Of a stretch of 64,000 nucleotides of DNA, positions 1 to 64,000 are shown in pieces. Source of the DNA: Vulcanimicrobiota bacterium (GTDB lineage: Bacteria > Vulcanimicrobiota > Vulcanimicrobiia > Vulcanimicrobiales > Vulcanimicrobiaceae); NCBI GenBank assembly GCA_963714015.1, contig OY970223.1, positions 352,001 through 416,000 on the forward strand, given 5' to 3'. Both the position numbers and the translations under genes were made by a program. A model generated the notes under the pieces. It saw only the letters and a program-made list of their open reading frames with translations, did not search any database and was not told the DNA's origin. Position 1 is the first letter of the stretch; each line of letters opens with the position of its first letter.

Positions 1-210
1 CAGCAGCGCAGTCAGTGAACCGAGCGTCAGAACCGCCGTAATCGCCGAGCCGCTGAGCATGCCCGCACCCATCCCCGCGGTCTTGGCCTTTTCCGCCATT
101 TCGCTGCGGGCCAGTTCGAGCTCTTGGCGTACGAGCAATCCCAGGTCTTGGGAAAGCTGCTTTATGGAGCCCGCCAGGCCTTCATTATTTTGTGCGTTCT
201 CTCCGTTCAT
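1..210 (-). CDS. Phage holin family (actinobacterial holin-X-like) membrane protein, 3' part outside window
   Basis: Manual translation (not in ORF track): MNGENAQNNEGLAGSIKQLSQDLGLLVRQELELARSEMAEKAKTAGMGAGML...; the LVRQELELARxEM motif is typical of the family; AGGAG RBS upstream. Confidence 0.75.
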   Translation of the reverse strand, partial: MNGENAQNNEGLAGSIKQLSQDLGLLVRQELELARSEMAEKAKTAGMGAGMLSGSAITAVLTLGSLTALL

Positions 211-356
211 CGTCGTTGCAAAGCTCCTGTCGACTCTTCCGGGGGCATCTACCCAAGGGGCTGGGTCACCCTAACACCGCGGTAGCCGCTCTTGTCCGTT
301 GTTTGAATCGTGCGGCACTGTGGGAAACGTTGCATCGACGACAAGGGAGAGTATGC

Positions 357-800
357 ATGCCAGGTAAAGCCAAACGCTCAACGCGCAAATCGACGGCCGG
401 TTCGAAAAAGCAGTCCAGTAAGAAGACGTCCGGCGTCGGAAAGGCCACGCGCGCTGCGAAAGGCGCGTCGAAGAAAGTCTCGCGGGCGTCGAAAGCCGGA
501 ACTAAGAAGGTCGCGGCGGCTGCGAAGGGAGCCGGAAAGTCCGTCACCAGCAAAGCCAAAGGCGCAACCAAGAAGGTAACCGCTACGGCAAAACGGGCAG
601 CGAAAAATCCGCGGCGAACCGTCAGGAAGGCCGCGGCGAACGTCAGCGATACCGCCGGCAAAGCCCGCGTGCTCGGCGAGCAGGTTGTGACGGTCGGCGA
701 AGTCATTCAACAAACGGCGGACGCCGTCGATGCTTTTGCTCAGCGCGCGGATCAGCGCGTGCGCAAGGCCGGCACGGGGACCAAACGCCGGTCTCGTTGA
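357..800 (+). CDS. Lys/Ala-rich basic, histone H1-like protein
   Basis: ATG 357 after AAGGGAGA; repeated KKV-x3-AKG units; very basic composition. Confidence 0.6.
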   Translation: MPGKAKRSTRKSTAGSKKQSSKKTSGVGKATRAAKGASKKVSRASKAGTKKVAAAAKGAGKSVTSKAKGATKKVTATAKRAAKNPRRTVRKAAANVSDTAGKARVLGEQVVTVGEVIQQTADAVDAFAQRADQRVRKAGTGTKRRSR

Positions 801-821
801 TCGAGTAGAAAGACTTGGCTT

Positions 822-1277
822 TTACGTCGCGATCAGGACTTGCGGGGCGAGCTCTTTGATGCGCGTCTCCAGCCACTCTGCTTGACGCACGGTTTGAGAA
901 GGCAGCGTGTTGCACAACTCCAGCAGCTCGTCGTCGCGCAGCGCTGCAGCGAGCTGCCCCGCGATCGTCCAACCGCCATGGGCGTCGATGACCAGCAAGT
1001 GCAGATCTTGCAGGTCGCGCAGCAATCCGAGTCCGCCTTTGCGCTGTCCCTTGAACAAAACGCCGGCAAGAATGTGCGTGCTGAGCGCCGGTACGCCGGG
1101 AAAGCGCTTTAAGACCGGTTCCAGCGATGCATGATGCTCCCGCGACCAATTTGAGAATATGTGCAGTATCGCAGTCACGTCGGGTTGATCGTTGTGGCGC
1201 TCGGCTACCGATGTGAACGAATCCGTCAAAACCTTTTCGTTTTCCGCGAGCAGACGAAGATGGTTGCCGGCATGCAT
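822..1277 (-). CDS. Helical hypothetical protein coupled to the molybdopterin oxidoreductase
   Basis: ATG at 1277 lies 1 nt after the oxidoreductase stop; GLGLLRDLQDLHLL...AAALRDDELL segment. Confidence 0.6.
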   Translation of the reverse strand: MHAGNHLRLLAENEKVLTDSFTSVAERHNDQPDVTAILHIFSNWSREHHASLEPVLKRFPGVPALSTHILAGVLFKGQRKGGLGLLRDLQDLHLLVIDAHGGWTIAGQLAAALRDDELLELCNTLPSQTVRQAEWLETRIKELAPQVLIAT

Positions 1278-1278
1278 G

Positions 1279-3581
1279 CTATTTCTCCACCGATGAAATT
1301 TGGACGGCCGCGTACTTGAAGTAAGGCTGTTTGCTGACCGGATCCCATTCGGCAATCGTCAATTCATTAGCCGCGCGCGGGCTGTGCTCGTCATCATCGA
1401 AGTACCCATAGTGGAACGGCATGAAGAGCGTGCCGGGCTTGATGATTGCAATGCGGCATCGCGCTCGTGCGCGTCCTCGCCGGGAACGAATCTCCAGCAG
1501 CGCACCTTCTCGAGCACCGTACCGGTCCGCGTCCTCTTGGCTGATCTCGACAAACGCATCGGGCGCCGCCGCGTTGAGTTCACTTGCCCGCGCTGTTTTC
1601 GTCCGCGTATGAAAATGATACACGATTCGCCCCGTTGTTAGGTAGAACGGATAGTCGCTATCGGGCTGCTCGATCGGCGGTTCATAATCAGAGGGCTTGA
1701 TGATTGCCTTGCCGCCCGGATCGAAGGCCTTGTACTTCTGCGGCGTCACGAGCGCCCCGGTCGTGAGATCGTGGCCGTAGTCTTCCGCTCTAGAGAATGC
1801 TGTATTGAATATACCGTCGGTGTACAGCCTTTCGGTTCCGCCGGGCGCGTCTCCATTACAAGGCCATTGGATGCCGGAACCTTCAGAGAGTTTTGCGTAC
1901 GAGAGGCCGGTGTAATCGCAAAAGCGTCCGGCAGTACAGGCTTTCCATGCCTCGAAAGCGCCTTCTGCGTCGTCCCATTTTAGGAGCGGCGCGCCGTCCT
2001 TATCCCGAAAATCCATGCGTCGCGCGTAATCCAGAAAAATGTCAAGGTCCGAACGTGCCTGCCCCGGCGGATCGATGGCTTTGTGCGAAATGTGAACGGT
2101 GCGGTCGGCGTTCGTGTAGGTGCCGGTTTTTTCGCCCCAAATTGCCGCCGGCAGCACGACATCCGCGAACTGCGCCGTCTCCGTCATGAACGCGTCTTGC
2201 ACGACAACGAACAAGTCGCGTTTCTGCAAGATTTTCCGAATGCGGTTCAAATCGGGCAACGTTACCGCCGGATTCGTGGCAACGATCCACAACAGTTTTA
2301 TGGAACCCTCTTCGCAGAACTTCATGATCTGCATGATGTGGGTCGGATGGGCCCAGTGAGGGATATTTTTCGACTCCACGTTCCAGATGCGCGCCAGATC
2401 TTCCATGTCTTCGGCGTTTTGCGGATTGCGGAACGCCGGATATTCGCCGTCGGCCCCGGTCTCACGCGTATTTTGGGCGCTCGGCTGCCCGTTCATTTGA
2501 AAAATGCCGCATCCCGGCTTGCCGATCATCCCGCGAATAATGTGGATGTTGTTCACCTGACACGCCGCCGCCGTGGCCTGATGCGATTGATACACGCCCT
2601 GCAGCGCGGTCGAGACTAGTCGCGGCGACGTGCCGATGATTTCCGCGGCACGCTGAAGATCGTTGAGCGGCACTTCGCAGACCTGTGCCGCTCGTTGCGG
2701 GGTCCACGATTGCACGGTTCTTTCCAAGCCGTCGAATCCGACTGCATGCGCCTCAACGTAATCGCGGTCGAACCAGCCGCGCTCGAGGATGATGTGTATA
2801 ATACCGTTCAGCAGCGCGACGTTCGTTCCTAATCGCGGAGTCAGGTGCACCGTCGCTTTGGATGCGGTTTCGGTCGTTCGCGGATCGACGACGACCAATT
2901 TGGGCGGATTCGAGCCGGCAAAGCCGGTCCAGAATGCGCGACCACAATACCGTTTGCTGCGAAGCCATATTGTGGCCGACTAAAAAGAGTGCATCGGCCG
3001 TGTCCATGTCGGTAAAACTGGCGGGCTGCCCGTCAGAGCCGAAGCTCTCTCGCAAGGCTGCCGCGGCCGTTGCCGTGCACAGGCGCGTGTTGCCGTCCAT
3101 GTGAATCGTGCCGAGGCCTGCTTTACCGATAAGGGTAAGCGTATAATACTCTTCCAAAAATCAGCTGACCGCTGCTGTAAAACGCGATCCCGGCACTTGT
3201 CGATGTAGCGAGAACTTCTTTAGTGCGCTCCGCGATCGCGTTCATCGCGTCGTCCCATGTCGTCTCCCGGTGCGCCTTGCCGCTTCGGACAAGCGGCGCC
3301 CGAAGCCGATCGGCTGCGAGGTTGGCTTCCCATCCGTGCAGGCCCTTAGGCCCGAGCCGGCCCCGGTTTACGCGATCGATCTCGCGTCCTCGTACGCCTA
3401 CAATGCGTCCGTCCCGGACGCCGATATCCATTCCGCATCCGTTCGAGCAAAGAACGCAAGCGGATTGCACCCAGCGCTCCGGAGTTTCAAGTGTTCGCTC
3501 GTCCGTGCGAACGGGCCAATCCCCGAAGTAAGGCGTGCGTTCACCCCAAACGTCCTTGATACTATCTCGGCTCGATGTCAT
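1279..3581 (-). CDS. Mo-bisPGD oxidoreductase, Nas/NapA-like nitrate reductase family (split by 2 frameshifts)
   Basis: ORFs 3123-3581, 2753-3157 and 1279-2898 join; CVLCSNGC Fe-S motif, NTRLC Mo-ligand, GQPSAQ, ADVVLPAAIWGEKTGTYTN, and C-terminal LTTGRIVYHFHTRTKT. Confidence 0.85.
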
Positions 3582-3645
3582 TGCGTATTACTACCCCGGC
3601 ATGCATTGGTGCATCCCGGCGGTACGGCACAAAAACGCGAGCGAG

Positions 3646-3687
3646 CCACAAGTAAGGTTTTGAGAGATAAATCATACTTACTTGTGG
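3646..3687. promoter_or_regulatory. 11-bp perfect inverted repeat in an AT-rich divergent promoter
   Basis: CCACAAGTAAG (3646-3656), 20-nt spacer, CTTACTTGTGG (3677-3687). Confidence 0.5.
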
Positions 3688-3726
3688 TTTAATTATCGTT
3701 TTTATGTTTAAAGTGCAACTTATTCT

Positions 3727-5013
3727 ATGGGAAAGTTCGAGCGTCGATCCTGGCTCCCCGAGTTCCGAACTGGACTGCCGCGGCGCGACCGCCAGGGCGG
3801 TTCCTATTCCGTCTACATTCCTGACACACTCGTCGACCGTGCATTTTCTCTGGGCGGCGAAGAAGCGGCGGACGTGGCCGACGCGGAGCGCGTTATCTCG
3901 GATCTCGATCGAACCGCAACGACGCTAGCGCATACGGAAGGTTTGGCGCGTCTGTTGCTGCGCGCAGAGTCGGTTGCATCATCGCATATTGAAGGCTTGG
4001 TAATCGGCCCGCGCCGGTTACTGAGAGCCGATGCTGCACGGCAACACGGCAACGATTCCGGGGATGTCACTGCGGCTGAAGTGCTCGCAAATATTGACGC
4101 TATGGCTTATGCGATGCAAGCGGTGAACGCCGGCGGCGCTATCACGCCGGCACTCCTGCGCGAAACGCATCGGCGCCTGTTTGAACCAACAACGCTCAAA
4201 GATCGCGGCGGCGAGACGCGTAAGCTGCAGAATTGGATCGGCGGCAGCAGTTACAATCCGTGCTCCGCATCCTTCGTTCCCCCGCCGTGGGAAGTGGTCG
4301 ATCCGCTTCTCGATGATCTTTGCGCGTTTTGCAACGATGACTCGCTGCCGACTGTCGCGCAAGCCGCGATCGCACACGCGCAATTTGAGACAATCCACCC
4401 GTTTATCGACGGCAACGGGCGAATTGGACGCGCGCTCATCCACCTCATTTTCCGGCGCCGGAAGCTCACGACAACGGTTTCACCGCCGGTCTCGCTTGTT
4501 TTGGCTACGCGTGTCGAAGACTACATTGCCGGATTGGGTGCTACGCGTTATATTGGCGAACCGGATTCAAAGGAAGCTCGCGATGGCCTCAATGTGTGGC
4601 TTGGCACTTTCGCTGCCGCGTGCACTCGCGCTGCCGGCGATGCAATCGCCTTTCAACAACGGATCTCGGCGATTCAAGACAGGTGGCGCGAGAGACTCGG
4701 CCGCGTCAACCGGCATTCCGTCGTCCTGCGCATCATCGATCTTCTTCCGGGTTCGCCAATCATCACGATTGCGGACGCGCAACGCCTAACCGGCGGCAGT
4801 AAGTCGAGCGTCATCGAAGCGATGCGCCGTCTCGAGGCCGCCGGCGCGATCGCGACACTCACCGCCGGTCGACAACGCGGGCACTCGTATCAAGTGAAGG
4901 ACGTGGTCGACGCATTTATCGATCTCACTCTGATTGGGGCGCCCGTTGCCGAGGTGCCCCAAGGCGTTCTTAGGAAGAACGCGCCGGACGCGGCGCGAAA
5001 CGCAATTTTCTGA
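3727..5013 (+). CDS. Fic family protein with C-terminal HTH
   Basis: Canonical HPFIDGNGRIGR motif; ESVASSHIEG inhibitory-type motif. Confidence 0.9.
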   Translation: MGKFERRSWLPEFRTGLPRRDRQGGSYSVYIPDTLVDRAFSLGGEEAADVADAERVISDLDRTATTLAHTEGLARLLLRAESVASSHIEGLVIGPRRLLRADAARQHGNDSGDVTAAEVLANIDAMAYAMQAVNAGGAITPALLRETHRRLFEPTTLKDRGGETRKLQNWIGGSSYNPCSASFVPPPWEVVDPLLDDLCAFCNDDSLPTVAQAAIAHAQFETIHPFIDGNGRIGRALIHLIFRRRKLTTTVSPPVSLVLATRVEDYIAGLGATRYIGEPDSKEARDGLNVWLGTFAAACTRAAGDAIAFQQRISAIQDRWRERLGRVNRHSVVLRIIDLLPGSPIITIADAQRLTGGSKSSVIEAMRRLEAAGAIATLTAGRQRGHSYQVKDVVDAFIDLTLIGAPVAEVPQGVLRKNAPDAARNAIF

Positions 5014-5044
5014 TGCGCTCTAACAGTCGCTAAGGGGAGTCGTT

Positions 5045-5509
5045 ATGCGTTTTGCCGTCCTGTCACTTGCGTTTATTCTCGGCTTTACCGCTGTTGCGGC
5101 CGCGGGCAACGCGGCGCCGCCGCTTCCGCCGCAGCCGAAGGTCCACCCCGCCGGCATTCCGGCCGATGCGATGCTCGTATCACCTTGCGTTCGCGGAATG
5201 GGCGAGCACTGGGCGAACCCCAAGAACCTGCCCCTGGGACCAATCTACGGCACTTACCAGGGCAAGCCGGTGTTCACCGAGATCATGATCGACAAGAAAG
5301 CGTTTGCGGCAGGGCGCAGTGACGTAAACTTGTTGAAGGCGCTGCCCGGCTATCACATCGACCACGTGGACGTCGACTACGTTCCCTATGGTCATGCCGG
5401 ATATCCGATCCCGCATTATGATTTGCACGGCTATTACGTCCCGCACGCTGTTCATGAGCGTTTTTGTCCCAACGGCGAGCGGGAGGTTACCGCACCGATG
5501 GTGCCCTGA
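5045..5509 (+). CDS. Secreted His-rich protein (DUF5602/TTHB210-like)
   Basis: Signal peptide; MGEHW and GHAGYPIPHYDLH motifs. Confidence 0.55.
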   Translation: MRFAVLSLAFILGFTAVAAAGNAAPPLPPQPKVHPAGIPADAMLVSPCVRGMGEHWANPKNLPLGPIYGTYQGKPVFTEIMIDKKAFAAGRSDVNLLKALPGYHIDHVDVDYVPYGHAGYPIPHYDLHGYYVPHAVHERFCPNGEREVTAPMVP

Positions 5510-5521
5510 GCGAGTAGTCCG

Positions 5522-5866
5522 ATGTTTTTTTCGGTCGAGGATTACATCAAAGCTCAGCCGGCGCGCGCGCAGGATGCGCTAAGGCGCGTGCGTGATGCCA
5601 TTCGTCAAGCGCTGCCCCAAGCTGCTGAAGGCATTTCCTACAATATGCCGACCTACAAAATCGGCGGAGTGACCGTTTTGCAGTTCGCGGCTTGGAAGCA
5701 GCATTATGGTTTGTATCTGTCGACCAAGCCGGTGGTCGAAGTCTTCAAGGACGAGTTGACGGCGTGCAAGATCGAAAAAGGAACGCTTCGCTTCTCGTAC
5801 GCCGATCCGGTTCCGGACCGCCTCATCGGAAGAATAGCCAAGTTTCGCGCCGACTACAAGGCTTGA
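5522..5866 (+). CDS. DUF1801 / YdhG-like protein
   Basis: AEGISYNMPTY...FAAWKQHYGLY...KGTLRF pattern. Confidence 0.8.
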   Translation: MFFSVEDYIKAQPARAQDALRRVRDAIRQALPQAAEGISYNMPTYKIGGVTVLQFAAWKQHYGLYLSTKPVVEVFKDELTACKIEKGTLRFSYADPVPDRLIGRIAKFRADYKA

Positions 5867-5992
5867 TTAGGTGCTCTTGCCGGCGCCCCCGTAGAATTCA
5901 TTGACGATCGCTTTCGGGCGCTCGAGTACTACAAATATAGTTAAGCCGCTGCGTGGGATTCCAAACATCTGCAGCGGTAAACTTGGCGTACT

Positions 5993-7480
5993 ATGCATCC
6001 CATTGCAGGCAGCGAGAGAAAACCGGTCCATGGCGCCCGCGCCGTCCGAGAGGCGGATCCGCAGGAGCGGGTCGAGGCTACCGTTGTTCTACGGCGCCGT
6101 TCGAGCCCCAAGAAAAAGCGCATGACGCACCACGAATTTGCTTCGCAATGCTGCGCTGATGCAAAAGACCTGGAAGCGATTCGAGCGTTTGCTGCAGCAG
6201 AGGGGCTGCAAATCCTCGGCGAGCATCCCGAACGGCACATCGTCCGTCTTGCCGGAACGGTGCAGCAGTTTAACAAGGCGTTCAACGTCGCTCTGCGGAT
6301 TTTCGAGCATGCAGCCGGCTCGTATCGCGGCAGAACGGGCTCCGTTCACGTGCCGCAAAATCTGCGTGAGATCGTTACTGCGGTGCTGGGCTTAGACAAC
6401 CGCCCGCAAGCGCGTACGCACTTCCGAGTTGCCGTTTCGCCGGCCACCACGTATTCGCCGGTACAGGTGGCATCGTTGTACGATTATCCAACGTCTTCAA
6501 ATGGACAAGGTCAATGCATCGGAATCATCGAGCTTGGCGGCGGCTACGCCGAGTCCGACTTGCAGACGTATTTTTCGGGACTGGGTCTCAAGGTACCGGA
6601 GATCGTCGCCGTACCGGTCGACGGGGCGCAAAATTCTCCGACCGGCCAAGTCGATGGTCCGGACGGTGAGGTGATGCTGGACATCGAGGTCGCCGGCGCC
6701 ATTGCGCAAGGCGCCAAGATCGCCGTCTACTTTGCTCCCAATACGGATGCCGGGTTCTTGGACGCGATCACCACTGCGGTGCACGATACGACGAACAAGC
6801 CGTCGGTGGTATCGATCAGCTGGGGCGGACCCGAATCGTCGTGGACGTCCCAAGCGATGACATCGATGGACAGTGCCTTTCAAGATGCCGGCACGCTGGG
6901 AATCACCGTTTGCTGTTCATCGGGAGACAGCGGCTCGAGCGACGGCGCGTCGAGCGGCAATCAGGTCGACTTTCCTTCGTCGAGTCCGCACGTGCTTGGG
7001 TGCGGCGGCACGAGTCTGCAGAGCGCCGGCGGGAAGATCACTTCGGAAACGGTTTGGAACGACGGGGCCTCCGGCGGTGCGACGGGCGGCGGCGTAAGCA
7101 CGGTTTTTGCGCTGCCTGCTTGGCAGCAAAAACTCTCGGTAACCGAAAACGGCACGGCGGCGCCCTTGCAGATGCGCGGGGTTCCGGACGTCGCCGGAAA
7201 TGCGGACCCCAATACCGGTTACAACGTGCGCGTGGACGGACAAGACGCAGTTTTCGGCGGGACGAGTGCCGTTGCGCCCCTCTGGAGCGCACTCATTGCG
7301 ATTGCCAACGCTTCGCGCAGTTCGACGGTCGGGTTCGTTAACGCTCAGATTTACGGGGACGAAACGGATTTCAACGACATCACGAGTGGAAACAACGGCA
7401 GCTTCTCGGCCGCGAAGGGGTGGGACGCGTGTACCGGCCTCGGATCGCCGAACGGGTCGAAAATCGAAAGCGTGCTGTAA
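5993..7480 (+). CDS. S53 peptidase (kumamolisin/sedolisin)
   Basis: Prodomain plus GEVMLDIE, SSGDSG, GGTSAVAP and GWDACTGLGSP. Confidence 0.92.
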   Translation: MHPIAGSERKPVHGARAVREADPQERVEATVVLRRRSSPKKKRMTHHEFASQCCADAKDLEAIRAFAAAEGLQILGEHPERHIVRLAGTVQQFNKAFNVALRIFEHAAGSYRGRTGSVHVPQNLREIVTAVLGLDNRPQARTHFRVAVSPATTYSPVQVASLYDYPTSSNGQGQCIGIIELGGGYAESDLQTYFSGLGLKVPEIVAVPVDGAQNSPTGQVDGPDGEVMLDIEVAGAIAQGAKIAVYFAPNTDAGFLDAITTAVHDTTNKPSVVSISWGGPESSWTSQAMTSMDSAFQDAGTLGITVCCSSGDSGSSDGASSGNQVDFPSSSPHVLGCGGTSLQSAGGKITSETVWNDGASGGATGGGVSTVFALPAWQQKLSVTENGTAAPLQMRGVPDVAGNADPNTGYNVRVDGQDAVFGGTSAVAPLWSALIAIANASRSSTVGFVNAQIYGDETDFNDITSGNNGSFSAAKGWDACTGLGSPNGSKIESVL

Positions 7481-7681
7481 CCGGCGGGCCTGGGCGGCCG
7501 TATGGAACCGAGCGATAATGCCCTTCCATGGTCCATAGGGCTTAAGGCCGGGGCTATATGCAAATTGCACCCTTTACTCGCTCTTAATGCCGCCGTAGAG
7601 TCATAATTACACTGGCTGTGGCGGGCGTGGAGGCGCCCGGCCGGTTTTTGTTCTTGCTGCACTCAGCGATTTAGGAGGCTC

Positions 7682-10087
7682 ATGCGAAGTTTTTCTCGCT
7701 TGACGGCGTCGGCGCTTATGCTGACGCTGTCTTTTACTGCATGCGGCGGCCACGATTCGTCGCTACCAACAGCCCCTCCGGGCGGCCCAACGGGCCAGTC
7801 CGTTTCTCAAACGCCAAGCACGCCGGCGTCCCCCGTCATATCCGTACCGAGAACGTTCGGCGCTCTTGCATTTAGCGATAGTGGACGCCGGCCCGCTAAT
7901 CAGCCGGTCAGAATAGCGCTGACGTTACGCTATAACCATCAGGCCGAACTCGACCGCTTCGTGGCCGAGGTCAGCAATCCGCACTCCGGCATGTACCGGC
8001 ATTTCCTGACGCCCGCGCAGTTCAATGCGTATTACGCTCCGACGGCGCAGCAGGAACAAAGCGTAATGCAAGCACTGCGCAGTGCCGGTTTCACCATTAC
8101 GCAGCGCTATCCGAACCGTACGATCGTCGACGCGACGGCTCCAAGCGGGACGGTCGAGCGATTCTTCAGCACCGAAATCCACACGATGCAGCAAGGCAAG
8201 TACGGCACGCGGTACGCCAACGTCAAGCCGGCGACCGTGCCAGCCTCCATATCGCCCTATATCTTGACTGCTTCGCTCAGCAACCTCGTCGTCGCACGCA
8301 CTCAAGTCGATCAGGACGGCGGCGTCGTACACAACCCGCAAAACATTGTGGTGACGCGTACCAAGCAGCAGAACCCCGGGAACCCGAACGAGTTGCCCGC
8401 ATCGATGCGCAAGTACGCCTCGGGCTGCAGCGGACAGTTGCTGCTCAATCCGGGTTTCGAATCCGGCGATGTCGACTGGAGCGATCCGAACGGCGACATC
8501 TACGATTACTACCCCTACGCCTACCAGGGCAACTGGTTCACGTGGATCGACGGATACGATTATCCGGTGACCGATCCGGGCGTGACGCAGACGGTCAACA
8601 TTCCGTCGGGCTGCACTGCAACGCTAAGCTACTATCTCTTCGTCGGAAGCAATGAACCCAATACACCGACCGACTACTTCTATGTAACCGTCAACGGCAC
8701 GACGGTTCAATCGTTCAATAACACGACGAACACCGGCGGCGGCTACGTCAAGAAGAGCGTGAGCCTCTCGTCCTACGCCGGACACAGCGCGACGATCAAG
8801 TTCTACGGCGTCCAAAACGGATCGCAAACGACGAACTTCTTCATCGACACGACCGCGGTGACACTGAGCGGTGGAGGATCACCGTCGCCGTCACCCTCGC
8901 CGACGCACTCACCGTCGCCGACACCTTCGCCGTCGCACTCACCGTCGCCGACGCCCTCACCGACACACTCACCGTCGCCGACGCCCTCACCGACACACTC
9001 CCCTTCACCCACACCTTCGCCGACGGCAACTCCGTCCGGCGGCTGCAACGCTTCGGCGCCTGACAGCGGACCCTTCACGAACTCTTCCGGAACGCTGGCG
9101 ACCGGCGTGGCGGATCCGTTCGACTTCCCGGTTCAGCACGGATGTAACGGCGCGGGCTACACCGCGGCCGTCATCATCGACGATCCGGTCAACACCAGCT
9201 ACGTGAAGACTTATCTTTCCGCAGCCGGCGTGACGCAGACCGGCACGATCACCAATGAAGCCGTCGACGGCGGCGGCAGCGGCGACGACGCCGAGACCGA
9301 CCTGGACGTCCAGACGATCTCGGGACTGGCGCCGGGCGCCAATATCATCGTCTACGACATGGGATCGCTTGCCGATCAGAACATCGAAGACGCTTATAAC
9401 AAGGCGCTCAGCGACGGAAAAGCGAGCGCGGTGAACTCCTCGTTCGGCGGATGCGAATCCAGCGATCCGTCATTCGAATCGGCGACCAACTCCATCGCGC
9501 AGCAAGGCGCGTCGGAAGGCGTCGAATTCTCCGCATCGGCCGGTGACTCCGGAAGCAACGAATGCAGCGGCAGCAAGGGCGTAAGCGCACCTGCCGGCGA
9601 TCCGTACTTCACTTCCATCGGCGGCGTGAACTTCACGTACAACAGCAGCGGCGTACTGACCAGCGTGACCATGGGCAGCGAAAGCGGCTACTCCGGCGGC
9701 GGCGGCGTTTCGACGATCGTTCCGCTTCCGAGCTGGCAGAGCGGCATCGCCGGCATGATCACGTCCGGCCGTAACCAGCCCGACATTTCGCTGCCGTTCG
9801 ATCCGGTTGCGGTCTACACCGGCGGCGCGTGGGGGGATTACCTCGGCACGTCGTGGTCTTCACCCGCATCGGTCGCACTCTTCATCGAAGCAGATCAACT
9901 GCATGGTTCGAAGCTCGGATGGCTCAATCAGACGATCTACAGCCTGTTCTCGTCGACTGGGTATAACGATTACTTCACGCCCTGCACTTCGGGAAGTAAC
10001 GGCGCGTACTCGTGCAACGCCAGCGAGTATAATCAAGCCGCCGGCATCGGCGCTCCGAAAGGCTGGGCACTAGCGAACGCGCTGTAA
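7682..10087 (+). CDS. S53 peptidase lipoprotein with an inserted beta-sandwich domain and Pro/Thr linker
   Basis: Lipobox FTAC; pro-kumamolisin domain; ETDLDVQ, SAGDSG and GTSWSSP; AGGAGG RBS. Confidence 0.85.
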   Translation: MRSFSRLTASALMLTLSFTACGGHDSSLPTAPPGGPTGQSVSQTPSTPASPVISVPRTFGALAFSDSGRRPANQPVRIALTLRYNHQAELDRFVAEVSNPHSGMYRHFLTPAQFNAYYAPTAQQEQSVMQALRSAGFTITQRYPNRTIVDATAPSGTVERFFSTEIHTMQQGKYGTRYANVKPATVPASISPYILTASLSNLVVARTQVDQDGGVVHNPQNIVVTRTKQQNPGNPNELPASMRKYASGCSGQLLLNPGFESGDVDWSDPNGDIYDYYPYAYQGNWFTWIDGYDYPVTDPGVTQTVNIPSGCTATLSYYLFVGSNEPNTPTDYFYVTVNGTTVQSFNNTTNTGGGYVKKSVSLSSYAGHSATIKFYGVQNGSQTTNFFIDTTAVTLSGGGSPSPSPSPTHSPSPTPSPSHSPSPTPSPTHSPSPTPSPTHSPSPTPSPTATPSGGCNASAPDSGPFTNSSGTLATGVADPFDFPVQHGCNGAGYTAAVIIDDPVNTSYVKTYLSAAGVTQTGTITNEAVDGGGSGDDAETDLDVQTISGLAPGANIIVYDMGSLADQNIEDAYNKALSDGKASAVNSSFGGCESSDPSFESATNSIAQQGASEGVEFSASAGDSGSNECSGSKGVSAPAGDPYFTSIGGVNFTYNSSGVLTSVTMGSESGYSGGGGVSTIVPLPSWQSGIAGMITSGRNQPDISLPFDPVAVYTGGAWGDYLGTSWSSPASVALFIEADQLHGSKLGWLNQTIYSLFSSTGYNDYFTPCTSGSNGAYSCNASEYNQAAGIGAPKGWALANAL
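8879..9028 (+). repeat. Five ~30-nt tandem units encoding a SPSPTPSPTH linker
   Basis: tcaccgtcgccgacgccctcaccgacacac-type units, in frame within the S53 gene. Confidence 0.85.
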
Positions 10088-10109
10088 CGCTCGCACCGCA
10101 CTTCGCCTG

Positions 10110-10145
10110 GGAAAGGCCCTGTATTTACAGGGCCTTTCCTCTTCA
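10110..10145 (+). terminator. Stem-loop downstream of the S53 gene
   Basis: GGAAAGGCCCTGTA-TT-TACAGGGCCTTTCC perfect inverted repeat; weak U tract. Confidence 0.6.
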
Positions 10146-10253
10146 AGAACCGCAATTATGGCGCGTACGCGGCGAAATACTCCTTTTTGCCGTTTCCGCG
10201 GCTTTTTCGGTACGGTCCGACGGCGATGGAGAGCGTTGGAAGAATTCCTAAGC

Positions 10254-11198
10254 ATGCTGTACACTTCACGCATCTCTGCCATGCTTGCCGCCGCTGCGGC
10301 TGCCGCCGCGCTCGGTGGCTGCGCGGGCGGTTCGCAAAGCGCGCTGCCCTCCCAGTCCACATCGTTCTACGCCGTTCGCCGGGCGCAAGCGGCGCCGTCA
10401 GGTCCAAAGGTCTTCGTTTCGGATTTTGGATCGAACGTCGTGCGCATCTATCCCGCCGGCGTCGCTAGTCCATCCCCGATAGGGTCCATCGATGAAGGCA
10501 TCGCCGGGCCCGACGGATTGGCCGTCGACTCAAAAGGTACGTTGTACGTAACGAATTCTTCGAACAACACGCTTACCGAGTATCCGGCCGGAGTGACGTC
10601 GCCCAGCGTAACAATCTCGAATGGGCTGAGCACCCCAACCGCAGTTGCGGTCAGCACGAACGGAACCGTCGCGGTCAGCGAGTTTCCCGCCGGCACGATC
10701 GTCGAGTACAAACCGGGTGCAACCTCGCCGTCGGTGACCATGACGCTGCTGACGTACCCGGAAGGCTTGGCCTGGGACAGCAAAGGCGACCTGTACGCCG
10801 CTTGGAACGTCAACAACGGGAACGGTTTGACCGGACATGTCAGCAAGTGCGAACATCTGAAAGCCGTGTGCCTGGATCAAGGCATCGCAGCGGGCCAGAG
10901 CGGCGGACTTGCCATCGACAGCGCGGGAAATATCGTCCTCGGCGATCAAACCAACTCGGCCGTGAATGTCTACGCACCCGGTAAAACCTCACCGCTGCGT
11001 ACGATCAGCGTGACGGGACACGATCCGGCTAAATTCGCGTTGAACCTGAGCGAGAAACGCCTATACGTCTCGGACATCGAGAACAGCATCGTGGTAACGT
11101 ACGCCTACACGTCGGGTAAGCCAGGCTTTGTAATCCAGAACAGCCTCACTTCCGCAACGGGCGTCTCCCTCAGTCCCGCAGCCAAGAACGGACCCTGA
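10254..11198 (+). CDS. NHL/SBBP-repeat beta-propeller lipoprotein
   Basis: LGGC lipobox; repeats such as PDGLAVDSKGTLYV. Confidence 0.8.
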   Translation: MLYTSRISAMLAAAAAAAALGGCAGGSQSALPSQSTSFYAVRRAQAAPSGPKVFVSDFGSNVVRIYPAGVASPSPIGSIDEGIAGPDGLAVDSKGTLYVTNSSNNTLTEYPAGVTSPSVTISNGLSTPTAVAVSTNGTVAVSEFPAGTIVEYKPGATSPSVTMTLLTYPEGLAWDSKGDLYAAWNVNNGNGLTGHVSKCEHLKAVCLDQGIAAGQSGGLAIDSAGNIVLGDQTNSAVNVYAPGKTSPLRTISVTGHDPAKFALNLSEKRLYVSDIENSIVVTYAYTSGKPGFVIQNSLTSATGVSLSPAAKNGP

Positions 11199-11290
11199 GC
11201 TATCGGGTAATGCATTAGTACCAGCTCACTCGCGGAAATAAGTCCCACCGCTTCTTGAAGGGCGGCGCCACCGGATCCGGTTAAGCCTGA

Positions 11291-12802
11291 GTGATGGCCC
11301 GGTCGGATCCGGCGCGCTCCGATTATTGCGCATCGCGCCATCTGCTTCGGAATTTGAACCAACCACGCCGCCTTCGGCGCAATCCGTTGGCCGCGGGATT
11401 TTTTGCAGCTGACGACGACCATAGCGCGCTCGCGCGCATCAGGCATCGGATTTCTCGCGCCTTCGACGTCATCGATGCGTTTGAAGCGCAGTATGCGCGC
11501 CGGGCCGCGCGCTGGGTAACGATTCTCGTACGCGTCGACGTAGAGCGCCACGATCCAAGTGCCGTCGCTTCGGATTTGGGTCTATCGATCCGTCAGTTTC
11601 ATCGCGAGCGGCGCAATGCTCACGACCGGTTCATCGCCGCCTACCGCACGACGCAATCGCAACAAACACCTATCTTGGTGGAAGACAAGTTTGACGGCCG
11701 CTTATTGCAGCGAGCCGTCGCGCTGGCCGACTCGGGTGAAGTTTCTTCGGCTCAAGCTATTCTGCTGGACGTTGCGCGAAGCGCCGACGACGGCACCCGC
11801 GTCGAGGCCCTCGCGCAGCTCGCCGAATCGGAAACCTGGGGACACCGCCTCGAACGCGCCCAGGCGCATCTAAACGATGCAAAGGCCCTGTTCGCGCGGG
11901 CTAATTTTTCCACCGATCAAGAACAGCGCTTGCGCGACGTTTTCGAAGCAGCGGAACTGCGCCTGCGCTGGTTTCGAAACGGTCCGGGATCTTTGCACAA
12001 CGGCCACAAGGAGCGGCGGCCGGGCGCCCACGTCACGCTTCTGCAAGCCGCGGCCCTCCTTCGCACCGGCGACGCGCCGCACGCCGCGGCGCTGCTCCAG
12101 AACTCCGAGGTTGAATTCGGCGCACTGGATGCGGCGAGCAGCGTCGACTTGCTCATCCTGCGGGCCGAGCTCGCCGACTTCACCGCCGAAGCGCCGCTGC
12201 TCAGCGAGGTGCTCTTCGAACGCGCGATCTCAACTGCGCAAGCGAATGGTCTGCATGGACGTGAACTCTACGCGCGTCATCAATCGCAGATCACGCGGTG
12301 GGCACATACGCGCAACGCCGCAGACCGCAGCGCGTACCGGGCACTCGTCGATAAGATCGACCGATCGCTCTCACCTCGTTTGCGATCCTACTTGACTTTT
12401 TCGGCGGCCGACATCGAGTCTGCGATCGGCAATCCGCAGCGCGCCCTGGACATGGCGGCAGCTTCCGCGTTGGTATCTACGAATGCGTACGAAACCATAT
12501 CGGCGCACGGCCTCGCCGCGGGTGCCCTTCTACGTTTGGGAAGGGTCGCCGAAGCGGGAGCCCAAGCCGCTTCTTCCGCGCATGCCGCGCGAGCGGCAGG
12601 ATTTGCGCGGATCGTTTCGCTCTCCCAGCGGATCAATGCGCAAGCGCTGTTTGCGGAAGGAAACCGGCGTGCCGCGCGCGGCGCGATCGAGGAATCGATC
12701 GAATGCGCGCGGCACTTTTCCAGCGCTCATGCTCTTGCGCAAGCGCAGGCCGTCCTGGCGCGGATAACCGGCAAGATCCGCTCCAAAGAGATTCCAATCT
12801 AA
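11291..12802 (+). CDS. Hypothetical regulator-like protein (N-terminal HTH-like segment, TPR-like helices)
   Basis: AVASDLGLSIRQFHRERR HTH-like segment followed by Ala-rich helical repeats. Confidence 0.55.
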   Translation: MMARSDPARSDYCASRHLLRNLNQPRRLRRNPLAAGFFAADDDHSALARIRHRISRAFDVIDAFEAQYARRAARWVTILVRVDVERHDPSAVASDLGLSIRQFHRERRNAHDRFIAAYRTTQSQQTPILVEDKFDGRLLQRAVALADSGEVSSAQAILLDVARSADDGTRVEALAQLAESETWGHRLERAQAHLNDAKALFARANFSTDQEQRLRDVFEAAELRLRWFRNGPGSLHNGHKERRPGAHVTLLQAAALLRTGDAPHAAALLQNSEVEFGALDAASSVDLLILRAELADFTAEAPLLSEVLFERAISTAQANGLHGRELYARHQSQITRWAHTRNAADRSAYRALVDKIDRSLSPRLRSYLTFSAADIESAIGNPQRALDMAAASALVSTNAYETISAHGLAAGALLRLGRVAEAGAQAASSAHAARAAGFARIVSLSQRINAQALFAEGNRRAARGAIEESIECARHFSSAHALAQAQAVLARITGKIRSKEIPI

Positions 12803-12812
12803 CGCGACGGCC

Positions 12813-13811
12813 TTAATCCGCGCCCGGAACGATCGCGATCCCCTCAACGTCGGCTCCGGAATCTAGTCCGGAAGAGTAACTGTAGAGATACGTTATGCCG
12901 CCCAGGCCCGCGTACTTGTAGACGTCGACTTGTCCGTATTCAAAGTCCGCAACTTCGAGCGTCGAGTCCGGCGCGTTGACTCTTCCGTACACCGATTGGC
13001 CTTTGAGCGCAAACGGACCGTGAGCCGAACATTTGCTCGGGCATCCGCTATAAATCCATAGAGCGCCGGCGGACGTGTCGAACGCTAGAATATTGCCATT
13101 CCCATCGATCTCTAGACCTCCGGGAGACGAATTGTGATACGCAGCAATGCGCACGCCCGGCCCGGTGCCGTTTTTCCAGTAGACGAGAGCAGCGCCGGTT
13201 CCCGACGCATTGGCGCGGCCGCTGGCATAGACGCTGCCGCCCTTATCCTCAGCGACTCCGAAAAGTTGACCGCCGATCGCCGGATTCGAGAGCACTGCGG
13301 TACATCCGGAAGCCAGGCTGCAAATGGAAACTGTGCCGTAGTGCTCTTTAGTCGCCTGAATGTTGCCTACGTATATGGTTCCCGTTTTCGCGTTGCGGCT
13401 GGCAGCGTCGGACGGTTGCCCGTCTTTATCCGGGAACGCGCCAAGCTTGGGTCCGCAGGCGCCGGGACCGCGAAAAACCTTGACGGTTCGGCTGCCGCCG
13501 TCGGGGTCTATCAAATCGCCGGACGCATCAGCCGCAACGTTGACGACGTAAGAACCGGAGATCTGACAAACGGGCGGCAGATTTTGACGCGTCTTCCAGT
13601 AGTCGTAGCCTTCGATCGGCGTATGGTTGTAATACGCCGCGACGTAGACTACGTTTTTTATATCGAACGGGGCGGCCCGGTACCACGCAGGCCGTTGTGC
13701 CTTCGCGTGCTCGTAGACTGGCTGTATCGGAAGCGGCGCGGGGGCGCTTTGCGCGCACCCCGCAATCACCGCTGCTGCGCTGAGGTTAAAGAGGAGGGCA
13801 GCCGGTTTCAT
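12813..13811 (-). CDS. Secreted beta-propeller lipoprotein
   Basis: IAGC lipobox; VAADASGDL and GLEIDGNGNIL blades. Confidence 0.75.
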   Translation of the reverse strand: MKPAALLFNLSAAAVIAGCAQSAPAPLPIQPVYEHAKAQRPAWYRAAPFDIKNVVYVAAYYNHTPIEGYDYWKTRQNLPPVCQISGSYVVNVAADASGDLIDPDGGSRTVKVFRGPGACGPKLGAFPDKDGQPSDAASRNAKTGTIYVGNIQATKEHYGTVSICSLASGCTAVLSNPAIGGQLFGVAEDKGGSVYASGRANASGTGAALVYWKNGTGPGVRIAAYHNSSPGGLEIDGNGNILAFDTSAGALWIYSGCPSKCSAHGPFALKGQSVYGRVNAPDSTLEVADFEYGQVDVYKYAGLGGITYLYSYSSGLDSGADVEGIAIVPGAD

Positions 13812-13819
13812 CCGCTCGT

Positions 13820-14842
13820 TTAGCGCGGCGCTGCCGGATCGAAGGCGATCCCGTACGGAATGGCGTTGCTCGACCAGCCGTTCGTTATCGTGTCGACCAG
13901 TGCGCCGGTCTTGTAGTTATAGCAAACTACGTCAGGCGTGTTAGGGTTCGCGTACGCTACGCAGACTTTATATTCGCTTGCGTCGAACTGCGGTTCGTTG
14001 CCGAACGCGTTGATCTGACGCACCGGACCGCTAGTGTACGGGGGCGCCCAAACGCCTAGAGTGTTCGAGAGCGTCTCCATCACCAAGTTCTTCGAGGTGT
14101 CGAACGTGATGTCGCCGAGGTTGGCGTCCTGAATCGCAATCGCTTTGCCCTTACTCGAACCGGCCGCAAACTTCATCAGCGCCGGCGGGCCACTCGTAGG
14201 GATGTAGGAGACGTACACGTTGTTCTTGGCATCGACGCCGATGTTCGTGACGATCTCGAACGAAGGATCGGTCAGCGTTGCCGTCGGCGTTGTACTGCCA
14301 TGCGCCCATACCGTGATGTTTCCCGGCGGCCCCGTCGTACTTTCCGCATTCGCGGCATACACGGTGTTGTTACTGTCGACGGCGACACTGGTGGGATAAT
14401 AATTCGGATCGCTCAGCGTTCTAAACGGCGTCGTCTCGCCGCGCTTAAAAGCGACGACGTTGAACGCGTTGGTGTTCGCAACCCAAAGACGATGGTATTT
14501 GTCGACGGCGACGCCTTGTGGACTGGTCAAGCCGCTCGTCAACTGTCCAATCGGGGCTTGATTGTTGCCGCCGGCCGGATAGATGTTGACGAAGCCGCCG
14601 TTGTACGAGGCCGCGTAGAGAATTGGTTTGAGCACGGCTTCGTGAGAGATCCAGCCCGGGTTGCTCGAAGACGGACGAACCATACCGCCGAAGCGATACA
14701 CGGCTCCGCCGGCCTGCACGACGTGTTCGCCTCGCGCGGCCATGCTGTTTCCGCCGGCGGATCCGGGCGAAGGGGTAACCGTAGACGCCGCCGAGCAGGC
14801 GGCTAGAAGAATGACGCCCGCGCTTAGAATGGCAAACCGCAT
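13820..14842 (-). CDS. NHL-repeat beta-propeller lipoprotein
   Basis: ATG 14842 after GGGAGG; LAAC lipobox; PQGVAVD and PTSVAVD repeats. Confidence 0.8.
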   Translation of the reverse strand: MRFAILSAGVILLAACSAASTVTPSPGSAGGNSMAARGEHVVQAGGAVYRFGGMVRPSSSNPGWISHEAVLKPILYAASYNGGFVNIYPAGGNNQAPIGQLTSGLTSPQGVAVDKYHRLWVANTNAFNVVAFKRGETTPFRTLSDPNYYPTSVAVDSNNTVYAANAESTTGPPGNITVWAHGSTTPTATLTDPSFEIVTNIGVDAKNNVYVSYIPTSGPPALMKFAAGSSKGKAIAIQDANLGDITFDTSKNLVMETLSNTLGVWAPPYTSGPVRQINAFGNEPQFDASEYKVCVAYANPNTPDVVCYNYKTGALVDTITNGWSSNAIPYGIAFDPAAPR

Positions 14843-15050
14843 GGCTGACCTCCCAGAGTGATGAATCGTCTGGCGCTTTTGCAAGCATGCGGGCCGGCGG
14901 CCTTCGGCTACTTCAAACCAAGGCGAATTTTGGCAGAAAGGTACTCTTTCGAAAGCCCTTGTCCACCGGAAGGGGCCGCAAGGACTAGGCGGCTTTAGGA
15001 CTCGGGGACTTGGCCGCCGGCCGGTCTCGAACTATGGTAATTGGGAGGTT

Positions 15051-15419
15051 ATGCCGACGTATCACGCCACGTTCACCACCGATCCGCGCAGTGTCGTGCT
15101 CGCCCGCAATGCGATCGGACGATTCGCGCGCATCTGCGGTTTTTCGGAGCCGGACGTTGCCGATATTCGCTTTGCAGCAGGCGAGGCGCTCATTGCTTCG
15201 GCCGAGAACAGCCGCAGCCGCCGCGGCGGCGGTTTTTCGGTCCACTGCGCGTTTGAGTGCGACGAGTTGCGTGTGGAGATCCAAGAGAGTCAGACCGGTC
15301 AAATCACCGCCGGAGCCAACTCTTACGGCACCATCATCATGCGTTCGCTGATGAACGACGTTTCATATTCAAAAGGCGGCACCCGCGTCCGCCTCGTGAA
15401 GAAACTCGAGCCCGTTTAA
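15051..15419 (+). CDS. Anti-sigma factor-like ATP-binding protein (RsbW/HATPase_c_2-like, degenerate)
   Basis: DIRFAAGEAL...YGTIIMRSLMNDVSY...GTRVRLVK; GGGAGG RBS. Confidence 0.7.
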   Translation: MPTYHATFTTDPRSVVLARNAIGRFARICGFSEPDVADIRFAAGEALIASAENSRSRRGGGFSVHCAFECDELRVEIQESQTGQITAGANSYGTIIMRSLMNDVSYSKGGTRVRLVKKLEPV

Positions 15420-15426
15420 GCTCTAC

Positions 15427-16780
15427 TTATCTGACGGCGGCGATCTTTTTCGTCAGGATGTTCAGCGCCGCCTGAAGCTGCGCGTCGTGTCCGAGTTCGC
15501 CGTACCGCGCGTCGTTGTTCTCCGTGACGCTGAAGTCGGGAACGATTCCCTTGAGATTGATGTCGCGGTTTTTCGGCGTGAGATAGTGCGCCGTCGTGAT
15601 CTTGATTGCAGCACCGTCCGAGAGGGGCGTCAGCGACTGCATCACGCCTTTGCCGAACGTCCTCTCGCCGACCAGCACGCCTACGCCGTCATCCTGGAGC
15701 GCGCCTGCGGTGATCTCAGAGGCTGATGCGGTATTGCGATTGACCAAGATGGCCATCGGTTTGCGCGGCAGCGCATCGCTCGAAGCGTCGATGGTCGTGC
15801 TGTGATCGCCGCGCTCTTCAATCGTCAGAAGCGGATCGTCGTTGATGAACTTGGAGCTCGATATCCAGCGCCGAGTTCACATAGCCGCCGCCATCGTCAC
15901 GCAAATCGAGTACGTACGCGCGCACGTTCGCTTTTTCCAAACGATCCAGCGCGAGCGCAAACTCGTCGGGCGTATCCTTTCCGAAAGCCAGAATCCAGAT
16001 GTAGCCGACCTGCTGCGGCAACATCTTGAAAATGACCGTCGGAGGCTGCACCTGGGAACGGGTGATCGCAAGATCGCCGGCTGATTTCCCGTCGCGCTGC
16101 ACGACGATATGCACCGCAGTTCCGGTTTCGCCGCGCAGAAGCTTGGTAGCGTCGTCGCTGCTCAAGCCTTTGGTAGATTTACCGTCGACGCTGACCAGCA
16201 AATCACCCGATTGCAATCCCGCGCGTTCCGCCGGCGTTCCCGGGACGACGTAGTAGGCGCGAATGAATTTTGTCGTTTCGTCCGGCTGAATGAGCACGCC
16301 GATACCCGAAATCTTGTCAGGATCCAGCGCTTCATTAAACTCTTTGTACTCGTCCGGTGTGAAGAACGTGGTCCATCGATCGCCGACGGCCTTGGCCATG
16401 CCGTCGATTGCATCGTATGTCAATGCCGTCGCGGACTCGTGGGTTTGGGTTTGAACGGTCTCGATGGCCGCAGCGATCTCGTCGACGTCTCCGTCAACCG
16501 CTCCACTGTCGTGAAAGGCCGGGAAAGCGATCTTGACGCCCTTCTTTTGGGCCGCTTCCTGTAATGCAACGCGGGCGCCGTCGAGCAGTTTTTGGGAATC
16601 GATCTTCGAGTAGTAGGTCGTTGAGAGCAGCTCGAAACTTCTTTGAAGATCGTCCGCGGGCGCCTGTACCGAATCGGCCGGCGCAGCCGCGGCCATAGCC
16701 GGCAGTGCCAAAAGCACGGCCAGCGCCGTCGCAAACCGGCGGAAATACCATTGCATCAGGGAAGAAAACCTCGCTTTCAC
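15427..16780 (-). CDS. ctpA: S41 carboxy-terminal processing protease (frameshift near 15860)
   Basis: PDZ domain (GIGV...PAERAGL), LDLRDDGGG, TASASEI and TFGKG. Confidence 0.85.
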
Positions 16781-17183
16781 TTTCCTTAGGTCATCGACAT
16801 TTCGCCCCTGGACGGTATAAATACCCCGGGCGAGCAGGCAGTCCTATAACGAAGAACTCCCCGGCTCCATAGTAAACGAAAAAATGAACCGGTGCATCAC
16901 CGCCGCATCAAACACTGTCAAAATTCGGTTCGAGCGCCGGAGCACCGCTTGGGGCCGCCCGGTCCAGCAGATGCCGAGCGGGCGGCAGCATCGACGCCGG
17001 GGCCCGACCGGTTGGTAAAATGCCGAGAAAGGTGAAGTAAAACGGCACCTGCCCCCTCCGCTCCGGAAAGCTGGTAAATCGGCATGTCCCTGATCCGGTC
17101 TACAAGGCGAGTCTTCGTACGAACGCAGCGACGGAAACGATTACGTTTTGCTGGCGGAAGTGCCAAGGCCGATTAGCGGACGT

Positions 17184-18329
17184 ATGACGCGGGGTGCGGC
17201 ATTTACGTCCGAAAAGCGCGCTTCCGCGGCAGCGTATGCAGCCGCCGTTTTGCTGCTCACCGGTCTTTTGCTCGCCGCCTGGCAATTCTTCACCATCGGT
17301 AAGAGCGTTCTGCGCCAGGCCGCCTATGCCGACTCGCTGGGCGCCGCGCAAGGTGCGCTTTTGCAGTTGATCAACGAAGAAACCGGCGTACGCGGTTACG
17401 TGGCGACCGGCGACCAGCGGTTTCTGCAGATATTCTATGACTCGCGCCGGCCGTTGACGATCGCTACGTTGAGCCTCGGCCGTACCATGCGCGACGATCC
17501 TAGTGCGCAAGCGACGTTCGCGCGCTATTTTCAAGATCGCCGCCGGGTTGAAGGCTTTTTTCGGTCCGAAATCGGCTTGGTACAGCGTGGGCGGCAGGGT
17601 GTGGCGCTACGCCGCCTGAGCCGGGGGAGATTGTTTTTCGATCAGCTTCGCCGCGACGACGCTGCTCTTCAAGCGCTGCTGACCGGCCGCCTCAACGCGC
17701 AGCGGCGGTCCACGCTTCTGCTCTCGCGATCGGGTGAGAGCATCAGCCTCATCGTTTGCGGCGCGGTCGTCGTGCTGCTGGTCGCGTTTATCTTTATCGC
17801 CGAACGGTCTCGAGCATACCGCGCTTCTTCTTTGCGTGACCAGCTCACCGGCGCGGGCAACCGCGAACGCGCGCTCACCAAACTTCAGACACTGGTAAAG
17901 CAACGAGACGCAAAGCCTTTCGGGATCGTTTTCGTCGATCTGGACGGCTTCAAGAAGATCAACGATCGCTACGGGCACGCAGCGGGGGATGCGATTCTGA
18001 AAGCGGTCGCATCCAGAATGAGAGGCGAACTGCGCGAGGACGACGTCGTCTGCCGGATGGGCGGCGACGAATTTCTGGCGATCGTCATCGATCCCGGCGA
18101 GGCGGAGGGCCTGAACGCCATCGCTCGACGGCTGCGCAATGCGGTGAAGCGGTCGTACACGTTCGAGGGGGACGAGTACGTCATCGGATGCAGCATGGGC
18201 ACGTGCCGCTTTCCGCAAGACGAGCGCACCGTCGACGGACTACTGGAGCGAGCGGACGTTGCGATGTACCGTGCAAAGGTCGCTGGGGGCGGCGTTCAAT
18301 CAGCAAGCCCGAGAGCTGAATCGGCGTAG
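17184..18329 (+). CDS. CHASE3-GGDEF diguanylate cyclase
   Basis: TM-CHASE3 (ETGVRGY)-TM; DLDGFKKINDRYGH; RxxD I-site and GGDEF. Confidence 0.9.
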   Translation: MTRGAAFTSEKRASAAAYAAAVLLLTGLLLAAWQFFTIGKSVLRQAAYADSLGAAQGALLQLINEETGVRGYVATGDQRFLQIFYDSRRPLTIATLSLGRTMRDDPSAQATFARYFQDRRRVEGFFRSEIGLVQRGRQGVALRRLSRGRLFFDQLRRDDAALQALLTGRLNAQRRSTLLLSRSGESISLIVCGAVVVLLVAFIFIAERSRAYRASSLRDQLTGAGNRERALTKLQTLVKQRDAKPFGIVFVDLDGFKKINDRYGHAAGDAILKAVASRMRGELREDDVVCRMGGDEFLAIVIDPGEAEGLNAIARRLRNAVKRSYTFEGDEYVIGCSMGTCRFPQDERTVDGLLERADVAMYRAKVAGGGVQSASPRAESA

Positions 18330-18569
18330 CATCCGATCGGGCGAACATTAGCCTGAGCTAAATTGATTGCTCGTGTCGCAACGAAGTCTTAATCTTTCGC
18401 ATAGGGCACAGTAAGAGCTGAGGCTTATGGCCTATTGCGCCTCTTCGGCACGGATGCAACGCTTTAGCGTACTGCTTCAGAGGCAAATTAAGTCGTCTGA
18501 ACCGTAACTCTGCTTTGGACATATAGTCGTTGGAAACGATTACTACACTCTGCTAGGAGGGGTTTTTCC

Positions 18570-19748
18570 TTGAAACGTTTTGCGCTTTGGACCGGCGTCG
18601 CGTCATGTATGGCGTCGCTGGTCTTGTCGGCGTGCTCGGGCGGTAGCCCGCAATCGCCGATTTCGACGCTGCCCCAGACTTTGGGATCGCGTCAAGTTCA
18701 GAGTTCCGCTGTCGACAGGAGCTCGATGCATCCGTATTACACGGTGCTGCCGCCCAAGAATGTTGACTACGACGCGCTCATTCATGGCGCCTCGACCACG
18801 ATTCCGTACTTCACGGCAAAGATCAAATCGCCGCTCGACGGTAACACGTACACCTACTCCATCGCCGGCACGAATCCGAGCACGAACAAAGTCTCGACCA
18901 ATCTGGTGTACGTTCCGATCGTCGCCGTGATCAAGTTCCCGGGCGGCGTTACGCTCGACCCGACGAAACCGGGCTGCAACGACAGCGTCTCCGTCTCGGA
19001 CCGCTTCTACAAAGGGCCGAATTTCGTTCCGACAAGCCTATCCTCAAATGGCGTGAACGTCGGCAAGGTTCAGATCAACGACGGCGATATGCGCGCGCAG
19101 TGGTGGAAATTGGTCCAGGGAAGCAACTATCACCTGGTTCTCAAGGCGTCGGTCTCGTCGCCCATCGTCGTCAACCTCACGGCTCCGTCCGGCTCGACGA
19201 CTCAGGCCGGCGTCTGCTCGGGCGCCAGCCACGATTTGGGTGAAATTCCGATCAACGCTTACGACTCGCTGGTGCAGTCGCTCGCGACCAAATACGCCAA
19301 GGTGAACCAAGTGCCGCTGGTACTTTCGTACAACGTCGTAGAGACGGAAGGCGGCTGCTGCGTCATCGGTTACCACAGCGCGTTCGGCCGCAGCGGCGGC
19401 ACGCAAGTGTACTCCGTCGGATCGTACATGGATCCGGGCTTCTTTAACGTACCGATTGAAGACATCCACGCATGGACGCACGAGATCGGCGAGTTGATGA
19501 ACGATCCGTTCGTCAATAACGGGACGCCCGCATGGGGCCACGTCGGTCAGGTTTCGGGCTGCCAGAACAATCTGGAAGTCGGCGACCCGCTTACCGGCAT
19601 TCCGTTTATCAAGAAATATAACGGCTTCACGTACCATCCGCAAGAACTCGCATTCTTCGATTGGTTCTTCCGCACGCCGGCCGAAGGCACGGGCGGCAAG
19701 TACTCGTTCAGAGGAACATTCACGACCGCGCAGGGCGCTTGCAACTAA
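18570..19748 (+). CDS. Secreted lipoprotein with HExxE-x3-DP motif
   Basis: LSAC lipobox; GYHS...HEIGELMNDP...EVGDP; AGGAGG RBS. Confidence 0.7.
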   Translation: MKRFALWTGVASCMASLVLSACSGGSPQSPISTLPQTLGSRQVQSSAVDRSSMHPYYTVLPPKNVDYDALIHGASTTIPYFTAKIKSPLDGNTYTYSIAGTNPSTNKVSTNLVYVPIVAVIKFPGGVTLDPTKPGCNDSVSVSDRFYKGPNFVPTSLSSNGVNVGKVQINDGDMRAQWWKLVQGSNYHLVLKASVSSPIVVNLTAPSGSTTQAGVCSGASHDLGEIPINAYDSLVQSLATKYAKVNQVPLVLSYNVVETEGGCCVIGYHSAFGRSGGTQVYSVGSYMDPGFFNVPIEDIHAWTHEIGELMNDPFVNNGTPAWGHVGQVSGCQNNLEVGDPLTGIPFIKKYNGFTYHPQELAFFDWFFRTPAEGTGGKYSFRGTFTTAQGACN

Positions 19749-19765
19749 CTGTCGCGTAGACAAAG

Positions 19766-19798
19766 AGAGCCGCGGCGCTGCGTCGCGGCTCTTTTTTT
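19766..19798 (+). terminator. Rho-independent terminator
   Basis: AGAGCCGCGGCG-CTG-CGTCGCGGCTCT followed by a T run. Confidence 0.85.
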
Positions 19799-19807
19799 CA
19801 TACCCCT

Positions 19808-19870
19808 AACTAATATTTTAGTTGACAGGGCCCGCCGCGGATGCTACTATCTACTAAACCTTTAGTAGAT
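19808..19870 (+). promoter_or_regulatory. Sigma70 promoter flanked by two ACTAA-N4-TTAGT operators
   Basis: TTGACA (19822-27), 17 nt, TACTAT (19845-50); dyads at 19808-19823 and ATCTACTAAA-CC-TTTAGTAGAT at 19849-19870. Confidence 0.75.
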
Positions 19871-19903
19871 GAGCGGGTTCGGCTTGAAAGCGAGCGGAGC
19901 GTT

Positions 19904-20674
19904 ATGAAACGTTGGGCATTTCTGGTTGTCATGGGGACGCTGATCTCCACAGTTGCGCCGGCGGCGGCACAGACGACGCTGCAAGGCTCGTGGTCCATTA
20001 CGCCTTCGGGACAAGCCAACCGCGTACGATTCGAGCTTCGCACCGTCGATGCGGACGGATCCAAGCACAGCGAGAGTTCTGATACCAGGTCCCTGAGTGA
20101 CCTCGGCCTTGCGCAGTCGCAGCTGGATCGAACCGGATCGCCGCTCAATTTTACATTTCGGCGAGAGGCCGGTGAAATCGCATGCACCGGTACCGCTTCG
20201 CGAGGCAGCGGCTTCGGGCACTTCCTCTTCACCGCAAATCCGCGGTACGTTCAAGAGCTGCGGCGTCGTGGGTACTCACTCGATTCGCCGCGGTTGCTGT
20301 TACCGGCAACGCTGCTCGACATCTCGACGGAGTACATGGATTCAATAGCTGCGGCGGGCTTTACTGACGTGAAATTCGGCAACCTGATTGCTTTCAGGGC
20401 GCTGGGTATCGATGCATCGTATATTCAGTCGATGCGCAAGCAGATCGCCGGCGTCGATAGCAAGACCATCGTTCCGCTGCGTGCTCTCAACGTCGACAAC
20501 ACGTACGTGAACGAAATGGCATCAGTCGGCTACAGCCACCTCACCGCCGGCGAGCTGATCCAGATGCGCGCGCTCGGCATCGACGCTGCATTCGTTCGGC
20601 GCGCGCAAGCACACGGGTTCAAGAACCTGACGGTACAGAAGCTCGTCCAAGCCAAAGCGATGGGCGTTCTGTAG
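19904..20674 (+). CDS. Secreted protein with short helical repeats
   Basis: Signal peptide AAA-Q; repeated LIx(F/M)RALGID-x2-(Y/F) units. Confidence 0.7.
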   Translation: MKRWAFLVVMGTLISTVAPAAAQTTLQGSWSITPSGQANRVRFELRTVDADGSKHSESSDTRSLSDLGLAQSQLDRTGSPLNFTFRREAGEIACTGTASRGSGFGHFLFTANPRYVQELRRRGYSLDSPRLLLPATLLDISTEYMDSIAAAGFTDVKFGNLIAFRALGIDASYIQSMRKQIAGVDSKTIVPLRALNVDNTYVNEMASVGYSHLTAGELIQMRALGIDAAFVRRAQAHGFKNLTVQKLVQAKAMGVL

Positions 20675-20675
20675 G

Positions 20676-23600
20676 CTACGGCCCGGCGACGGCAACCGGA
20701 GCGACGCCGACCGGTATGGGCTCCCCGCGAACGCCGCTCGAAACCTCAATCGGAACGACGCATTGATCTTCGTGCGCGACGACGAACGCCGTTTTGCCGT
20801 CGCTCGAGAACGCCGCACCTTCGGTGCCGCCGCCGACCGGAATAGTGCGAATTGGAGCGTTCGTTGCAAGATCGATCTCGGTAACCGTGCCGGCGAAGTA
20901 GTTGGAAACGAGGGCGATGCTGTCGTCCGGTGATATGGCGATTGCTCCCGCTTCCACTCCCGCTTGAATCGGCGAAAGCGCCGTGGCCGTGCTCAGGTTC
21001 ACCGGAACGACGACGTGATTCGGCGGCTCGCTCACATAGAGCATTCGCCCCGAATGGGAGATGACCAAATTCGAAGGATGCCCTCCCACGGCGATCGGTG
21101 TACCGGCGGTTCGCGAAGACAGGTCGAACGGCACGACGACGCCGGTTTGCCGGTTGCTGTAATACAGCGTTTTTCCGTCGGGCGCGATTGCGATGCCGTC
21201 CGGGGCGATTGCAAGCTTGATGGGCGCGCCGAGGTGAAGTGAAGCCGCATCCAGCGTCTGCAGCGTAGAGTCGTCGCTGTTCGCAAGCCAAAGCGTTCGG
21301 CCGCCGGGCGCGATCGCCATCCGGCTGTTGCCCTTTCCGGCTCCCACACTCGCGATGGTGTTCTGCGAGTCCGTGTCGATGACGGCGATGGTGCCGTCAT
21401 CCGAATTCAACATGTACAGTCTGCGCCGATCCGGGCTAAGCGCAATCGATCGGGAACCACTTCCGATCGTGATTGACGGGCCGAACGCGTGCGAGACCGG
21501 ATCGATGGGCGTGATTGTGTGCGACTGCTCGTTCAGGACGTAGAACGCAGAATGCTCGCCGGGTACGCGGACGACCGCAGTCGCCCGCGGAACGATCGCA
21601 CCGTCGGCGGTGTTTGCTTGAAATACGACGTCGTAGTAGCCCGGTAACACGCCGGCGTCGACGCTGATTTTTGTCGAAATGGCGTTTGTCGCCCCCGGCG
21701 TAAGATCGATCGTCCCCGTGCTCGGCAGGACGTGCACACCGGCCGGAGCCAGCGCGCGCCATCTCAGCGAGACCGGTGCCTCTGATTGCGGAAGCGACGC
21801 TTGAATTTCGATCGACTGACCGGCATTTGGCACTTCAGTGACCGATGCGGGTGCTTGCAGCGCGGCGAGCGTGGCTCGCGGAAACTGTACGGCCGTGGCA
21901 TGGAACGACGGCGGGCCCTCCTGCGGCGAGACTGCCCATGTATCGCCGGGCGAATCTCCCAACGCGTATTTGAAATGAAGCGTGCCGTGCAACGGTAAGT
22001 CGATCCACGATCGGTTCCACGGTTTGCCGTTTACGCTGAAACTTTCGATGTAGGCGTTCGCGTCCGAAGCTGCAGGAGCGTCTATGACGATGTTCGGGCC
22101 GCCCGGCGGATCGATGACGGCGTGGCTGAAGAGCGGCGTGGTAACCGCAAATCCGCGCACCGCCGGATCGAGTGGAAACAATCCGAGCGCGCACCAAACG
22201 TACCATGCGCTCATCGTTCCAAGGTCGTCGTTGCCGCCTTGTCCGACCGGCGTATTCGCCCACAGAGTACGCTGAACTTTACGAACGACCGCCTCTTCGC
22301 GCGCCGGCATTCCGGTGGCAAGATAGACGAAGGGATCGCTCACGCTCGGCTCGTTTCCCATCCATGAATAGGGCTTGTCCTGTCCGGCGTTCAGCATGCT
22401 GAAGTACGCGTCCAACCGTTTCGACGTTGCTGCAGGACCGCCGATTCCGGCGACGAGATCGGACAAGTCTTGCGGAACCATCCACGTATACTGCGCGGAG
22501 TTGCCCTCCTGAAATCCGTTTTGTCCGTCCTCGGTGATGGGCTTTTGCATAAATGCGCCGTCGAGATCGCGGCCGGCCATGTACCCGGTCGCCTTGTCGA
22601 AAACGTTAGCCCAGTCTTGCGAGCGCTTCAGGTAAGTCCGATAGATTTGCCGTTCGTGCAAACTGCGCGCGAATTGAGCGATCGAAAAATCTGCGACGGC
22701 ATACTCCTCGGTTTCGGAAGCTCCGTTGGGGACCGGCGCTACGTTGGTCATGTGCGTGTCCGTCACGTAGCCGCGCTGCAGATATTCGTCGATGCCGGGA
22801 CGCTCGGGATACCACCCTTGACCGGGTGCTCCGCTTACCGCAGTTGCTCCCTTGACCATTGCGTTGAGCGCACCGTGCAGATCGAAGTCGCGCGCACCGA
22901 ATGCATAGTACGAAGCCAGAATCGTATCGGACGGATCTCCTGCCATAACCGCGGTGTAGCCGTTCACGAGCGCCCATTTCGGAAGCCAGCCGCCCTGCTG
23001 CGCGGCATCGACGAGCGACTGGGCCGCGTCGCTCGCTTCACGCGGCGCGACCAGTCCCATGAGCGGAGCCTGCGTGCGATAGATGTCCCATCCTGAAAAA
23101 TTCGCATACTCTTCATGACCGGCGCGAACGCGGTGAGTTCTTCCGTCGAATCCGGGATAGTTTCCCGTTACGTCGCTCTCGACGTTCGGATGAAGCAGTG
23201 CATGATATAGCGCGGTATAGAAGATCGCGCGTTCGTCCGGCGATCCGCCTTGCACGGCGACGCGGCCCAACACGCGTTGCCACGCAGCGGCCGCGCTATT
23301 CCGAACCTGCGTAAAATTCCAGCCGGTGTTTTCGGCACGCAGATTGGCCAGAGCACCGTCGTAGCTTACGAACGAAAGGCCCACTTTTACGCGAATTGTG
23401 GAATCGGGACGCGTGTCGAACGTTACCCAGCCGCCGGTACCGGCACCGTCGGAACTGGCAGCACCGGGCAAGACGGACGCATTCTTCCACGTACCGTACG
23501 ATGTGAACGGGCGGTCGAACCGCGCGACGAAGTAAACGGTGTACGCGTCCGGCATCCCGCAGAAGTGTCCGGTCGTCGCCGAACCTTCGATCTGGTCATT

Positions 23601-24164
23601 TCCGACTATGCGAATATGCGCATCGTCCACGCCGGACTGATCGGACGAAGCGTTGAACAGCAAGTTCGCGCGGTCGCTTGCCGGAAAATCGAACTCGCCC
23701 AAACCGGTGCGCTTGGTCACCGTCAGTTGCGTGCGAATACCGGGGCTGCCGACCGTTACCGCATAGTACCCCGGTGCGGCCTCTTCGCCGGCGTGCGAAA
23801 ACGGTTGGGCCGCCTTTGCCGGATCTGCGAGCGCACCAACCGTCGGAAGAATACCGAAATCGCCGAAGACCGAGCAGCCCGGTCCGGCCAAATGCGTAAG
23901 ACTAAAGCCCGTGATCTGCTTGTCGCCATATTCGTAACCGCCGCCGGCGTTTTGCGATGGCGTGTCCGGACTCCATTGCACCATGCCGAACGGCACGTCG
24001 GCTCCCGGAAAATCGTCGATTACGTCGGTGCCGTCGATACTCTGCGAGGTGCCGATGAACGGATTTACGGAAAGGAGCGGATTTTCAATCGGCGCTGCCG
24101 CGAGTGCAACGGGAAATAGCAGGGCGGCGAACAGCAAAAGCGCCGCGCAACGCGCATTTTTCAC
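20676..24164 (-). CDS. GH92 alpha-1,2-mannosidase fused to a C-terminal YVTN/YncE beta-propeller
   Basis: VNPFIGT, PFGMVQWSPDT, FSGWDIYR, GNEP, GNDDLGTMSAWY; C-terminal IAISPD/IPVG repeats. Confidence 0.9.
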   Translation of the reverse strand: MKNARCAALLLFAALLFPVALAAAPIENPLLSVNPFIGTSQSIDGTDVIDDFPGADVPFGMVQWSPDTPSQNAGGGYEYGDKQITGFSLTHLAGPGCSVFGDFGILPTVGALADPAKAAQPFSHAGEEAAPGYYAVTVGSPGIRTQLTVTKRTGLGEFDFPASDRANLLFNASSDQSGVDDAHIRIVGNDQIEGSATTGHFCGMPDAYTVYFVARFDRPFTSYGTWKNASVLPGAASSDGAGTGGWVTFDTRPDSTIRVKVGLSFVSYDGALANLRAENTGWNFTQVRNSAAAAWQRVLGRVAVQGGSPDERAIFYTALYHALLHPNVESDVTGNYPGFDGRTHRVRAGHEEYANFSGWDIYRTQAPLMGLVAPREASDAAQSLVDAAQQGGWLPKWALVNGYTAVMAGDPSDTILASYYAFGARDFDLHGALNAMVKGATAVSGAPGQGWYPERPGIDEYLQRGYVTDTHMTNVAPVPNGASETEEYAVADFSIAQFARSLHERQIYRTYLKRSQDWANVFDKATGYMAGRDLDGAFMQKPITEDGQNGFQEGNSAQYTWMVPQDLSDLVAGIGGPAATSKRLDAYFSMLNAGQDKPYSWMGNEPSVSDPFVYLATGMPAREEAVVRKVQRTLWANTPVGQGGNDDLGTMSAWYVWCALGLFPLDPAVRGFAVTTPLFSHAVIDPPGGPNIVIDAPAASDANAYIESFSVNGKPWNRSWIDLPLHGTLHFKYALGDSPGDTWAVSPQEGPPSFHATAVQFPRATLAALQAPASVTEVPNAGQSIEIQASLPQSEAPVSLRWRALAPAGVHVLPSTGTIDLTPGATNAISTKISVDAGVLPGYYDVVFQANTADGAIVPRATAVVRVPGEHSAFYVLNEQSHTITPIDPVSHAFGPSITIGSGSRSIALSPDRRRLYMLNSDDGTIAVIDTDSQNTIASVGAGKGNSRMAIAPGGRTLWLANSDDSTLQTLDAASLHLGAPIKLAIAPDGIAIAPDGKTLYYSNRQTGVVVPFDLSSRTAGTPIAVGGHPSNLVISHSGRMLYVSEPPNHVVVPVNLSTATALSPIQAGVEAGAIAISPDDSIALVSNYFAGTVTEIDLATNAPIRTIPVGGGTEGAAFSSDGKTAFVVAHEDQCVVPIEVSSGVRGEPIPVGVAPVAVAGP

Positions 24165-24292
24165 AGCACGTTGTTGCGCGTTCGGTTTGCCAAAATCCCG
24201 TCCCCGAAAGGGCTACCGTCCGCTTTCTTGCGGGACGCGAAAAGGCCCGCAAATCGAATTCGCGGGCTCTTTACGCCGGAGCTAGGGCGTGT

Positions 24293-25285
24293 CTATTGCG
24301 GCTGACGCGGCCAACCCGCTATGCCCATCGGCTGCGTAATTCCGCTGATGGTGACATACGGAGACGTCGCCGTGCCTTTATATCCGTTTACCGGGCCGGT
24401 CTGATCTGACTGGAAGAACAGCTGGCCTTCTACGATACCGTTGAATGTGGGTTGATTGATGCCGTTCGTGATCGTCTCGGACGGCGTGGACTTGCCGGCG
24501 GGGTACACCGTCACGACGTTGCTTGCGAAGTCGGAGACGTAGACGTCGTCTTTGGCACCGATCGTCACGCAAATCGGTCCGCTTAGTCCGCTCAGCGAAA
24601 GCGGTTTGGGGATCTTGGTGCCGGTTTTTACGATGAAGACTTGGTTGGTCGAATCGCTTGCGACGTAAAGGGTGTCGTTGCTGTCCTCGCCCATTCCCAC
24701 CGGCTGACCGTTAATCGTAATCGTTTCAAATGCTGCGTTCTTACCGGGATGGAACCCCGTCACGGTGTTGTTCCCGAGGTTGCTCGCAAAGACGTTGCCC
24801 TTGGAATCGACTGCGATGCCGTAGTTGCTCGAAAGTCCGCTTGTGATGGTGAAGCTCGGTTTGAACTTTCCGAGCGGATACTCCGTGATCGTGGTGTTGC
24901 CCAGATTTGACACGTAGAGGGTTCCCTTTGTGTCGATTGCCAAACCAACCGGCGCGTTGACGCTTTGGGTGATCTTGCCGATTTGTTTGCCGGTTACGGC
25001 GTTGAAGATGAGGACCTGATTGTGCTGGATATCTGCGACGAAGACTTTCTTCGTCACTCCGGCTGCCATGTAGCCCGGCCCTTCGTTCGGAACCATCGCG
25101 GGAACCATCAGTACACCCGTAACGGCCGGGCCGGGAAGCGCGCGCATCGGCACGCCGTGCTGGATCGAGAGCGTATGGCTGTTTTGGGCTGTGGTGACCG
25201 ACGGCGTCGATCCGCTGCCGCATCCAGCCACGAACGTGGCTATCGCACCGGCTGCGAGTCCGCGTATCATAGGCGTCAAACGCAT
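24293..25285 (-). CDS. NHL-repeat beta-propeller lipoprotein
   Basis: ATG 25285 after GGAGG; VAGC lipobox; PVGLAIDTKGTLYV repeats. Confidence 0.8.
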   Translation of the reverse strand: MRLTPMIRGLAAGAIATFVAGCGSGSTPSVTTAQNSHTLSIQHGVPMRALPGPAVTGVLMVPAMVPNEGPGYMAAGVTKKVFVADIQHNQVLIFNAVTGKQIGKITQSVNAPVGLAIDTKGTLYVSNLGNTTITEYPLGKFKPSFTITSGLSSNYGIAVDSKGNVFASNLGNNTVTGFHPGKNAAFETITINGQPVGMGEDSNDTLYVASDSTNQVFIVKTGTKIPKPLSLSGLSGPICVTIGAKDDVYVSDFASNVVTVYPAGKSTPSETITNGINQPTFNGIVEGQLFFQSDQTGPVNGYKGTATSPYVTISGITQPMGIAGWPRQPQ

Positions 25286-25492
25286 AAGAATGCCTCCATC
25301 TGTATAGGTTGGGGCATCGTTCGTTATGCGGGCGCTGAATTGAACCTGCAGTCTGCGCACCGTGCTTAACTACCAACTATTTCTTGTAGTCTACTCGACA
25401 TGAGTACATGGTGTAGAGCAGCTACACGTTCGCGCAATCGAGCCGCCCTAACGCGGTAGCGCTGAGAATCCCGCTGACTATGAGCACGCCTA

Positions 25493-25513
25493 TTGGTTAT
25501 ACGGTATAATCAA
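25493..25513 (+). promoter_or_regulatory. Probable TetR operator overlapping the -10 box
   Basis: TTGGTTATAC-G-GTATAATCAA near-perfect dyad containing TATAAT, upstream of tetR. Confidence 0.55.
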
Positions 25514-25549
25514 AAATGCCAAGACGTCGGTTCGTCGAAATGCCCGGTT

Positions 25550-26149
25550 ATGAGTCCTCGAAAGTACCAAGCGGGTGAGCGCCGGCTGGCTGCCACCGCG
25601 GTTACGCGCGGTAAAATCATCGATGCGGCTCGCGCGTTGCTCTCGGACGCGGATACGGCTGCCTTCAGCATAGACGCGGTCGCCGAACGAGCCGACGTAG
25701 CGCGCATGACCGTCTACTATCAGTTCAAGTCCAAGGCCAAGCTTTTAGAAGCGCTCTTCGACAATCTCGCAGAGCGCTCGAACGCCCGCGACATGAGAAA
25801 GGTCTTCGAAGAAGCCGATCTTTCGAAATCGCTCGCTTTGCTCGTGGAAGTCTTTTGTAACCTTTGGAAAACCGAAGCGCCGCTGCTCCGGCGACTCGCA
25901 GCGATGGCGGCACTGGATCCGGAAGTGGGCGCCGCGTTGAACGAACGCGGAAACTGGCGCCGGGAAGCGCTCTGCGAACTCCTTCGCCGCCTGCCCAACG
26001 CCGCCTATAGCAACGATCTGCCGGACGTCTTGTACGCACTGACCAGCTTCGAGACGTACGAAATGCTGCGCGCCGGACGCCGTCAAGAGAAGATTCCGTC
26101 CGTGCTCAAGCAGGCAGTATCTAAACTTTGCGCCGCGGACGCTCGGTAA
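25550..26149 (+). CDS. TetR/AcrR family regulator
   Basis: FSIDAVAERADVARMTVYYQFKSK HTH. Confidence 0.9.
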   Translation: MSPRKYQAGERRLAATAVTRGKIIDAARALLSDADTAAFSIDAVAERADVARMTVYYQFKSKAKLLEALFDNLAERSNARDMRKVFEEADLSKSLALLVEVFCNLWKTEAPLLRRLAAMAALDPEVGAALNERGNWRREALCELLRRLPNAAYSNDLPDVLYALTSFETYEMLRAGRRQEKIPSVLKQAVSKLCAADAR

Positions 26150-26222
26150 GTCTGTCCGTTTTTCAAAGAACATCGTCGCTTTTTCGAGCGCCAGGCTCCG
26201 TTTTGCGTGCTAGCGTGATGGA

Positions 26223-26995
26223 GTGCTCAAACACCGAGAGGCCGTCAGGGCCGAGTTCGACAAACAGCTCCGTTCTGGAGGCATGACAACGTCACCGAGC
26301 CGCTGCAATCGGTGGTCGAGCGCCTGGAACTACATGCCGGCATGCGCGCAATCGACGTTGCTGCAGGAACGGGGGCGTTCGCGTGTGCGATCGCCCGGCG
26401 CGTCGATCGCGTCACTTGCGCCGATCTGAGCGCGAAGATGATCCAGATTGGGAGACGCTGCGCGCAAGCGCTGAATCTGGACAACGTCGACTTCATCAAT
26501 GCTGCGGCCGAAAGTCTCCCCTTTGAGGATGCCGCTTTCGATTTGGCGGTCACGCGCTTTGCTTTGCATCATGTCCTCGATCCGCAGGCAGTTCTGAGCG
26601 AGATGAGCCGGGTCGTGCGAAACGGCGGCGACGTAGTCGTGGTGGACATGCTTTCGGATGACGATCGCGACATTGCAGCGCGGCAAAACGTTCTCGAACG
26701 TTTCGTCGACGGCACGCACACGCGCATGCTGACCAAAGCGGAAATGCTTCTCGCGATGCGCAGCGCGGGATTGGCGCCGAAAAACGATTTAACGCGCGAC
26801 GTGCGCGTCGATTTCGAGTTGTGGCAGAGTCATCTGGCACCTGCTGAGCCGCAGAAGCAGCGCGTCAAAGCCGCATTGGATTCCGAGATTCGCGGAGGAC
26901 CCGTTACCGGATTCCGGCCGCACATTCACGACGGCCGCATCCATTTCTATCACACTTGGGGAGCAATCGTAGCCCAAAAGGAGGGCATCAGATGA
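26223..26995 (+). CDS. Class I SAM-dependent methyltransferase (frameshift near 26267)
   Basis: IDVAAGTG, AESLPFEDAAFD and FALHH; N-terminus lies in the adjacent frame. Confidence 0.85.
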
Positions 26996-27534
26996 ATCGC
27001 AGCAAGTTCGTTATATGGTCCGTTCCGGCGCTGAGTGCAATTGCGGTACTGACGTTTGTGCCGCTTCGTCCCGCGCCGGCAACCGGCGCTGGAATGCCGA
27101 CGTCCTGCCAACGGTCGGCGGCATACCGCGGGTTGGATTTTTCCATCGGCGCGTGGGTGGTAAACGTCCCGGGGTTCGCCGGAAAATCATCGAGTGAGAT
27201 TCGCCGTCAGGTGCGCGGCTGCGCCATCGTCGAGCAGTGGAGCGGCGGAGCGGACGCGGGCATGAACGTCGACGCTTATAACTCCGAGGATCATCATTGG
27301 CATCGCTTTTTCGTCGACAGCCAAGGCAAGGTTCACACCTTCGAAGGGACAGCAGGTCCGAACGGCATCGAGTACCGCGGGACCAGCCGCGAGCCGGATG
27401 GAAAGACGTACCTCAACCGGCTCGTCGTTCGCAGTGAAGGCGCAGACAAGATGACGCAACTCTGGCAGAAATCACGCGACGGCAGAGTCTGGAGCACCGC
27501 TTTTGAAGGCATCTATCAGCGCATCGGCCCCTGA
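26992..27534 (+). CDS. Secreted hypothetical protein (DUF1579-like beta-barrel)
   Basis: Signal peptide; LDFSIGAW...GCAIVEQW...SRDGRVW; ATGA overlap with the upstream gene. Confidence 0.6.
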   Translation: MNRSKFVIWSVPALSAIAVLTFVPLRPAPATGAGMPTSCQRSAAYRGLDFSIGAWVVNVPGFAGKSSSEIRRQVRGCAIVEQWSGGADAGMNVDAYNSEDHHWHRFFVDSQGKVHTFEGTAGPNGIEYRGTSREPDGKTYLNRLVVRSEGADKMTQLWQKSRDGRVWSTAFEGIYQRIGP

Positions 27535-28273
27535 CGCAGCCCCGCGTCGACTCATTCTTGGTGCGTCGTTCGACTATCCGGGACGAATGCTCATCGACCC
27601 GCACAGCCATACGACGCATCAGCTAATCTACGCCGCGCGCGGCGTGATGAGCGTTCACACGGAGCGCGGCGCTTGGGTCGTGCCGCCCAATCGCGCAGTC
27701 TGGGTTCCGGCGTATGCCAAACATTCGATTCGCACCATCGGCGCGGTCAGCATGCGAACGCTCTATGTCGAAACCGCCGTGCGCACCGCTCTTCCGAAGG
27801 ACTACGTGGTCGTAGCGGTTCCGTCGCTGCTGCGGGAACTGATTCTTCGTCTCATCGACATGCAATCCGAGACGCGCGACGTGCGCCGGGAAGCGCGTCT
27901 CGTCGCAGTACTGCTGGACGAACTGAACGGACTCGACGTCGAACCGCTGCACATTCCATTGCCGGAAGACCGCAGGCTTCGGGAAGTCTGCGACGCGATC
28001 CGTTCGGAACCCGGGTCCAACGAAAGTGCCGCCCAGTGGGGCGCGCGATTCGGAATGAGCGCAAAGACCCTCGAGCGCAGTTTCGCTCGCGCGGTAGGGA
28101 TGACGTTCGGTCAATGGCGCAGGCAAGTGCGGTTACTCTCGTCGCTGGAACGTTTGGCGGCGGGCGAAGCGGTAACGGCGGTGGCACTGGATCTGGGATA
28201 CAAGAGCCCGAGCTCCTTCAGCGTGATGTTTCAACGAGCCCTGGGCAATTCTCCGAGCAAATATTTCATCTAA
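27503..28273 (+). CDS. AraC family regulator with cupin domain
   Basis: PHSH/HQLIYA cupin; GMTFGQWR...VALDLGYKSPSSFSVMF. Confidence 0.9.
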   Translation: MKASISASAPDAAPRRLILGASFDYPGRMLIDPHSHTTHQLIYAARGVMSVHTERGAWVVPPNRAVWVPAYAKHSIRTIGAVSMRTLYVETAVRTALPKDYVVVAVPSLLRELILRLIDMQSETRDVRREARLVAVLLDELNGLDVEPLHIPLPEDRRLREVCDAIRSEPGSNESAAQWGARFGMSAKTLERSFARAVGMTFGQWRRQVRLLSSLERLAAGEAVTAVALDLGYKSPSSFSVMFQRALGNSPSKYFI

Positions 28274-29056
28274 TCAAGTGCGTCCACGCGGGGCTTGCGC
28301 GCCCAAACCCCGACTTGAAGCGGAAAGTAGGCGTGGACGTGCGCAGCGAGAGCCTCGGCCTTGAGCGGGGCTGCCAGGTCTGCGGCGGGATCAGCGTTCA
28401 ACAGCGTTTGCAGCAACCGGTAACTGCTCGCGCCGTCGCGGCCTATGGGCTGTAACTCGGTTCGTATCGCCGGAACGGGCAGACCCGCTTCGACCAAAGC
28501 GTCGACTAACCGCAACCCCATGTCCATGCGCACGCCGTTGCAACTGAGTGCACTCATCGCGCGCTCGATAAAGCTGCTGTAGAGCGGAAGGTTCGCATCA
28601 GGACCGCGCATCGAACGATAATCCCACTCTTGAAAGATCACCGATCCGCCCGGGCCGAACCAGCGCCGCTGCGCGCCGTACCGCTTCTGCCGGATTGGGC
28701 ACTCCGTCAAGATAAAAGCGGCCGAAGACCGCATCGACGGGCGCCCTCATGCGAAGCTCTTCCAACGCGGTGCACTCGAACGCGACATTGTCGAAGGACT
28801 GTTCGTTTGCGCGCTCGCGAGAAACGGCGACGAGCTCCCGGTCGGCTTCGATTCCCAGAACGTGTCCGCTCTGCCCGACGCGCTCTGCCGCGAGAAACGC
28901 GACATCCCCGGTACGAGACCCTACAATTAGCACGGTCATCCCGGGACGAACGCCGCCCTTGAGGAGCAGATCGCTCGTCAGCGATTGAGCAAAGGCGGAG
29001 ATCTGCGATTGACGCTCCACCTCGCGCGCCAAATCCGGACACAGCGGCAAGTTCAC
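28270..29056 (-). CDS. Class I SAM-dependent methyltransferase (frameshift near 28650)
   Basis: GVRPGMTVLIVGSRTGDV...VRPGG..FQE across ORFs 28598-29056 and 28270-28734. Confidence 0.75.
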
Positions 29057-29122
29057 CAGCCGATCCTAACAGGTCGGGCGTTGCCGCCGCCACGAAGTTC
29101 CCCACATTCTCTGGAGCGTAAT

Positions 29123-31522
29123 TTGCCCGAAACACTAGCCGGGTTGGTCAAGACCTACCGCTCGAGCGCGGGGATGTCGCAGGAGTTGCTGGCGGAGCGT
29201 TCAGGCCTGAGCGTCCGCACGATTGGCGACATCGAGACCGGCTTTCAGCGGTCCCCGCGCCTCATTACGATCGTGCTCATCGCGCAAGCGCTGCAGCTAA
29301 ACGAAGAAGACCGCGCGTGCCTGCAAGGGGCGCTTCCGAAGCGGGGCGCCAAAGACGACGGCACCTCACCTCCGGCAAAAGCTTCGCTGCCGCACATCCC
29401 GCTCTTCGGCCGGGACCGCGAGATTGCCGATATTACGGCAAAGCTGAACGGGGGCGGGGCGCGCCTGCTGACGCTCACCGGTCCGGCGGGCGTCGGAAAG
29501 ACCAGTCTCTGCGCTTGCGCAGCGGCACGATGCGCCGAGCGTTTCGACTCCGTTACGATGGTCCCGCTGGCGCCGATCTCGGACCCGAAGCTCGTTCCTT
29601 CGGCGCTTGCGACCGAACTGGGACTACGCGAGCAGAGTGAAGCGCCGCTTCCTGCGGCCATTGCGGCCGAGTTGGGAAACGGACGGCGTTTGCTGGTGCT
29701 CGACAATTTCGAGCAGGTTCTGCCGGCTGCAGCTTGGCTCGGCGAACTCCTCACGCAATGTCCGGCTCTGACGGCGCTCGTCACCAGCCGCGAGCGTCTG
29801 CACTTACGGATGGAGCACGCGTATGCTATTCGTCCGCTCGAGAACTCCGCCGGCGTAGATCTTTTCGTCGAACGCGCGCGCGCCGTGAATTTCGACTTCG
29901 CACTAACGAGTGCAAACGAGCCCGTCATCAAGTCCATCGTTCAGCGGCTCGAAGGACTGCCGCTCGCGATCGAATTGGCGGCGCCGCGTTTGGTTCTCCT
30001 TACGCCGCAAGCGCTGCTCGCTCGCCTGGAGCGCCGTTTACCGCTGCTGGAGAGCGGGCCGGTGGATCTTCCGCAGCGCCAGCAAACGATGCGCAATGCC
30101 ATCGAGTGGAGCTACGATCTGCTGTCCGCGCACGAGCAGCGGCTCTTTCGGGCGATGGGCGTCTTCAGCGGCGGAGCAACGATCGAAGCGGCGTCCGCGG
30201 TCTACGCCGAGCGCGAGGAAAACATTCTCTCGATTCTTGCGGCGCTCGTGGAGAAGAGCTTGCTTTCCCTATCCGAGGACGATGAAGGCGAACCGCGCAT
30301 CGCTATGCTGGAGCTGCTTCGCGAGTTCGCGCTCGAACGGATTAAGCAAGCCGGAGAAGCCGCGCAAGCTCAAGCGCGAATGGCCTCTCACTTCTTGGAA
30401 TTCGCGGTTCACGCTGAGGCGGCGTTAAAAGGCGCGAATCAAGTGCACTGGCTTGCTCGCGTCGAGCGGGAATACGCGAATATCCGGGCCGTGCTGGACT
30501 GGTCAGTGCACGGCGGACATCTCGAGACCGGAATGCGGTTAGCCGGCACGATGGCCCGTTTCTGGTGGATGCGCGGTTACTTCAGCGAAGGACGCTCGTG
30601 GTGCGATCGGCTCCTGGACGGCATGAATTCAAGTGTGCAAGCCGTCTCCTCTTTCGGCGAAGCGAAAGTGCTGCAGGCGAACGTTCTATTGATGAACGCA
30701 ATGGGCGACTTCCAAGAAGCGATGGCGCCTTGCGAACGCGCTGTAGCACTTTGGCGTGAAATCGGTGACGACGGCGAGTTGTCCATCTCGCTCAACTCAC
30801 TTGGCATCATGCTGCAAATGCTCGGGCGCTACGACGAAGCGCGGGGAACGCACGAAGAAGCGTTGTCGATTCGCCGCCGCATCGGTGACCGTTACGGGAT
30901 CGCCACCTCGCTCGGAAGTCTCGCCTCGGTCGCGCACGCCGGGAACGACACCGCGGCGGCAATTACTGCCGTCGAAGAGAGTATCGACATTTTCCGATCG
31001 CTCGAAAACGCCTCGGCGCTCTCCATTTCACTTACCAAGCTGGGAAGACTGTTGCACGAAACGCGCAATTACGAACGCGCGAACCAGATGTTCGAAGAGA
31101 GCTTGGCGCTCCAAATGCTGATCGACGACAAGGCGAACATGGCGTACTCGTACGACCGGCTCGCCGTGGTGGCATCGGATCTGGGACGGTACGACGTTGC
31201 GCGCGAGCGGTGGCGCCAGGCCTTCGAGTTGCTGGAGGCAGCCGCAAATAAGTCCTTGATCGCCGAAGCGCTCGAAGGCCTAATGGTTTTAGCGATCCGC
31301 CAGGGCGATTATCGCCAAGCCGCGCACATGTGCGGTGCGGCCGAAGCGCTTCGCGAAGCGATATCGGCGCCGATGTGGCCGCACCAAGTTGCGGACTACG
31401 GATCGCGCGTCCGCGAGATTCGCGACGAATTGGGAGATGCAGCCTTCGCCCAGGAACGGCGATTGGGCGCCTGCGCGCCGCTGCGGCAAATTCTGAACGA
31501 AACATTCGCAGTAACGGTTTAA
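29123..31522 (+). CDS. XRE-HTH + NB-ARC/STAND ATPase + TPR regulator
   Basis: MSQELLAERSGLSVRTI HTH; GPAGVGKT; LVLDNFE; GLPLAIEL; TPRs; TTG start after GGAG. Confidence 0.88.
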   Translation: MPETLAGLVKTYRSSAGMSQELLAERSGLSVRTIGDIETGFQRSPRLITIVLIAQALQLNEEDRACLQGALPKRGAKDDGTSPPAKASLPHIPLFGRDREIADITAKLNGGGARLLTLTGPAGVGKTSLCACAAARCAERFDSVTMVPLAPISDPKLVPSALATELGLREQSEAPLPAAIAAELGNGRRLLVLDNFEQVLPAAAWLGELLTQCPALTALVTSRERLHLRMEHAYAIRPLENSAGVDLFVERARAVNFDFALTSANEPVIKSIVQRLEGLPLAIELAAPRLVLLTPQALLARLERRLPLLESGPVDLPQRQQTMRNAIEWSYDLLSAHEQRLFRAMGVFSGGATIEAASAVYAEREENILSILAALVEKSLLSLSEDDEGEPRIAMLELLREFALERIKQAGEAAQAQARMASHFLEFAVHAEAALKGANQVHWLARVEREYANIRAVLDWSVHGGHLETGMRLAGTMARFWWMRGYFSEGRSWCDRLLDGMNSSVQAVSSFGEAKVLQANVLLMNAMGDFQEAMAPCERAVALWREIGDDGELSISLNSLGIMLQMLGRYDEARGTHEEALSIRRRIGDRYGIATSLGSLASVAHAGNDTAAAITAVEESIDIFRSLENASALSISLTKLGRLLHETRNYERANQMFEESLALQMLIDDKANMAYSYDRLAVVASDLGRYDVARERWRQAFELLEAAANKSLIAEALEGLMVLAIRQGDYRQAAHMCGAAEALREAISAPMWPHQVADYGSRVREIRDELGDAAFAQERRLGACAPLRQILNETFAVTV

Positions 31523-31592
31523 TCGTTGGCTGGGAGACCTCGACGGAAATCCGACGTAAGCAAGACGGGGCAGGCGCTACGCTCTTGTCCTA

Positions 31593-32963
31593 ATGCCGCT
31601 TTCCGACTTTGAACGCGCGCTAAGGGTTCTTACGGGAGACGCGCCGCCGGGCGAACGCGCACTGGCCGCTGCTTTTCTTTCGGCAGAATTCAACGAAATC
31701 GAAAAGCCCGGATCTCCGATCTCTACGGCCGATCCGGCTCAGCGAATGTTCGGCTACGGCGAACGGCATGAGCCGGCGAGCTTCTGGGACGGGCGAACGA
31801 TCCGATCCGGTACGATAACCTATGCGCGCGAGGATCGGATCGAGCAGTACGTCGGACGGAACAGCTGGATTGCTTACGACCCGGCGATGTTCGGAGATAC
31901 GCTGCCGCAAGAGGGCGATCAGATCCGGATTTCGCCTCGCCGCGACTCGGTGCAGATCGAACGTATCGGTCCCAATCGTCTCGGTTCGGGCGGATCCAGG
32001 CAAGCCTCGTCCGGTATGCAGATCGTTCGCGACACCAGCGTGGAGCCTGATGAGATCGCCGCCGCGGCTCAAGCGGTAGCGCGCCGCTATTCCGCCGCTA
32101 TCAAAGATATCGACGGCGGCTGCGTGCTCGATTTTTCCGGCGGAGCGGAACTACGGGTACGCACGGTTCCGGAACATGGAACGCGCGCTCGTGTGGAAGT
32201 CTGCGTTCGAACGGACCGGCCGGACGAAGCGCGAGATGCGGAATGCGCGCTCATACTCTGTGCAGCACTCTTGACCCCGGGTACGGGTGCGACGGCTTTC
32301 GATGATTCCGGAGCCGCTTTTGAAACCGAGCGCCTGTACGCTCTGGCAGCAAGCAACGGCATGCGCGGCGACTGGTTCGGTTTTGTCGCGTCTGCCGCTC
32401 AACGACGGTTCCCTTACGAAAGCGCTCCTCTTTTCGAGGAGTTCTGCGACGAGCTCACGGTCTTCAGCAGTGATTCGTGGACGGCGGCGCAGGTCCAGCA
32501 AGCGCTCGGCCAATCGCTGGAATTGTTCGGGAGAGCCGCCGCCGAGAGCGTCGACCCCGGGATTCCGGACTCGATAAGCATCATGGAACCGAACGGGGAA
32601 CCGCCCGGTCAGTGGCAATGCCTCTTCAAATTCTTCTATGAAGCCGCTTTGGTTTGGGTCGGCGTGCGAGAGGGCCCGGACGAGCGGCGCCCCGACGTTG
32701 GCGCACTCCTCGGGAAACCCGTCAGCACCGCGGTTCTCTTCGGGACGGCCGCGCCGGGCGATCCGCAAGATGAACGAACTGCTCTGGAGCTGCGTCGAGC
32801 CGACGCTTTCGTTACTGCGCTCGCCGCCGGCTTCATGAAAAGCGCGAACAACATCGCAAGCGACGGTTCAGGGCGCCTTTTTTCGGGCCGCGATCTGATG
32901 GAGTTGGCGCTTTACCGGCAAGGCAGAGGGCTCTCTCGCGAGACTTCTTTGCAGCGGACGTAA
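31593..32963 (+). CDS. Hypothetical protein with an N-terminal KfrB-like domain
   Basis: SGTI...IEQYVGRNSWIAYD...PQEGDQIRI resembles the KfrB pattern; remainder unrecognised. Confidence 0.5.
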   Translation: MPLSDFERALRVLTGDAPPGERALAAAFLSAEFNEIEKPGSPISTADPAQRMFGYGERHEPASFWDGRTIRSGTITYAREDRIEQYVGRNSWIAYDPAMFGDTLPQEGDQIRISPRRDSVQIERIGPNRLGSGGSRQASSGMQIVRDTSVEPDEIAAAAQAVARRYSAAIKDIDGGCVLDFSGGAELRVRTVPEHGTRARVEVCVRTDRPDEARDAECALILCAALLTPGTGATAFDDSGAAFETERLYALAASNGMRGDWFGFVASAAQRRFPYESAPLFEEFCDELTVFSSDSWTAAQVQQALGQSLELFGRAAAESVDPGIPDSISIMEPNGEPPGQWQCLFKFFYEAALVWVGVREGPDERRPDVGALLGKPVSTAVLFGTAAPGDPQDERTALELRRADAFVTALAAGFMKSANNIASDGSGRLFSGRDLMELALYRQGRGLSRETSLQRT

Positions 32964-33003
32964 ATCCGACGCTGGCCCGATGCCGCCTGCGTACGATCGC
33001 AGC

Positions 33004-33952
33004 ATGGTACAGCCACAGCGCAATGCCGGCGATACCGATGCGACCGCATCGAACCGCATCGACGGCAAGCTCCGCGACGCCGACGGCCGGCAGCAATCGC
33101 AAAACGTCAATGCGACGGATAAGCAGACCGATCTCTACGACGCGATCGTACCAAAATTCAAAATCGATCCGGAGCTCTGCGGGGATCGTCACGCGATCAA
33201 ACGCTCCGGGAGAAGGCACTAGGACCACAACCGTTCCACGAAAGGACACAAGTGTACGACAAAAACCAAGCCGACCAATCAAACTGGCAACAAGGAGCCG
33301 ACCCCTGCGCAGACCGGTCGGGACCAGCAGAATCTTCTCTCGCAGACGCGTCAAGCGTTAGACCAGCGTACCCGCGCTCAAACCGTCTTCGGAAACAATC
33401 CCGCCCACGGGCAAGTCGACCAGGACGGTCACGCAGTTGCTCAACCGCCGCAGGCGCCTGCCTTCACGGGACCGCACGCAAACCGTGTTCGGAAACAATC
33501 CCGCACACGGGCAAGTGGACCAAAATGGCCACGCGGTTGCGCAGCCGTCATCGGTCTCCTATGCAAATCCGAGTTCCAGCCACAGTCCCAGTCCCAGTCC
33601 CAGTCCCAAGCCGGACCTCTCCAAAGATGGCGGTACGAAAGTTGCCTGGACGGGCAAGTTCGTCTCGGCCTATGGCGGTTACGCCGACGACACGCAAGGG
33701 CTGATCTTCAAGCGCACCGACGGCGAAGGGGGACTGCATCACTTCACGCCCGCTCAAACGATGCAGCTGCGCGCCAGCAATAAGGATCTCATCGACGATT
33801 CCATGCGCAACGGTTCGCAAGGAAAGGACGTGAAGGTCACCTTCTCCGTGGACAACGGCCGCGGATCGTGGGGCGTCCAGCAGATGGACCAGAACCAGCA
33901 GCACCAGCAGCAAGGAGACCAGTCGCTGGGGGGCCGGTCCAACCGCAAATAG
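33004..33952 (+). CDS. Hypothetical protein (several frameshifts) with internal repeat and Gln-rich/basic C-terminus
   Basis: Fragments 32980-33222, 33252-33704 and 33437-33952 appear to join; ends QQMDQNQQHQQQGDQSLGGRSNRK. Confidence 0.5.
33379..33547 (+). repeat. Two-copy direct repeat encoding QTVFGNNPAHGQVDQ(D/N)GHAVAQP
   Basis: Copies start at 33379 and 33479; differences fall mostly at third codon positions. Confidence 0.85.
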
Positions 33953-33979
33953 ACCAAAGCCTCTGCCTCCACACCCAAT

Positions 33980-34016
33980 TGCCGGCTCCGGATCTTCCAG
34001 GGCCGGCGATTTTTTT
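33980..34016 (+). terminator. Rho-independent terminator
   Basis: GCCGGC...GCCGGC stem followed by TTTTTTT. Confidence 0.7.
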
Positions 34017-34079
34017 GGAAGTTTCATTATCCGACGCACCTTCGACGCTGCGCAGACGCTCGATCCGTACGATACGTCC

Positions 34080-35916
34080 ATGACGAGTCAGTCGATAGCG
34101 AGCCGCGCATACGTTCAGCAAGATCCGCTGAACGGGTGGCTGAGAGCCCTGGGCGCGGGTGTAATCCTGACGCTCCTGGCGCTTTGGGTCTCTACGGAAT
34201 ACGTGGCGGTCCAATTCGGCTTCCAACACGCGCTCGGCACGCCGCTCTTGCCGCACGTCTACGCGCCTTGGGATGGCCTGGTTTGGGAACTCCGCTTCCA
34301 CGGCGTCGCCGACCCGCGGGTTCGCGAGGTCTTGTCCAGATTCTGGATCGGCGCGGGCTGCGGCTCGCTGCTCGGCCTGGCGGCCGCGATAATCAGCGGC
34401 GCGCGCTTTCAATCGAAAACAAAGCGCGGAACCGACGCTCACGGCTCTGCCCACTGGGCGACGAAGAACGAGATCCAAGCCACCGGACTGATCGGCAACT
34501 CGGACGGCGTGTACGTCGGCGCATGGAAAGACGCGCACAACGGCACCGTTCATTATCTTCGCGATGACGGACCGGCGCACGTGCTGGCATTTGCGCCGAC
34601 GCGTTCGGGCAAAGGCGTCGGCTTGGTGCTTCCCACGCTGCTTTCATGGCCGCACTCGGTCGTCGTTCACGACATCAAAGGCGAGAATTATGCGTTGACG
34701 GCGGGATGGCGCGGGCGCGATTTGCGCAGCCGCATCCTCAAATTCGAAGCGACGTCGATCGACGGCACGTCCTGCAAATTCAATCCGCTTTCTGGAAGTG
34801 CGTCTTCGCACGCCTTACGAAGTGCAGGACGTTCAGAACATCGTGAACATGCTCGTCGATCCGGATGGAAAAGGCGCCGAAGGCGACGACGCGCATTGGA
34901 TTGTCTCGGCTTCGGCGATGCTGACGGGGATCGTGCTGCACGTGCTGTACGCCGAGCCACAGCCGTCGCTTGGAACCGTTGCGGCGCTTCTCTCGAGCCC
35001 CATGTTCGAATCCACCGCGCAAATGTTCGAGTACATGCTGAACACGGCGCACGATCCGAACCTGGAGTGCAATTGGAAAGACGCTTCGGGGCAGCCCACG
35101 GCGACGCATCCCGTCGTCGCGATGGCGGCGCGCGACATGCTGAACAAGGGCCCGGAAGAAGGCGGCAGCATCCTCTCCACCGCGATTCGATTTTTGACGC
35201 TGTTTCGGGATCCGATCGTTGCAAATAACGTTGCTTCGAGCGATTTCACGGTACGCGACCTGATGCACGACGATCGTCCGCTCAGCCTGTACCTGGTCAT
35301 CCCGCCTTCGGACATGGATCGGCTCAAGCCGCTCACGCGCCTGATCTTCAATCAGATTCTTCGCGCGCTGACGTCGGAGATGAAGTTCGAGGGCGGCCGC
35401 AGCGTTGCCGGCTACAAACACCGGTTGCTGATGATGATCGACGAGTTCCCTCGCTCGGGCGGTTGGAGATCCTGCAAAACGCCCTGGCTTACATGGCCGG
35501 GTACGGCATCAAAGGCTACCTGATCACGCAAGACGTCGCGCAACTGCAAGCCGCGTACGGCGGCGCGAACTCCACGGAAACGATTCAAGCCAATTGTCAC
35601 GTGCAAGTGGCCTATGCTCCAAACAAGATCGAAACGATGGAGTCTGCTCTCCAAGATGGCCGGCCAGTCGACCGTGCGCACGGAACAGCGCAGTTATTCC
35701 GGCGGAAGATTCGGCTGGCGCAGCAACGTCCAGGTAAGCGTCGCCGAGACGGAGCGTCCGCTGCTTACGCCCGACGAAGCGCGGCGATTGCCGCCCGACG
35801 ACGCGCTCATCTTCGTCGCCGGACACGCGCCGATTTACGGCCGCAAGATCAAGTACTACGAAGACGGCGTCTTTTCGGAGCGCGCCAAGGTCGAACTCGA
35901 GGCGCTCCATGCTTAG
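34080..35916 (+). CDS. traG: Type IV coupling protein TraG/VirD4 (3 frameshifts)
   Basis: HGSAHWA, HVLAFAPTRSGKG, DIKGEN, LMMIDEF, MAGYGIK and RPLLTPDE across four frames. Confidence 0.88.
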
Positions 35917-36883
35917 CACAATGACAGCGAGCGAAGAGCGCGCCAAGCGGCTTCACGAAAAACTGGAGCGCGAACTCGGCCAGACGATCATGACGTCGCT
36001 TGCGGATCCGAAGATCGTCGAAATCATGCTGAACGCCGACGGCGCGCTGTGGATTGACGCACTCGGCGAAGGCATGCGCTGCACGGGCGATCGCATGAGC
36101 GAACTGCAGGCCGAGAATCTCTTGCGCACGATAGCGTCGGCGCTTGACGTCGTGGTAAACGGCGATCATCCGGTTTTGGAAGGCGAGCTGCCAATCGACG
36201 GAAGCCGTTTCGCCGGCGTCCTTCCTCCGGTCTCGAGCCGCCCGGTGTTCTCGATCCGCAAGCGCGCCGGCTTGATATTCACGTTGGCGGACTACGTCAA
36301 GAGCGGAATTTGTACCGAAGCGCAAGCTCAAATCTTGCGCGAGGCGGTGCGCGCGCGCGAAAACGTGCTCGTCGTCGGCTCGACCGGCTCCGGTAAAACG
36401 ACGCTCGCCAACGCATTATTGGATGAGATAAGCAAGACCCATGCAGACCAGCGCATCGTGATCATCGAGGATACTGCCGAGCTGCAGTGCAGCGCGCCGA
36501 ATTACGTGACGCTCAAAACGAGCGACGGCGTCGACATGACCCGGCTTCTGCGCACCACCTTGCGGCTCCGTCCCGATCGGATCGTGGTCGGCGAAGTCCG
36601 CGGCGCCGAAGCGCTCGCGCTGCTCAAGGCATGGAACACCGGACATCCCGGCGGCGTGGCTACGGTTCACGCCAACAATGCGGTCGCCGGGCTCGTGCGC
36701 ATGGAGCAACTGATCGCCGAAGCCAACGTGCCGGCGCAGCCGCAACTGATCGCTGAAGCCGTCGACGTGCTCGTCTCAATCGTGCGCACGCCGTCTGGGC
36801 GCCGCATCAATGAAATCGTCCGCGTAAACGGCTACTCGCCGGATCGCGGTTACGACATCATCCCATCGCTAACGCAACTCTAG
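35909..36883 (+). CDS. trbB: P-type T4SS ATPase TrbB (VirB11)
   Basis: EIMLNADG, GSTGSGKTT, LRLRPDRIVVGEVRG and WNTGHPGG. Confidence 0.93.
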   Translation: MLSTMTASEERAKRLHEKLERELGQTIMTSLADPKIVEIMLNADGALWIDALGEGMRCTGDRMSELQAENLLRTIASALDVVVNGDHPVLEGELPIDGSRFAGVLPPVSSRPVFSIRKRAGLIFTLADYVKSGICTEAQAQILREAVRARENVLVVGSTGSGKTTLANALLDEISKTHADQRIVIIEDTAELQCSAPNYVTLKTSDGVDMTRLLRTTLRLRPDRIVVGEVRGAEALALLKAWNTGHPGGVATVHANNAVAGLVRMEQLIAEANVPAQPQLIAEAVDVLVSIVRTPSGRRINEIVRVNGYSPDRGYDIIPSLTQL

Positions 36884-36897
36884 GAGGTTCAAAAACA

Positions 36898-37224
36898 ATG
36901 TCTCGCATCATCAAGTACTTCAAGGCGGTCACGCCGATCACGGCAATCGCCATGTTCATTAACACGCTTCCGGCCCAAGCCGCTTCCGGCGGCGGCGGAC
37001 TGCCTTGGGAAGGCCCGCTCTCGACGATTCAAGCCAGTCTGACGGGGCCCGTGGCAACTGCAATCGCAGTGATTTCACTCTTCGCCGCCGGCGCCGCGCT
37101 CGTGTTCGGCGACGAAATGAGCAACTTCGTTCGCCGCGTGCTGATCGGCGTGATGGCTCTCGCGCTGCTCATCGCCGGAAGCCACTTTCTCAGCGGCATC
37201 GGCCTGTCGGGTTACACGATCTGA
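36898..37224 (+). CDS. trbC: Pilin TrbC (VirB2)
   Basis: GGGLPWEGPL..I..SLTGPVA motif with two TM segments; AGGAGG RBS. Confidence 0.9.
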   Translation: MSRIIKYFKAVTPITAIAMFINTLPAQAASGGGGLPWEGPLSTIQASLTGPVATAIAVISLFAAGAALVFGDEMSNFVRRVLIGVMALALLIAGSHFLSGIGLSGYTI

Positions 37225-37227
37225 TCC

Positions 37228-37548
37228 ATGGCAACGCAACAGAACGCGCCGCGCAAGGTTGACGTCCATCTCGCGCTGATCCGGCCGCTGCTCATCATGG
37301 GCTGCGAACGCGAGCCGCTGCTCATCTCCGCCACGCTGGCGGCGACGCTGGTATTCGTGCTCGGGAAGATCGTGTTTGCAATCGTCGGGGTTGCGTTCTG
37401 GGTGCTCGCCGTCGCGGTCTTACAACGCATGGCCAAGGCCGATACCGAGATGAGCAAAGTGTACATCCGGCACACGCGTTACAAAACATTCTACGCCGCT
37501 CAATCGTCTTTTGCGGCGATCGAGCCAAACATCAAAAAGCAACAGTAA
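37228..37548 (+). CDS. trbD: TrbD (VirB3)
   Basis: RPLLIMGCERE...MAKAD...VYIRH. Confidence 0.88.
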   Translation: MATQQNAPRKVDVHLALIRPLLIMGCEREPLLISATLAATLVFVLGKIVFAIVGVAFWVLAVAVLQRMAKADTEMSKVYIRHTRYKTFYAAQSSFAAIEPNIKKQQ

Positions 37549-37560
37549 GCGAGGATTTCG

Positions 37561-40041
37561 ATGTTACGACTGCGGGAATTCCGCGACCGTGCGAAAGCGT
37601 TACCAGATCTGCTGAACTATGCCGCGCTGATCGACGACGGCGTCGTTTTGAATAAGGACGGCAGCCTCATGGCGGCTTGGGAATATCGCGGCGAAGATCT
37701 CGACTCGGCCGCGCCGATGGAATTGGCGGCGGTCTCGGCCCGCGTCAACAAGGCGTTCCTGCGTTTGGGCAGCGGGTGGATGATCCACGTCGACGCCGTG
37801 CGCATTCCGGCCAACAACTACCCGGCCGAGGGCAAATTCCCCGATCGGACGACCGCCCTCATCGACGCCGAACGGCGCTCTCAATACCAAGCCGAGGGCG
37901 CGCATTATGAAACGTCCTTCATCATGACCGTCACTTATCTGCCGCCGGCCGACGTCGAAGGCAAGGTGCAAAATTTCCTAATCGAAGGCGACGAAAAGCA
38001 TCCCAGCGGCGATGCGGCGCTGAACCGCACGCTGGAGAATTTCCGGATCGGCGCGCGCGAGATAGAAGATCAACTCTCGGCGTCCCTGCACTTGCGCCGC
38101 CTGAAGAGCATTCGTTACCGCGATCAATGGGGCAACGAGCACCTTCGAGACGAGCTCCTCGAGCATCTCAACTACTGTCTTACCGGCGTGCGTCATCCCA
38201 TGGAAGTGCCGGCGGTCCCGATGTACCTGGATGCGCACCTGGGGGGCAAGGATTTCTACGGCGGGCTCACGCCGCGCATCGGCGAGAAGCACATCCGCTG
38301 CATCGCGTTCACCGGTTTTCCGGGATCGAGCTTTCCCGGCATCCTGGACGGCTTGAACCGTATTCCCATGTGCTACCGGTGGTCGAATCGCTTCATCTTT
38401 CTGGACGACGGCATCGCCGAAAAGCAGCTCGACAAGTACCGCAAAAAATGGTTTCAAAAACGTAAATCGCTGGCGAACGTGCTGCGCGAACAATCGGGCG
38501 GCCAGGCGACGCACATCAACGCCGACGCCGATCGCATGGCGGGTGACGCAATCAACGCGCTCGCCGAACTCTCGAGCGGAGTCGTCAAGTTCGGGTACTA
38601 CACCGGCGTTCTGGTGTTGATGGAGGACGACGCCGAACGCGCGGATCTGGCAGCGCGCGACGTCGTTAAACTTATCAATCATTCCGGCTTTACCGCGCAA
38701 GTGGAAACCGTCAATGCAATTGAAGCGTATCTGGGCTCGCTTCCCGGACACGGGTACGCGAACGTTCGGCGCCCCCTGATGCACACGCTCAACCTTGCGG
38801 ATTTTCTTCCGCTCACGAGCGTTTGGTCCGGGTTTTCCGGCAACCCGTCGCCGTATTATCCAAAAGGGAGTCCCCCGCTCGCGTATGCGGCGACGGGCGG
38901 CGCGACGCCGTTCCGGCTGAATCTGCATGTCGGCGACGTCGGGCATACGCTGATCCTCGGGCCTACGGGCGCCGGCAAATCCACGCTGCTCGGCTTTCTG
39001 ATGGCCTCGCATTTCCGCTACGAAAAGGCGCAGATATTCGCTTTCGACATCGGTAACTCGGCGTTCGCGCTGGCGCATGCTTCGGGCGGCGACCACTACG
39101 AGATCGCCGGCGAGCACAGCGATCTGGCGTTTTATCCGCTCGCCGATATCGACAGCCCGAACGAACGTACCTGGGCGGCGGACTGGCTGGAAACGCTCTT
39201 CGCGCTGCAAGGCGTCGTGATGACTCCCGGTCTGCGCAAAGACGTCCATCGCGCGCTGGAGCTGCTCGCGCAAAGCCCCAAACGCACGCTGACTGATTTG
39301 GCGCACACGCTTTCCGAACCCGAACTGCGCGGCGCGATAGCGCACTATACGCTGTCCGGCAGCTTAGGAACGCTGCTCGACGCCGACCGCGACGGCCTGC
39401 GCGAGAACATCTTCCAAGTCTTCGAGATGCAAAACTTGATGGCGCTCGGAGAGAAGAACGCCGTTCCGGTGTTGCTTTATCTGTTCCACCGGATCGAAAA
39501 ACGGCTTCACGGTGAACCGACGCTGCTCGTGCTCGACGAGGCGTGGCTCATGCTGAACTCTCCGATCTTCCGCGACAAGATTCGCGAGTGGCTCAAGACG
39601 ATGCGCAAGAACAATGCGGCCGTCGTCTTCGCCACGCAAAGCATCAGCGACGTCATGCGCTCGGAGATTCGCGACGTCATCGTCGAGTCGTGCCCGACCA
39701 AGATCTTTTTGCCGAACCTGGAGGCACGCAATGAGTTTGCCACCACGGCATATGCCTCGATGGGCCTGACGGACCGGCAGATCGAGATTCTCTCGCAGTT
39801 GATTCCCAAACGCCAGTATTTCTACGTAAGTCCTCTCGGCCGGCGCGTGTTCGAACTCGGTCTCGGACCGGTTGCGCTGAGTTTCATCGGCGCGAGCGGA
39901 CGCGAGGACATCGCAGCGATTCGTTCCCTCATCGCGGAGTCGCCGAACTCGTGGCCGGCAAAATGGCTGGCGGCGCGCGGGCGCAACGATTGGGCCAATG
40001 CATGGCTGCGTCTCGGCGAACGCCTGGAGGCCGTTTCGTGA
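37561..40041 (+). CDS. trbE: T4SS ATPase TrbE (VirB4)
   Basis: NKDGS, DVGHTLILGPTGAGKS, LDEAW, FATQS and ESCPTKIFLPN. Confidence 0.95.
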   Translation: MLRLREFRDRAKALPDLLNYAALIDDGVVLNKDGSLMAAWEYRGEDLDSAAPMELAAVSARVNKAFLRLGSGWMIHVDAVRIPANNYPAEGKFPDRTTALIDAERRSQYQAEGAHYETSFIMTVTYLPPADVEGKVQNFLIEGDEKHPSGDAALNRTLENFRIGAREIEDQLSASLHLRRLKSIRYRDQWGNEHLRDELLEHLNYCLTGVRHPMEVPAVPMYLDAHLGGKDFYGGLTPRIGEKHIRCIAFTGFPGSSFPGILDGLNRIPMCYRWSNRFIFLDDGIAEKQLDKYRKKWFQKRKSLANVLREQSGGQATHINADADRMAGDAINALAELSSGVVKFGYYTGVLVLMEDDAERADLAARDVVKLINHSGFTAQVETVNAIEAYLGSLPGHGYANVRRPLMHTLNLADFLPLTSVWSGFSGNPSPYYPKGSPPLAYAATGGATPFRLNLHVGDVGHTLILGPTGAGKSTLLGFLMASHFRYEKAQIFAFDIGNSAFALAHASGGDHYEIAGEHSDLAFYPLADIDSPNERTWAADWLETLFALQGVVMTPGLRKDVHRALELLAQSPKRTLTDLAHTLSEPELRGAIAHYTLSGSLGTLLDADRDGLRENIFQVFEMQNLMALGEKNAVPVLLYLFHRIEKRLHGEPTLLVLDEAWLMLNSPIFRDKIREWLKTMRKNNAAVVFATQSISDVMRSEIRDVIVESCPTKIFLPNLEARNEFATTAYASMGLTDRQIEILSQLIPKRQYFYVSPLGRRVFELGLGPVALSFIGASGREDIAAIRSLIAESPNSWPAKWLAARGRNDWANAWLRLGERLEAVS

Positions 40042-41606
40042 AGCGCTATTTCAAACATCTGCTGATCACCACGCCGCTGGCGCTCTTGGCGTACGCCGTC
40101 ATCGCAGTCGTCGAGCCGGGCGCCGTGCACGCGCAAAGCGTTCTAGGCGCCTGCCCCAACAACACGGGCCTGAACGTTCTGCCGCAGGTTTTCTGCAACG
40201 TAAGCCTCCAGTGGCTGACGAACGGCTTCGCCGCGGCCAGGTATTTCTTTACGGCGCTCGTCGTCATCGAGTTCGCGTGGAGCGCGATTCTCTGGGTCTT
40301 CCAAAAAGAAAGCATGGGCGAGTTGCTCTCGGCGCTCGTCCTCAAAGTGATGGGCGTCTCGTTTTTCTACGGGCTCATCGCGCTCGGCTTCGGACAAGCC
40401 TGGATTCCGGCGATCATCAACGGCTTCATTGGACAAGCGGGGCAGGTGACAGGCGACATGAACGTCCCGCTGGACCCGCAGTCGATCTTCTACATCGGCA
40501 TCAACATGTGCAATGCGGTCTTCAGCTATTTGCCGCAGGGCGACTTCTACTTCAACGTTCTAAATTGGAATCAGTCGATTTCGGACGACTTGACGATCGC
40601 GTTTTGCATGCTCGTCAGCGTAGTCTTCGCCTCGATCGTCTGCTTTGCGCTCTTTACCGCGTTTCTCATCGCGGCGGGTCAACTGATCATGACGCTGATC
40701 GAAGCGTACGTCATGGTCGGCGGCGGTGCGATCTTCTTGGGCTTTGCGGGAAGCCGCTGGACCATGAACTTCGCCGAGAAGTGGATCGGCTATGCCATTT
40801 CGATCGGCGTGAAGCTTTTCGTAACGTATCTGATTATCGACCTCGGACTCTCGCTCTTCCCGAGCGGCCAGCCGGGCACGGTCATCTGCCCGCAAAACGG
40901 CGGCGGAAACGACCCGAGCGGCATGTGCGGCTATCTCCACGGAATCGGCGGCACCGTTTTCCAGCACGCCTCGGATATTAATGGTCTCGGCGGCGTCATC
41001 GTGAACTATTTGATCGTCGCAGCGACCGCCATCATCTTCATGATGCTGATGACGCGCTTGCCGAGTCTTGCCGCATCGATGCTCAACGGATCGCCGAGTC
41101 TCTCGTTCGGCAGCATGGTCTCGGCGTTCCAAACCGTCGGTAACGCCGTCGTCGGTACTGTGGGCGCCGTCGTCAACACCGCTCAAACAGTTGCGCAAGA
41201 AGGCGCGTTGGCCGTCGCCGACGCTGCAATGCTCGCGGGCGGAGCCGCGGGCGGCGGTGCGGGCGGCGAAGGCGGAGCCGGTGGTGCCGGCGGCGCAGGC
41301 GGTGCCGGCGCTTCGGCTGCAGGCGGCGGGGGAGCGGAGAGCGCCGCAAGTGCCGGCAGCGCGGACGCTGCATCCAGTTCCGGGAGCGCTTCAAGTCCCG
41401 GTTCATCTTCGGCGAGCGGCGGTTCCGCATCGTCTTCGCCGGTCAACGGCGTTCCGGTTCTCGGTCATGCATTCAACGCGGCGACCGCGACGGTTTCCGG
41501 AACAGCACAAGCCGCAATGGCGGCGGCATCACCCATCACTAGCCTCGAGCAGCACGAAGGCGGCGGCGGAGGCACTGCCCAGATTGGATTGAGGATACAC
41601 GAATAA
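40038..41606 (+). CDS. trbL: TrbL (VirB6)
   Basis: Multiple TM segments, IFLGFAGSRWT and a Gly/Ala/Ser-rich tail; GTGA overlap with trbE. Confidence 0.85.
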   Translation: MKRYFKHLLITTPLALLAYAVIAVVEPGAVHAQSVLGACPNNTGLNVLPQVFCNVSLQWLTNGFAAARYFFTALVVIEFAWSAILWVFQKESMGELLSALVLKVMGVSFFYGLIALGFGQAWIPAIINGFIGQAGQVTGDMNVPLDPQSIFYIGINMCNAVFSYLPQGDFYFNVLNWNQSISDDLTIAFCMLVSVVFASIVCFALFTAFLIAAGQLIMTLIEAYVMVGGGAIFLGFAGSRWTMNFAEKWIGYAISIGVKLFVTYLIIDLGLSLFPSGQPGTVICPQNGGGNDPSGMCGYLHGIGGTVFQHASDINGLGGVIVNYLIVAATAIIFMMLMTRLPSLAASMLNGSPSLSFGSMVSAFQTVGNAVVGTVGAVVNTAQTVAQEGALAVADAAMLAGGAAGGGAGGEGGAGGAGGAGGAGASAAGGGGAESAASAGSADAASSSGSASSPGSSSASGGSASSSPVNGVPVLGHAFNAATATVSGTAQAAMAAASPITSLEQHEGGGGGTAQIGLRIHE

Positions 41607-42295
41607 TGAAACTCCGAATTAATCACCGGCAGCCCGCTGCTGCCGTCATGCAAGAGGTGGAGTCGCCGTTCATCGCCGCGCGCCGCGAATGGAACGAGCG
41701 GTACGGCGACTACATCGCCCAAGCAAAGAATTGGCGGCTCGCCGCGATTCTCTCGCTGGCAATCTCCGCGATACTCGCGCTGGGCGCGATGTGGCTCGCG
41801 GCACAGACAAAATTCGTGCCGTACGTCGTCGAAGTCGACAAGCTCGGAGGAGCCGTAGCCGTAGGGCCTGCCGATCGGGCTTTCACGCCCGATCAGCGAA
41901 TCATTCGCGCGCAGCTCGCGCAGTGGATCTCGGACGCTCGATCGGTCAGTTCCGATCCGGTTGCCGAGCGCGCCGCGCTCACGCGGGTGTACGGCATGGT
42001 TGCCGTGAGCGCGAAGCCGTATCTCGACGATTGGTACCGCGGGCACTCGCCGTTCGAAGAAGGCGGCAAGAACACGGTCAACGTGAACGTCGACGCGGTC
42101 TTGCCGCAAAGCGATAAGACGTACCAACTTCAATGGACTGAAGAACAGCGCTCGCTCGACAACACGCGCGTCACGACGACTCATTGGATCGCGAACGTTA
42201 CCGTCGGAGTCAATCCGCCGACCGATGAAGCGACGATCCTGCACAATCCCACCGGACTCTACGTTACCGATCTGAGCTGGACGCAGCGGATCTAA
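41606..42295 (+). CDS. trbF: TrbF (VirB8 family)
   Basis: ARREWNERYG, PYVVEVD, RSVSSD, WTE and NPTGLYV. Confidence 0.9.
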   Translation: MKLRINHRQPAAAVMQEVESPFIAARREWNERYGDYIAQAKNWRLAAILSLAISAILALGAMWLAAQTKFVPYVVEVDKLGGAVAVGPADRAFTPDQRIIRAQLAQWISDARSVSSDPVAERAALTRVYGMVAVSAKPYLDDWYRGHSPFEEGGKNTVNVNVDAVLPQSDKTYQLQWTEEQRSLDNTRVTTTHWIANVTVGVNPPTDEATILHNPTGLYVTDLSWTQRI

Positions 42296-42310
42296 TTGAG
42301 GACTACGATC

Positions 42311-43054
42311 ATGAAGCGATATCTTTCGATACTGGCGGCAGCGGCCGTAATCGCTGCCGCTCCGCTCGCGGCCTACGCGCACCCGATAATGGGCAGCGAC
42401 GGCGTCCTGCGCTTTCCGTTCGAGGACCGGGTGGCTCCCGCGCTCTTCTGCCGGCCGCTGTACGTTTGCGACATCGTGCTGGAACCCGGTGAGAGCGTGA
42501 TCAACGTGGCGATCGGCGACTCGACGCGCTGGCTGGTTTCGCCCGCGACAAGCGGAACGGTCAACTCTACCCCGCACATTTTGATCAAGCCGACCCAAGC
42601 GAACCTCTCGACCGACCTCATCGTCACGACGACGAAGCGCGCGTACTATCTGGATCTTCATTCGGCGAACGTCAAACCGATGATCCGCGTAGGCTTCACC
42701 TATCCGCAAGCGTTGGATGCAACCCACGAGAACGCGAGCGCTCCCGCTATGGCCAACATGGCGATGGGGGCCGGACCGGTCGCACCGCTGGACTTCAAAT
42801 ATCAGAGCACGGGCGCGCACGAGTTGTATCCCGTCACCGTTTATAACGACGGAAAGCACACGTACATTCGGCTGGACCCGAACATTCAGGCGCTGCCGGT
42901 GCTGTTCCAAGTCGGACCGGACGGCGACCAACTCGTAAACTATCGCGTGAAAGACGGCGACGAGTACATCGTCGACGCGGTTCCCAATCGCATCGCTTTG
43001 GTTCTCGGAAGCGGCAAGAACATGCTGCGCGCCGAGGTCTTCCGCAAGCAATAA
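42311..43054 (+). CDS. trbG: TrbG (VirB9)
   Basis: DIVLEPGE, GDSTRW, TTTKRAY, VYNDGKHTYI and LVNYRV. Confidence 0.88.
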   Translation: MKRYLSILAAAAVIAAAPLAAYAHPIMGSDGVLRFPFEDRVAPALFCRPLYVCDIVLEPGESVINVAIGDSTRWLVSPATSGTVNSTPHILIKPTQANLSTDLIVTTTKRAYYLDLHSANVKPMIRVGFTYPQALDATHENASAPAMANMAMGAGPVAPLDFKYQSTGAHELYPVTVYNDGKHTYIRLDPNIQALPVLFQVGPDGDQLVNYRVKDGDEYIVDAVPNRIALVLGSGKNMLRAEVFRKQ

Positions 43055-43065
43055 GGAGTACGATC

Positions 43066-44392
43066 ATGTCAGGAATTATCGACGGCAAACCCAAGGCGCC
43101 CGAATCACCGGCCGTTGCAACGCCGCTGGCTGCCGGCGGACTGAAAGGAAAAGTCACCGGCGTAACGCGCATGAGCTCGCGCGCCGGATTCATCGCGATC
43201 GCCGCGCTGGCCGTAATCGTCTTCGCGATCTTTTACGGCGTCACGTCCAATACCGCACACTCGAATTCGAACCGCGTTGCGGCGGCGGAGCCGACACCGC
43301 AAGCAATCTCGACGGACGTGCCGATTATCGACGACATCCCGGGCGCCAACGCCGGAGCAGCGCCGGCCGATCCTCGCGGGAACGGCTCGCGCGACAACGA
43401 ACCGCACCGGCCGGCAAGGGGACAATCGCCGCAACAGGAGCAGGCCGAACAAGCGCAGCAGGCCGCGCAGGCTCAGCAAACCGGGCAACAGCAACCGGCT
43501 GGGCAAAACCAGGCTCCGCCCCAATTGCAAAGTGCGCCGCAAGTGCAAGCGGCTGCACAGATTCAGAATGCGGCGGCCATGGCGCAAGCGATGCTTCCGC
43601 AGCAGCCTACAGCGGCCGAAATGCGCTCGCAGCAAGCCGCAGAGCTGGCAATGGTGAAACGGTCGCAGCAGGATCAAGTCGCAGAGGTCGAGCGCAACGC
43701 ACGGCAGTCGTCAATCCTGATCGGCGGCGCCGCATCGAATGCAGCGCCGGCGACTGCGTCCACTCCCGCAAGCTCCCAGACGCAAGATGCATCACCGTAC
43801 GTCGTGCAAGAGGGCTCCGTCATTCCGGCAACGCTGCTGACCGGGCTCAATTCCGATTTGCCGGGAACGGTGATTGCGATGGTCAATCACGACGTCTATG
43901 ACTCTCAGACCGGGAAATACCGGTTGATTCCAGCCGGCTCCAAGCTCGTCGGACGCTTCGAATCGCAAGTCGTCCAGGGACAGAGCCGCGTGATGGTCGG
44001 GTGGAACCGGATCCTTTATCCGAATGGAACGTCGGTCGACATCAGCGGCGCCGAAGGTGCCGATGCGGCCGGCTACTCCGGCTTCACCGGAAAAGTCGAC
44101 AAGCACACGAATATTTTCAATACCATCTTGAGCAGCATTATCGGCATCGGCACCGCGATCGTCTCGCAACCGCGCGTCGTCATCGCCGGGCCCGTCGGCG
44201 GAGCCGTGGTCATGCAGCCCTCAGTCGGACAGCAAGCGGCGACTCAAGCCGGGCAGCAGGCTTCAACAGCAGATCTCGCAATCGAACAACGCGAGCGGCC
44301 AGCAGCGTCCGACGATCGAGGTACGACCCGGGTACATCTTCAACATCTTGGTGAACCACGATCTCGTCCTGGCGGCACCGTACGAAAATTGA
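43066..44392 (+). CDS. trbI: TrbI (VirB10), frameshift near 44265
   Basis: GSVIPATLLTGLNSDLPG, DAAGYSG..GKVDKH; true end RPTIEVRPGYIFNILVNHDLVLAAPYEN* lies in the shifted frame. Confidence 0.88.
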
Positions 44393-44403
44393 ATGCTCCA
44401 CAG

Positions 44404-44958
44404 ATGCGCCGAATCGGCCGGAGCGGCGCGCTCGTTCTGGCGATTGCCGCGCTAGCCGACGGCATGATGGTTGGAGCGCATGCCCTGGGCCTGCGCCTCA
44501 ACACGACGCCGAGCATGCCGATGGGGATCTATCGCGTGCAGCCGGCTGGAGGCGCACAACTGCAACGGGGGACAATCGTTGCAATCTGTCCGTCCAGACG
44601 CGCACTGGCGGTCGCGATTCCGCGCCGCTACTTGATGCCGGGACACTGCGCCGGGAACGTCGAGCCTTTACTGAAACACGTCGCCGCCGTTGCCGGAGAT
44701 CGCGTAGAGGTGTCCGACGCCGGCGTCGTGGTTAACGGTACGCCGCTGCCGAACAGCGTTCGTCTGCAAAGCGACTGCGCGGGACGTTCGCTTCCGCGAA
44801 TTCCGTCCGGGCGCTACGTCATTCCCAACGGCGAGGTTTGGCTTTATGCGCCGGTGGCGCGCAGTTGGGATTCCCGCTATTTCGGTCCCACGCCGGCCGC
44901 GAACGTCGTCGGCATAGCGACGTCTATTCTAACGATAAGCCGGACAGCAACTTGCTAA
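44404..44958 (+). CDS. traF: Conjugative transfer signal peptidase TraF (S26, pilin maturation)
   Basis: NTTPSMPMGIY, LLKHVAAVAGD and SWDSRYFGP. Confidence 0.88.
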   Translation: MRRIGRSGALVLAIAALADGMMVGAHALGLRLNTTPSMPMGIYRVQPAGGAQLQRGTIVAICPSRRALAVAIPRRYLMPGHCAGNVEPLLKHVAAVAGDRVEVSDAGVVVNGTPLPNSVRLQSDCAGRSLPRIPSGRYVIPNGEVWLYAPVARSWDSRYFGPTPAANVVGIATSILTISRTATC

Positions 44959-45001
44959 CTACCCGACTGCGGCTGTAGGGCGCGGGTTATGTGGTAGGTG
45001 C

Positions 45002-45384
45002 GTTTACGGGGCTGTCTTTTCAATGACGAAGGCCGGTTCAATCAAGATCCTTTAGTCCTTCAAAAGCTCCGGCGATGCCCACTACCCGCTTGCAGGGCAA
45101 TCCGGCGGCGTCTACGGGCTGGGAGCGGTCTTCGCCGTTACATTGAACGGTGAGGAGCACGTCGTCATAGTTTTTCGGGAAAGAACGGCGACAGTGCGTC
45201 TTCATTCGATATCCCGATCATCGTGAAAGGCGTCTTATACGGCGTAACCTACGCCGGCGGTAAGTACGGAAAGGGTATGCTCTACAGCCTTACGACGAAC
45301 GGCGTAGAACATATCTTACATGCCTTCGGAAACGATTCCGATGGTGCGTATCCGGTCGGCTTGCGCAATGTTAATGGGCGCTAA
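45002..45384 (+). pseudogene. Remnant of a GloVer/TIGR03803-type tandem-repeat protein
   Basis: YGAVFSMTKAGSIKIL*SF...GVLYGVTYAGGKYGKGMLYSLTTNGVEHILHAFGNDSDGAYP; no start, in-frame TAG, apparent internal deletion and a frameshift. Confidence 0.7.
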
Positions 45385-45391
45385 GGCTCTC

Positions 45392-47660
45392 TTAGGCAGC
45401 CGCGGCATCCACGTCGGCCGCGCCGTTCAGCAATTCCGCGAGCTCGTTCAGAACTGCCTCGACGATCGGATGATCGGAGCCCAGTTCGTTTTCGTAAATC
45501 TCCAGGGCGCGGCGATGCAGGTTGGCGGCTTCGGCATGGCGGTTCGTATCCCGCAAGAGACTTCGCAAGCGCGTTGAGATTTGCTGCGACGTGCGGATCC
45601 CGTTCTTCTTTCGAGCGTTCCGCTATGGCCAAACCCAGCCGAAGAAGCTTTTCCGAGTCGAGGAATGCCGCGCGCTTAGCGAGGTAGTTGCCGCAAGCGT
45701 TTGCCAGTCGCGCGCCCGGCGCGAACCCGCTCCCGGCATCGAGTGAAGCGAGCGCCGCGCGTCCGTGCGGTAACAGCCGTTCACACAAACGCCAGGTCGC
45801 AAAGTCGACCGGCGGAAACGCAGATTCGACGGCGCCGACTGCGCTTTGAATCCACGGCTGCGGATCGCTGCCTGCAAACCTGCGAGCCGCCTGCTGAACG
45901 AGCGGATGCATCCGGTAGCTGCGCGTCTCCGGTGAAAAGACGAGCAGCGAAAAACGGTGGAGCGCGCCGAGCGCGTCATCGGTGTGGGCCGCGCTGGCGA
46001 TGCAGGATCGCAAATCCAGCGCCGGCGTTTGGGTTCCCAGGCCCGGCGCAAGACTGCCTGCATAAATTTCCGGCGGTTGCACGAAGAGTTCTTCGGCAAT
46101 CGCATCCGGCGCGAAAAACGACGAGAGTACCAGCAATGCCGCGGCGCCGGGAGCCTCTTCTTCGGCCCGCACGATCGCCTCGCAGAACGTGGCCAAAACG
46201 GCTTGCTGGTAGTCGGCTCCGCGCGGAGCGATTGCCAGATGATCGCCGATACGACCCAGGTACCGGCGGGCGGTCACGTTCGGCGTCGCGCGCAAGTATG
46301 CCGCGGCGTGCGCGACGGCAAGTGGAAAACATTCGAGCCGGCGAGCAATCTCTTCGGCTTCGGCCGCGCCGATGTCGGCGCGTCCAATCTCGCGACACAA
46401 ATAATTTACCGTCTCTTCGACACGCCACGTGTCCAACCAGATCGGACAGACGTCGCCGCTCCAGGCGGAGTATCGTGAGGTCACGATAACATGCGCGCCG
46501 GAAGCGGCCCATTCGCGCAGGAGCCTATCGTCGTGAACGTTATCGTAGATCAGCAGCGCCGGTTTGCCGAACGTATCTAATTCGTTTGCGATCACTTGTG
46601 CGGCAGCGGCTCGGCGATCGCCGGCTTTTTCCAGGTCCGGAACGATCTGCGAACCCAGGCGGACGAGTCCTTCGATGATGCCGGCTTCGTCCTCGGCATT
46701 AAGGGACCAAATAACGCTATAACGATCGCGATTGCGCCGCGCGTATTCACGAGCGATCGCGGATTTTCCGATTCCGCCTAGTCCGTGAACGACGGCAATC
46801 TTGCCTTGATTCCATAACGCATGTTCGATGGCGCTCAGTTCGTCCTCACGGCCGGTGAAACTCGGCGTGATGCGAACGGCGTCCGTTCCCACGATCGACT
46901 CCGGCCGCTGCCGGGGCGCGGCGCCCTGCAGTTCGTCCGCCGATGCGGCGCGGCGATATTCAGCGGTGGTTTCGGCCATGGGAGAAACGCCGAGCTCTTC
47001 TTCGAGGCGTTTTGCGAATTCCTGATACGTCGAGAGCGCGCCCGCCCGATCGCCGCTCGCGTGACGCAGCGCAATGAGCGCACGGATCCCGTCCTCGCGC
47101 CAGGGATCCACGGCGAGCAATTTTTTCGTGTACGCAATTGCTTCGCCGAAGTTACCGCGTTCGCGGTTTACGGAGACGAGGTTGAGCAGCAGCTCGATCT
47201 GACGCTCGCGGAAGCGATCGCGATGCTCCGAAAGCCACTCGTCCTCGAAGCCTTCAAGCAGTTCGCCCCGATACAAGGCAACCGCATCGGCAGCCGTCGA
47301 CGGTTCGGCGCTGCACTTGCGGAACGCCGTGAGGTCGCACCATGCCGGCGCGTTGGGGTTCCACCGAACGGTCCGTTTGTCCGAAAGTATCCAGGGCGCG
47401 TCCGCGGGCGCCGGGGGTAGCGCGTCGTTGACTAAGTAGTAGAGGTGGCGGCGCAAATCGGCGCGGGCGTCGCTCTCCGTGTGGTCGGGCCAGAGGGCGA
47501 AGGCGACCGCGTCGCGGGAGAGCGCCGTATCGGAATGGACGAGCAAGTAAGCCAGGAGGGACAAGGCGCGCTGCGGTGCCTTGAACTTCAAGGGCGCATT
47601 CCCGTCGCTCAGATGAGCCCGGCCAAAAAGATGGATCCGGACGTTTGGATAGTCGATCAA
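45392..47660 (-). CDS. SARP/BTAD activator + NB-ARC + TPR protein (frameshift near the C-terminus)
   Basis: LLAYL...ALWPD, LYRGELLEG, DPWRE (BTAD); GLGGIGKS; last TPR (HRRALEIYENELGSDHP) in the shifted frame ends at TAA 45392. Confidence 0.85.
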
Positions 47661-47766
47661 CGCTGCCCCCCGTGCGCACGGCCCAGGCCGTGCTTCTGCT
47701 CTAGGGAGATCCTAGCCGGGCGAGGGGCGGCCCGACATCGACACCCGCACAGTTAGCCGATACAGT

Positions 47767-50599
47767 TCATCCGGCGCGCGCCTCGCGCCGAAGTCCGTGA
47801 AAGGCTTGCCATACCGTGGCAATCAGCCCGTCCTCGGCCGCCATGGGAATGCCGATGCGGTTGAAATGCATATGGAGCAAGCTGGCGCAAAGCTCGTCCG
47901 AATCGACGGCGAGGCGCCCCTCTCTTCTTTTCGCCATTCCGGAGGATCGGTCAGCATCCCGCGAATTCGCCGGACGCGAGGCCATTGAACGTTACGGGCC
48001 GCGCGCGCGATTTCCCGATTGCGCTCCATCCAACGATCGCCGTCAAAATGTTCGAACCATTGCTGGAGGAAAGCGCCGGCGAAAAGGAGCGACGCGGTGA
48101 CGCGCGACTCCCAAGTCAACGCGGGAGCGGAAGCGATAAACTCCAGCGCACGTCCGCTGTCGACGTGAAAGAGTTGCTCTGCGAGCGGCATCGCAGCCGC
48201 GCCGCCGTAGCGTTCCAGCTCCGGGATGTACGTATCCAACGCGTAGCGCGGTATCAGACCGCGACCGACCAAGGCCGTCAAAGCGCCGGCGAGCCCTGCC
48301 AGCAACGCTTTGCCATCGCCCGGCGTGTGGAATCGAATGCGCAGATGTGGTTGGGGGTCGGCATAGCGCAGAAAGAACCAACGGTCGATGGAGGCTCCGT
48401 TCAAAGACGCAAACAGCAGCGGAATCGATCGGATCAGCCCATCGATCTCCGATGCCGGGCAGTAAAGTTTCGCAAACGCCCACTCACTTCCCGGAGCAAA
48501 GGATTCCGCCGGGCCCGTTTCGGTGAACGCGGCGCTGCGGGCGGGGCGCGGCGCGGCCTGCGGCGCAATACCGGCGACGAACTCGTGCAAATAGCGCTCG
48601 CCGTCCTTAGCGAGCCAGAGGTGATCGAAGTCGGGAAACATCTCTTCCAACCGCAGCTTGGACCCGATTGGATAGCCGTCGTTGCCTGAACCCATTTGAT
48701 CGCGAATCAATTCAACCGATACGGGCGAGTCGAGATCCAAAAGCAGGCTCGAGATCCCGTTCCACGAGATAGACCCATCGCGGCACGTTCCAGCTTTCGC
48801 GCCAGTGCTGCAGGAACCGGTTCAAATCGTCTTTATGCGCGAACAGTTCTTCTCTCGTGAGCGTCCATACGGCCGGAGCGAGCACGAGCCTTTCATAGCG
48901 GACGCGCGGAGTGAACGGCATTTGAGCGGCGAAACCCCATGACCACAAGCGCGGAAGAACGTGATCTTGTTTTCCGATCATCGAAAGCAGCCGCATGTGG
49001 GGCGGCCCGAAGTAGGTCACCTGCAGCATGTAACTTTCTTTAATGAGCAGCCTGCGTTTGAGCGTGCGCGAATATGCGACGAATCGCGTACCTTCCAGGC
49101 CAATCAGAATATCGCGCGGCTCGATGCGGACGACACCGGCGGGCAATCGCTCGCGCCGGCCGGCCACGGCATAGCCGCTCGCAGGCACTTGCAGCAAACC
49201 GGCATAGTGCTGATCGTGCGGCGTGAATACGAGTTCGACCGGAAGCGGCGCATTGGGATCGGCGTCCGAGGACTCTTGAAGTGCGCCCGCGTCGATGTCG
49301 AGCGCTTCGGCAAACCGGTGGACCGTTTTATACGTGCCGTCCGTGGCCAGTCCGTGAACGGGACGAATCAGATAATTTCCCTCATCGAGATCCGCCCGAT
49401 CCTTCGCCGCGATTTGAAAACCGATCTCGCAGCCGTTCGTGCACGATGAACTCTCGGGCTGCAATCCGAGAGGCTGCAGATCTTGCCGCTTCAGCACGGC
49501 CTCTCGGCATCCGTCACGCAGTGCGCGGGCGATCAGGCGGGCTCGCAGATCGTCCTTTACTGCATCCGGCGCATCGGGCAGGTCCATCGGATCGTCCGGT
49601 GCTCCGATTCCGGAATCGGGGTCGACGAGTTCGAGCAGCGGTATGCGCCTGGAGTCGCCTTCGTAGCGCTCCATGAATTTGGACCGATATTTGGCGAGTA
49701 CCCGGGGACGCGCATTTGCAGTCATCAATGAAGCAAGAACGCTTGCGTCGGAGATCACTCGTTCCCCGAGCGCTCCTTCAAATGACTGAATCATGTTGAC
49801 TTGCGTGCCGGCCGGAACGCGGGCAGCGAAAATTTCAGTTGCGGCTTGCGGCGCTCGTTCGGGCGGTTCGCAGCCGGAAGGCCGCGTAAAAATCAGACAC
49901 CCGATATCGAGCAGCTTGTTTGTAGAGCTGTTCGGCGGCAGCCGGCGGCATTTGCAGCCTGTCGCACAAGGCGGTGCGCAGATCGCGCAGCGGCCGGTCG
50001 ATCGACGCGATCCGCAATATCTCCTCGAGCTGAGCCGACCAGCGAACGTTGAGCGGTTCGTAGTGCAGAATAACCGGATCGGCCGTATCCAAGCCTCGAC
50101 GCAGCCGCTCGGGGTGCCGTATGTGCAGCCGGTCGCCCCGCAAGACCAGCAAATCATTGGCGACGACCGGCAGATCTTCGCGTAACGTCCGATCGCTTTC
50201 ACTTGCCGCCAGTGCTGCATGCGTTTGGGCCGGATCGGTCGCCACGAATAGTTCGGGCGCCCGCGACGAAAGCTGCAACGTGGACGCGGGTCCTTGCTGC
50301 ACAACACCCGTGCCGGCAAACAGGCCGAACGGCGTGCTGCGGGTCGCCATCCGAAGCGCATAGGCGAGGGCCTTCAGCGGCGCGCGTTTCTTCTTTGCGG
50401 CGCCGCCGCGGCTCCACCTTTTGAGGCTTTCATGCAAGCTCGGCGACGCCAGAGCGATCGCCGCATCGAACAGTCCGGACTCGCGCAGCAGATCGCGCGT
50501 TGCCTCAAGCGGATCCGCCGCAGCGAAAATGTCGCGCGCAACGCGTGCCGGGAACATCGGAACCCGTCCGGTCAGCAGCACGATCCGGTTCTTGCGCAT
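47767..50599 (-). CDS. lanB: Full-length lantibiotic dehydratase (glutamylation + elimination domains), 3 frameshifts
   Basis: YALRMATRSTPFGLFAG; FTPRVRYERLVLAPAVW; HEFV; WFFLRYADPQPHLRIRF; YIPELERYGG; SLLHMHFNRIG. Confidence 0.88.
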
Positions 50600-50926
50600 C
50601 TAAGGACCGACCACCGTCACGCTTCCGCGCATGTACGGATGCGGTTCACAGTAATAGTCGTACCGGCCGGCCTTGTGAAAGGTCGTCGTCCAGGACTTGT
50701 GCCAGTCGATCGGTCCCGAATCGATCGATTCCGCCGCTTGCGCGGTCACGGTGTGCGCTTGTTCGTCCTCGTTGACGAACGTCACCGAATCACCGACGTG
50801 AACGCGCAGGTTTTCGGGATGGTAACTATAGTCCGCGATGTGTACGACGTAATGGTGGTGGTTCGACGCACCCGGAGCGGCCGCTAGGAGCAGCACCGCG
50901 GCGATGGACGAAAGAAGTATTTTCAC
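50600..50926 (-). CDS. Cupredoxin (amicyanin/plastocyanin-like blue copper protein)
   Basis: Signal peptide; AHTV and YYCEPHPYM type-1 Cu ligands. Confidence 0.9.
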   Translation of the reverse strand: MKILLSSIAAVLLLAAAPGASNHHHYVVHIADYSYHPENLRVHVGDSVTFVNEDEQAHTVTAQAAESIDSGPIDWHKSWTTTFHKAGRYDYYCEPHPYMRGSVTVVGP

Positions 50927-50947
50927 GAACGATCCCTGCCTTTTCTT

Positions 50948-52645
50948 TTAAAGAGAGAACACGTAGAGTTTGCCGCCTCGAGGCACGTGCGCGGTCAATT
51001 GCGCAGCAGGCCCGCCGAAAGCCGCGAGTCCGCCGCCATATCCGCAGTAAACGGCCACGTACTGTTTACCGTCGACCATATACGTTACGGGCGGCGCAAC
51101 GATTCCCGATTGGAGCTGCTGATGCCAGAGCACCTTACCGGTCTTTGCATCGAAGGCGTAGAAACGGCCGCCCGCATTTCCGCTAAATACCAGGCCGCTC
51201 GCTGTGTCGAGCACGCCGCCGGTCCAAGGATAATCGCTGGGGTGCGTCCACACTTTTCGCCCGGTCAGCGTGTCGATGGCGCTCAATTCGCCGAAACCGT
51301 GCGCACCGGGTTCTGCAACGGTCAGGGACACTTCGCCGAAATAGCCGAACCGTTCGCGTAAATTCCCCGTTCCGGTTACTTGCGCGCACAGGTGCAATAT
51401 CGGAACGTACGCAAGTTTCGTCACCGGACTGTAGGCCATCGGATACCAGTTCTTGCCGCCGCCCGAACTAGGGCAGTCCAGCACCGTCTTGCCGACTTGC
51501 GGGTATTTTTGCGGATCCAGTATTGCCTTGCCTTGCGAGTCGTATCCGAGAATCGTGTTGTTCTTTACAAAGGGCCGAGCGTAAATGAGTTTGCCGCTTC
51601 GGCGATCGATGGCGAAGAAGTATCCGTTGCGATCCGCGTGCACGATTGCCGGAATACGGCGTCCGCCGCGCTGCAGTGTAACGAGCACCAGTTCGTTGAC
51701 GCCGTCGTAATCCCAAGAATCGTGCGGCGTATATTGGTAATACCACTTCATCGCACCGTCCGACGGGTCGAGTGCGAGCAGCGAATCCGTAAAGAGGTTC
51801 GCGCCGGGACGCTTTCCGCCGAACCACGGACCCGGATTTCCGGTTCCCCAAAACAACGTGTTGGTCTGCGGATCGTATGAACCGGTAACCCACGTGTCGC
51901 CGCCGCCGCGTTTGTACGCACCAGCGGGCCAAGTATTTCCTCCGGGTTCGCCGGGCGACGGAACGGTCCATCGCTTCCATAACCGCCGGCCCGTCTGCGC
52001 GTCGAATGCCGCTATGAACCCACGCGCGCCGAATTCGCCTCCGGCCACTCCGGTGATAACGCGTCCGCCTACGACGAGCGGCGCGCCGGTGATGGCGTGA
52101 TCTTTTCCGACCGCGACGACTTGACGGCTCCAGACGAGGCGACCGCTTTGCGCGTCGAGCGCGATCAAACGATCGTCGATCGTTCCGAGGAAAACATCGT
52201 TTCCATAGAGTGCTACACCGCGGTTGACGACGTCGCAGCAAACCGCGCGCAGCGCTTGCATGGAGATGTTCGGCACGTATTTCCAGAGTACGCGTCCGCC
52301 GGCTGCGTCCAGCGCGATCACGGTATCCATCGGCGTGGTGATGAACATCGTGCTCCCGTTGACCACAGGCGGAGATTCGTGCCCCTGCGGCAAGCCGGTT
52401 ACGTACGTGAATGCGACGTGAAGCGATCGAACGTTGGAGGGAGTGATCCGAGTGAACGGCGCGTACGCGCGGCTGTCGTAAGAACGGCGATACATCAGCC
52501 ATCCGTCGTCGCCGCCGGCCTCGAGAAGGCGAGCGTTGGTAACACTTGGATAGTCTTGATTCGCGCGGCCGTGGAGAGCCAACGGTCCCCAGAACAGTAA
52601 GACCAGAAAACCGCAGCAGAGCAGGAAGCGCCCTATCACTTTCAA
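50948..52645 (-). CDS. PQQ-dependent alcohol dehydrogenase, lanthanide-type motif (ExaF/PedH/XoxF-like)
   Basis: Signal peptide; CCDVVNRG vicinal Cys, GGEFG, WGTGNP and HDSWDYDGVNE; TTG start overlaps the upstream TGA. Confidence 0.9.
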   Translation of the reverse strand: MKVIGRFLLCCGFLVLLFWGPLALHGRANQDYPSVTNARLLEAGGDDGWLMYRRSYDSRAYAPFTRITPSNVRSLHVAFTYVTGLPQGHESPPVVNGSTMFITTPMDTVIALDAAGGRVLWKYVPNISMQALRAVCCDVVNRGVALYGNDVFLGTIDDRLIALDAQSGRLVWSRQVVAVGKDHAITGAPLVVGGRVITGVAGGEFGARGFIAAFDAQTGRRLWKRWTVPSPGEPGGNTWPAGAYKRGGGDTWVTGSYDPQTNTLFWGTGNPGPWFGGKRPGANLFTDSLLALDPSDGAMKWYYQYTPHDSWDYDGVNELVLVTLQRGGRRIPAIVHADRNGYFFAIDRRSGKLIYARPFVKNNTILGYDSQGKAILDPQKYPQVGKTVLDCPSSGGGKNWYPMAYSPVTKLAYVPILHLCAQVTGTGNLRERFGYFGEVSLTVAEPGAHGFGELSAIDTLTGRKVWTHPSDYPWTGGVLDTASGLVFSGNAGGRFYAFDAKTGKVLWHQQLQSGIVAPPVTYMVDGKQYVAVYCGYGGGLAAFGGPAAQLTAHVPRGGKLYVFSL

Positions 52646-54894
52646 CGCACCGTCCCCCGGCCGCTGCGAATTTCGTAACGGATCGACCACGTGCGCGCAA
52701 TCGGGACTCCGAGGAATTGAACGGATCCGCTCGTCGTGGGGGAAGCGGCAGCGAACGCCGGAGACGTAAACCTTCCGGCATCCTCGTTGAACAAGTTTTG
52801 CACCGAAAACACGATCGCTCCGTTATTGACGTTGAAACGAATGCCGGCCGAAGTACTACTGTACGCCGGCAAGTGCGCTGCGTTATTTGCGTCGACGAAA
52901 GCCGTTCCTACTCCAACGGTTACCGCCGGAGTGTGGTATGAGAATATCGCGCTCGCGCGATGCAGCGGCACGTTCCAGATTTGCGAGCCTGGGATCAGCG
53001 TTGAATTCTCGCCCGCAGGGAGCGCCGGCACGCCGGCAGCCGTCGCCGCATACGTCTCATAAGCCACGGCAAGATTGAAATTAGCGCCTAACGGCGAGTT
53101 GACGGAGGCGTACCATTCCTTGTCGACGCGCAGCGGCACGGTTACGTAGTGCATGAGATACAAATCGCTTGCGGTCAGCGGGCCACCGCCGCACAAGTAA
53201 GCGTATTGCTCGTTGAGTGCTTGCAAATAGCCGGACGGCAATGCGGCGCCCCCGGCCTGGGCGGCGACAACTAGCGCATCCTTCGTCGCGTCGTAAAATC
53301 CGCCGAGCGTGACGTTCGCCCTTCGCAGGCGTCGCGTTATCGCAGCCGTGACTCCCGCGCTGTGCGGGGGGTCGGGCGTGACCTGGCTCGGGCCGGAGGC
53401 GTAAGCGGCGTGCGAGCTGCAGTCGAAATCGGCAGCTCCGGGCACGGCAAGGCGGAGCGCCTGCGCGTAATACGTTTCGATGGTCTGTGTTTGCGCGGTA
53501 TATGCGTCCCACTTTAAGCGCGTAGCGTTACTCCAAGCCGAACCTTCGATGGATGCATTGACGTGCGCAGCCGCGAATGCTCCGGTTCTCGCGCCGAACT
53601 GACCGTCCCGGTGACCGACGACGAACGGCCGGTGCGATTGTAACTCATTGAGGCCGTCGTTCCGGAGCTTTTCGAGACCGTTTCAAACGGCTGTGCGTAC
53701 GCATCGGCTATCGTTTCGGTGTTGCTGAGCGAGAGCGTTGCGCTGTTTTGCCCGAAGCGCCGCGTAAAATTCAACATGTCGTAGCGTCCAGAGTATCCGA
53801 ACCCGGTGTAGTCGGAATCGGCGTTCCTTCCGCCAGCGCATCGATGTCGTCATCGTCCGCCGAACCGGCATACGCGACGTGCAGCGCAGTCCAATCGTCA
53901 CGTCCGCGCGTTTGCGCCGCGCGAATATAGCCGTCAAGCATTCGCGTCCGCTCGGTGTTGCCCGGGCCCGAACCTTCCGCAATCCCGCCGGGATCGACCA
54001 GCGAGAGTTGTGCGTTACGCCGGTCACTGCCCAGTGCCACTGCACTCACGCGAGCGCCGCCCAACCGGAATTCCACGTCCGCAGAGGCGGCCAGCTCGTG
54101 TTCGTTCGCCGAATGATCGTAGGCCGCTCCGCTTTGATCGAAAAACGTTTGGCCCGCAAGGGCGCCTTCGCCCAAGCGATCGGAGAGCACGAAGGCATAG
54201 TTCGGCCCCGTCAGCGTTCCTTTCAGCGCTTCATCGCCTTGCGATCCGCTCAGGATCGAGAGCTGCTGCTGCGGCGTGCCCGTCGGGCTTTGAAGATGAA
54301 GGTTCGGCGTAATCGAGCCGTCATCGGCTTGATCCGGAGTGAACGATTCGACGAGATCGCTTGGAACCGTAAAACGCGATTCCTGGCCTGTAGGGAGCGT
54401 GAGCGGCGTGCCGTTCAGTTCCAACGGTCCGGATCCGCCTTCGGATGCAGAGCGGTAATTCGGCACGAAATTCAGCGAATCGGTCACGCTGCCGCTGATG
54501 ATTGCGGCGACGCTCGCGGTGTTCGTCTGCAGCGCCCGAGCGGGAGCTTGGCGACGACCGAATCAATCGTTCGCAGCCCGAACGTCAAATCGAGCGTCGG
54601 ACTGTCGGCGACTTGTACCGGCGATGCGCCGTCTTTGCGCCGTGCAAAGATCGGAGTGCCTGCGACGGTTTCGACAGTCGCCCGCCCGTCGGATCCCGTG
54701 ACGCCGATATATCGCTCGGCGTCGCGGTCCTTCGCGTAAATCGACGCCGCGGAAACGGGGTGGCCCGTCGCGTCGCGCACGAAGACTTGCACCGTCATCA
54801 GTTGCGGACTTTGAACCTGGCCTGCCGATGCGGTCCCGGCAAGAGAAGCTGCGAGAGCAACGGCGCTCAGCACGTAACAAAGAAGCCTAGCCAT
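52642..54894 (-). CDS. TonB-dependent-receptor-like outer membrane protein (several frameshifts)
   Basis: Signal peptide; carboxypeptidase-regulatory-like N-domain (VRDATGHPVSAASI); beta-strand-rich body; C-terminal SVQNLFN...PIARTWSIRY. Confidence 0.65.
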
Positions 54895-55631
54895 AGCAAG
54901 CGTTTTCGTTACGGCGATATCCCCAAATAGCCAGTGCACCGAAGAGCGTTGCGTAAATCGCCAACGTCACGAATGCCGTCACGGTCGAGGGGTCTCCGCC
55001 AACGGCCGACCACACCAGCTCGCCGTATTGACGGGTCGGGCTGAACGGTGAAATCGCAGCGACTACCGGCGGCAGAAACTGCGGCGGAAGCCACAGCCCG
55101 CCGATGAACGCAAGCGGCAAGTAGGTGAGATCGGTAATGGGCACCGACGTCTTCGGGCTGGTCCAGTAGCCGATTGAAAGGCCCATGACGCCGAAAACGC
55201 CTCCGCCAATCAGTAGTGCAACGGCAAACCGGAGCCAAGCGACGGCGGATAACGTAACGTGTCCGAGCAGAATCGCGCAAGCAATGACCAGCGCCGCCGT
55301 CGCGGTCGCGAAGATCAATGCGCAGACGAGGCGCGATGCGACACGCACGCCGGCGCCCAGCGGCAGCGTCCGAAGATATGAATCCAGACGGACGCGCGAT
55401 CGTGCGCGATTCCGACGCCGAATTGAAAGAGCGCAACGCCGATTACCGCGAACACAGCGTACGATGCCAGCGCGTAACGAGCAGATCCGCGTTCTTCGAG
55501 TACGCCAATCCGAAGAATACGTAAAGCATCGTCGGAAGGGCAAGCGACGGAACGGAGTACGCCGGCACCCGCAGCAGTTCCAAAGTAGAAAATCGTGTAT
55601 CGAGCCAAAAGTTTCTGAGCGTCTCACTCAT
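54887..55631 (-). CDS. ABC-2 exporter permease (frameshifted)
   Basis: ELLRVPAYSVPSLALPTMLYVFFG...LRTLP...YLPLAFIGGLWLP...LP. Confidence 0.8.
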
Positions 55632-56478
55632 GATGCCCTCCAACCATTCTCAAGAAGACGTCCTCGAGCGAAGGCGCGGCGATTTCGAGATCGCGATAAG
55701 GGATATTTCTCTAGAACAATTCGCGCACGACCGCGTCGGGGTCGGAAGTAACGATGCTGTACCGGTTTCCGGCGATCGTCGCATTGGCGATTGGCGCCGG
55801 AACGGTATCGCTGGTGAAGGAAACTTTGCGAGCGCCGGACTGCGCGGATCGCGGCGATCGGCGCGTCGTCAAGACGCGTCCACAGGACATGACTATCGCG
55901 CGCGAAGCCAACGCTTCGGCTTCCTGCAGGTAATGCGTCGTGAGCAGAACGGTTGTTCGGCTTGCGACGATTCGGAAATCGCATGCCACACGCGCGCGTC
56001 TTCTACGTCGAACTGGTTGTGGGCCGTCCAAGACGACGAGCTGCGTTTCCGGTAATGCGAGCGCCGAACTGAGCGCCGCTGCTCGCGCCGCTTAGGCCGC
56101 AACTTGGCGGCGCGCGAGTTTCGAAAGACGAAACGCTCGAGCAGCGCGCCGAGCGGCACAGGATTCCGCGCAGCGTCCAAACGTAGCCGGCGACTCGCAG
56201 ACGTCATGGCGGCCGGCAGTCGTTGTTTTGCTGCGTAACCGATCAGACGCCGCGTGCGCATGGAAAGAGGCCGCTCTCCAAAGACGCGCACGTACCGCCG
56301 TCGAACGCCAGCTCCAGCACGCTGATCGTCGTTGTCTTACCGGCGCCGTTAGGTCCAGAAGCGCTACGCGTCTCCTGCTTTAATGTCGAACGAGACGTCC
56401 TTTACGGCGGCGGCTCCGCCGTAGGATTTGTGCAAATTGCGCACGGCGATGACTGTTTCAGTTTTGAGCGATATACAC
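55628..56478 (-). CDS. ABC exporter ATP-binding subunit (many indels)
   Basis: VRNLHKSYG...GPNGAGKTT; VLLTTHYLQEAEALA; SLEDVFL. Confidence 0.75.
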
Positions 56479-56479
56479 G

Positions 56480-56998
56480 GGATAGGTCCCCTTTCAGATT
56501 TAGGCGCGCGCTTTGCGCAAGCACGATCTCGTTATAGGTGACGTGCGCGACGATCGCCGCGCCCACCGAACGGTGAGCAGCGCAGCAGACGAAGACTAAG
56601 CCGTCGCCGGATGGTGCGACGCGCGCGGATTGACGACGCGTGCATCACGCAAATCCGGCGGTCGTCAGCAGCAGGGCAGCTGCGGACATGGCCGCGCAGT
56701 TCACGCCAGCCTCTCCAGATGATCTCTTCGGACGCCGCAACGACCGCAAGCGCCGTTCCGGTCAAGGCAAACTTTCGAAGCGTTGCGGCGTCCGCAAAGT
56801 ATGGAGGCTTCGGAAGCCGCCGAACAACACGGCGTAGAGCGCCGCGCCCATCAGAGCGCCGAGCAACAGCAGCGGCAGATCCGAAGACATCCGTGCGGTT
56901 ACGCTTGCGTCGATCGCCAAAATTGCGGCGGCGACGATCGCCTGCAGCACGAATCCGGCAAGTACGACGTTGCTCGTTGCGGCAGCATTACCGAACAC
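56480..56998 (-). CDS. CPBP (Abi/CAAX) intramembrane metalloprotease (many indels; ends approximate)
   Basis: Hydrophobic segments; EEIIWRG and AHVTYN motifs. Confidence 0.65.
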
Positions 56999-57803
56999 AT
57001 GCTACGCTGTAGATGATGCCTTCGTTGACGCGTCGTTGTTGAGCATCGCGTCGATGTCTTTTTCGTAAAAACGCCGAGCGGAAGCGCGCCAAGCCCAGCG
57101 ATATCGCAGTCAGCAGAGCGTTTTGCGCAACATGGCCGGCCTCGAGGATCGTAAACGGTACGCGCGCAGGCGGTATTTGAGCGGCAGCGCCAAAACGCCG
57201 CACTTATCAGCAGAGTGATGGACGAGGTGTCAACGGCCTCCGGATAGATGCACGCTTCGGCCAGCTTGCGTAGGCGATCTCGGAGATTCGCACGAGACGG
57301 TGATCGGGCGAATCGTAGAAGTAATGCCGCACGGCAGGCCGTCGACGCGATGCACCGCGACGTAGTTGTCCAGCGGGAACAGCCGCCGCCGGAAGGCGCC
57401 GTGCGGAGAAGCTGCTGGCCGCACCGTTCTTGAGTTTGACGCGCTTGGTCACGCCGTAGGCCGAGACAAGATCGTCGCAACTTGCACGAGCGTTATCGGC
57501 TTGGAGAGAATGATTGACTTGACCTGCGCCGCTGCAAGAGGTCGCCGAGCGTCGTGTCCCCGATTCGGGCGCCGGCAGATCCACGGAGGAAGATGCCGGA
57601 TTCGCTTCGAGGACCGCAGGGTGCTAATCAGCGCGTTCGGATTGGTCTGGATCAAGTATGCATTGGTTTGACGCAACGCGCGCGAACGGTAGAGGCTGGA
57701 GGCCTCGTGATAGCACTCGGCCGGATCGTCAAACAGTCTTCTGCGCGACGTCTTCACTGCCGTAAACCAGTTCGAGTGCGTTGATCGTTCTGTATTTCGT
57801 CAT
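56988..57803 (-). CDS. SagB/ThcOx-type FMN azoline dehydrogenase (many indels)
   Basis: YHEAS N-terminus; PS.G..FPL-like segment; ILEAGHVAQNALLTAISLGL. Confidence 0.75.
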
Positions 57804-57815
57804 TTTCTCTGCCTA

Positions 57816-59155
57816 TTAAGGAAAGGGATGCGGAAAATGGTTGATCTCGTGGGGGTCGAGCCGCCGTCCCAGTAAACCTTCGGACACGCCGCCGGTGTAG
57901 ATGCGATCGATTCCAAGGAAACGGTGGGCGTGCTCGGAGTCTATCTGGCACAGCTCAGGACAGAACGCTCGCACAACGCGCAGACCGAGTTGCCGCAAGT
58001 CGGGGGCGGTGACGTCTACGGCGTAGACTTCCATTCCGCGCTGTCCCAAGCGGTTTACGATCGCGTCAATCTGCTCGCACACGGAGGGCCCGCTTACCGG
58101 CGGGACTTCCCTCACGTGCCGGCTCTGCGTCGCCGAGTCCATAAACGCCGACTCTTCGCCATGCGAGCCAAAAGCGTGCAGCGCCACATGGTCTTCGAAA
58201 TCGCGGACTTGCGAAAAATCGCCGTCGGGCTCGGTCCAATCAGGATTGAGAAAGCGCATTTGCCGCGCCCAGGCATATGTCTGGAATGCTTCGCGCACCG
58301 CTTTGCCGGCAGCGTCGATCATGGTTCGCGCGCTCGCGGCGCCGGTCGCGAGTTGCACATAGCCGGTTTCGTCGCGCACGAGCGCCATCGCACTGGGCAC
58401 GTCGCAGAAAGGCGACAAGTCTACGACGGTGTAGCGCAACCCCTTGACGTTATAGTACGTATCGTGATTGAGTTCCATCTCGGCAACTCCGGTACAATCG
58501 ACGATCGGCATCGAGAGCCGCGTGTACCACATCAGCAAAAACGCGTCGCGTTCGACCAGTTCGTATAAGCCCGACAGCAGCGCCTCTTCAAACGTGGGCG
58601 CGCAGGCAACGCCGGAACTCGTGCTGTAGACTACGCGCGGCTCTTCCGGCCGGCGATGTTCGGGCAGATAGCAAAACGCCGAAGGGATCCAAACGGCCTC
58701 ACCCGATCGCAGGTTGGTTCCACGCACCCAGTGCGCCGGCGTGTCGTCGTCGAAGGCGACGAACTTGTCGGTCGTTTCGTATTGCGCTTTCGAAAAGAAG
58801 TTCAAATGCGCGGTAGGCACATGCGGGCCTTCCAGCTCGCGCGCCGTCGAAAAGTGGAGTCTTCGAGCGGAACGTACGAGAGCGAGTACCGCTCTGCCGC
58901 CTCTCCAAGCGCAGCGGCCAACGCCCGGTCGCGGTGCGGATGAATTCCGCCGCTATACAGCGGAACCGAGGCGCCGATGGTCAACTGCGAATCCGCCGCC
59001 AAGCACGTGACGTGCCACATGCGCGGATCGCTGGGCTGGGCCATCATGTGAAAGCGCAGATGCGCGATGCCGGTATACGGCGAGAGCAATTTCTTGAGGA
59101 CCGGCAGCGATTGCTCGAGCGGGGTCACGCCGCTGGGCCGCTTCAACGTATCCAT
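57816..59155 (-). CDS. YcaO cyclodehydratase, azoline-forming (frameshift near 58850)
   Basis: LSPYTGI, ALGEAAERYS, STSSGVAC, LYELVERDAF and C-terminal PHPFP. Confidence 0.92.
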
Positions 59156-59157
59156 GA

Positions 59158-60104
59158 TTAGCTCTCGTACCAGGGCGACGGGGCGGCAACGTTCACGCGG
59201 CCGGAACATTCTGGACAGCGCGGTACGCGTAAGACGTCGTGCGATGAGATCCCGCGATCGCCGAGCGGCGCAAGCGAAATCAGCGTTCCGACCAGCGCTG
59301 GATCGGATGCACCGATCCAGCGCAACGCGTACGTGACGGCGAGGCCGGCAGCCATCATATCAATGGGCATGCATTGCTCGAACGCCGCCTCGGCTTCGTC
59401 GAGCTCAGATACTCCGCGGGGTACTTCACATTGGAAGCGCGCCGCAGTTGAAAGCAGGCGTAACACGCGGTTTCGCCCGGAACGAACAGCGGCCCGATTG
59501 CGGAGAACCGTCCATCGTATGGAAGAATCTGCAGCCACGGCTGCTTTTTGAGGATCGCGGCCTTGTTGATTTCCCGCAGGCGGCTCAACTCGCCCGTCGC
59601 CGGAGCGACGATTGCGAGATCGACTTCCTCGTCGTCAAAACTGGAGAAACTCGAGGTTTGCGCGCCCTCTATTCCGGAGCACAAGAGTCCCCGGAGAACC
59701 TCGCTCGCAGCATTGCTGGACCCTATGACGGAGATGCGCGCGCTTGCGAGGCGATCGCGGACGATTTCGGTCGAGCTTGCACCCCCGATCGATGAGAAGA
59801 AGACGGAAGTGCGCGTCAGCTTATCCTTTTCTGCGGGAAGCGTTCCGTCCATGAGCAGATCGTAGCGTTCCAGCAAACCGATCGCGGCATTGACGACCTG
59901 CGCATCGCTTCCGGAAATCGAAGCGATGTCTTCGACGCTGTGCCGCCCGTCCAGCACGGGCAGCAACTTTGGAAGGATCGCGCCGGCAGCGCGGCCCTTG
60001 AGGCAGATGACCGAGTCGCCGTAGTGGAAGATTACTTGGTCGTCATGCTTGTAGACGCGATACCAGGGTTTGAAGGCTTTGGTTGGCGCAATAGGATCCG
60101 TCAC
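59158..60104 (-). CDS. TOMM leader-binding (RRE + ThiF/E1-like) protein (frameshift near 59405)
   Basis: LDGRHSVEDI RRE; IGPLFVPGETACYAC; VLRVPRCPEC; GTG start after GAGGAG. Confidence 0.88.
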
Positions 60105-60153
60105 GTTATAACTCCTCGGTGAAACGGGGTATAAGAGAGCTGACACCCGGGCC

Positions 60154-60201
60154 CCGGGGGACGCGAGTTTGCCGCGATAATCGACAAACTTGTGCCCCCG
60201 G
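60154..60201 (-). terminator. Long imperfect hairpin between the precursor and the first enzyme gene
   Basis: ccggggg-acgcgagtttgccg / cgacaaacttgtg-cccccgg. Confidence 0.5.
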
Positions 60202-60218
60202 TTGAAGTGTGCTGCTTC

Positions 60219-60356
60219 CTAGAGAAGCGACACTTTGCAGGTTGTGGACGACGTGCACGTGCTGCTGGCAGCCAGACCCGTTGCATCTTCGTCACCGCCG
60301 ATTTCGGTTACGCTTACGTCGAGCAGTTGGTCGATGTTCTCGGTGATTTGTTCCAT
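60219..60356 (-). CDS. RiPP precursor peptide (45 aa)
   Basis: AAGGAG RBS; MEQITENIDQLLDVSVTEIGGDEDATGLAA-SSTCTSSTTCKVSLL, an acidic leader plus Ser/Thr/Cys core directly upstream of the E1 and YcaO genes. Confidence 0.9.
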   Translation of the reverse strand: MEQITENIDQLLDVSVTEIGGDEDATGLAASSTCTSSTTCKVSLL

Positions 60357-60426
60357 GGTTTTCTCCTTCAGTTGTGTTGTGGGGTTTTTTACAGGCCGGA
60401 CGCTCGGAGCGCGTTGATCCTGCATC

Positions 60427-61075
60427 TTATTGCGACAATTCCCACTGGTAGTTGATGGGAATGTCGGTGTACGTGTGCACGATTTCATGCACGTCGAAAT
60501 GCGTAGCGCTAAAAGCGCCGTTGAGAAAAGCGAGTCGTCCGTTGACCTTGACGTCTTCGCCCACGGTGAATCCATGCGCGATCACGATGTTAGAGTACGT
60601 TCCCGATACCGTCAGGCTGGCGCGATCGCCGGCATTCTGCGAGACGACTTTGACCGGCACGTTTTTCCACTCGGTTTGCGAAACTTTGACCGGCACGACT
60701 GCGCTCCAGACGGCATGCGCAGGCTCTAAGGTTGGCGATATTCGTTCGCAGCACGAGCGGGATCGTGTTGTAAATCGTTACGATGTCGGACGGCGTTCCG
60801 GGCGATACGATCTCGCCGTCGGCGCTTACGGAAGCGTCGAGCGTATTGGTGGTTCCGTCCGTTCGGCGATAGGAAACCACTGCGCGATTCGAACCGGACT
60901 CGGCGACATGCAGAGGACTGGAGAGTGTCGTCGCTCCTCCGTCGGGCGAAACGTGCCCGACATAGTGGAAGTTCAGTGCGACCGAGTCGCCGGCGGCGTC
61001 TACGGGCGGACGCAGCGCTTGCGGCGCGGCGGTTCCGAGAAGAGCCGCGGCCAAAAGTACGGGAGAGATTCTCAT
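60427..61075 (-). CDS. Secreted hypothetical protein, paralog 3 (frameshift near 60725)
   Basis: AGGAG RBS, MRISPVLLAAALLG signal; continues into ORF 60427-60696. Confidence 0.65.
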
Positions 61076-61082
61076 GATGACG

Positions 61083-61771
61083 CTACTCCTGTTCCGGCGC
61101 GGTGCGCGCCATATGCCACTCCAGCGCATCGTTTGCGTCTGAGGTCCGGCGTTAACGAGTTCACTGGCGGCAAAATCGCAGCGATCGAATCCGGCCGGCG
61201 CGACGCGCAGCGCGAATTGGGCGGTGACGTCGATTGGAACGGTATATCCGGCGTAGGACGCAGTAAGCGTCTGCGAACCGGTCCCCTGAATGACCGCTCC
61301 GCCCGACCCGGCCGAGACGATCTTCAGTTGCACGGGCAGATAGCCAATCTGCCCGGAGTCACCGGTCTCGATCGGAACCTGTCCGTTCCACGTCGCACCC
61401 GGCTGCAGCAAAGGAGGCGCGCTCGCAAGCAGACCCGCAACCGTGTTGAATGAATCGATGCGGTTGCCGGCATCGCCCGAATCGATCGTCCCGTCGGCGG
61501 CGAGTTTGCCTGCCGCACTGGCGTTGTCGGTCGACGATTTTCCGGCCGTGACGATCCGAACCGAGCGCGCGTTTCCCACAGTAATCGTCGCGGTGCGATC
61601 GAAGACTACGCGCTGACCGTTCCAAAACGATCCGTCAAACTGCAGGTCGTACGAAATCGAGACTCCCGGCGAAGACGGTAAAAGTATGTGTGGGGCGCCG
61701 GCGACCGAACCTGCCGCGGTTGCGAGCAACCCGGCGAGCGTTGCGCTCGCGCCTCGCGTGAGGGCGTTCAT
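61083..61771 (-). CDS. Secreted hypothetical protein, paralog 2
   Basis: ATGA overlap with the upstream gene; signal peptide; likely ends ...WHMARTAPEQE* after an indel near 61120. Confidence 0.65.
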
Positions 61772-62511
61772 GAGTTCTTTCCTTTCAGATTGACTGTCCA
61801 GTGATACACGCCGCCGCCCGCCGGTACGTTGCGGCGCCCGTAGGTCTCGCGAGCGTACAAAGCCGCGTTCGTCAGCGTGCCGGCACGAAAAACCGCATTG
61901 ACGGAGACGGCGATGTCCGCAGTCAACGGGCTTCCGGCCGCCCCCGCTTGCAATCGGCGTTCGCCTTGTGCCGTAAGCGTTTGAACGTTGCCGTCCTCGC
62001 GCACGGAAACTCTGACCGGAACTGGCGCCGTCAGCGTATTGGATATCCAGCACATGGTCGTTGCGCGCCAGGTCGAACCGGCGACCGTCGAATCCGAATG
62101 CCCGAGCAGCGAGAGCAGCTCGTTGTAATCGAAGACTTGATCCGCAACACCTGAGGCGGTGTCGGGAACGACGATTCCAGCCGAGCCGAAATGCGCTTTT
62201 ATTGCGTTCGAGGTGCGGCTTTCGCGCTTCACGCCCAGATGCAGAATCTCGTCCTGCGTTACGCGGTCGTTCCGCCCGCTGACGATTACGGCGCCCTGCG
62301 CAATCTGCTTGAGATCGAGCAGGCCGAGATAGCGCTCGGAGTAACCGCCATAATCGGCTGAAAAGTCGAACACGTACGAAGCCGACGTCCCAGTGCCGCT
62401 CGGTAGAATATGCAGGCCGCTCGTTGGGAGCGCGACGGAGCCGCCGAACGTCCAGGTGAGGACGGCGATGCCGGCGATCCGGCCGAGGCGGTGGGCGCGC
62501 GAGTTTTTCAC
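61768..62511 (-). CDS. Secreted hypothetical protein, paralog 1
   Basis: GTG start 7 nt after the small-peptide stop; signal-like N-terminus; beta-rich. Confidence 0.65.
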   Translation of the reverse strand: MKNSRAHRLGRIAGIAVLTWTFGGSVALPTSGLHILPSGTGTSASYVFDFSADYGGYSERYLGLLDLKQIAQGAVIVSGRNDRVTQDEILHLGVKRESRTSNAIKAHFGSAGIVVPDTASGVADQVFDYNELLSLLGHSDSTVAGSTWRATTMCWISNTLTAPVPVRVSVREDGNVQTLTAQGERRLQAGAAGSPLTADIAVSVNAVFRAGTLTNAALYARETYGRRNVPAGGGVYHWTVNLKGKNS

Positions 62512-62518
62512 AGCAAGC

Positions 62519-62659
62519 CTACGGGTTCGGCTCGACCGTGTCGAACGGCCGCAGCACATGACCGGCGTGTCCGGTGTACGGATGGACCGTGAACTGCGCT
62601 TGGGCGGCGTGCGGGTGGACCAGCAGTAAGAATAAGAACAGAAACGCTTGCATCGTCAT
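62519..62659 (-). CDS. Small secreted peptide (46 aa), not in ORF track
   Basis: AAAAGGAG RBS; MTMQAFLFLFLLLVHPHAAQA-QFTVHPYTGHAGHVLRPFDTVEPNP*. Confidence 0.7.
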   Translation of the reverse strand: MTMQAFLFLFLLLVHPHAAQAQFTVHPYTGHAGHVLRPFDTVEPNP

Positions 62660-62778
62660 CACTCCTTTTGTGATGCGATGATAGGAGCGGCAGACTTACT
62701 GCGTATCTAGCGAATTCTTAGGCAGAGCGCTAACTATGAAGTTAACTAGGGGCCTGACTATATGCGATTCACCACTGG

Positions 62779-64000
62779 CTAAATGCCGTGGGCGCGGGCG
62801 CACTCGGCGGCATCTTGCCGCGTGCGGCAGTGCAGTTTGCGCAGAATGGATGCAACGTGGGCGTTCACCGTATAGGTGCTGCGGCCGAGATCGCGGGCGA
62901 TTTTCGCGTTCGTCGAGCCGCGCGCAATCTCGCGCAAGATGGTAACTTCCGTTTTGGTCAGCGCGGAAAGCGCCGAGACGGCAGATTCTAATCCGGGCAT
63001 CGGCAGCGCCGTCAAGAGGTTTGCGATGCCGCCCAGACGGGACTCACGTAAGAGCGAAACCGCGGGTTCCATGCTCTCTCCGGCCTCCACGTGAAGGTAT
63101 GCCGCGCGGCTCGCCTTCATTACCGCTCGTTCCACCGAGCCCAAATCGCGGCCAACCTGCTCGACGGGACTAAGGATCGCGTTGGCGCGCGGAAGTTGAT
63201 GCATGATGATGCAGGCCAAGGTACAGTAGGCGTGCGCGAATGCAAATCGCCGGCGCTCGTCGGACCTTCCTCGCAGCCCGCGTTGCGTCAAAGCGAGCGC
63301 ATGCGAAATGGCTTCGTCGGCATCTTCACGCTGTCCGCAGGCCGACGCATAGAGCGCAATCTCCGCCCAGCGAAGCCCGCGCCGTCCATCGCTGATCTGC
63401 GACTGCGCGGTGCCCCACACGCAATCCAATGCGCCGCGGAAACGGCCCAACCACGCGGCGCGCATCGCATCCGCCGACGCCATCGCAGAAGAACTGAGCT
63501 CGCCGTGTCCCGGATGCTCGAGTATTCTGCTGCGCAGTTCGTCCAGATCGTCGCCCTCTCCGAACTCCGTTCGCAGCGCATAAGTACCGGCGAGGGCCGA
63601 TGCGGCAAGAAACACGTCTCCCGCCTTCTCCGCGCACTCGATCATCCTCTCAAGTTCCGCGAGCGCTTTCGCGGTGTCGTATCCGAAGCCGAGCCAGATC
63701 GAATACCGTACGCTGTGGCAGCGCGCCGCCAGCGCGTACAAGTCGTGCAGTTTCGCCAAATCGATGGCCTTTGACGAAAGCGCCATGGCTTGCTGTGATT
63801 CGCCGGCCGCGTAGGCGACGAAACTGGCCTGATGGTACAAGGTCGCTCGAACGGGAGTCGAATCGGAGCGGTTTGCGAGCTGGAGGGCCTGCTCAGCGTA
63901 GTCTTTCGCTTCGGCAAGACGCCCCGTTATGGCGCAGCCCGTGGCGATCGTTCCCATCATGAGCGCATCGCCGTCCGCCACGAGCGCTTTGGCGCTGGTC
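62779..64000 (-). CDS. LuxR-family regulator with TPR-like sensor region (5' part outside window)
   Basis: LTKTEVTILREIARGSTNAKIARDLGRSTYTVNAHVASILRKL LuxR HTH. Confidence 0.88.
   Translation of the reverse strand, partial: TSAKALVADGDALMMGTIATGCAITGRLAEAKDYAEQALQLANRSDSTPVRATLYHQASFVAYAAGESQQAMALSSKAIDLAKLHDLYALAARCHSVRYSIWLGFGYDTAKALAELERMIECAEKAGDVFLAASALAGTYALRTEFGEGDDLDELRSRILEHPGHGELSSSAMASADAMRAAWLGRFRGALDCVWGTAQSQISDGRRGLRWAEIALYASACGQREDADEAISHALALTQRGLRGRSDERRRFAFAHAYCTLACIIMHQLPRANAILSPVEQVGRDLGSVERAVMKASRAAYLHVEAGESMEPAVSLLRESRLGGIANLLTALPMPGLESAVSALSALTKTEVTILREIARGSTNAKIARDLGRSTYTVNAHVASILRKLHCRTRQDAAECARAHGI

Follow-up and report, generated by a model that had tools for sequence, protein, structure and literature searches.

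The window, a 64,000-nucleotide stretch of DNA from a Vulcanimicrobiota bacterium, probably harbors a genuine biosynthetic cluster of the TOMM/LAP kind in a two-membrane bacterium, in which the machinery for a streptolysin-S-type linear azole peptide is combined with LanB dehydration and adapted to the outer membrane. The cluster core as first reported lies on the minus strand at positions 47767–60356 and comprises ten gene types in the same direction, encoding a precursor peptide, an RRE/E1-like protein, a YcaO cyclodehydratase, a SagB-type dehydrogenase, a CPBP protease, an ABC exporter, a TonB-dependent-receptor-like protein, a PQQ dehydrogenase, a cupredoxin and LanB. All ten types named in the first-pass annotation were located on this strand, and its description of a tightly packed, unidirectional operon was confirmed, the spacing between the genes ranging from overlap to 72 nt. 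The extent given there is right for the genes inside it; the limit is not, as the conserved cluster reaches ~62559 and includes three Usp genes. Literature searches returned no description of this gene set or architecture, and as far as these searches go the earlier statement that no characterized RiPP cluster has this gene set holds. If functional, the cluster would represent a new azole-peptide subfamily in a phylum of which very few members have been cultured.

Recurrence and genomic context

The comparison set consisted of 11 further loci (designated by L numbers), some found in metagenomes and some in 8 genomes out of a sample of 400 others from the phylum. Eight of these 11 loci keep the order E1-YcaO-SagB-CPBP-ABC-receptor (L007, L072, L085/L005, L195, L196, L197, L199 and L200, the last with the ABC genes placed after the receptor), and Cys/Ser/Thr-rich precursors lie beside seven of the eight. 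Usp genes are present in all 11 other loci, and a YcaO gene is situated within ~10 kb in 11 of the 12 receptor loci, the window included and L198 being the exception. The receptor and Usp are near-constant companions of the YcaO set and almost always occur with it; LanB and the dehydrogenase are often but not always present. Chance is no explanation for an architecture that is seen again in 11 other loci; the synteny argument is nevertheless inflated by shared ancestry, because the loci come from related organisms. The proposal that outer-membrane and redox genes are members of the cluster is upheld in that they are linked by conserved synteny, but the PQQ dehydrogenase is optional and the cupredoxin is confined to the window. 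The carriers of the cluster are a few little-known soil bacteria.

Regulator genes are found on both flanks of the cluster. An intact SARP/BTAD-STAND regulator (45381–47660, minus strand; PF03704, 75.6 bits) lies on one side, and a LuxR-type regulator with TPR and GerE domains (PF00196 GerE, 54.7 bits; TPR_12) lies on the other at 62782–64000 on the minus strand and continues past the window end. Large LuxR-type regulators likewise accompany L072 and L197, and regulators resembling the SARP/BTAD-STAND protein accompany L200 and L007. Conjugative type IV secretion genes adjoin the cluster on the plus strand (34699–44958), encoding a VirD4 fragment, VirB11, VirB2, VirB3, VirB4, VirB8, VirB9 and a VirB10-signal peptidase fusion. 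DNA synteny with two same-genus genomes was sought for 28000–47700 and none was found, and the peptide cluster is missing from both genomes. The host genome is a single 3.56-Mb contig with a completeness of 89.6%.

Precursor peptide and azole-forming enzymes

The 45-aa precursor is encoded by an intact ORF, MEQITENIDQLLDVSVTEIGGDEDATGLAASSTCTSSTTCKVSLL, at 60219–60356 on the minus strand, 72 nt upstream of the E1 gene, and is the sole ORF of its type in the genome. In its core, ASSTCTSSTTCKVSLL, which has only two Cys, ten contiguous Ser/Thr/Cys residues follow an Ala; the corresponding run reaches up to 12 residues in the relatives as judged by pattern match only. Related precursors occur in nine other loci, next to the YcaO set of L007, L085/L005 and L006 (two copies each), L072, L195, L196, L197 and L200, and none was found beside that of L199. 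Cores in the relatives resemble ASSTCTSSTTCKVSLL and include ASSCCCSSSCCCC. The window precursor scores 18.6 bits against TIGR03892, below the cut-off of 25, and the L007 and L085 precursors gave no match to this model.

The RRE/E1-like (SagC-type) partner of YcaO is encoded at 59161–60146 (minus strand) in two frames with one frame break. Because the gene is split, its pieces score 27.8 and 21 bits against TIGR03882, both below the cut-off of 36.9, which the intact orthologue of L007 exceeds with 45.5 bits. An AF2 model of this orthologue (pLDDT 81.8) contains three N-terminal strands and three helices followed by an E1-like fold, and a Foldseek search with the model retrieved LynD (E 4e-17), TruD (5e-17) and MccB (8e-14, TMq 0.68) over ~320 columns. 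The YcaO cyclodehydratase (SagD type; 57816–59155, minus strand; PF02624, E 3e-56) is likewise distributed over two frames with one break. Its fragments jointly span the intact 444–446-aa homologues with identities of 79–46%, and the larger fragment scores 243.2 bits against TIGR03604 (cut-off 219.25; L007, 269 bits). The PDB neighbors of YcaO are MusD, LynD and TruD, and the PxP C-terminus noted previously is present, the protein ending in PHPFP.

The SagB-type FMN dehydrogenase (56991–57803, minus strand) was assigned by frameshift-aware alignment to orthologues, which places 13–14 frame breaks in the gene; its fragments matched no protein family. In this alignment 159 of 259 residues are identical to the L007 orthologue, which itself matches PF00881 and scores 154 bits against TIGR03605 (cut-off 78.4). 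The CPBP (Rce1-like, SagE-type) intramembrane protease at 56438–56992 (minus strand; two breaks and one stop) is the weakest assignment of the window, made from a tblastn match of 42% over 40 aa (E 2e-4) and from its position. Its read-through identity is 68/178, and the L007 orthologue matches PF02517 with 60.4 bits, which exceeds the cut-off.

LanB dehydratase

A class I LanB of full length, carrying both the glutamylation and the elimination domain, is encoded at 47767–50599 on the minus strand, where PF04738 and PF14028 are recognized above their curated cut-offs across four frames with three frame breaks. The L007 orthologue is a single 993-aa protein in which PF04738 covers residues 20–653 and PF14028 residues 729–967. 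Structural matches include PDB 5EHK (E 4e-58) and NisB (4e-27), and the C-terminal domain matches TIGR03891, a "thiopeptide-type" model. No LanB was found in the sampled neighborhoods of L195, L199 and L200, and their genomes contain only distant copies on other contigs (31–33% identity) or none; dehydration is therefore not constant in the family. As the azole enzyme set and the LanB dehydratase are real, a peptide with both azoles and dehydroamino acids is what one would naturally predict. The densely modified product proposed in the first-pass annotation accordingly keeps its enzymatic basis (E1/RRE, YcaO, SagB and LanB), with the reservation that LanB is optional among the relatives.

Exporter, receptor-like protein and Usp proteins

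The exporter consists of a DrrA-like ABC transporter ATPase (55630–56516, minus strand; orthologue above the cut-offs, PF00005 and TIGR01188, 186 bits), in which 3–12 frame breaks are counted depending on the penalty, and of an ABC-2 permease (54887–55631, minus strand; two frame breaks; PF01061, 20 bits, and 47 bits in L007) with 57% identity to L007. The adjacent gene at 52642–54891 (minus strand, three frame breaks) was assigned to a TonB-dependent-receptor-like outer-membrane protein from structure and features. It has a signal peptide, a CarboxypepD_reg-like domain, a plug-like segment and a predicted barrel; the matches to CarboxypepD_reg and TIGR01783 are weak, and neither the window protein nor that of L007 matched PF07715 or PF00593 at E 0.01. 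An Atlas model of the L007 orthologue aligned with receptor clusters at TM 0.69–0.79 over 570–694 residues (feature score 0.98). The receptor-family profile also matches ~1100-aa receptor-like proteins of the phylum. Homologues number only 10 among 5.8 billion proteins, none of them named, and at least four are apparently on the same contigs as YcaO homologues.

Three paralogous Usp genes on the minus strand extend the cluster beyond the precursor. UspA (61768–62559) is a secreted protein of 263 aa with 32% identity to the L085 UspA by tblastn (E 7e-25); UspB (61078–61771), with two possible frame breaks near its end, is 45% identical to the L007 UspB; and UspC (60430–61081, one frame break) shares a C-terminal motif with the UspC proteins of L085, L006 and L007. 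Usp orthologues matched no family in Pfam and NCBIfam, and 146 representatives are found in 1.84 billion proteins. The model of the family shows a barrel surrounding one helix (pLDDT 91.5), and by this prediction Usp is a new family of barrel proteins, which the first-pass annotation had overlooked.

PQQ dehydrogenase and cupredoxin

The PQQ alcohol dehydrogenase is intact (50948–52690, minus strand) and is the sole member in the genome above the TIGR03075 cut-off (577 bits against 480). Its closest solved structures are 6ZCW (E 3e-117) and 6ZCV. The window enzyme has the motif WDYDG, as does XoxF (6DAM), compared with WDFDG in 6OC5 and WDFSG in the calcium enzyme 1FLG. By its motif, the enzyme is predicted to be of the lanthanide type, with the extra Asp two residues past the catalytic Asp; the distinction of lanthanide from calcium enzymes by Asp or Ser at this site is made in the available excerpts of PMC5487730 and PMC10875860. 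A dehydrogenase gene follows immediately downstream in six loci, and about half of the relatives of the cluster have one linked to it. In a phylogenetic tree, the cluster-linked dehydrogenases are apart from two well-supported clades that contain the second copies of genomes G376 and G330, without being resolved into a single clade; the window enzyme shares 56–57% identity with cluster-linked and 52–54% with non-cluster copies. The intact cupredoxin (amicyanin-like; 50600–50926, minus strand) matches PF00127 with 45 bits and TIGR02657 with 56 bits, the latter below the cut-off. Tblastn against the 11 other loci gave no match, and only the window's version of the cluster has a cupredoxin; in L197, a cytochrome c occupies its position.

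Integrity of the cluster and alternative explanations

As assembled, the cluster contains ~43 single-base frame breaks and three in-frame stops in 14.8 kb, a break density ~10 times that of rpoB and rpoC, which have one break each in ~4 kb. The breaks are concentrated in SagB (14) and the ABC ATPase, and the SagB count is stable across two references and two penalties. Such a density, together with the position of the cluster beside a conjugative element and its absence from two same-genus genomes, would suit dispensable cargo decaying into a pseudogene array, with real breaks and no peptide made. We nevertheless consider decay quite unlikely and errors in the assembly consensus the likeliest cause of the frame breaks, because rpoB and rpoC are each split across frames as well and the similarity to orthologues upon read-through is undiminished. 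Further window genes are also truncated, nearly all breaks in the cluster are single missing bases (13 of the 14 in SagB), and no larger deletions were seen. Read-through identity to L007 is 61% for SagB against 54% for YcaO, and broken genes in general are as similar to their orthologues as the genes with the fewest breaks. The precursor, the dehydrogenase, the cupredoxin and the regulator are intact, the PQQ gene giving 0 breaks as a control, and the completeness of 89.6% in one 3.56-Mb contig fits an indel-rich consensus.

The product and the membership of the outer-membrane and redox genes may also be read differently. The receptor, Usp, dehydrogenase and cupredoxin might form a separate alcohol-oxidation module without part in peptide biology, the receptor importing lanthanide or PQQ. 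By its match to 6ZCW, the dehydrogenase looks like a common type I enzyme, it is paired with its own electron acceptor (cupredoxin here, cytochrome c in L197), and of the 392 sampled genomes that lack a receptor orthologue 39 have homologues of it. Moreover, a TonB-dependent PQQ importer appears among the works cited by PMC10875860 in its available part, and a search of the host genome for pqqC (TIGR02111) gave no match, although it had no positive control and matched 0 of 14 control genomes. A separate module is unlikely, however, since the receptor and Usp stay with the YcaO/SagB set at L199, L200 and L202, where no dehydrogenase is adjacent, and since the receptor family is tiny and tied to YcaO through both shared contigs and the ~10-kb proximity described above. 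A further, distinctly improbable reading is that the peptide is an azole-based ribosomal metallophore, exported by the ABC transporter, loaded with lanthanide or copper outside the cell, taken up again by the TonB-type receptor and handed over in the periplasm by Usp to the PQQ dehydrogenase and, in the window, the cupredoxin; that this peptide binds a metal at all is purely conjectural. If true, it would be the first metallophore made by a YcaO enzyme and the first ribosomal lanthanide/copper carrier beyond the methanobactin and bufferin types. Least of all do we expect a macrocyclic thiopeptide/pyritide or a lanthipeptide in place of a linear azole/dehydro peptide. The weak TIGR03892 match of the precursor, the TIGR03891 match of LanB and the core start (I/A)ASS, which we take to be reminiscent of thiostrepton-type cores, point in that direction; yet the precursor score is under the 25-bit cut-off, PF14028 occurs only once, fused to the N-domain of LanB, and neither a separate [4+2] cyclase-like protein nor LanC was found in the window (cluster fragments and flanks) or in the intact loci.

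Proposed pathway

For the preferred reading, a linear azole/dehydro peptide, the following steps can be proposed from family knowledge. The RRE/E1-like protein would bind the leader of the 45-aa precursor, and YcaO would convert Cys and probably some Ser/Thr of ASSTCTSSTTCKVSLL to azolines, which SagB would oxidize to azoles. Remaining Ser/Thr would be dehydrated to Dha/Dhb by the full-length LanB. The CPBP protease may trim the peptide, removing perhaps the leader or possibly the aliphatic tail beyond the last Cys, and the ABC-2 pump would carry the product out from the inner membrane. A dedicated TonB-receptor-like protein and one to three secreted Usp proteins may take over the peptide in the periplasm or at the outer membrane, for export or re-uptake, and the PQQ dehydrogenase would be a linked periplasmic redox module, with the cupredoxin as its electron acceptor in the window.

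Comparison with known systems

The gene set is closest to that of streptolysin S (sag). In the available text of PMC4513790, streptolysin S-type systems use a SagB dehydrogenase, a SagC-like E1, a SagD YcaO, a SagE-type CPBP protein and a SagGHI-type ABC exporter, and streptolysin S-like cores begin with an N-terminal run of contiguous heterocyclizable residues. The present cluster has counterparts of these proteins, the CPBP match being clear in L007 and weak in the window, and a precursor with a Cys/Ser/Thr run. It differs in its host, a two-membrane soil bacterium, in the mere two Cys of the window core, in having one ATPase and one ABC-2 permease instead of two permeases with no SagF seen, and in adding a full-length LanB, the TonB-receptor-like protein, Usp and the PQQ dehydrogenase. 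A private TonB-type receptor together with a new barrel family is unusual in azole peptides and raises the question of how a peptide passes, or returns across, the outer membrane of a two-membrane producer.

Goadsporin clusters carry an acetyltransferase and an Ffh-like immunity gene, neither of which was seen in the window, and to our knowledge goadsporin systems are described without CPBP, receptor, Usp or dehydrogenase genes. The likeness to goadsporin and spongiicolazolicin, linear peptides in which YcaO and a dehydrogenase form azoles and LanB-type dehydration forms dehydroalanines (PMC10676384, in excerpt), is confined to the predicted chemistry. Goadsporin systems have a split LanB, whereas one protein contains both domains here (993 aa in L007; window span 47767–50599), and membership in the goadsporin family was rejected. 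Of the earlier label "goadsporin-like", only the azole/dehydro chemistry can be retained, as no goadsporin-specific genes were seen and the E1-YcaO-SagB-CPBP-ABC set is of the streptolysin-S type. Thiopeptide systems share YcaO, a dehydrogenase and LanB-type dehydration on Cys/Ser/Thr-rich cores; the present cluster differs from them in the points of cyclase, precursor score and unsplit LanB given above. If the cluster is functional, the pairing of a streptolysin-S-type kit with a full-length LanB would be another solution than the split LanB that goadsporin and thiopeptide systems use, and would be relevant to the way in which Ser/Thr substrates are shared between YcaO and LanB. Dehydrazoles (carnazolamide) also combine Ser dehydration with azoles on Ser/Thr/Cys-rich cores (PMC10676384), but in the same excerpt their dehydratase is a LanM-type DUF4135 protein fused to a cyclase domain instead of LanB, they have long leaders of the NHLP-like type, and outer-membrane or PQQ genes are not described.

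The overall layout of the cluster resembles that of methanobactin operons, the comparison being one of description only. Methanobactin operons combine a heterocyclic ribosomal peptide with an exporter and a TonB-dependent receptor of its own, as well as with binding and redox proteins of the periplasm; their modifying enzymes are MbnBC, in contrast to YcaO, SagB and LanB here. The dehydrogenase resembles the lanthanide PQQ dehydrogenases PedH and XoxF in its TIGR03075 score above the cut-off and its WDYDG motif. Unlike these, it is encoded inside a peptide cluster, where its gene follows that of the receptor, and its neighbor is a cupredoxin, not a cytochrome c. The repeated linkage of a predicted lanthanide-type dehydrogenase to the peptide cluster gives a concrete clue to a possible physiological function other than antibiosis.

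Gene content and intact relatives

Between 44 and 64 kb, the minus strand of the window carries a series of frames with repeated frame switches, as revealed by ORF listing and translation. The first-pass annotation had described here a co-directional operon of precursor, E1, YcaO, SagB, CPBP protease, ABC exporter, TonB-receptor-like protein, PQQ dehydrogenase, cupredoxin and LanB. This observation was confirmed and extended; the same order was found in relatives, and genes for an unnamed secreted-protein family (Usp) were added upstream. Pfam matched 11 of the 29 submitted fragments, giving YcaO (E 3e-56), PQQ (E 3e-79), Copper-bind and BTAD, Lant_dehydr_N and Lant_dehydr_C (each split over two pieces), and weak matches to ABC2_membrane and CarboxypepD_reg. 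NCBIfam, run on 28 of these fragments with the regulator left out, identified a SagD-type YcaO (243 bits against a cut-off of 219), a methanol/ethanol-family PQQ dehydrogenase (577 bits against 480), the TIGR03891 elimination domain and, in one piece, a DrrA-like ATPase; the TOMM leader-binding domain TIGR03882 appeared in two pieces, both below threshold. The YcaO protein ends in PHPFP. The GC content is even over the region (0.57–0.64). Regulators flank the cluster on both sides, one of the LuxR type from 62782 to the window end and one of the SARP-STAND type at 45381–47660. A promoter and terminator scan of positions 45000–64000 yielded fewer sites than shuffled sequences and no informative signal.

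Of 8000 scored candidates, 166 proved homologous to the larger YcaO fragment at E 1e-10; the nearest of them (444–460 aa, 79–46% identity) are covered end to end by the two window fragments jointly. A genome-contig search with a single YcaO fragment gave no relative; alignment-based searches did, and an alignment of 14 YcaO homologues led to 80 metagenome loci and 80 species-genome loci. When window fragments were compared with 163 loci by tblastn, the window gene order was also found in L007, L072 and L005/L085. In L007, which serves as the reference, all genes are intact: the E1 partner (TIGR03882, 45.5 bits against 36.9), SagB (TIGR03605, 154 bits), the CPBP protease (PF02517, 60 bits), YcaO, the ABC ATPase, the ABC-2 permease, the PQQ dehydrogenase, a secreted protein of 751 aa and a LanB of 993 aa with both domains in one protein. 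As modelled with AF2 (pLDDT 81.8), the E1 partner contains an N-terminal module of three strands and three helices followed by an E1-like fold, and matches LynD (E 4e-17), TruD and MccB. The nearest solved structures are MusD, LynD and TruD for YcaO, and 5EHK (E 4e-58) and NisB for LanB. Judged from its genes, the cluster would encode a variant azole peptide system, and its copy in this assembly is broken.

Precursor peptides

The window precursor is a 45-aa ORF (60219–60356), MEQITENIDQLLDVSVTEIGGDEDATGLAASSTCTSSTTCKVSLL, with a sub-threshold NCBIfam match to thiopeptide precursors, and is the sole ORF of its kind in its own genome. The core is ASSCCCTSSTCCHINIS in L007 and ASSCCCSACCCCVHINTD in L072, and two precursor copies each occur in L085, L005 and L006, the cores of L085 being ASSTCTSSTCCSVVVV and ASSTCTSSTCCKIIVV. 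Among the loci found through the receptor (see below), the cores are ASSCSCSCSCSVVIEVNVS in L195, ASSCCSSSSCCCCHSVF in L196, ASSCCCSSSCCCCSSGGSNQSLSA in L197 and an eight-Cys run in L200; a precursor was looked for in L199 and none was found. The leader motif (D/E)LLD(L/V) is common to the cluster precursors and to Actinomycetota loci. These Actinomycetota relatives (Gaiellales, Thermoleophilia and others; L010, L011, L086, L091, L092, L099 and L108) have E1-YcaO-ABC with Cys-rich precursors carrying an ELLDL leader upstream of E1, and are without receptor, Usp and dehydrogenase. In L196 the precursor (15923–16081, minus strand) is not ahead of E1 but downstream of the PQQ dehydrogenase, where it is encoded on the opposite strand.

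The cores in the window (60219–60266), L007, L085, L072 and L196 share a short, mostly aliphatic tail past the last Cys (KVSLL, KIIVV, SVVVV, HINIS and HSVF). Such tails resemble those cleaved by CAAX-type proteases, and the cluster itself encodes a CPBP protease; this parallel is offered as an idea only.

Frame breaks in the window copy

Frameshift-aware alignment of the window genes to the L007 proteins gave 1 break in E1, 1 in YcaO, 2 in the ABC-2 permease, 3 in the receptor, 2 in UspB and 1 in UspC. For YcaO, SagB, the ABC ATPase and the PQQ dehydrogenase, the count was repeated against further references and under a harsher penalty, and YcaO again showed 1 break. SagB has 14 breaks (13–14 on repeat, falling to 4 only when the harsh penalty was combined with the most distant reference), the ABC ATPase 12 with one in-frame stop (3–12 breaks on repeat), CPBP 2 with one in-frame stop, and LanB 3, in an alignment that also passed through the gene's own stop. 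The PQQ dehydrogenase showed 2, a doubtful pair in the signal peptide, and its gene body, used as a control, showed 0 on repeat. Read through, SagB is 61% and YcaO 54% identical to L007.

If the breaks were real, the cluster would be dead in this genome, and their density, about tenfold that in rpoB and rpoC, speaks for such decay. Nearly all of them are, however, single missing bases, and rpoB and rpoC themselves (G000:C1:2035484-2038733 and 2063474-2066972, outside the window in its own genome) are each split over two frames, which points to indel errors throughout the assembly. Peptidase S41, VirD4 and a molybdopterin oxidoreductase are likewise truncated in the window, and the genome, a single 3.56-Mb contig, reaches a completeness of only 89.6%. 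A search for public sequencing runs covering positions 50400–60399 found none. Taken together, the pattern favors an indel-rich consensus, which fits better than decay, and a dead cluster is considered unlikely.

The outer-membrane receptor and the Usp proteins

A search of 5.8 billion proteins retrieved only 10 members of the receptor family at E 1e-5, all of them unnamed proteins and none with a Pfam domain. At least four are encoded on contigs equal in size to those of YcaO homologues (11300, 98162, 159371 and 947304 bases); one homologue carries the organism name Candidatus Elarobacter and two others Dongiaceae and Limnocylindrales. Besides a signal peptide, the protein has a CarboxypepD_reg-like domain and a long C-terminal region. 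For the L007 receptor, the ESM Atlas model aligns (TM 0.69–0.79) to clusters with CarboxypepD_reg, Plug and TonB barrel domains, with a feature score of 0.98, and on the strength of this model "TonB-receptor-like" seems a fair name for a protein out of reach of sequence models. PMC9758169 describes a typical outer membrane containing lipopolysaccharide in the sole member of the phylum to have been cultured; therefore, an outer-membrane component in the cluster would make sense if the phylum assignment is right.

A receptor profile was searched in 401 genomes sampled from the phylum, including that of the window; 15 unpublished genomes among them entered the tallies only, as non-carriers. In 9 genomes including the window's own, all in one family, the match spanned the full length and was at orthologue level (E 1e-100 or better), and the remaining 286 positive genomes gave partial matches only, to proteins of about 1100 aa. 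Comparison of the 20 kb around each of the eight other orthologues revealed the order E1-YcaO-SagB-CPBP-ABC-receptor also in L195, L196, L197, L199 and L200, the ABC genes of L200 being placed after the receptor. In L201 (1–8726) and L202 (5346–13432), receptor and Usp lie beside a different YcaO lineage (26–28% identity), with a Cys-rich precursor of its own in L202, and in L198 both are present, while the 11 kb of upstream sequence covered there contains no YcaO. YcaO is absent from both same-genus genomes. Azole peptide clusters of this bacterial family may generally have the receptor–Usp pair as an accessory.

Three paralogous Usp genes, UspA, UspB and UspC, are located upstream of the precursor (about 60430–62559). 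Usp recurs in three copies in L085, and also in L007 and all other loci. The family has no Pfam or NCBIfam match, and a profile of 17 members retrieved only 146 representatives at E 1e-3, and 41 at 1e-30, among 1.84 billion. The AF2 model (pLDDT 91.5, pTM 0.84) contains about eleven long strands and one helix. VIA-align groups it with helix-enclosing barrels, namely the lipovitellin N-domain (Z 11.8, 180 residues aligned, rmsd 3.4), ApoB (Z 11.4), autotransporter barrels (Z 11.2, 162 residues) and LolA (Z 8.4). Foldseek against the PDB gave weak matches only, the best to a LolA-superfamily protein (E 4e-4, TM 0.24). Usp may be soluble and act as a carrier, or may be a small barrel embedded in a membrane. 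The ESM Atlas neighbours of Usp and of the receptor are mostly from Vulcanimicrobiota; together with the Candidatus Elarobacter receptor homologue and the dominance of a single family in the phylum-wide sample, they make this the probable phylum of the window. Both the receptor (52645–52700) and Usp end in a strand-like aromatic motif (e.g., W.LRYEF, W.W.L) trailed by a few residues, so that the aromatic residue is not terminal.

PQQ dehydrogenase, cupredoxin and LanB

The dehydrogenase is the only one of 18 TIGR03075 matches in the genome to exceed the cut-off, and its nearest solved structures are 6ZCW/6ZCV (E 3e-117). Its metal-site motif, WDYDG, is that of the lanthanide XoxF 6DAM (WDFDG in 6OC5), as against WDFSG in the calcium enzyme 1FLG; Asp at this motif has been linked to lanthanide binding (PMC5487730; PMC10875860). 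In the window, L007, L072, L195, L196 and L197, the gene comes immediately downstream of receptor/Usp; it is absent from that position in L199 and L200; L085 ends before the position and is uninformative. Of the 401 genomes, 45 have homologues at E 1e-120, comprising 6 of the 9 with a receptor orthologue and 39 of the 392 others, with a Fisher p of 9e-5 that is overstated because the genomes are kin. In a tree that combined the 6 cluster-linked sequences with a selection of 20 from the matches of the 44 other genomes, the remaining matches being left out, the cluster-linked dehydrogenases fall outside two well-supported clades, which contain the second copies of the sampled genomes G376 and G330. 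They are not resolved as a single clade, and the tree requires two label changes; they may still have one origin. A search for pqqC, run without a positive control, gave no match in the genome.

The window, L007, L072, L196 and L197 have LanB within the cluster or next to it. The genomes of L195, L200 and L202 have LanB copies only at 31–33% identity on other contigs, and none was found in those of L199 and L201. The cupredoxin was rejected as a conserved cluster part, with a counterpart in no other locus. In L197, a cytochrome c gene (15821–16276, plus strand) occupies the cupredoxin position right after the cluster-linked dehydrogenase.

TonB-dependent transporters in biosynthetic clusters have been taken as predictors of metallophore function (PMC10875860). 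On that basis the cluster peptide might be an azole metallophore, returned through the receptor and serving the dehydrogenase as well as the window's cupredoxin, a bold reading that we regard as a long shot.

Genomic surroundings

Conjugative type IV secretion genes (34699–44958, plus strand) directly adjoin the cluster and comprise a VirD4 fragment, VirB11, VirB2, VirB3, VirB4, VirB8, VirB9 and VirB10 fused to a signal peptidase S26 domain. DNA comparison of positions 28000–47700 with two same-genus genomes gave short scattered matches only. This lack of synteny fits horizontal arrival. A tRNA scan of the whole window found none. At 28931–31519 (plus strand), in front of the conjugation genes, the window encodes a second large STAND regulator (HTH + NB-ARC + TPR). 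Elsewhere in the window are a 1178-aa GH92 mannosidase fused to a beta-propeller (20679–24212, minus strand) and two adjacent pro-kumamolisin-type protease genes (5981–10084, plus strand).

Comparison with known azole peptide systems

No published description of this architecture was found in searches of the openly accessible literature. Thiopeptide and lanthipeptide assignments were rejected, as no cyclase was found in the window or the intact loci and the precursor score is below the cut-off. According to PMC10676384, azoles and dehydro residues occur together mainly in two classes, thiopeptides and goadsporin, each with a split LanB, and the dehydrazoles described there use a LanM-type dehydratase. 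The full-length LanB differs from all three. Of the earlier proposal of a goadsporin-like azole/dehydroamino-acid peptide, the combined azole and dehydro enzyme set holds up, and the likeness to goadsporin extends to the predicted chemistry only. Streptolysin-S-type clusters, as presented in PMC4513790, resemble the present family in gene set and Cys/Ser/Thr runs. The receptor, Usp and dehydrogenase genes set the family apart from the azole peptide systems known to us or found in the literature.

Follow-up and report, generated by a model that had tools for sequence, protein, structure and literature searches.

A lanthanide-motif PQQ dehydrogenase and a cupredoxin within an azole-peptide operon of a probable Vulcanimicrobiota bacterium: a tentative case for periplasmic peptide oxidation

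The gene clusters of microcin B17 (mcb) and goadsporin comprise a Cys/Ser/Thr-rich precursor, a C protein, a YcaO protein, an FMN dehydrogenase and an ABC-2-type export/immunity pair, joined in the case of goadsporin by a LanB-type dehydratase. Methanobactin-type peptides are RiPP chalkophores, and amicyanin is a cupredoxin that accepts electrons from methylamine dehydrogenase. Among quinoproteins, an extra Asp two residues past the catalytic Asp marks the lanthanide-dependent subgroup, according to one report (10.1101/2020.02.25.964783). XoxF systems in Acidobacteria NRPS/PKS clusters with TonB-dependent transporters are putative metallophore loci (PMC10875860), and PopC secretion requires an Oar-subclass receptor in Myxococcus (PMC6434023).

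The window, by which we mean the whole 64,000-nucleotide stretch of DNA analysed here, comes from a genome that probably belongs to the Vulcanimicrobiota (Eremiobacterota) and carries an azole-peptide (YcaO/C/SagB) and LanB operon of ~16 kb that adjoins a type IV secretion island. The operon shares the components of the microcin B17 and goadsporin clusters listed above, and has as extras an outer-membrane TonB-receptor-like barrel, a secreted ~200-aa protein that belongs to no known family, and a periplasmic quinoprotein with an electron carrier. In its distal part (50600-54894), a PQQ alcohol dehydrogenase and a cupredoxin are intact genes on the minus strand, with a divergent Oar-type barrel gene upstream and LanB downstream (Table 1). 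We tentatively read the dehydrogenase, the cupredoxin and the barrel as the distal end of an operon whose product would be a linear peptide bearing azoles and dehydroamino acids.

Gene content and state of the operon

The core of the candidate precursor is rich in Cys, Ser and Thr and is accompanied by the YcaO protein (243 bits on TIGR03604, cut-off 219), C protein and FMN dehydrogenase of a TOMM cluster; similar precursors occur in four related loci (L116, L119, L120 and L148). The C protein is 39-48% identical to those of L119 and L148, spread over two frames, and the SagB-type region is 31-35% identical, over several frames, to proteins of the same two loci that match Pfam Nitroreductase. 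LanB matches PF04738 in two pieces (1e-27 and 5.5e-65) and PF14028 (9.8e-36), and is collinear with the 1055-aa LanB of L150 at 42-53% identity, in four pieces in frames -1, -2, -3 and -2. Homologues of the LuxR-type regulator stand at the head of two related clusters (L116 and L119), and one of the BTAD/AAA regulator comes after the cluster in L122. The secreted ~200-aa proteins, for which Pfam and PDB searches returned no relative, have homologues that adjoin the barrel in 8 of 8 genome loci.

Table 1. Features of the operon in the window, from cluster head to distal end
Feature	Position	Strand	Evidence
LuxR-type regulator (TPR + GerE), cluster head, runs past window end	62782..64000	-	Pfam GerE 7.8e-15, TPR_12
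Two tandem secreted ~200-aa protein genes, unnamed family, frame-broken	61109-61771 and 60427-61075	-	Translation
Candidate precursor peptide, 45 aa, core SSTCTSSTTCKVSLL	60219..60356	-	Small-ORF scan
C protein, cyclodehydratase partner (leader-binding/E1-like), one frame break near 59404	59164..60146	-	Weak TIGR03882/TIGR03603 matches
YcaO cyclodehydratase, one frame break near 58863	57816..59263	-	Pfam YcaO 3e-56
SagB-type FMN dehydrogenase, badly broken	57005..57799	-	tblastn with L119/L148 nitroreductase-family proteins
ABC ATPase, broken	55639-56498	-	NCBIfam DrrA/NodI-like fragments
ABC-2 permease, two breaks	54887-55631	-	Pfam ABC2_membrane
Oar-subclass TonB-dependent-receptor-like barrel, ~750 aa, three frame breaks	52642..54894	-	76% identity to intact 738-aa P0003
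PQQ alcohol dehydrogenase, DYD motif, periplasmic (predicted), intact	50948..52645	-	TIGR03075, Pfam PQQ
Amicyanin-like type-1 cupredoxin with signal peptide, intact	50600..50926	-	Pfam Copper-bind
Class I LanB dehydratase, full-length (N + C domains), three frame breaks	47776..50599	-	Lant_dehydr_N/C
BTAD/AAA (SARP-like) regulator	45381..47660	-	Pfam BTAD 6.7e-21, AAA_16

As assembled, the operon has at least 15 frame breaks in 14.0 kb (~1.1 per kb): the barrel is spread over four reading frames, LanB is cut into four pieces, and breaks also affect YcaO, the C protein, SagB, the two ABC genes and those for the secreted proteins. The breaks in the barrel, LanB, YcaO and ABC genes had been overlooked in the preliminary description. 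It might be argued that these shifts are real, that this strain no longer has a working peptide pathway and that only the dehydrogenase and the cupredoxin are functional, given that the break rate is several times that of rpoB and rpoC (about one break each) and dnaE (none), and that the first 45 kb of the window have few breaks. We regard such decay as rather unlikely, and assembly error in the genome (a single contig, 89.6% complete) as the likelier explanation, because the essential genes rpoB and rpoC are also split between frames and the assembly thus does hold indel errors. Moreover, the barrel pieces, 63-76% identical to P0003, align with it end-to-end and contain neither an in-frame stop nor a large deletion, which looks like recent or artefactual indels rather than long decay, and although the dehydrogenase and cupredoxin form the only long break-free stretch, this effect is weak and statistically not unusual (P = 0.09; largest-gap test, P = 0.15).

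The gene junctions are tight, with a 4-nt and an 8-nt overlap, one 21-nt spacer and one 0-nt spacer. The permease TAG overlaps the barrel ATG at 54894 (ATGGCTAG), the barrel TGA overlaps an in-frame TTG at 52645 (TTGA) that is the likelier dehydrogenase start, the longest possible start being a GTG at 52690, and the cupredoxin TAG directly abuts the LanB ATG at 50599. A terminator scan found none at any gene junction; it returned 14 terminator-like sites, whereas shuffles predict 21.3.

The dehydrogenase, its electron carrier and the barrel

The dehydrogenase (565-580 aa) lies in a reading frame that is open from 50948 to 52690 on the minus strand with zero breaks, scores 577.4 bits on TIGR03075 (cut-off 480.05) and matches Pfam PQQ at 2.7e-79. 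Its closest solved chains are 6zcw and 6zcv (E 3e-117, ~40% identity), which are titled quinoprotein ethanol dehydrogenase and which we take to be PedH. The segments AVCCDVV, with its vicinal Cys pair, GVAGGEFG, GTGNPGPW and WDYDG (in the context SWDYDG) align with their counterparts in 6zcw (GGE, GNP and the catalytic Asp), the last of them with WDFDG of both chains, and the extra Asp (D-x-D) recurs as WDY/FD[GA] in 12 of 12 close relatives examined. As such, the motif suggests that the enzyme is lanthanide-dependent. With PedH, ExaF and XoxF it shares the TIGR03075 score above cut-off, the vicinal Cys, the GGE and GNP segments, the extra Asp, a signal peptide and, in its relatives, a class I cytochrome c gene that follows. 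In contrast to those enzymes, it is encoded inside a RiPP operon, its adjacent carrier is a cupredoxin rather than a cytochrome c, and no pqqC was found in its host genome.

The cupredoxin matches Pfam Copper-bind at 1.2e-11, and its best solved relatives are amicyanins (4.9e-15), with which the type-1 copper ligand segments align (AHTV with PHNV, YYCEPHPYM with YHCTPHPFM; His, Cys, His, Met). With amicyanin it has in common these ligands (His, Cys-x2-His-x2-Met) and a gene beside that of a periplasmic quinoprotein, but it scores below the amicyanin equivalog TIGR02657 (56.3 bits, cut-off 110.2), and the neighbouring enzyme uses PQQ, whereas the partner of amicyanin uses TTQ. A Pfam scan of the window placed no methylamine dehydrogenase gene next to it. 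Thus, the preliminary description was right about a cupredoxin, about a lanthanide-type PQQ dehydrogenase with vicinal Cys and WDYDG, and about the two gene overlaps and the stop codon that abuts lanB.

The TonB-dependent receptor named in the same description holds in part, as the protein is remotely homologous to plug-bearing receptors but has no Pfam Plug (PF07715) or TonB_dep_Rec (PF00593) match, even at E <= 1, in the pieces from the window or in five intact homologues, and is absent from the 10 PF00593 matches of the genome. Weak matches were obtained to CarboxypepD_reg (4.4e-4) and TIGR01783 (0.0035), hhalign against a 1111-aa protein with Plug and CarboxypepD_reg gave 99.6% over 673 columns (E 2.6e-24), and the nearest named clusters of a protein-language-model atlas, which score 0.97, are Plug, TonB_dep_Rec and CarboxypepD_reg families. 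This remote homology suggests a receptor of the Oar subclass, with which the barrel would share a CarboxypepD_reg-type N-terminal extension, a plug-homologous region and a barrel, as well as a gene position directly after an inner-membrane exporter gene that would suit export. It differs from that subclass in length (~750 aa against ~1060-1100 aa) and in that it matches neither the Plug nor the barrel model of Pfam.

Linkage of the dehydrogenase in related clusters

Linkage was counted over the 10 related loci in which DNA downstream of the barrel is visible. In five of them (L116, L119, L120, L147 and L150) a dehydrogenase 55-70% identical to that of the window is translationally coupled after the barrel, with overlaps or spacers of 7-21 nt, while the other five barrel-bearing clusters have none. 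Beyond it, three of the five carry RiPP genes, namely LanB in L147, where the dehydrogenase TGA overlaps the LanB ATG, and in L150, as in the window, and in L116 the sole precursor gene found, 85 nt further on. An adjacent LanB is present in 4 of the 5 loci with linkage and in none of the 5 without it, and linkage also goes with Ser-rich 'ASS...' cores. Given this recurrence, the tight spacing and the RiPP genes on the far side, the conclusion is supported that the dehydrogenase is a member of the RiPP operon rather than a chance neighbour. The proposed co-occurrence of the whole trio with YcaO/LanB clusters applies to the dehydrogenase and the barrel, and the cupredoxin is found at this operon position only in the window. 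Its slot is taken by a cytochrome c with CAACH in two of the five linked relatives (L119 and L120) and by nothing in three; cupredoxin homologues occur in 223 of 300 other genomes of this bacterial family, with none beside a PQQ dehydrogenase among the best 19 loci.

The six linked dehydrogenases fall into two clades within one 98%-supported group, a degree of clustering that none of 500 label shuffles reached; the linkage has therefore outlived divergence to ~56% identity and several rearrangements. They may have a single origin, and since the linked loci may share one ancestral arrangement, they are not independent observations. In a strong rival reading, somewhat doubtful in our estimate, the dehydrogenase and its electron carrier would be a common module of lanthanide-type alcohol oxidation that serves energy metabolism or detoxification and is chemically unlinked to the peptide. 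It would have been fixed at the 3' end of a single ancestral form of the operon and have moved along with the island since. When aligned with their unlinked sister clade, the linked enzymes are collinear with it, carry the same metal and PQQ motifs and show no indel that sets either clade apart. In the closest unlinked relatives (L124, L126, L005, L032 and L007), a dehydrogenase is paired with a cytochrome c in other contexts, where neither a YcaO nor a barrel gene is close by. Among 80 genome loci with relatives, none has a homologue of the barrel, LanB or the cupredoxin. The solved structures closest to the dehydrogenase are those of ethanol and methanol dehydrogenases with a broad substrate range, half of the related clusters manage without the enzyme, and the break-free state of the pair, weak as that effect is, would be expected if it alone were selected. 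Catabolic alcohol dehydrogenase sets usually adjoin aldehyde dehydrogenase or sensor genes. Against an unlinked module, translational coupling ties the dehydrogenase to the genes for exporter, barrel and LanB, it stands under the regulators of the cluster itself rather than beside genes of that kind, and its linkage was retained though LanB, the precursor and the electron-carrier gene moved.

Possible roles in the peptide pathway

The preliminary description had also proposed that the azole peptide is a lanthanide or copper chelator that serves these enzymes. In such a scheme the peptide would be secreted, and the barrel would re-import it to load the dehydrogenase or the cupredoxin. Azole nitrogens can bind copper; however, the copper version is not supported as stated, because the cupredoxin is not conserved among the five linked relatives, which have a cytochrome c or nothing. 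The lanthanide version retains the fact that an exporter, a TonB-receptor-like barrel and a lanthanide-motif enzyme share one operon, an arrangement that resembles the putative lanthanophore clusters of Acidobacteria (PMC10875860) in placing a lanthanide-motif quinoprotein and a TonB-type receptor in a secondary-metabolite cluster. It is weakened by two genomes (G094 and G144, both 96% complete) that have the barrel and its secreted partner in their clusters but in which a search at E <= 1e-20 found no PQQ alcohol dehydrogenase, by peptide cores that have no more than one acidic residue and so suit lanthanide ions poorly, and by the ABC system, which is of the ABC-2 exporter type, with no binding-protein importer seen in the loci examined. 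In addition, the invariant columns over nine secreted-partner proteins (P, F, G, W, V, G, P) include no Asp, Glu, His or Cys. Unlike putative lanthanophores or methanobactin, the product would be a ribosomal azole peptide without hard-donor side chains, and the receptor is also present in clusters of genomes where no such enzyme was found. Taken as a whole, a metallophore seems improbable.

Less probable still is an import role, in which the barrel would bring PQQ or a lanthanide complex to the apo form of the dehydrogenase in a host unable to make PQQ, with its adjacency to the peptide genes being secondary. In its favour, pqqC was not found in G000, G330 and G290 by a search that was positive in two control genomes (G402 and G403). 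For the genome of the window the search gave no pqqC at E <= 0.001 and only generic radical-SAM matches to pqqE, so that PQQ would need to be scavenged. A TonB-dependent receptor importing PQQ in E. coli was reportedly described by Hantke and Friz in 2022. However, the barrel is a conserved member of azole-peptide clusters with or without a dehydrogenase, including those of the two genomes named above, and one genome (G376) has both pqqC and the linked arrangement.

The reading that fits the evidence best, and which we favour tentatively, is a periplasmic oxidation linked to the exported peptide, the second alternative of the preliminary description. The peptide would be modified in the cytoplasm and pumped into the periplasm by the ABC-2 exporter, where the PQQ dehydrogenase, which carries a signal peptide, might oxidise an alcohol or aldehyde group on it or on a pathway intermediate. 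Electrons would pass to the amicyanin-like cupredoxin, or in relatives to the class I cytochrome c of the same slot, and on to the respiratory chain, and the Oar-type barrel could then move the product across the outer membrane together with its secreted ~200-aa partner. Within this scheme co-transcription and conservation are backed by data, and every chemical step is one that we infer. Periplasmic oxidation is favoured by the slot after the barrel, which in L123 holds two B12-radical SAM proteins, recognised RiPP tailoring enzymes, and by the PopC precedent for such a barrel as an exporter. It is disfavoured by the inferential nature of the chemical link between enzyme and peptide, by the resemblance of the linked enzymes to their unlinked sisters, by the half of barrel-bearing clusters without the enzyme and by the missing pqqC of the host, to which may be added the narrow active-site funnels of type I alcohol dehydrogenases.

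For the family of clusters as a whole, barrels in genomes without a PQQ dehydrogenase weaken the idea that these loci serve lanthanide supply, and the recurrence of dehydrogenase and barrel in related clusters, as read from their genes, hints at peptide chemistry that may take place in the periplasm.

Gene array and frame breaks of the operon

The predicted co-transcription of the PQQ dehydrogenase with the peptide genes, together with a barrel-dehydrogenase gene order that has been kept through divergence and rearrangement, argues for joint use of the enzyme and the peptide system. The dehydrogenase lies in a single minus-strand gene array that spans 45.4-64.0 kb of the window, directly after a TonB-receptor-like outer-membrane protein, hereafter the barrel. 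The tight gene junctions of the preliminary description were confirmed and are tighter than stated there: the permease TAG overlaps the barrel ATG at 54894, the barrel TGA overlaps an in-frame TTG of the dehydrogenase at 52645, which as a start gives a clean signal peptide, the dehydrogenase-cupredoxin spacer is 21 nt, and the LanB ATG does follow immediately after the cupredoxin TAG. A terminator scan found no terminator-like site at the gene junctions of the operon.

Features of the window, with the peptide operon listed in gene order
Feature	Position (nt)	Strand	Remark
LuxR/TPR regulator	62782 to window end	-	
Tandem pair of secreted ~200-aa proteins	60427-61771	-	no known family
Candidate precursor	60219-60356	-	45 aa, core SSTCTSSTTCKVSLL
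Cyclodehydratase C protein	59164-60146	-	
YcaO	57816-59263	-	
SagB-type dehydrogenase	about 57005-57799	-	
ABC ATPase and ABC-2 permease	54887-56498	-	
Outer-membrane barrel	52642-54894	-	
PQQ dehydrogenase	50948-52645	-	to 52690 with longest start
Cupredoxin	50600-50926	-	
LanB	47776-50599	-	full-length
BTAD/AAA regulator	45381-47660	-	
Type IV secretion genes	33834-44958	+	VirD4, VirB11, TrbC, VirB4, VirB6, VirB8, VirB9, VirB10 and TraF
HTH-NB-ARC-TPR (STAND) regulator	28931-31519	+	
GH92 mannosidase fused to beta-propeller	20679-24212	-	1178 aa
S41 (PDZ) peptidase	15430-16843	-	frame-split, beyond operon
Pro-kumamolisin-type peptidases	5981-10084	+	two adjacent genes
Molybdopterin oxidoreductase	1282-3587	-	frame-split, beyond operon

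Since the type IV secretion genes adjoin the peptide operon directly, and the cluster YcaO was found in neither of two same-genus genomes and matched 2 of 40 relatives only weakly, the array appears to be carried by a conjugative island as cargo. Within the window, neither a tRNA gene nor an integrase was seen. VirD4 has an in-frame stop at about 35226, and VirB10 reads through into the TraF-like S26 peptidase. About 3-4 kb past the window end (L151:3092-4087, equal to G000:C1:419092-420087 of the source genome, minus strand) lie a two-domain cupredoxin, a second LuxR/AAA regulator, a NucS-like nuclease and a DNA methylase.

The preliminary description had overlooked that the barrel, LanB, YcaO and ABC genes are not intact as assembled. 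The barrel and LanB each fall into four frame pieces, the permease into three, and YcaO and the C protein into two; the SagB, ATPase and secreted-protein genes are likewise broken, and the operon holds at least 15 frame breaks in 14.0 kb. We consider these breaks to be probably an artefact of the assembly. In the source genome (G000), rpoC (G000:C1:2063474-2066972) is divided between two reading frames, rpoB (G000:C1:2035484-2038733) is divided between frames and has two internal TGA codons, and dnaE is whole. Because the split rpoB and rpoC are essential and cannot be pseudogenes, the assembly contains indel errors; G000, which is 89.6% complete despite being a single contig, is therefore affected by such errors along its whole length, and apparent pseudogenes in it are provisional. 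Real decay of the operon is suggested by a break rate that exceeds those of rpoB, rpoC and dnaE several-fold, but we regard it as rather unlikely given the split rpoB and rpoC and the collinearity of the barrel pieces with an intact 738-aa homologue, to which they align end to end at 63-76% identity and with no in-frame stop, a pattern expected of errors or of very recent events. The dehydrogenase-cupredoxin pair is free of breaks, which is not significant (P = 0.09; largest-gap test, P = 0.15). No public sequencing runs are listed for G000, homopolymers are not evident at the break sites, and a GC3 frame plot agrees with the frame changes and adds nothing further. A TCGAG-type motif lies near three of seven break sites but was rejected as their cause, as it occurs 4.2 times per kb genome-wide and is not enriched in the operon; long-ORF coverage proved too insensitive a measure of assembly quality in this GC-rich genome.

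The dehydrogenase and its linkage to the barrel

By sequence, the dehydrogenase clearly belongs to the methanol/ethanol quinoproteins (577 bits against TIGR03075, cut-off 480), and the vicinal Cys pair and WDYDG motif reported for it are present. Among solved structures its nearest relatives are 6zcw/6zcv (E 3e-117), in which WDFDG aligns with WDYDG, followed by the lanthanide methanol dehydrogenase 4mae, and the D-Y/F-D motif is common to all its close relatives. The enzyme is the sole member of its dehydrogenase family in G000. Searches for pqqC found none in G000 or in the related genomes G330 and G290, the identical search having found it in G376, a Bradyrhizobium and an Eremiobacteraeota MAG, and the radical-SAM matches to pqqE in G000 were all generic; PQQ for the window enzyme would have to come from outside.

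Searching 400 genomes of the phylum with a barrel profile recovered strong full-length orthologues (E <= 1e-80) in eight, the remaining matches, spread over 287 of 401 genomes (G000 among them) at E <= 1e-10, being receptors of about 1100 aa. A gene for a secreted protein of about 200 aa adjoins the barrel in all eight orthologue loci (20-kb stretches), YcaO occurs in seven, two of these distant, and a SagB-type gene and an ABC-2 pair in most; in locus L118, HlyD, ABC and barrel genes occur and no YcaO was seen. Four further barrel loci came from metagenome contigs, giving 12, of which ten extend past the barrel and show what follows it. In five of these ten, a dehydrogenase 55-70% identical to that of the window follows the barrel, either directly (L147, L150) or after the secreted-protein gene (L116, L119, L120); as the related loci are kin, these counts overstate their independence. 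The tallies for the dehydrogenase family, barrel and cupredoxin include genomes flagged as unpublished (e.g. G010, G021, G241, G036, G270), and the loci that bear the argument come from none of these (G376, G330, G290, G227, G094, G144, G354, G237, G024, G040, G019, G017, G068).

A quick maximum-likelihood tree of 26 rows placed every row in one group (98% support). The window enzyme formed a group with those of L147 and L150 (98%), L116, L119 and L120 a second (92%) and six enzymes not linked to a barrel a third (99%), with L125 standing alone and the branching order among these groups not settled; a named Eremiobacteraeota MAG grouped with a same-family genome. None of 500 label shuffles was as clustered as the linked enzymes, and the barrel-dehydrogenase linkage may have a single origin. 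The unlinked sister enzymes occur as dehydrogenase-cytochrome c pairs in unrelated contexts, and none of 80 genome loci with relatives held a barrel, LanB or cupredoxin homologue.

Linked and unlinked clusters also differ in peptide subtype. LanB adjoins the cluster in four of five linked cases (L147, L150, G376, G330) versus none of five unlinked; elsewhere in the unlinked genomes it is present in G354 and G237 and was not found in G227, G094 and G144. In L147 the dehydrogenase stop overlaps the LanB start (ATGA), and in L150 LanB converges on the dehydrogenase. Cores of linked clusters are Ser-rich and start with ASS (e.g. SSCCCSSSCCCCSSGG, SSCSCSCSCS and SSCCSSSSCCCC), and those of unlinked clusters have Cys runs (e.g. 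TCITINCCCCCCCCA). The sole precursor gene found in G376 (L116:13749-13907, minus strand) lies 85 nt beyond the dehydrogenase in convergent orientation, not at the usual site before the C protein. In L123 (10996-15569), two B12-binding radical SAM enzymes and a CAAX-type protease occupy the after-barrel slot in place of the dehydrogenase.

The electron-carrier slot after the dehydrogenase holds a class I cytochrome c (CAACH) in L119 and L120 and no carrier gene in L116, L147 and L150, and the cupredoxin of this operon is therefore peculiar to the window among linked loci. Of the trio whose co-occurrence with YcaO/LanB clusters was to be checked, the barrel-dehydrogenase pair recurs, whereas the cupredoxin does not. 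The closest relative of the latter is amicyanin, with copper-ligand segments aligned, although its score does not reach the amicyanin equivalog cut-off. Homologues are widespread in the bacterial family (223 of 300 other genomes), two further copies occur in G000, and none of the 19 best loci placed a PQQ dehydrogenase next to a cupredoxin homologue.

Candidate roles of the barrel and the dehydrogenase

The barrel, previously labelled a TonB-dependent receptor, gave no Pfam Plug or TonB_dep_Rec match of its own even at E <= 1, either from the window pieces or from five intact homologues (738-753 aa), and has a weak CarboxypepD_reg match at its N terminus. Remote similarity nevertheless points to a receptor: hhalign matched the family profile (99.6%, 673 columns) to a 1111-aa protein with Pfam Plug and CarboxypepD_reg domains, encoded in a related genome, and protein-language-model neighbours (score 0.97) fall in clusters with Plug, TonB_dep_Rec and CarboxypepD_reg. 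These matches support a short, divergent receptor with predicted Oar subclass architecture. As Oar itself is required for secretion of the protein PopC, not for its uptake (PMC6434023), the barrel may work outward or inward. Its secreted partner family shares the motifs FDGHFWNG and AGPQTQT (e.g. L119:11198-11860) and has no Pfam or PDB relative, with a weak Atlas lead to DUF6263 alone; it may be a binding partner, an immunity protein or a plug-release factor. The Atlas neighbours of both proteins come most often from Vulcanimicrobiota (Eremiobacterota), which, with the grouping of the named MAG in the tree, hints that G000 belongs to this phylum.

To our knowledge, RiPP tailoring is carried out almost exclusively by cytoplasmic enzymes. 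Since the periplasm has no NAD(P)H, a periplasmic redox step would need a quinoprotein and a small carrier. Three observations lead us tentatively to favour a periplasmic oxidation tied to the exported peptide: the gene coupling, the tie to the LanB/Ser-rich subtype, and the presence of tailoring enzymes in the same slot of L123. More doubtful is the more specific proposal that a lanthanide- and PQQ-dependent periplasmic quinoprotein tailors a ribosomal azole/dehydroalanine peptide once it has been exported. Here, a side-chain alcohol of the peptide would be oxidised after ABC export and before passage through the Oar-type barrel, with electrons from the quinoprotein being wired into respiration via cytochrome c or cupredoxin. 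A second serious possibility, to which we give somewhat less credence than to peptide-tied oxidation, is that the enzyme belongs to an ordinary alcohol dehydrogenase module fixed at the end of the operon; the computed evidence is compatible with both. The enzyme indeed looks orthodox, and comparison with close relatives revealed no insertion or deletion specific to linked dehydrogenases that might open the active site, whereas the coupling, the subtype link and the L123 enzymes favour peptide-tied oxidation.

The azole peptide might instead be a metallophore, as first suggested, chelating lanthanide or copper for these enzymes. We retain this improbable reading owing to a published parallel in Acidobacteria, where XoxF systems sit inside TonB-transporter-containing NRPS/PKS clusters (PMC10875860). 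However, a copper chelator serving the cupredoxin fits poorly with relatives that have no cupredoxin, and lanthanide supply is weakened by peptide cores nearly devoid of hard donors and by two genomes that have the barrel and not the enzyme; nor does the secreted partner family have any conserved Asp, Glu, His or Cys. The two genomes, G094 and G144 (both 96% complete), have barrel and partner, and neither a PQQ alcohol dehydrogenase (E <= 1e-20) nor pqqC was found in them, so that lanthanide or PQQ supply is unlikely as the primary role of the barrel.

Searches of full-text literature, largely outside subscription journals, found no description of a PQQ dehydrogenase in a RiPP cluster. Six loci from a phylum with few cultured members keep the order of exporter, TonB-receptor-like barrel and lanthanide-motif dehydrogenase, and this recurrence gives a concrete, cloneable test case. 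If the specific proposal of a lanthanide- and PQQ-dependent tailoring enzyme is true, it would be the first PQQ-dependent and the first lanthanide-dependent step in RiPP maturation; if the enzyme is independent of the peptide, the operon would represent the spread of a lanthanide-type dehydrogenase by a conjugative island, in which a blue copper protein has replaced the cytochrome partner.

What the first reader, a model, noticed from the sequence alone, without database searches (positions are those of the whole stretch)
60219..60356. Precursor peptide with ten consecutive modifiable residues
Seen: leader ...LLDVSVTEIGGDEDATGLAA, then SSTCTSSTTC-KVSLL. The ORF track hides it inside a longer 118-aa ORF. 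The LAA/S junction resembles the thiopeptide/LAP GA/S cleavage site. Inference: up to 2 thiazoles plus mixed (methyl)oxazole/Dha/Dhb, with a possibly removable KVSLL tail; an N-terminal Dha would hydrolyse to a pyruvyl cap.
Basis: partly seen in the sequence, partly recalled or inferred. Interest (0 to 1): 0.75.

Follow-up and report, generated by a model that had tools for sequence, protein, structure and literature searches.

The report
Precursor peptide of an azole-type RiPP
This small gene encodes the starting peptide of a previously undescribed family of ribosomal natural products whose ten-residue Ser/Thr/Cys core is probably turned into a chain of azole rings and dehydro-amino acids, although the neighbouring enzyme genes look broken in this error-prone assembly.

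Summary
Window 60219-60356 (minus strand) is a 45-codon ORF with an AGGAG ribosome-binding site. It ends in SSTCTSSTTC-KVSLL and sits directly upstream of an E1-like/RRE gene and a SagD-type YcaO gene.

It is a real, conserved gene. About 20 sibling peptides of 42-73 aa share a leader box (LLD[VL]xVT), an Ala|Ser-Ser junction, a core of almost only Ser/Thr/Cys, and a variable short tail.

Four related genomes keep the same order: precursor, E1-like, YcaO, SagB-type dehydrogenase, CPBP/CAAX protease, ABC exporter, outer-membrane barrel, PQQ dehydrogenase. A full-length LanB lies nearby.

This is a streptolysin-S-style azole cluster combined with a LanB dehydratase. It works like goadsporin, not like a thiopeptide. 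I found no second SpaB_C-type domain (the pyridine-synthase fold) and no LanC in the genome.

Caveat: in this window the cluster genes carry about 32 single-base frame breaks in about 10 kb. The genome-wide rate is 0.16 per kb. Amino-acid identity is preserved after frame correction and the relatives' genes are intact, so these are most likely assembly errors. Real decay is not excluded.

The scan has a cluster-level note on this same genome. It has nothing on other DNA.

The parts
60219..60356 (-). Precursor peptide gene, 45 codons plus stop. Leader is residues 1-30 with the box LLDVSVT. Core is SSTCTSSTTC (31-40). Tail is KVSLL (41-45).
60363..60367 (-). AGGAG ribosome-binding site, 6 nt before the ATG
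   Evidence: Read
60154..60201 (-). Stem-loop just after the precursor stop codon and before the E1-like gene. It may act as a processing or attenuation element. Support is weak.
   Evidence: MFE -43.2 kcal/mol for 126 nt, z -2.1. The pattern scan found no U-tract terminator.
59158..60104 (-). E1-like (SagC/ocin-ThiF type) partner protein with an N-terminal RRE. Likely start is GTG at 60104 behind GGAG. One base is missing near 59403-59411, which splits it into two frames.
57816..59209 (-). YcaO cyclodehydratase of SagD type, ending in the Pro-rich PHPFP. One base is missing near 58864.
57014..57803 (-). SagB-type FMN dehydrogenase (nitroreductase family). It is broken by 10-13 single-base indels.
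   Evidence: The intact orthologue in G352 has PF00881 at 4e-27 and TIGR03605 at 149 bits.
56504..56986 (-). CPBP/CAAX (Rce1-like, SagE-like) intramembrane protease with an EEIIWRG motif. At least 2 frame breaks.
   Evidence: The G352 orthologue has PF02517 at 1.4e-15 and CPBP models.
55639..56498 (-). ABC transporter ATPase, with 7 frame breaks
54887..55627 (-). ABC-2 type permease, with 2 frame breaks
52642..54939 (-). Outer-membrane barrel-like protein with an N-terminal CarboxypepD_reg-like domain, with 3 frame breaks
50948..52690 (-). PQQ-dependent dehydrogenase, intact, linked to the cluster in all 4 genomes
50600..50926 (-). Cupredoxin
47823..50618 (-). Full-length LanB dehydratase (Lant_dehydr_N plus Lant_dehydr_C). 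It is split by 3 extra bases near 50582, 49840 and 48747.
60427..62559 (-). Three paralogous secreted proteins of unknown function upstream of the precursor, syntenic in relatives

Best explanation
The 45-aa ORF is the precursor (A peptide) of a linear azole-containing RiPP that also receives LanB-type dehydration.

Inferred mechanism:
1. The leader box LLD[VL]xVT is bound by the RRE at the N-terminus of the E1-like protein.
2. That protein presents the all-Ser/Thr/Cys core to the SagD-type YcaO, which makes azolines. Here that means 2 Cys to thiazolines plus some Ser/Thr to (methyl)oxazolines.
3. The SagB-type flavoprotein oxidises the azolines to azoles.
4. The full-length LanB glutamylates and eliminates remaining Ser/Thr to Dha/Dhb. 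The invariant Ser-Ser at the start of the core is a likely target.
5. The CPBP/CAAX protease removes the leader at the conserved Ala|Ser-Ser junction.
6. The ABC-2 transporter exports the product.

Shown here: the gene, its conservation, the gene content and order of the cluster, and the family assignment of each enzyme. Inferred: every chemical step, the cleavage site, and which Ser/Thr go to azole and which to dehydro-residue.

The roughly 32 frame breaks in the window's enzyme genes are most likely consensus errors of the assembly. The cluster is then probably functional in the organism.
For: Precursor family:
- One search found 4 siblings (E 1.5e-17 to 3.6e-5).
- One search found 16 hits at E<=0.001, of which 15 are 42-73 aa.
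- In the 21-sequence alignment, Ser31, Ser32 and Val16 are invariant. Ala30, Cys34, Ser37 and Cys40 are at 90% or more.
- The tandem copies in G352 give pN/pS of 0.40, with 0 non-synonymous changes in the core and the leader box.

Enzymes:
- The YcaO scores 243 bits on TIGR03604 against a cut-off of 219 and ends in PHPFP.
- The E1-like protein matches TIGR03882 in two frames here. Intact relatives pass that cut-off with 45.4 and 43.6 against 36.9.
- The profile of 23 homologues hits TruD, LynD and MusD at 1.7e-20 to 4.6e-17. Its positions 18-85 hit the PbtF RRE at 4e-4.
- SagB dehydrogenase, CPBP protease, ABC genes and LanB are identified.

Synteny in G352, G336 and G372 is shown. All G372 genes give single unbroken matches.

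Frame breaks as artefacts:
- Searches count 32 indels in 9.9 kb of aligned cluster genes. 24 of the 32 are one missing base.
- The only in-frame stop is one doubtful case in the protease alignment.
- The dehydrogenase has 13 indels and is still 153/254 identical to its G352 orthologue. That is the highest identity in the cluster.
- The E1 C-terminal part read in the shifted frame still matches the 82%-identical intact homologue P0021.
- Genome-wide, 35 frame changes were seen in 218 kb aligned to a same-genus genome.
- This single-contig genome scores only 89.6% complete.
Against: - No chemistry, expression or binding data exist.
- In this assembly none of the modifying enzymes has an intact reading frame.
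- The break density in the cluster (about 3.2 per kb) is about 20 times the genome-wide estimate of 0.16 per kb.
- The error spectrum also differs. The cluster has mostly one base missing. Genome-wide, 20 of 23 junctions have one extra base. Real decay in this strain therefore cannot be excluded.
- The PQQ dehydrogenase in the middle of the cluster has no break. That is what selective decay would also produce.
- No reads could be obtained to check.
- That LanB acts on this peptide rests only on linkage in the genomes that carry the precursor: in-cluster in G000 and G336, partly seen upstream in G372, and on another contig beside the PQQ gene in G352.
- No promoter-like site was found.
Confidence: 0.7

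Rival explanations
1. The cluster is a decaying relic in this strain. The frame breaks are real mutations, the enzymes are pseudogenes, and the intact 45-codon precursor is a leftover that is no longer matured.
For: The cluster has about 32 breaks in 9.9 kb against 0.16 per kb genome-wide. The indel spectrum differs from the rest of the genome. The embedded PQQ dehydrogenase (1.66 kb aligned) and the cupredoxin are unbroken. The cluster was not found in the two same-genus genomes, so it is accessory.
Against: Thirteen single-base indels lie within 790 nt of the dehydrogenase, yet amino-acid identity to the G352 orthologue is 60%, the highest of the cluster. That does not fit long neutral decay. 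No larger deletions were seen, and the only in-frame stop is one doubtful case. The assembly demonstrably has many frame errors in conserved genes. All 22 full-length E1 homologues in the database are intact.
Confidence: 0.15
2. It is a thiopeptide precursor. Two dehydroalanines of the core are joined by a [4+2] cycloaddition into a pyridine macrocycle, with elimination of the leader.
For: There is weak similarity to the thiopeptide precursor model TIGR03892 (E 0.0018). The core starts with Ser. The LanB C-domain matches TIGR03891 'thiopeptide-type'. The E1 RRE resembles that of PbtF.
Against: The genome has only one PF14028 match, and it is the elimination domain of a full-length LanB. TIGR03892 scores below its cut-off. 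The clusters in G336 and G372 contain no extra candidate cyclase among the genes mapped. From established knowledge, a 10-residue core is shorter than usual thiopeptide cores. The cluster carries a CPBP protease, which makes leader loss by cycloaddition unnecessary.
Confidence: 0.05
3. It is a telomestatin- or YM-216391-like macrocyclic polyazole. Leader and C-terminal follower are both cut off and the contiguous azole chain is closed head to tail.
For: The core is an uninterrupted run of heterocyclisable residues. It is flanked by a leader and a poorly conserved tail that behaves like a follower. The telomestatin precursor TlsC is 42 aa with core CTTSSSSS plus leader and follower (PMC5469769, passages read).
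Against: No PatG-like, S8 or other macrocyclase-type peptidase was found among the cluster genes. The presence of LanB is not explained. Core length varies from 7 to 13 across the family.
Confidence: 0.07
4. It is an azole-only streptolysin-S-like peptide. LanB is merely adjacent and acts on something else.
For: The gene set is a discrete C and D, B, a CaaX-like protease and ABC genes. This is exactly the cytolysin-group architecture described in PMC4603692 (passages read). The G336 sibling weakly touches the streptolysin S model (17.4 bits against a cut-off of 35).
Against: LanB is linked to the cluster in every genome where the flank could be examined. That covers G000, G336 and G372, and G352 via the PQQ-LanB contig. 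No other LanB substrate candidate is seen. The two family genomes with only a distant YcaO and no such precursor have no LanB.
Confidence: 0.08

Closest known systems
Goadsporin (and spongiicolazolicins, coryneazolisin-type clusters)
   Same: These are linear peptides carrying both azoles and dehydroalanines. They are made by a YcaO cyclodehydratase, an FMN dehydrogenase and a LanB-type dehydratase, with no [4+2] enzyme (PMC5303826 abstract in the search listing; PMC4603692 passages; PMC10676384 introduction).
   Different: According to those papers, goadsporin uses a fused cyclodehydratase and a split LanB. Here C and D are separate genes and LanB is one 1020-aa protein in G336. The core here is made almost only of Ser/Thr/Cys. 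No acetyltransferase was seen among the cluster genes scanned. A CPBP protease, an outer-membrane barrel and a PQQ dehydrogenase are conserved parts. The precursor was not compared with GodA because no GodA sequence was held.
Streptolysin-S-type cytolysin clusters (sagA-I)
   Same: They have a discrete SagC-like and SagD-like pair, a SagB dehydrogenase, a CaaX-like protease and an ABC transporter. The core has 10 or more contiguous heterocyclisable residues (PMC4603692).
   Different: The run is preceded by Ala, not Gly, in 20 of 21 peptides. The core is only 7-13 residues plus a short tail. TIGR03602 is not reached. A LanB is present. The host is an uncultured soil lineage, named Eremiobacterota in other agents' notes.
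Thiopeptides (e.g. thiomuracin, lactazole)
   Same: The order of events is azoles first and then LanB dehydration. The RRE-bearing ocin-ThiF-like partner is shared. The leader weakly resembles TIGR03892.
   Different: There is no pyridine synthase, LanB is not split, and the precursor model scores below its cut-off.
Dehydrazoles (carnazolamide; PMC10676384)
   Same: These are hypermodified peptides in which a Cys/Ser-rich core receives both azoles and dehydro-residues from few enzymes.
   Different: The dehydration enzyme there is a LanM-like DUF4135 fusion and the leader is the long NHLP type. Here it is a class I LanB with a 30-residue leader.
Telomestatin precursor TlsC
   Same: It is a small precursor (42 aa) with a core made only of Cys/Thr/Ser between a leader and a follower.
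   Different: The cluster content differs (FAS-like genes, peptidases, no LanB). That product is a macrocycle.

Membership tests
TOMM / linear azol(in)e-containing peptide (LAP) cluster | YcaO cyclodehydratase of the azoline-forming (SagD) type next to the precursor | tested here: met
   TIGR03604 scores 243.2 bits against a cut-off of 219.25 on the window fragment. PF02624 gives 3e-56. The C-terminus is Pro-rich, PHPFP. It is the only YcaO locus in the genome. The gene has one frame break.
TOMM / linear azol(in)e-containing peptide (LAP) cluster | E1-like partner (C protein) with a leader-binding RRE | tested here: met
   TIGR03882 matches in two frames of the window. Intact homologues score 45.4 and 43.6 against a cut-off of 36.9. 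The profile hits TruD, LynD and MusD and the PbtF RRE. Actual leader binding was not shown.
TOMM / linear azol(in)e-containing peptide (LAP) cluster | FMN-dependent azoline dehydrogenase (SagB/McbC type) | tested here: met
   The G352 orthologue scores 149 bits on TIGR03605 against 78.4, and 4e-27 on PF00881. The window copy is recognisable only after frame correction, with 153/254 identical residues.
TOMM / linear azol(in)e-containing peptide (LAP) cluster | Small precursor with a Cys/Ser/Thr-rich core | tested here: met
TOMM / linear azol(in)e-containing peptide (LAP) cluster | Azol(in)e rings in the mature product | not testable with these tools
   This needs mass spectrometry or NMR of the product.
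Thiopeptide | Dedicated [4+2] pyridine/dehydropiperidine synthase (a second SpaB_C-like protein) | tested here: not met
   There is one PF14028 match in the whole genome. It is the C-domain of LanB.
Thiopeptide | Precursor reaches the thiopeptide precursor model TIGR03892 | tested here: not met
   It scores 18.6 bits against a cut-off of 25. The five siblings scanned gave no TIGR03892 hit.
Goadsporin-type azole/dehydroalanine LAP | Azole machinery plus a LanB-type dehydratase, with no cycloaddition enzyme and no LanC | tested here: met
Goadsporin-type azole/dehydroalanine LAP | Fused C-D cyclodehydratase and split LanB (as described in PMC4603692) | tested here: not met
   C and D are separate genes here and in relatives. 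LanB is a single 1020-aa ORF in G336.
Goadsporin-type azole/dehydroalanine LAP | Precursor homologous to GodA | not tested
   No GodA sequence was available from a tool.
Streptolysin-S-like cytolysin TOMM | Discrete cyclodehydratase, dehydrogenase, CaaX-like protease and ABC transporter | tested here: met
   The definition is from PMC4603692.
Streptolysin-S-like cytolysin TOMM | Precursor of the streptolysin S family (TIGR03602; Gly followed by 10 or more heterocyclisable residues) | tested here: not met
   The window peptide gave no TIGR03602 hit. The G336 sibling scored 17.4 bits against a cut-off of 35. The residue before the run is Ala in 20 of 21 peptides.
Class I lanthipeptide | LanC cyclase alongside LanB | tested here: not met
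   PF05147 has no match in the genome.

The most novel reading that the evidence does not exclude
The polyazole peptide may not be a plain antibiotic. It could be part of a periplasmic or outer-membrane system.

In all four genomes the cluster keeps an outer-membrane barrel and a PQQ-dependent dehydrogenase between the exporter and LanB. G000 also has a cupredoxin there.

Two readings follow. The peptide could be a metal-binding azole chain, comparable to a chalkophore or lanthanophore, that is exported, loaded and taken back up to supply the PQQ enzyme. Or the PQQ enzyme could be a new kind of oxidative RiPP tailoring enzyme acting after export.

The invariant Ser-Ser start and the all-Ser/Thr/Cys core would then define a new RiPP subclass.
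Probability: 0.12. Interest if true: 0.85.

Novelty: new variant of a known kind. Interest (0 to 1): 0.55.

Why it matters
If the reading holds, this defines a compact new precursor family: about 20 members so far, with the genome-resolved ones in one family of uncultured soil bacteria. Almost every core residue is modifiable, and two enzyme systems (YcaO and LanB) compete for the same Ser/Thr side chains.

That makes it a clean natural test case for an open question stated in PMC10676384: how timing and selectivity between heterocyclisation and dehydration are set.

The conserved link to a PQQ dehydrogenase and an outer-membrane barrel hints at a function or tailoring step not known for azole peptides.

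Practically, the window also shows that this single-contig assembly carries many indel errors. Gene calls in it, including the apparently broken biosynthetic genes, should not be taken at face value.

Tried and rejected
- Paralogue search in the own genome: only the self-hit was significant. The next best hit had E 0.13 and was treated as chance.
- YcaO-based scan of genome contigs: only 26-29% identical YcaOs from Ktedonobacteria, Bacillota and Acidobacteriota. Not informative for this family.
The single locus L011 is a chance match in a spurious frame and was dropped.
- Class-level genome search: the G037 hit (E 0.006, 18 residues inside a 254-aa frame) was dropped as chance.
- Representative search: P0016 (523 aa, matched only over profile positions 24-35) was not fetched and is taken as low-complexity noise.
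- The look-up of sequencing runs: none was listed, so the frame breaks could not be checked against reads.
- Complex prediction of the RRE (residues 1-95) with the precursor: no verdict (scores 0.10 and 0.17, mark 0.32). It is no evidence either way.
- Promoter/terminator pattern scan: nothing found.
- ESM Atlas look-up of the upstream secreted protein: only hypothetical-protein clusters.
- Literature searches: no paper describing this precursor family or a YcaO plus full-length LanB plus PQQ cluster was found in the held library. Subscription papers are not covered.
- The search of earlier findings by sequence and by words: nothing.
- Lanthipeptide reading rejected: no LanC.

Full report
**1. 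What is there**

On the minus strand, 60356 to 60219 is a 45-codon ORF. It translates to MEQITENIDQLLDVSVTEIGGDEDATGLAASSTCTSSTTCKVSLL. AGGAG lies six bases before the ATG (read).

The ORF list shows it only as the end of a 118-aa ORF (60219-60575). The upstream part of that ORF overlaps, out of frame, the end of a conserved secreted-protein gene. Siblings P0001 and P0002 start at the same Met.

A run of ten Ser/Thr/Cys is not remarkable by itself in this genome. Eighteen such runs occur in the six-frame translation. No paralogue exists elsewhere in the genome.

**2. It is a conserved gene family**

- The word-indexed search found 4 of 4 candidates. They are 44-48 aa, 59-91% identical, with E from 1.5e-17 to 3.6e-5.
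- A profile of eight sequences against 1.84 billion representatives gave 16 hits at E<=0.001. Fifteen are 42-73 aa peptides. One 523-aa protein matched only through a Ser/Cys-rich stretch and was set aside.
- Genome searches found the gene in G352 (two tandem copies), G336 and G372, besides G000. That is 4 of 385 class genomes at E<=0.01, one of which I dropped as chance. It is also 3 of 401 phylum genomes at E<=0.001. The two samples overlap.
- In the 21-sequence alignment, Ser31, Ser32 and Val16 are invariant. Ala30, Cys34, Ser37, Cys40 and Leu11 are at 90% or more.

The family plan has four parts:
- a variable N-terminus;
- a box LLD[VL]xVT (or ELDxxVV);
- about ten variable residues ending in [AV]-Ala (Ala in 20 of 21, Gly in one);
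- a core that starts Ser-Ser and is made almost only of Ser/Thr/Cys, 7-13 residues long, for example SSTCTSSTCC or SSCCSSSSCCCC;
- a tail of 4 to about 20 poorly conserved residues.

The two tandem copies in G352 differ at 19 codons. Overall pS is 0.30 and pN is 0.12. In the core there are 3 synonymous and 0 non-synonymous changes. In the tail, 3 of 5 codons are changed. This shows purifying selection on the box and the core and relaxed constraint on the tail.

**3. The neighbourhood**

Downstream on the same strand lie, in order:
- an E1-like protein, matching TIGR03882 in two frames;
- a SagD-type YcaO, with TIGR03604 at 243 bits against 219, PF02624 at 3e-56, and C-terminus PHPFP;
- a stretch with no Pfam hit in any single frame;
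- ABC ATPase fragments;
- an ABC-2 permease;
- fragments of a CarboxypepD_reg-type outer-membrane protein;
- an intact PQQ dehydrogenase;
- a cupredoxin;
- LanB, with Lant_dehydr_N in two frames and Lant_dehydr_C in a third;
- a BTAD/AAA regulator.

The relatives resolve the unclear parts. In G352 the gene after YcaO is a 275-aa SagB-type dehydrogenase (PF00881 at 4e-27, TIGR03605 at 149 bits). The next gene is a CPBP/CAAX Rce1-like protease (PF02517 at 1.4e-15). Both are recognisable in the window after frame correction. In G336, LanB is a single 1020-aa ORF carrying both domains.

G372 has the whole set unbroken on a 1.58-Mb contig. LanB lies divergent from a LuxR-type regulator. Then come a secreted protein, the precursor, E1-like, YcaO, dehydrogenase, protease, ABC ATPase, permease, outer-membrane barrel, another secreted protein and the PQQ dehydrogenase.

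In G352 the contig ends in the barrel gene. Another contig carries a 70%-identical PQQ dehydrogenase directly followed by the closest LanB orthologue.

The E1-like family profile hits the N-terminal RRE plus E1-like parts of TruD, LynD and MusD at 1.7e-20 to 4.6e-17. It also hits the isolated RRE of PbtF at 4e-4 over profile positions 18-85.

The genome has one YcaO locus, one PF14028 match and no LanC.

**4. The frame breaks**

A protein-to-DNA alignment that allows frame changes gave these counts against intact orthologues:

| Gene | Frame breaks |
|---|---|
| E1-like | 1 |
| YcaO | 1 |
| Dehydrogenase | 13 (10 with a harsher penalty; 6 against the more distant G336 protein) |
| Protease | 2, plus one doubtful stop |
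| ABC ATPase | 7 |
| Permease | 2 |
| Outer-membrane barrel | 3 |
| LanB | 3 |
| PQQ dehydrogenase | 0 |

This is about 32 indels in 9.9 kb. 24 of them are a single missing base.

For comparison, 421 ORFs from 300 kb of a same-genus genome were searched against G000. Of these, 204 had an orthologue-like hit, with 35 frame changes in 218 kb aligned, or 0.16 per kb. Antisense ORFs inflate both of those numbers. Stricter filtering left 23 distinct junctions, 20 of them with one extra base. Six of these were re-checked.

The assembly therefore has many frame errors everywhere. This fits its 89.6% completeness as a single contig. The cluster, above all 55.6-57.8 kb, is a much worse patch with a different error type.

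I read the breaks as consensus errors, with probability about 0.85, for four reasons:
- After frame correction the dehydrogenase is 60% identical to its G352 orthologue, the best value in the cluster.
- No larger deletions are seen, and the only in-frame stop is one doubtful case in the protease alignment.
- The shifted C-terminal part of E1 still matches the 82%-identical, intact P0021.
- All 22 full-length homologues are about 315 aa.

I could not get reads to prove it.

**5. How it most likely works**

By homology with characterised systems, the RRE of the E1-like protein binds the leader box. The YcaO cyclodehydrates Cys and some Ser/Thr of the core. The SagB-type enzyme oxidises the azolines to azoles. 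LanB dehydrates remaining Ser/Thr. In thiopeptide and goadsporin pathways the order is azoles first and dehydration second (PMC10676384 introduction).

The CPBP protease is the obvious candidate for leader removal at Ala|Ser-Ser. The ABC-2 pair would export the product.

The leader box resembles the FNLD-type box of class I lanthipeptide leaders. That motif is recalled from memory and was not tested here. If the resemblance is real, it would suit recognition by both RRE-bearing enzymes.

If Ser31 is dehydrated, the exposed N-terminal Dha would hydrolyse to a 2-oxopropionyl cap. This chemistry is established for several lanthipeptides, but it is only an inference here.

The fate of the tail is open. 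Its weak conservation is compatible with removal or with a passive hydrophobic end.

**6. Comparison with known systems**

- Gene content equals the cytolysin (streptolysin S) group as defined by Cox et al. That group has discrete C and D, B, a CaaX-like protease and ABC genes, with cores of 10 or more heterocyclisable residues (PMC4603692 passages). Here a LanB is added.
- In chemistry the nearest kind is goadsporin/coryneazolisin: azoles plus Dha and no [4+2] enzyme. Those systems use fused cyclodehydratases and split LanB.
- It is not a thiopeptide by the tests above.
- Dehydrazoles reach similar chemistry with a LanM-like enzyme.
- Telomestatin shares the all-Cys/Thr/Ser core with a leader and a follower.

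I found no paper describing this family. For those papers I saw listings, abstracts and the cited passages only. The library lacks most subscription journals.

**7. Verdict**

This is a genuine precursor peptide of a new variant of the azole/dehydro-amino-acid linear RiPPs.

The conserved PQQ dehydrogenase and outer-membrane barrel are unexplained and carry the most novel possibility.

Other agents' notes name the organism Eremiobacterota. The Atlas look-up of a neighbouring protein from G352 lists Vulcanimicrobiota as the commonest phylum. I did not verify the taxonomy further.

Noticed in passing
window 55600-57800 (and 47800-60200 more widely): This is a patch of very dense single-base indels. 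The 790-nt dehydrogenase has 10-13 and the ABC ATPase has 7. The genome-wide rate is about 0.16 frame changes per kb. Most breaks here are a missing base, whereas genome-wide junctions are mostly an extra base.
   Followed up: yes
window 50948-52690; L018 13452-15164; L046 2-1375; L050 13981-15573: A PQQ-dependent dehydrogenase is linked to the RiPP cluster in all four genomes, in three genera. It lies next to an outer-membrane barrel gene and/or LanB. Its role in the pathway is unknown.
   Followed up: partly
window 60427-62559 minus strand: Three paralogous secreted proteins without any Pfam or NCBIfam family lie just upstream of the precursor and are syntenic in G352, G336 and G372. The one nearest the precursor also shows a frame change near 60730.
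   Followed up: partly
window 60154-60201 minus strand: A GC-rich stem-loop lies directly after the precursor stop codon and before the E1-like gene (z -2.1). It has no U-tract. It may set the precursor-to-enzyme transcript ratio.
   Followed up: partly
window 43066-44958 plus strand: This ORF combines a TrbI conjugation domain with a signal-peptidase S26 domain. It suggests that the cluster lies beside or inside an integrated conjugative element. The cluster was not found in the two same-genus genomes.
   Followed up: no
L017 3211-3512 (G352): Two tandem precursor genes have identical cores and different tails (SVVVV and KIIVV).
   Followed up: yes
genome positions about 536156, 540006 and 2749855 (outside the window): Other Ser/Cys-rich runs occur in six-frame translation, for example a 14-residue Ser/Cys/Thr run. 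No YcaO lies near them, so they are probably spurious frames.
   Followed up: no
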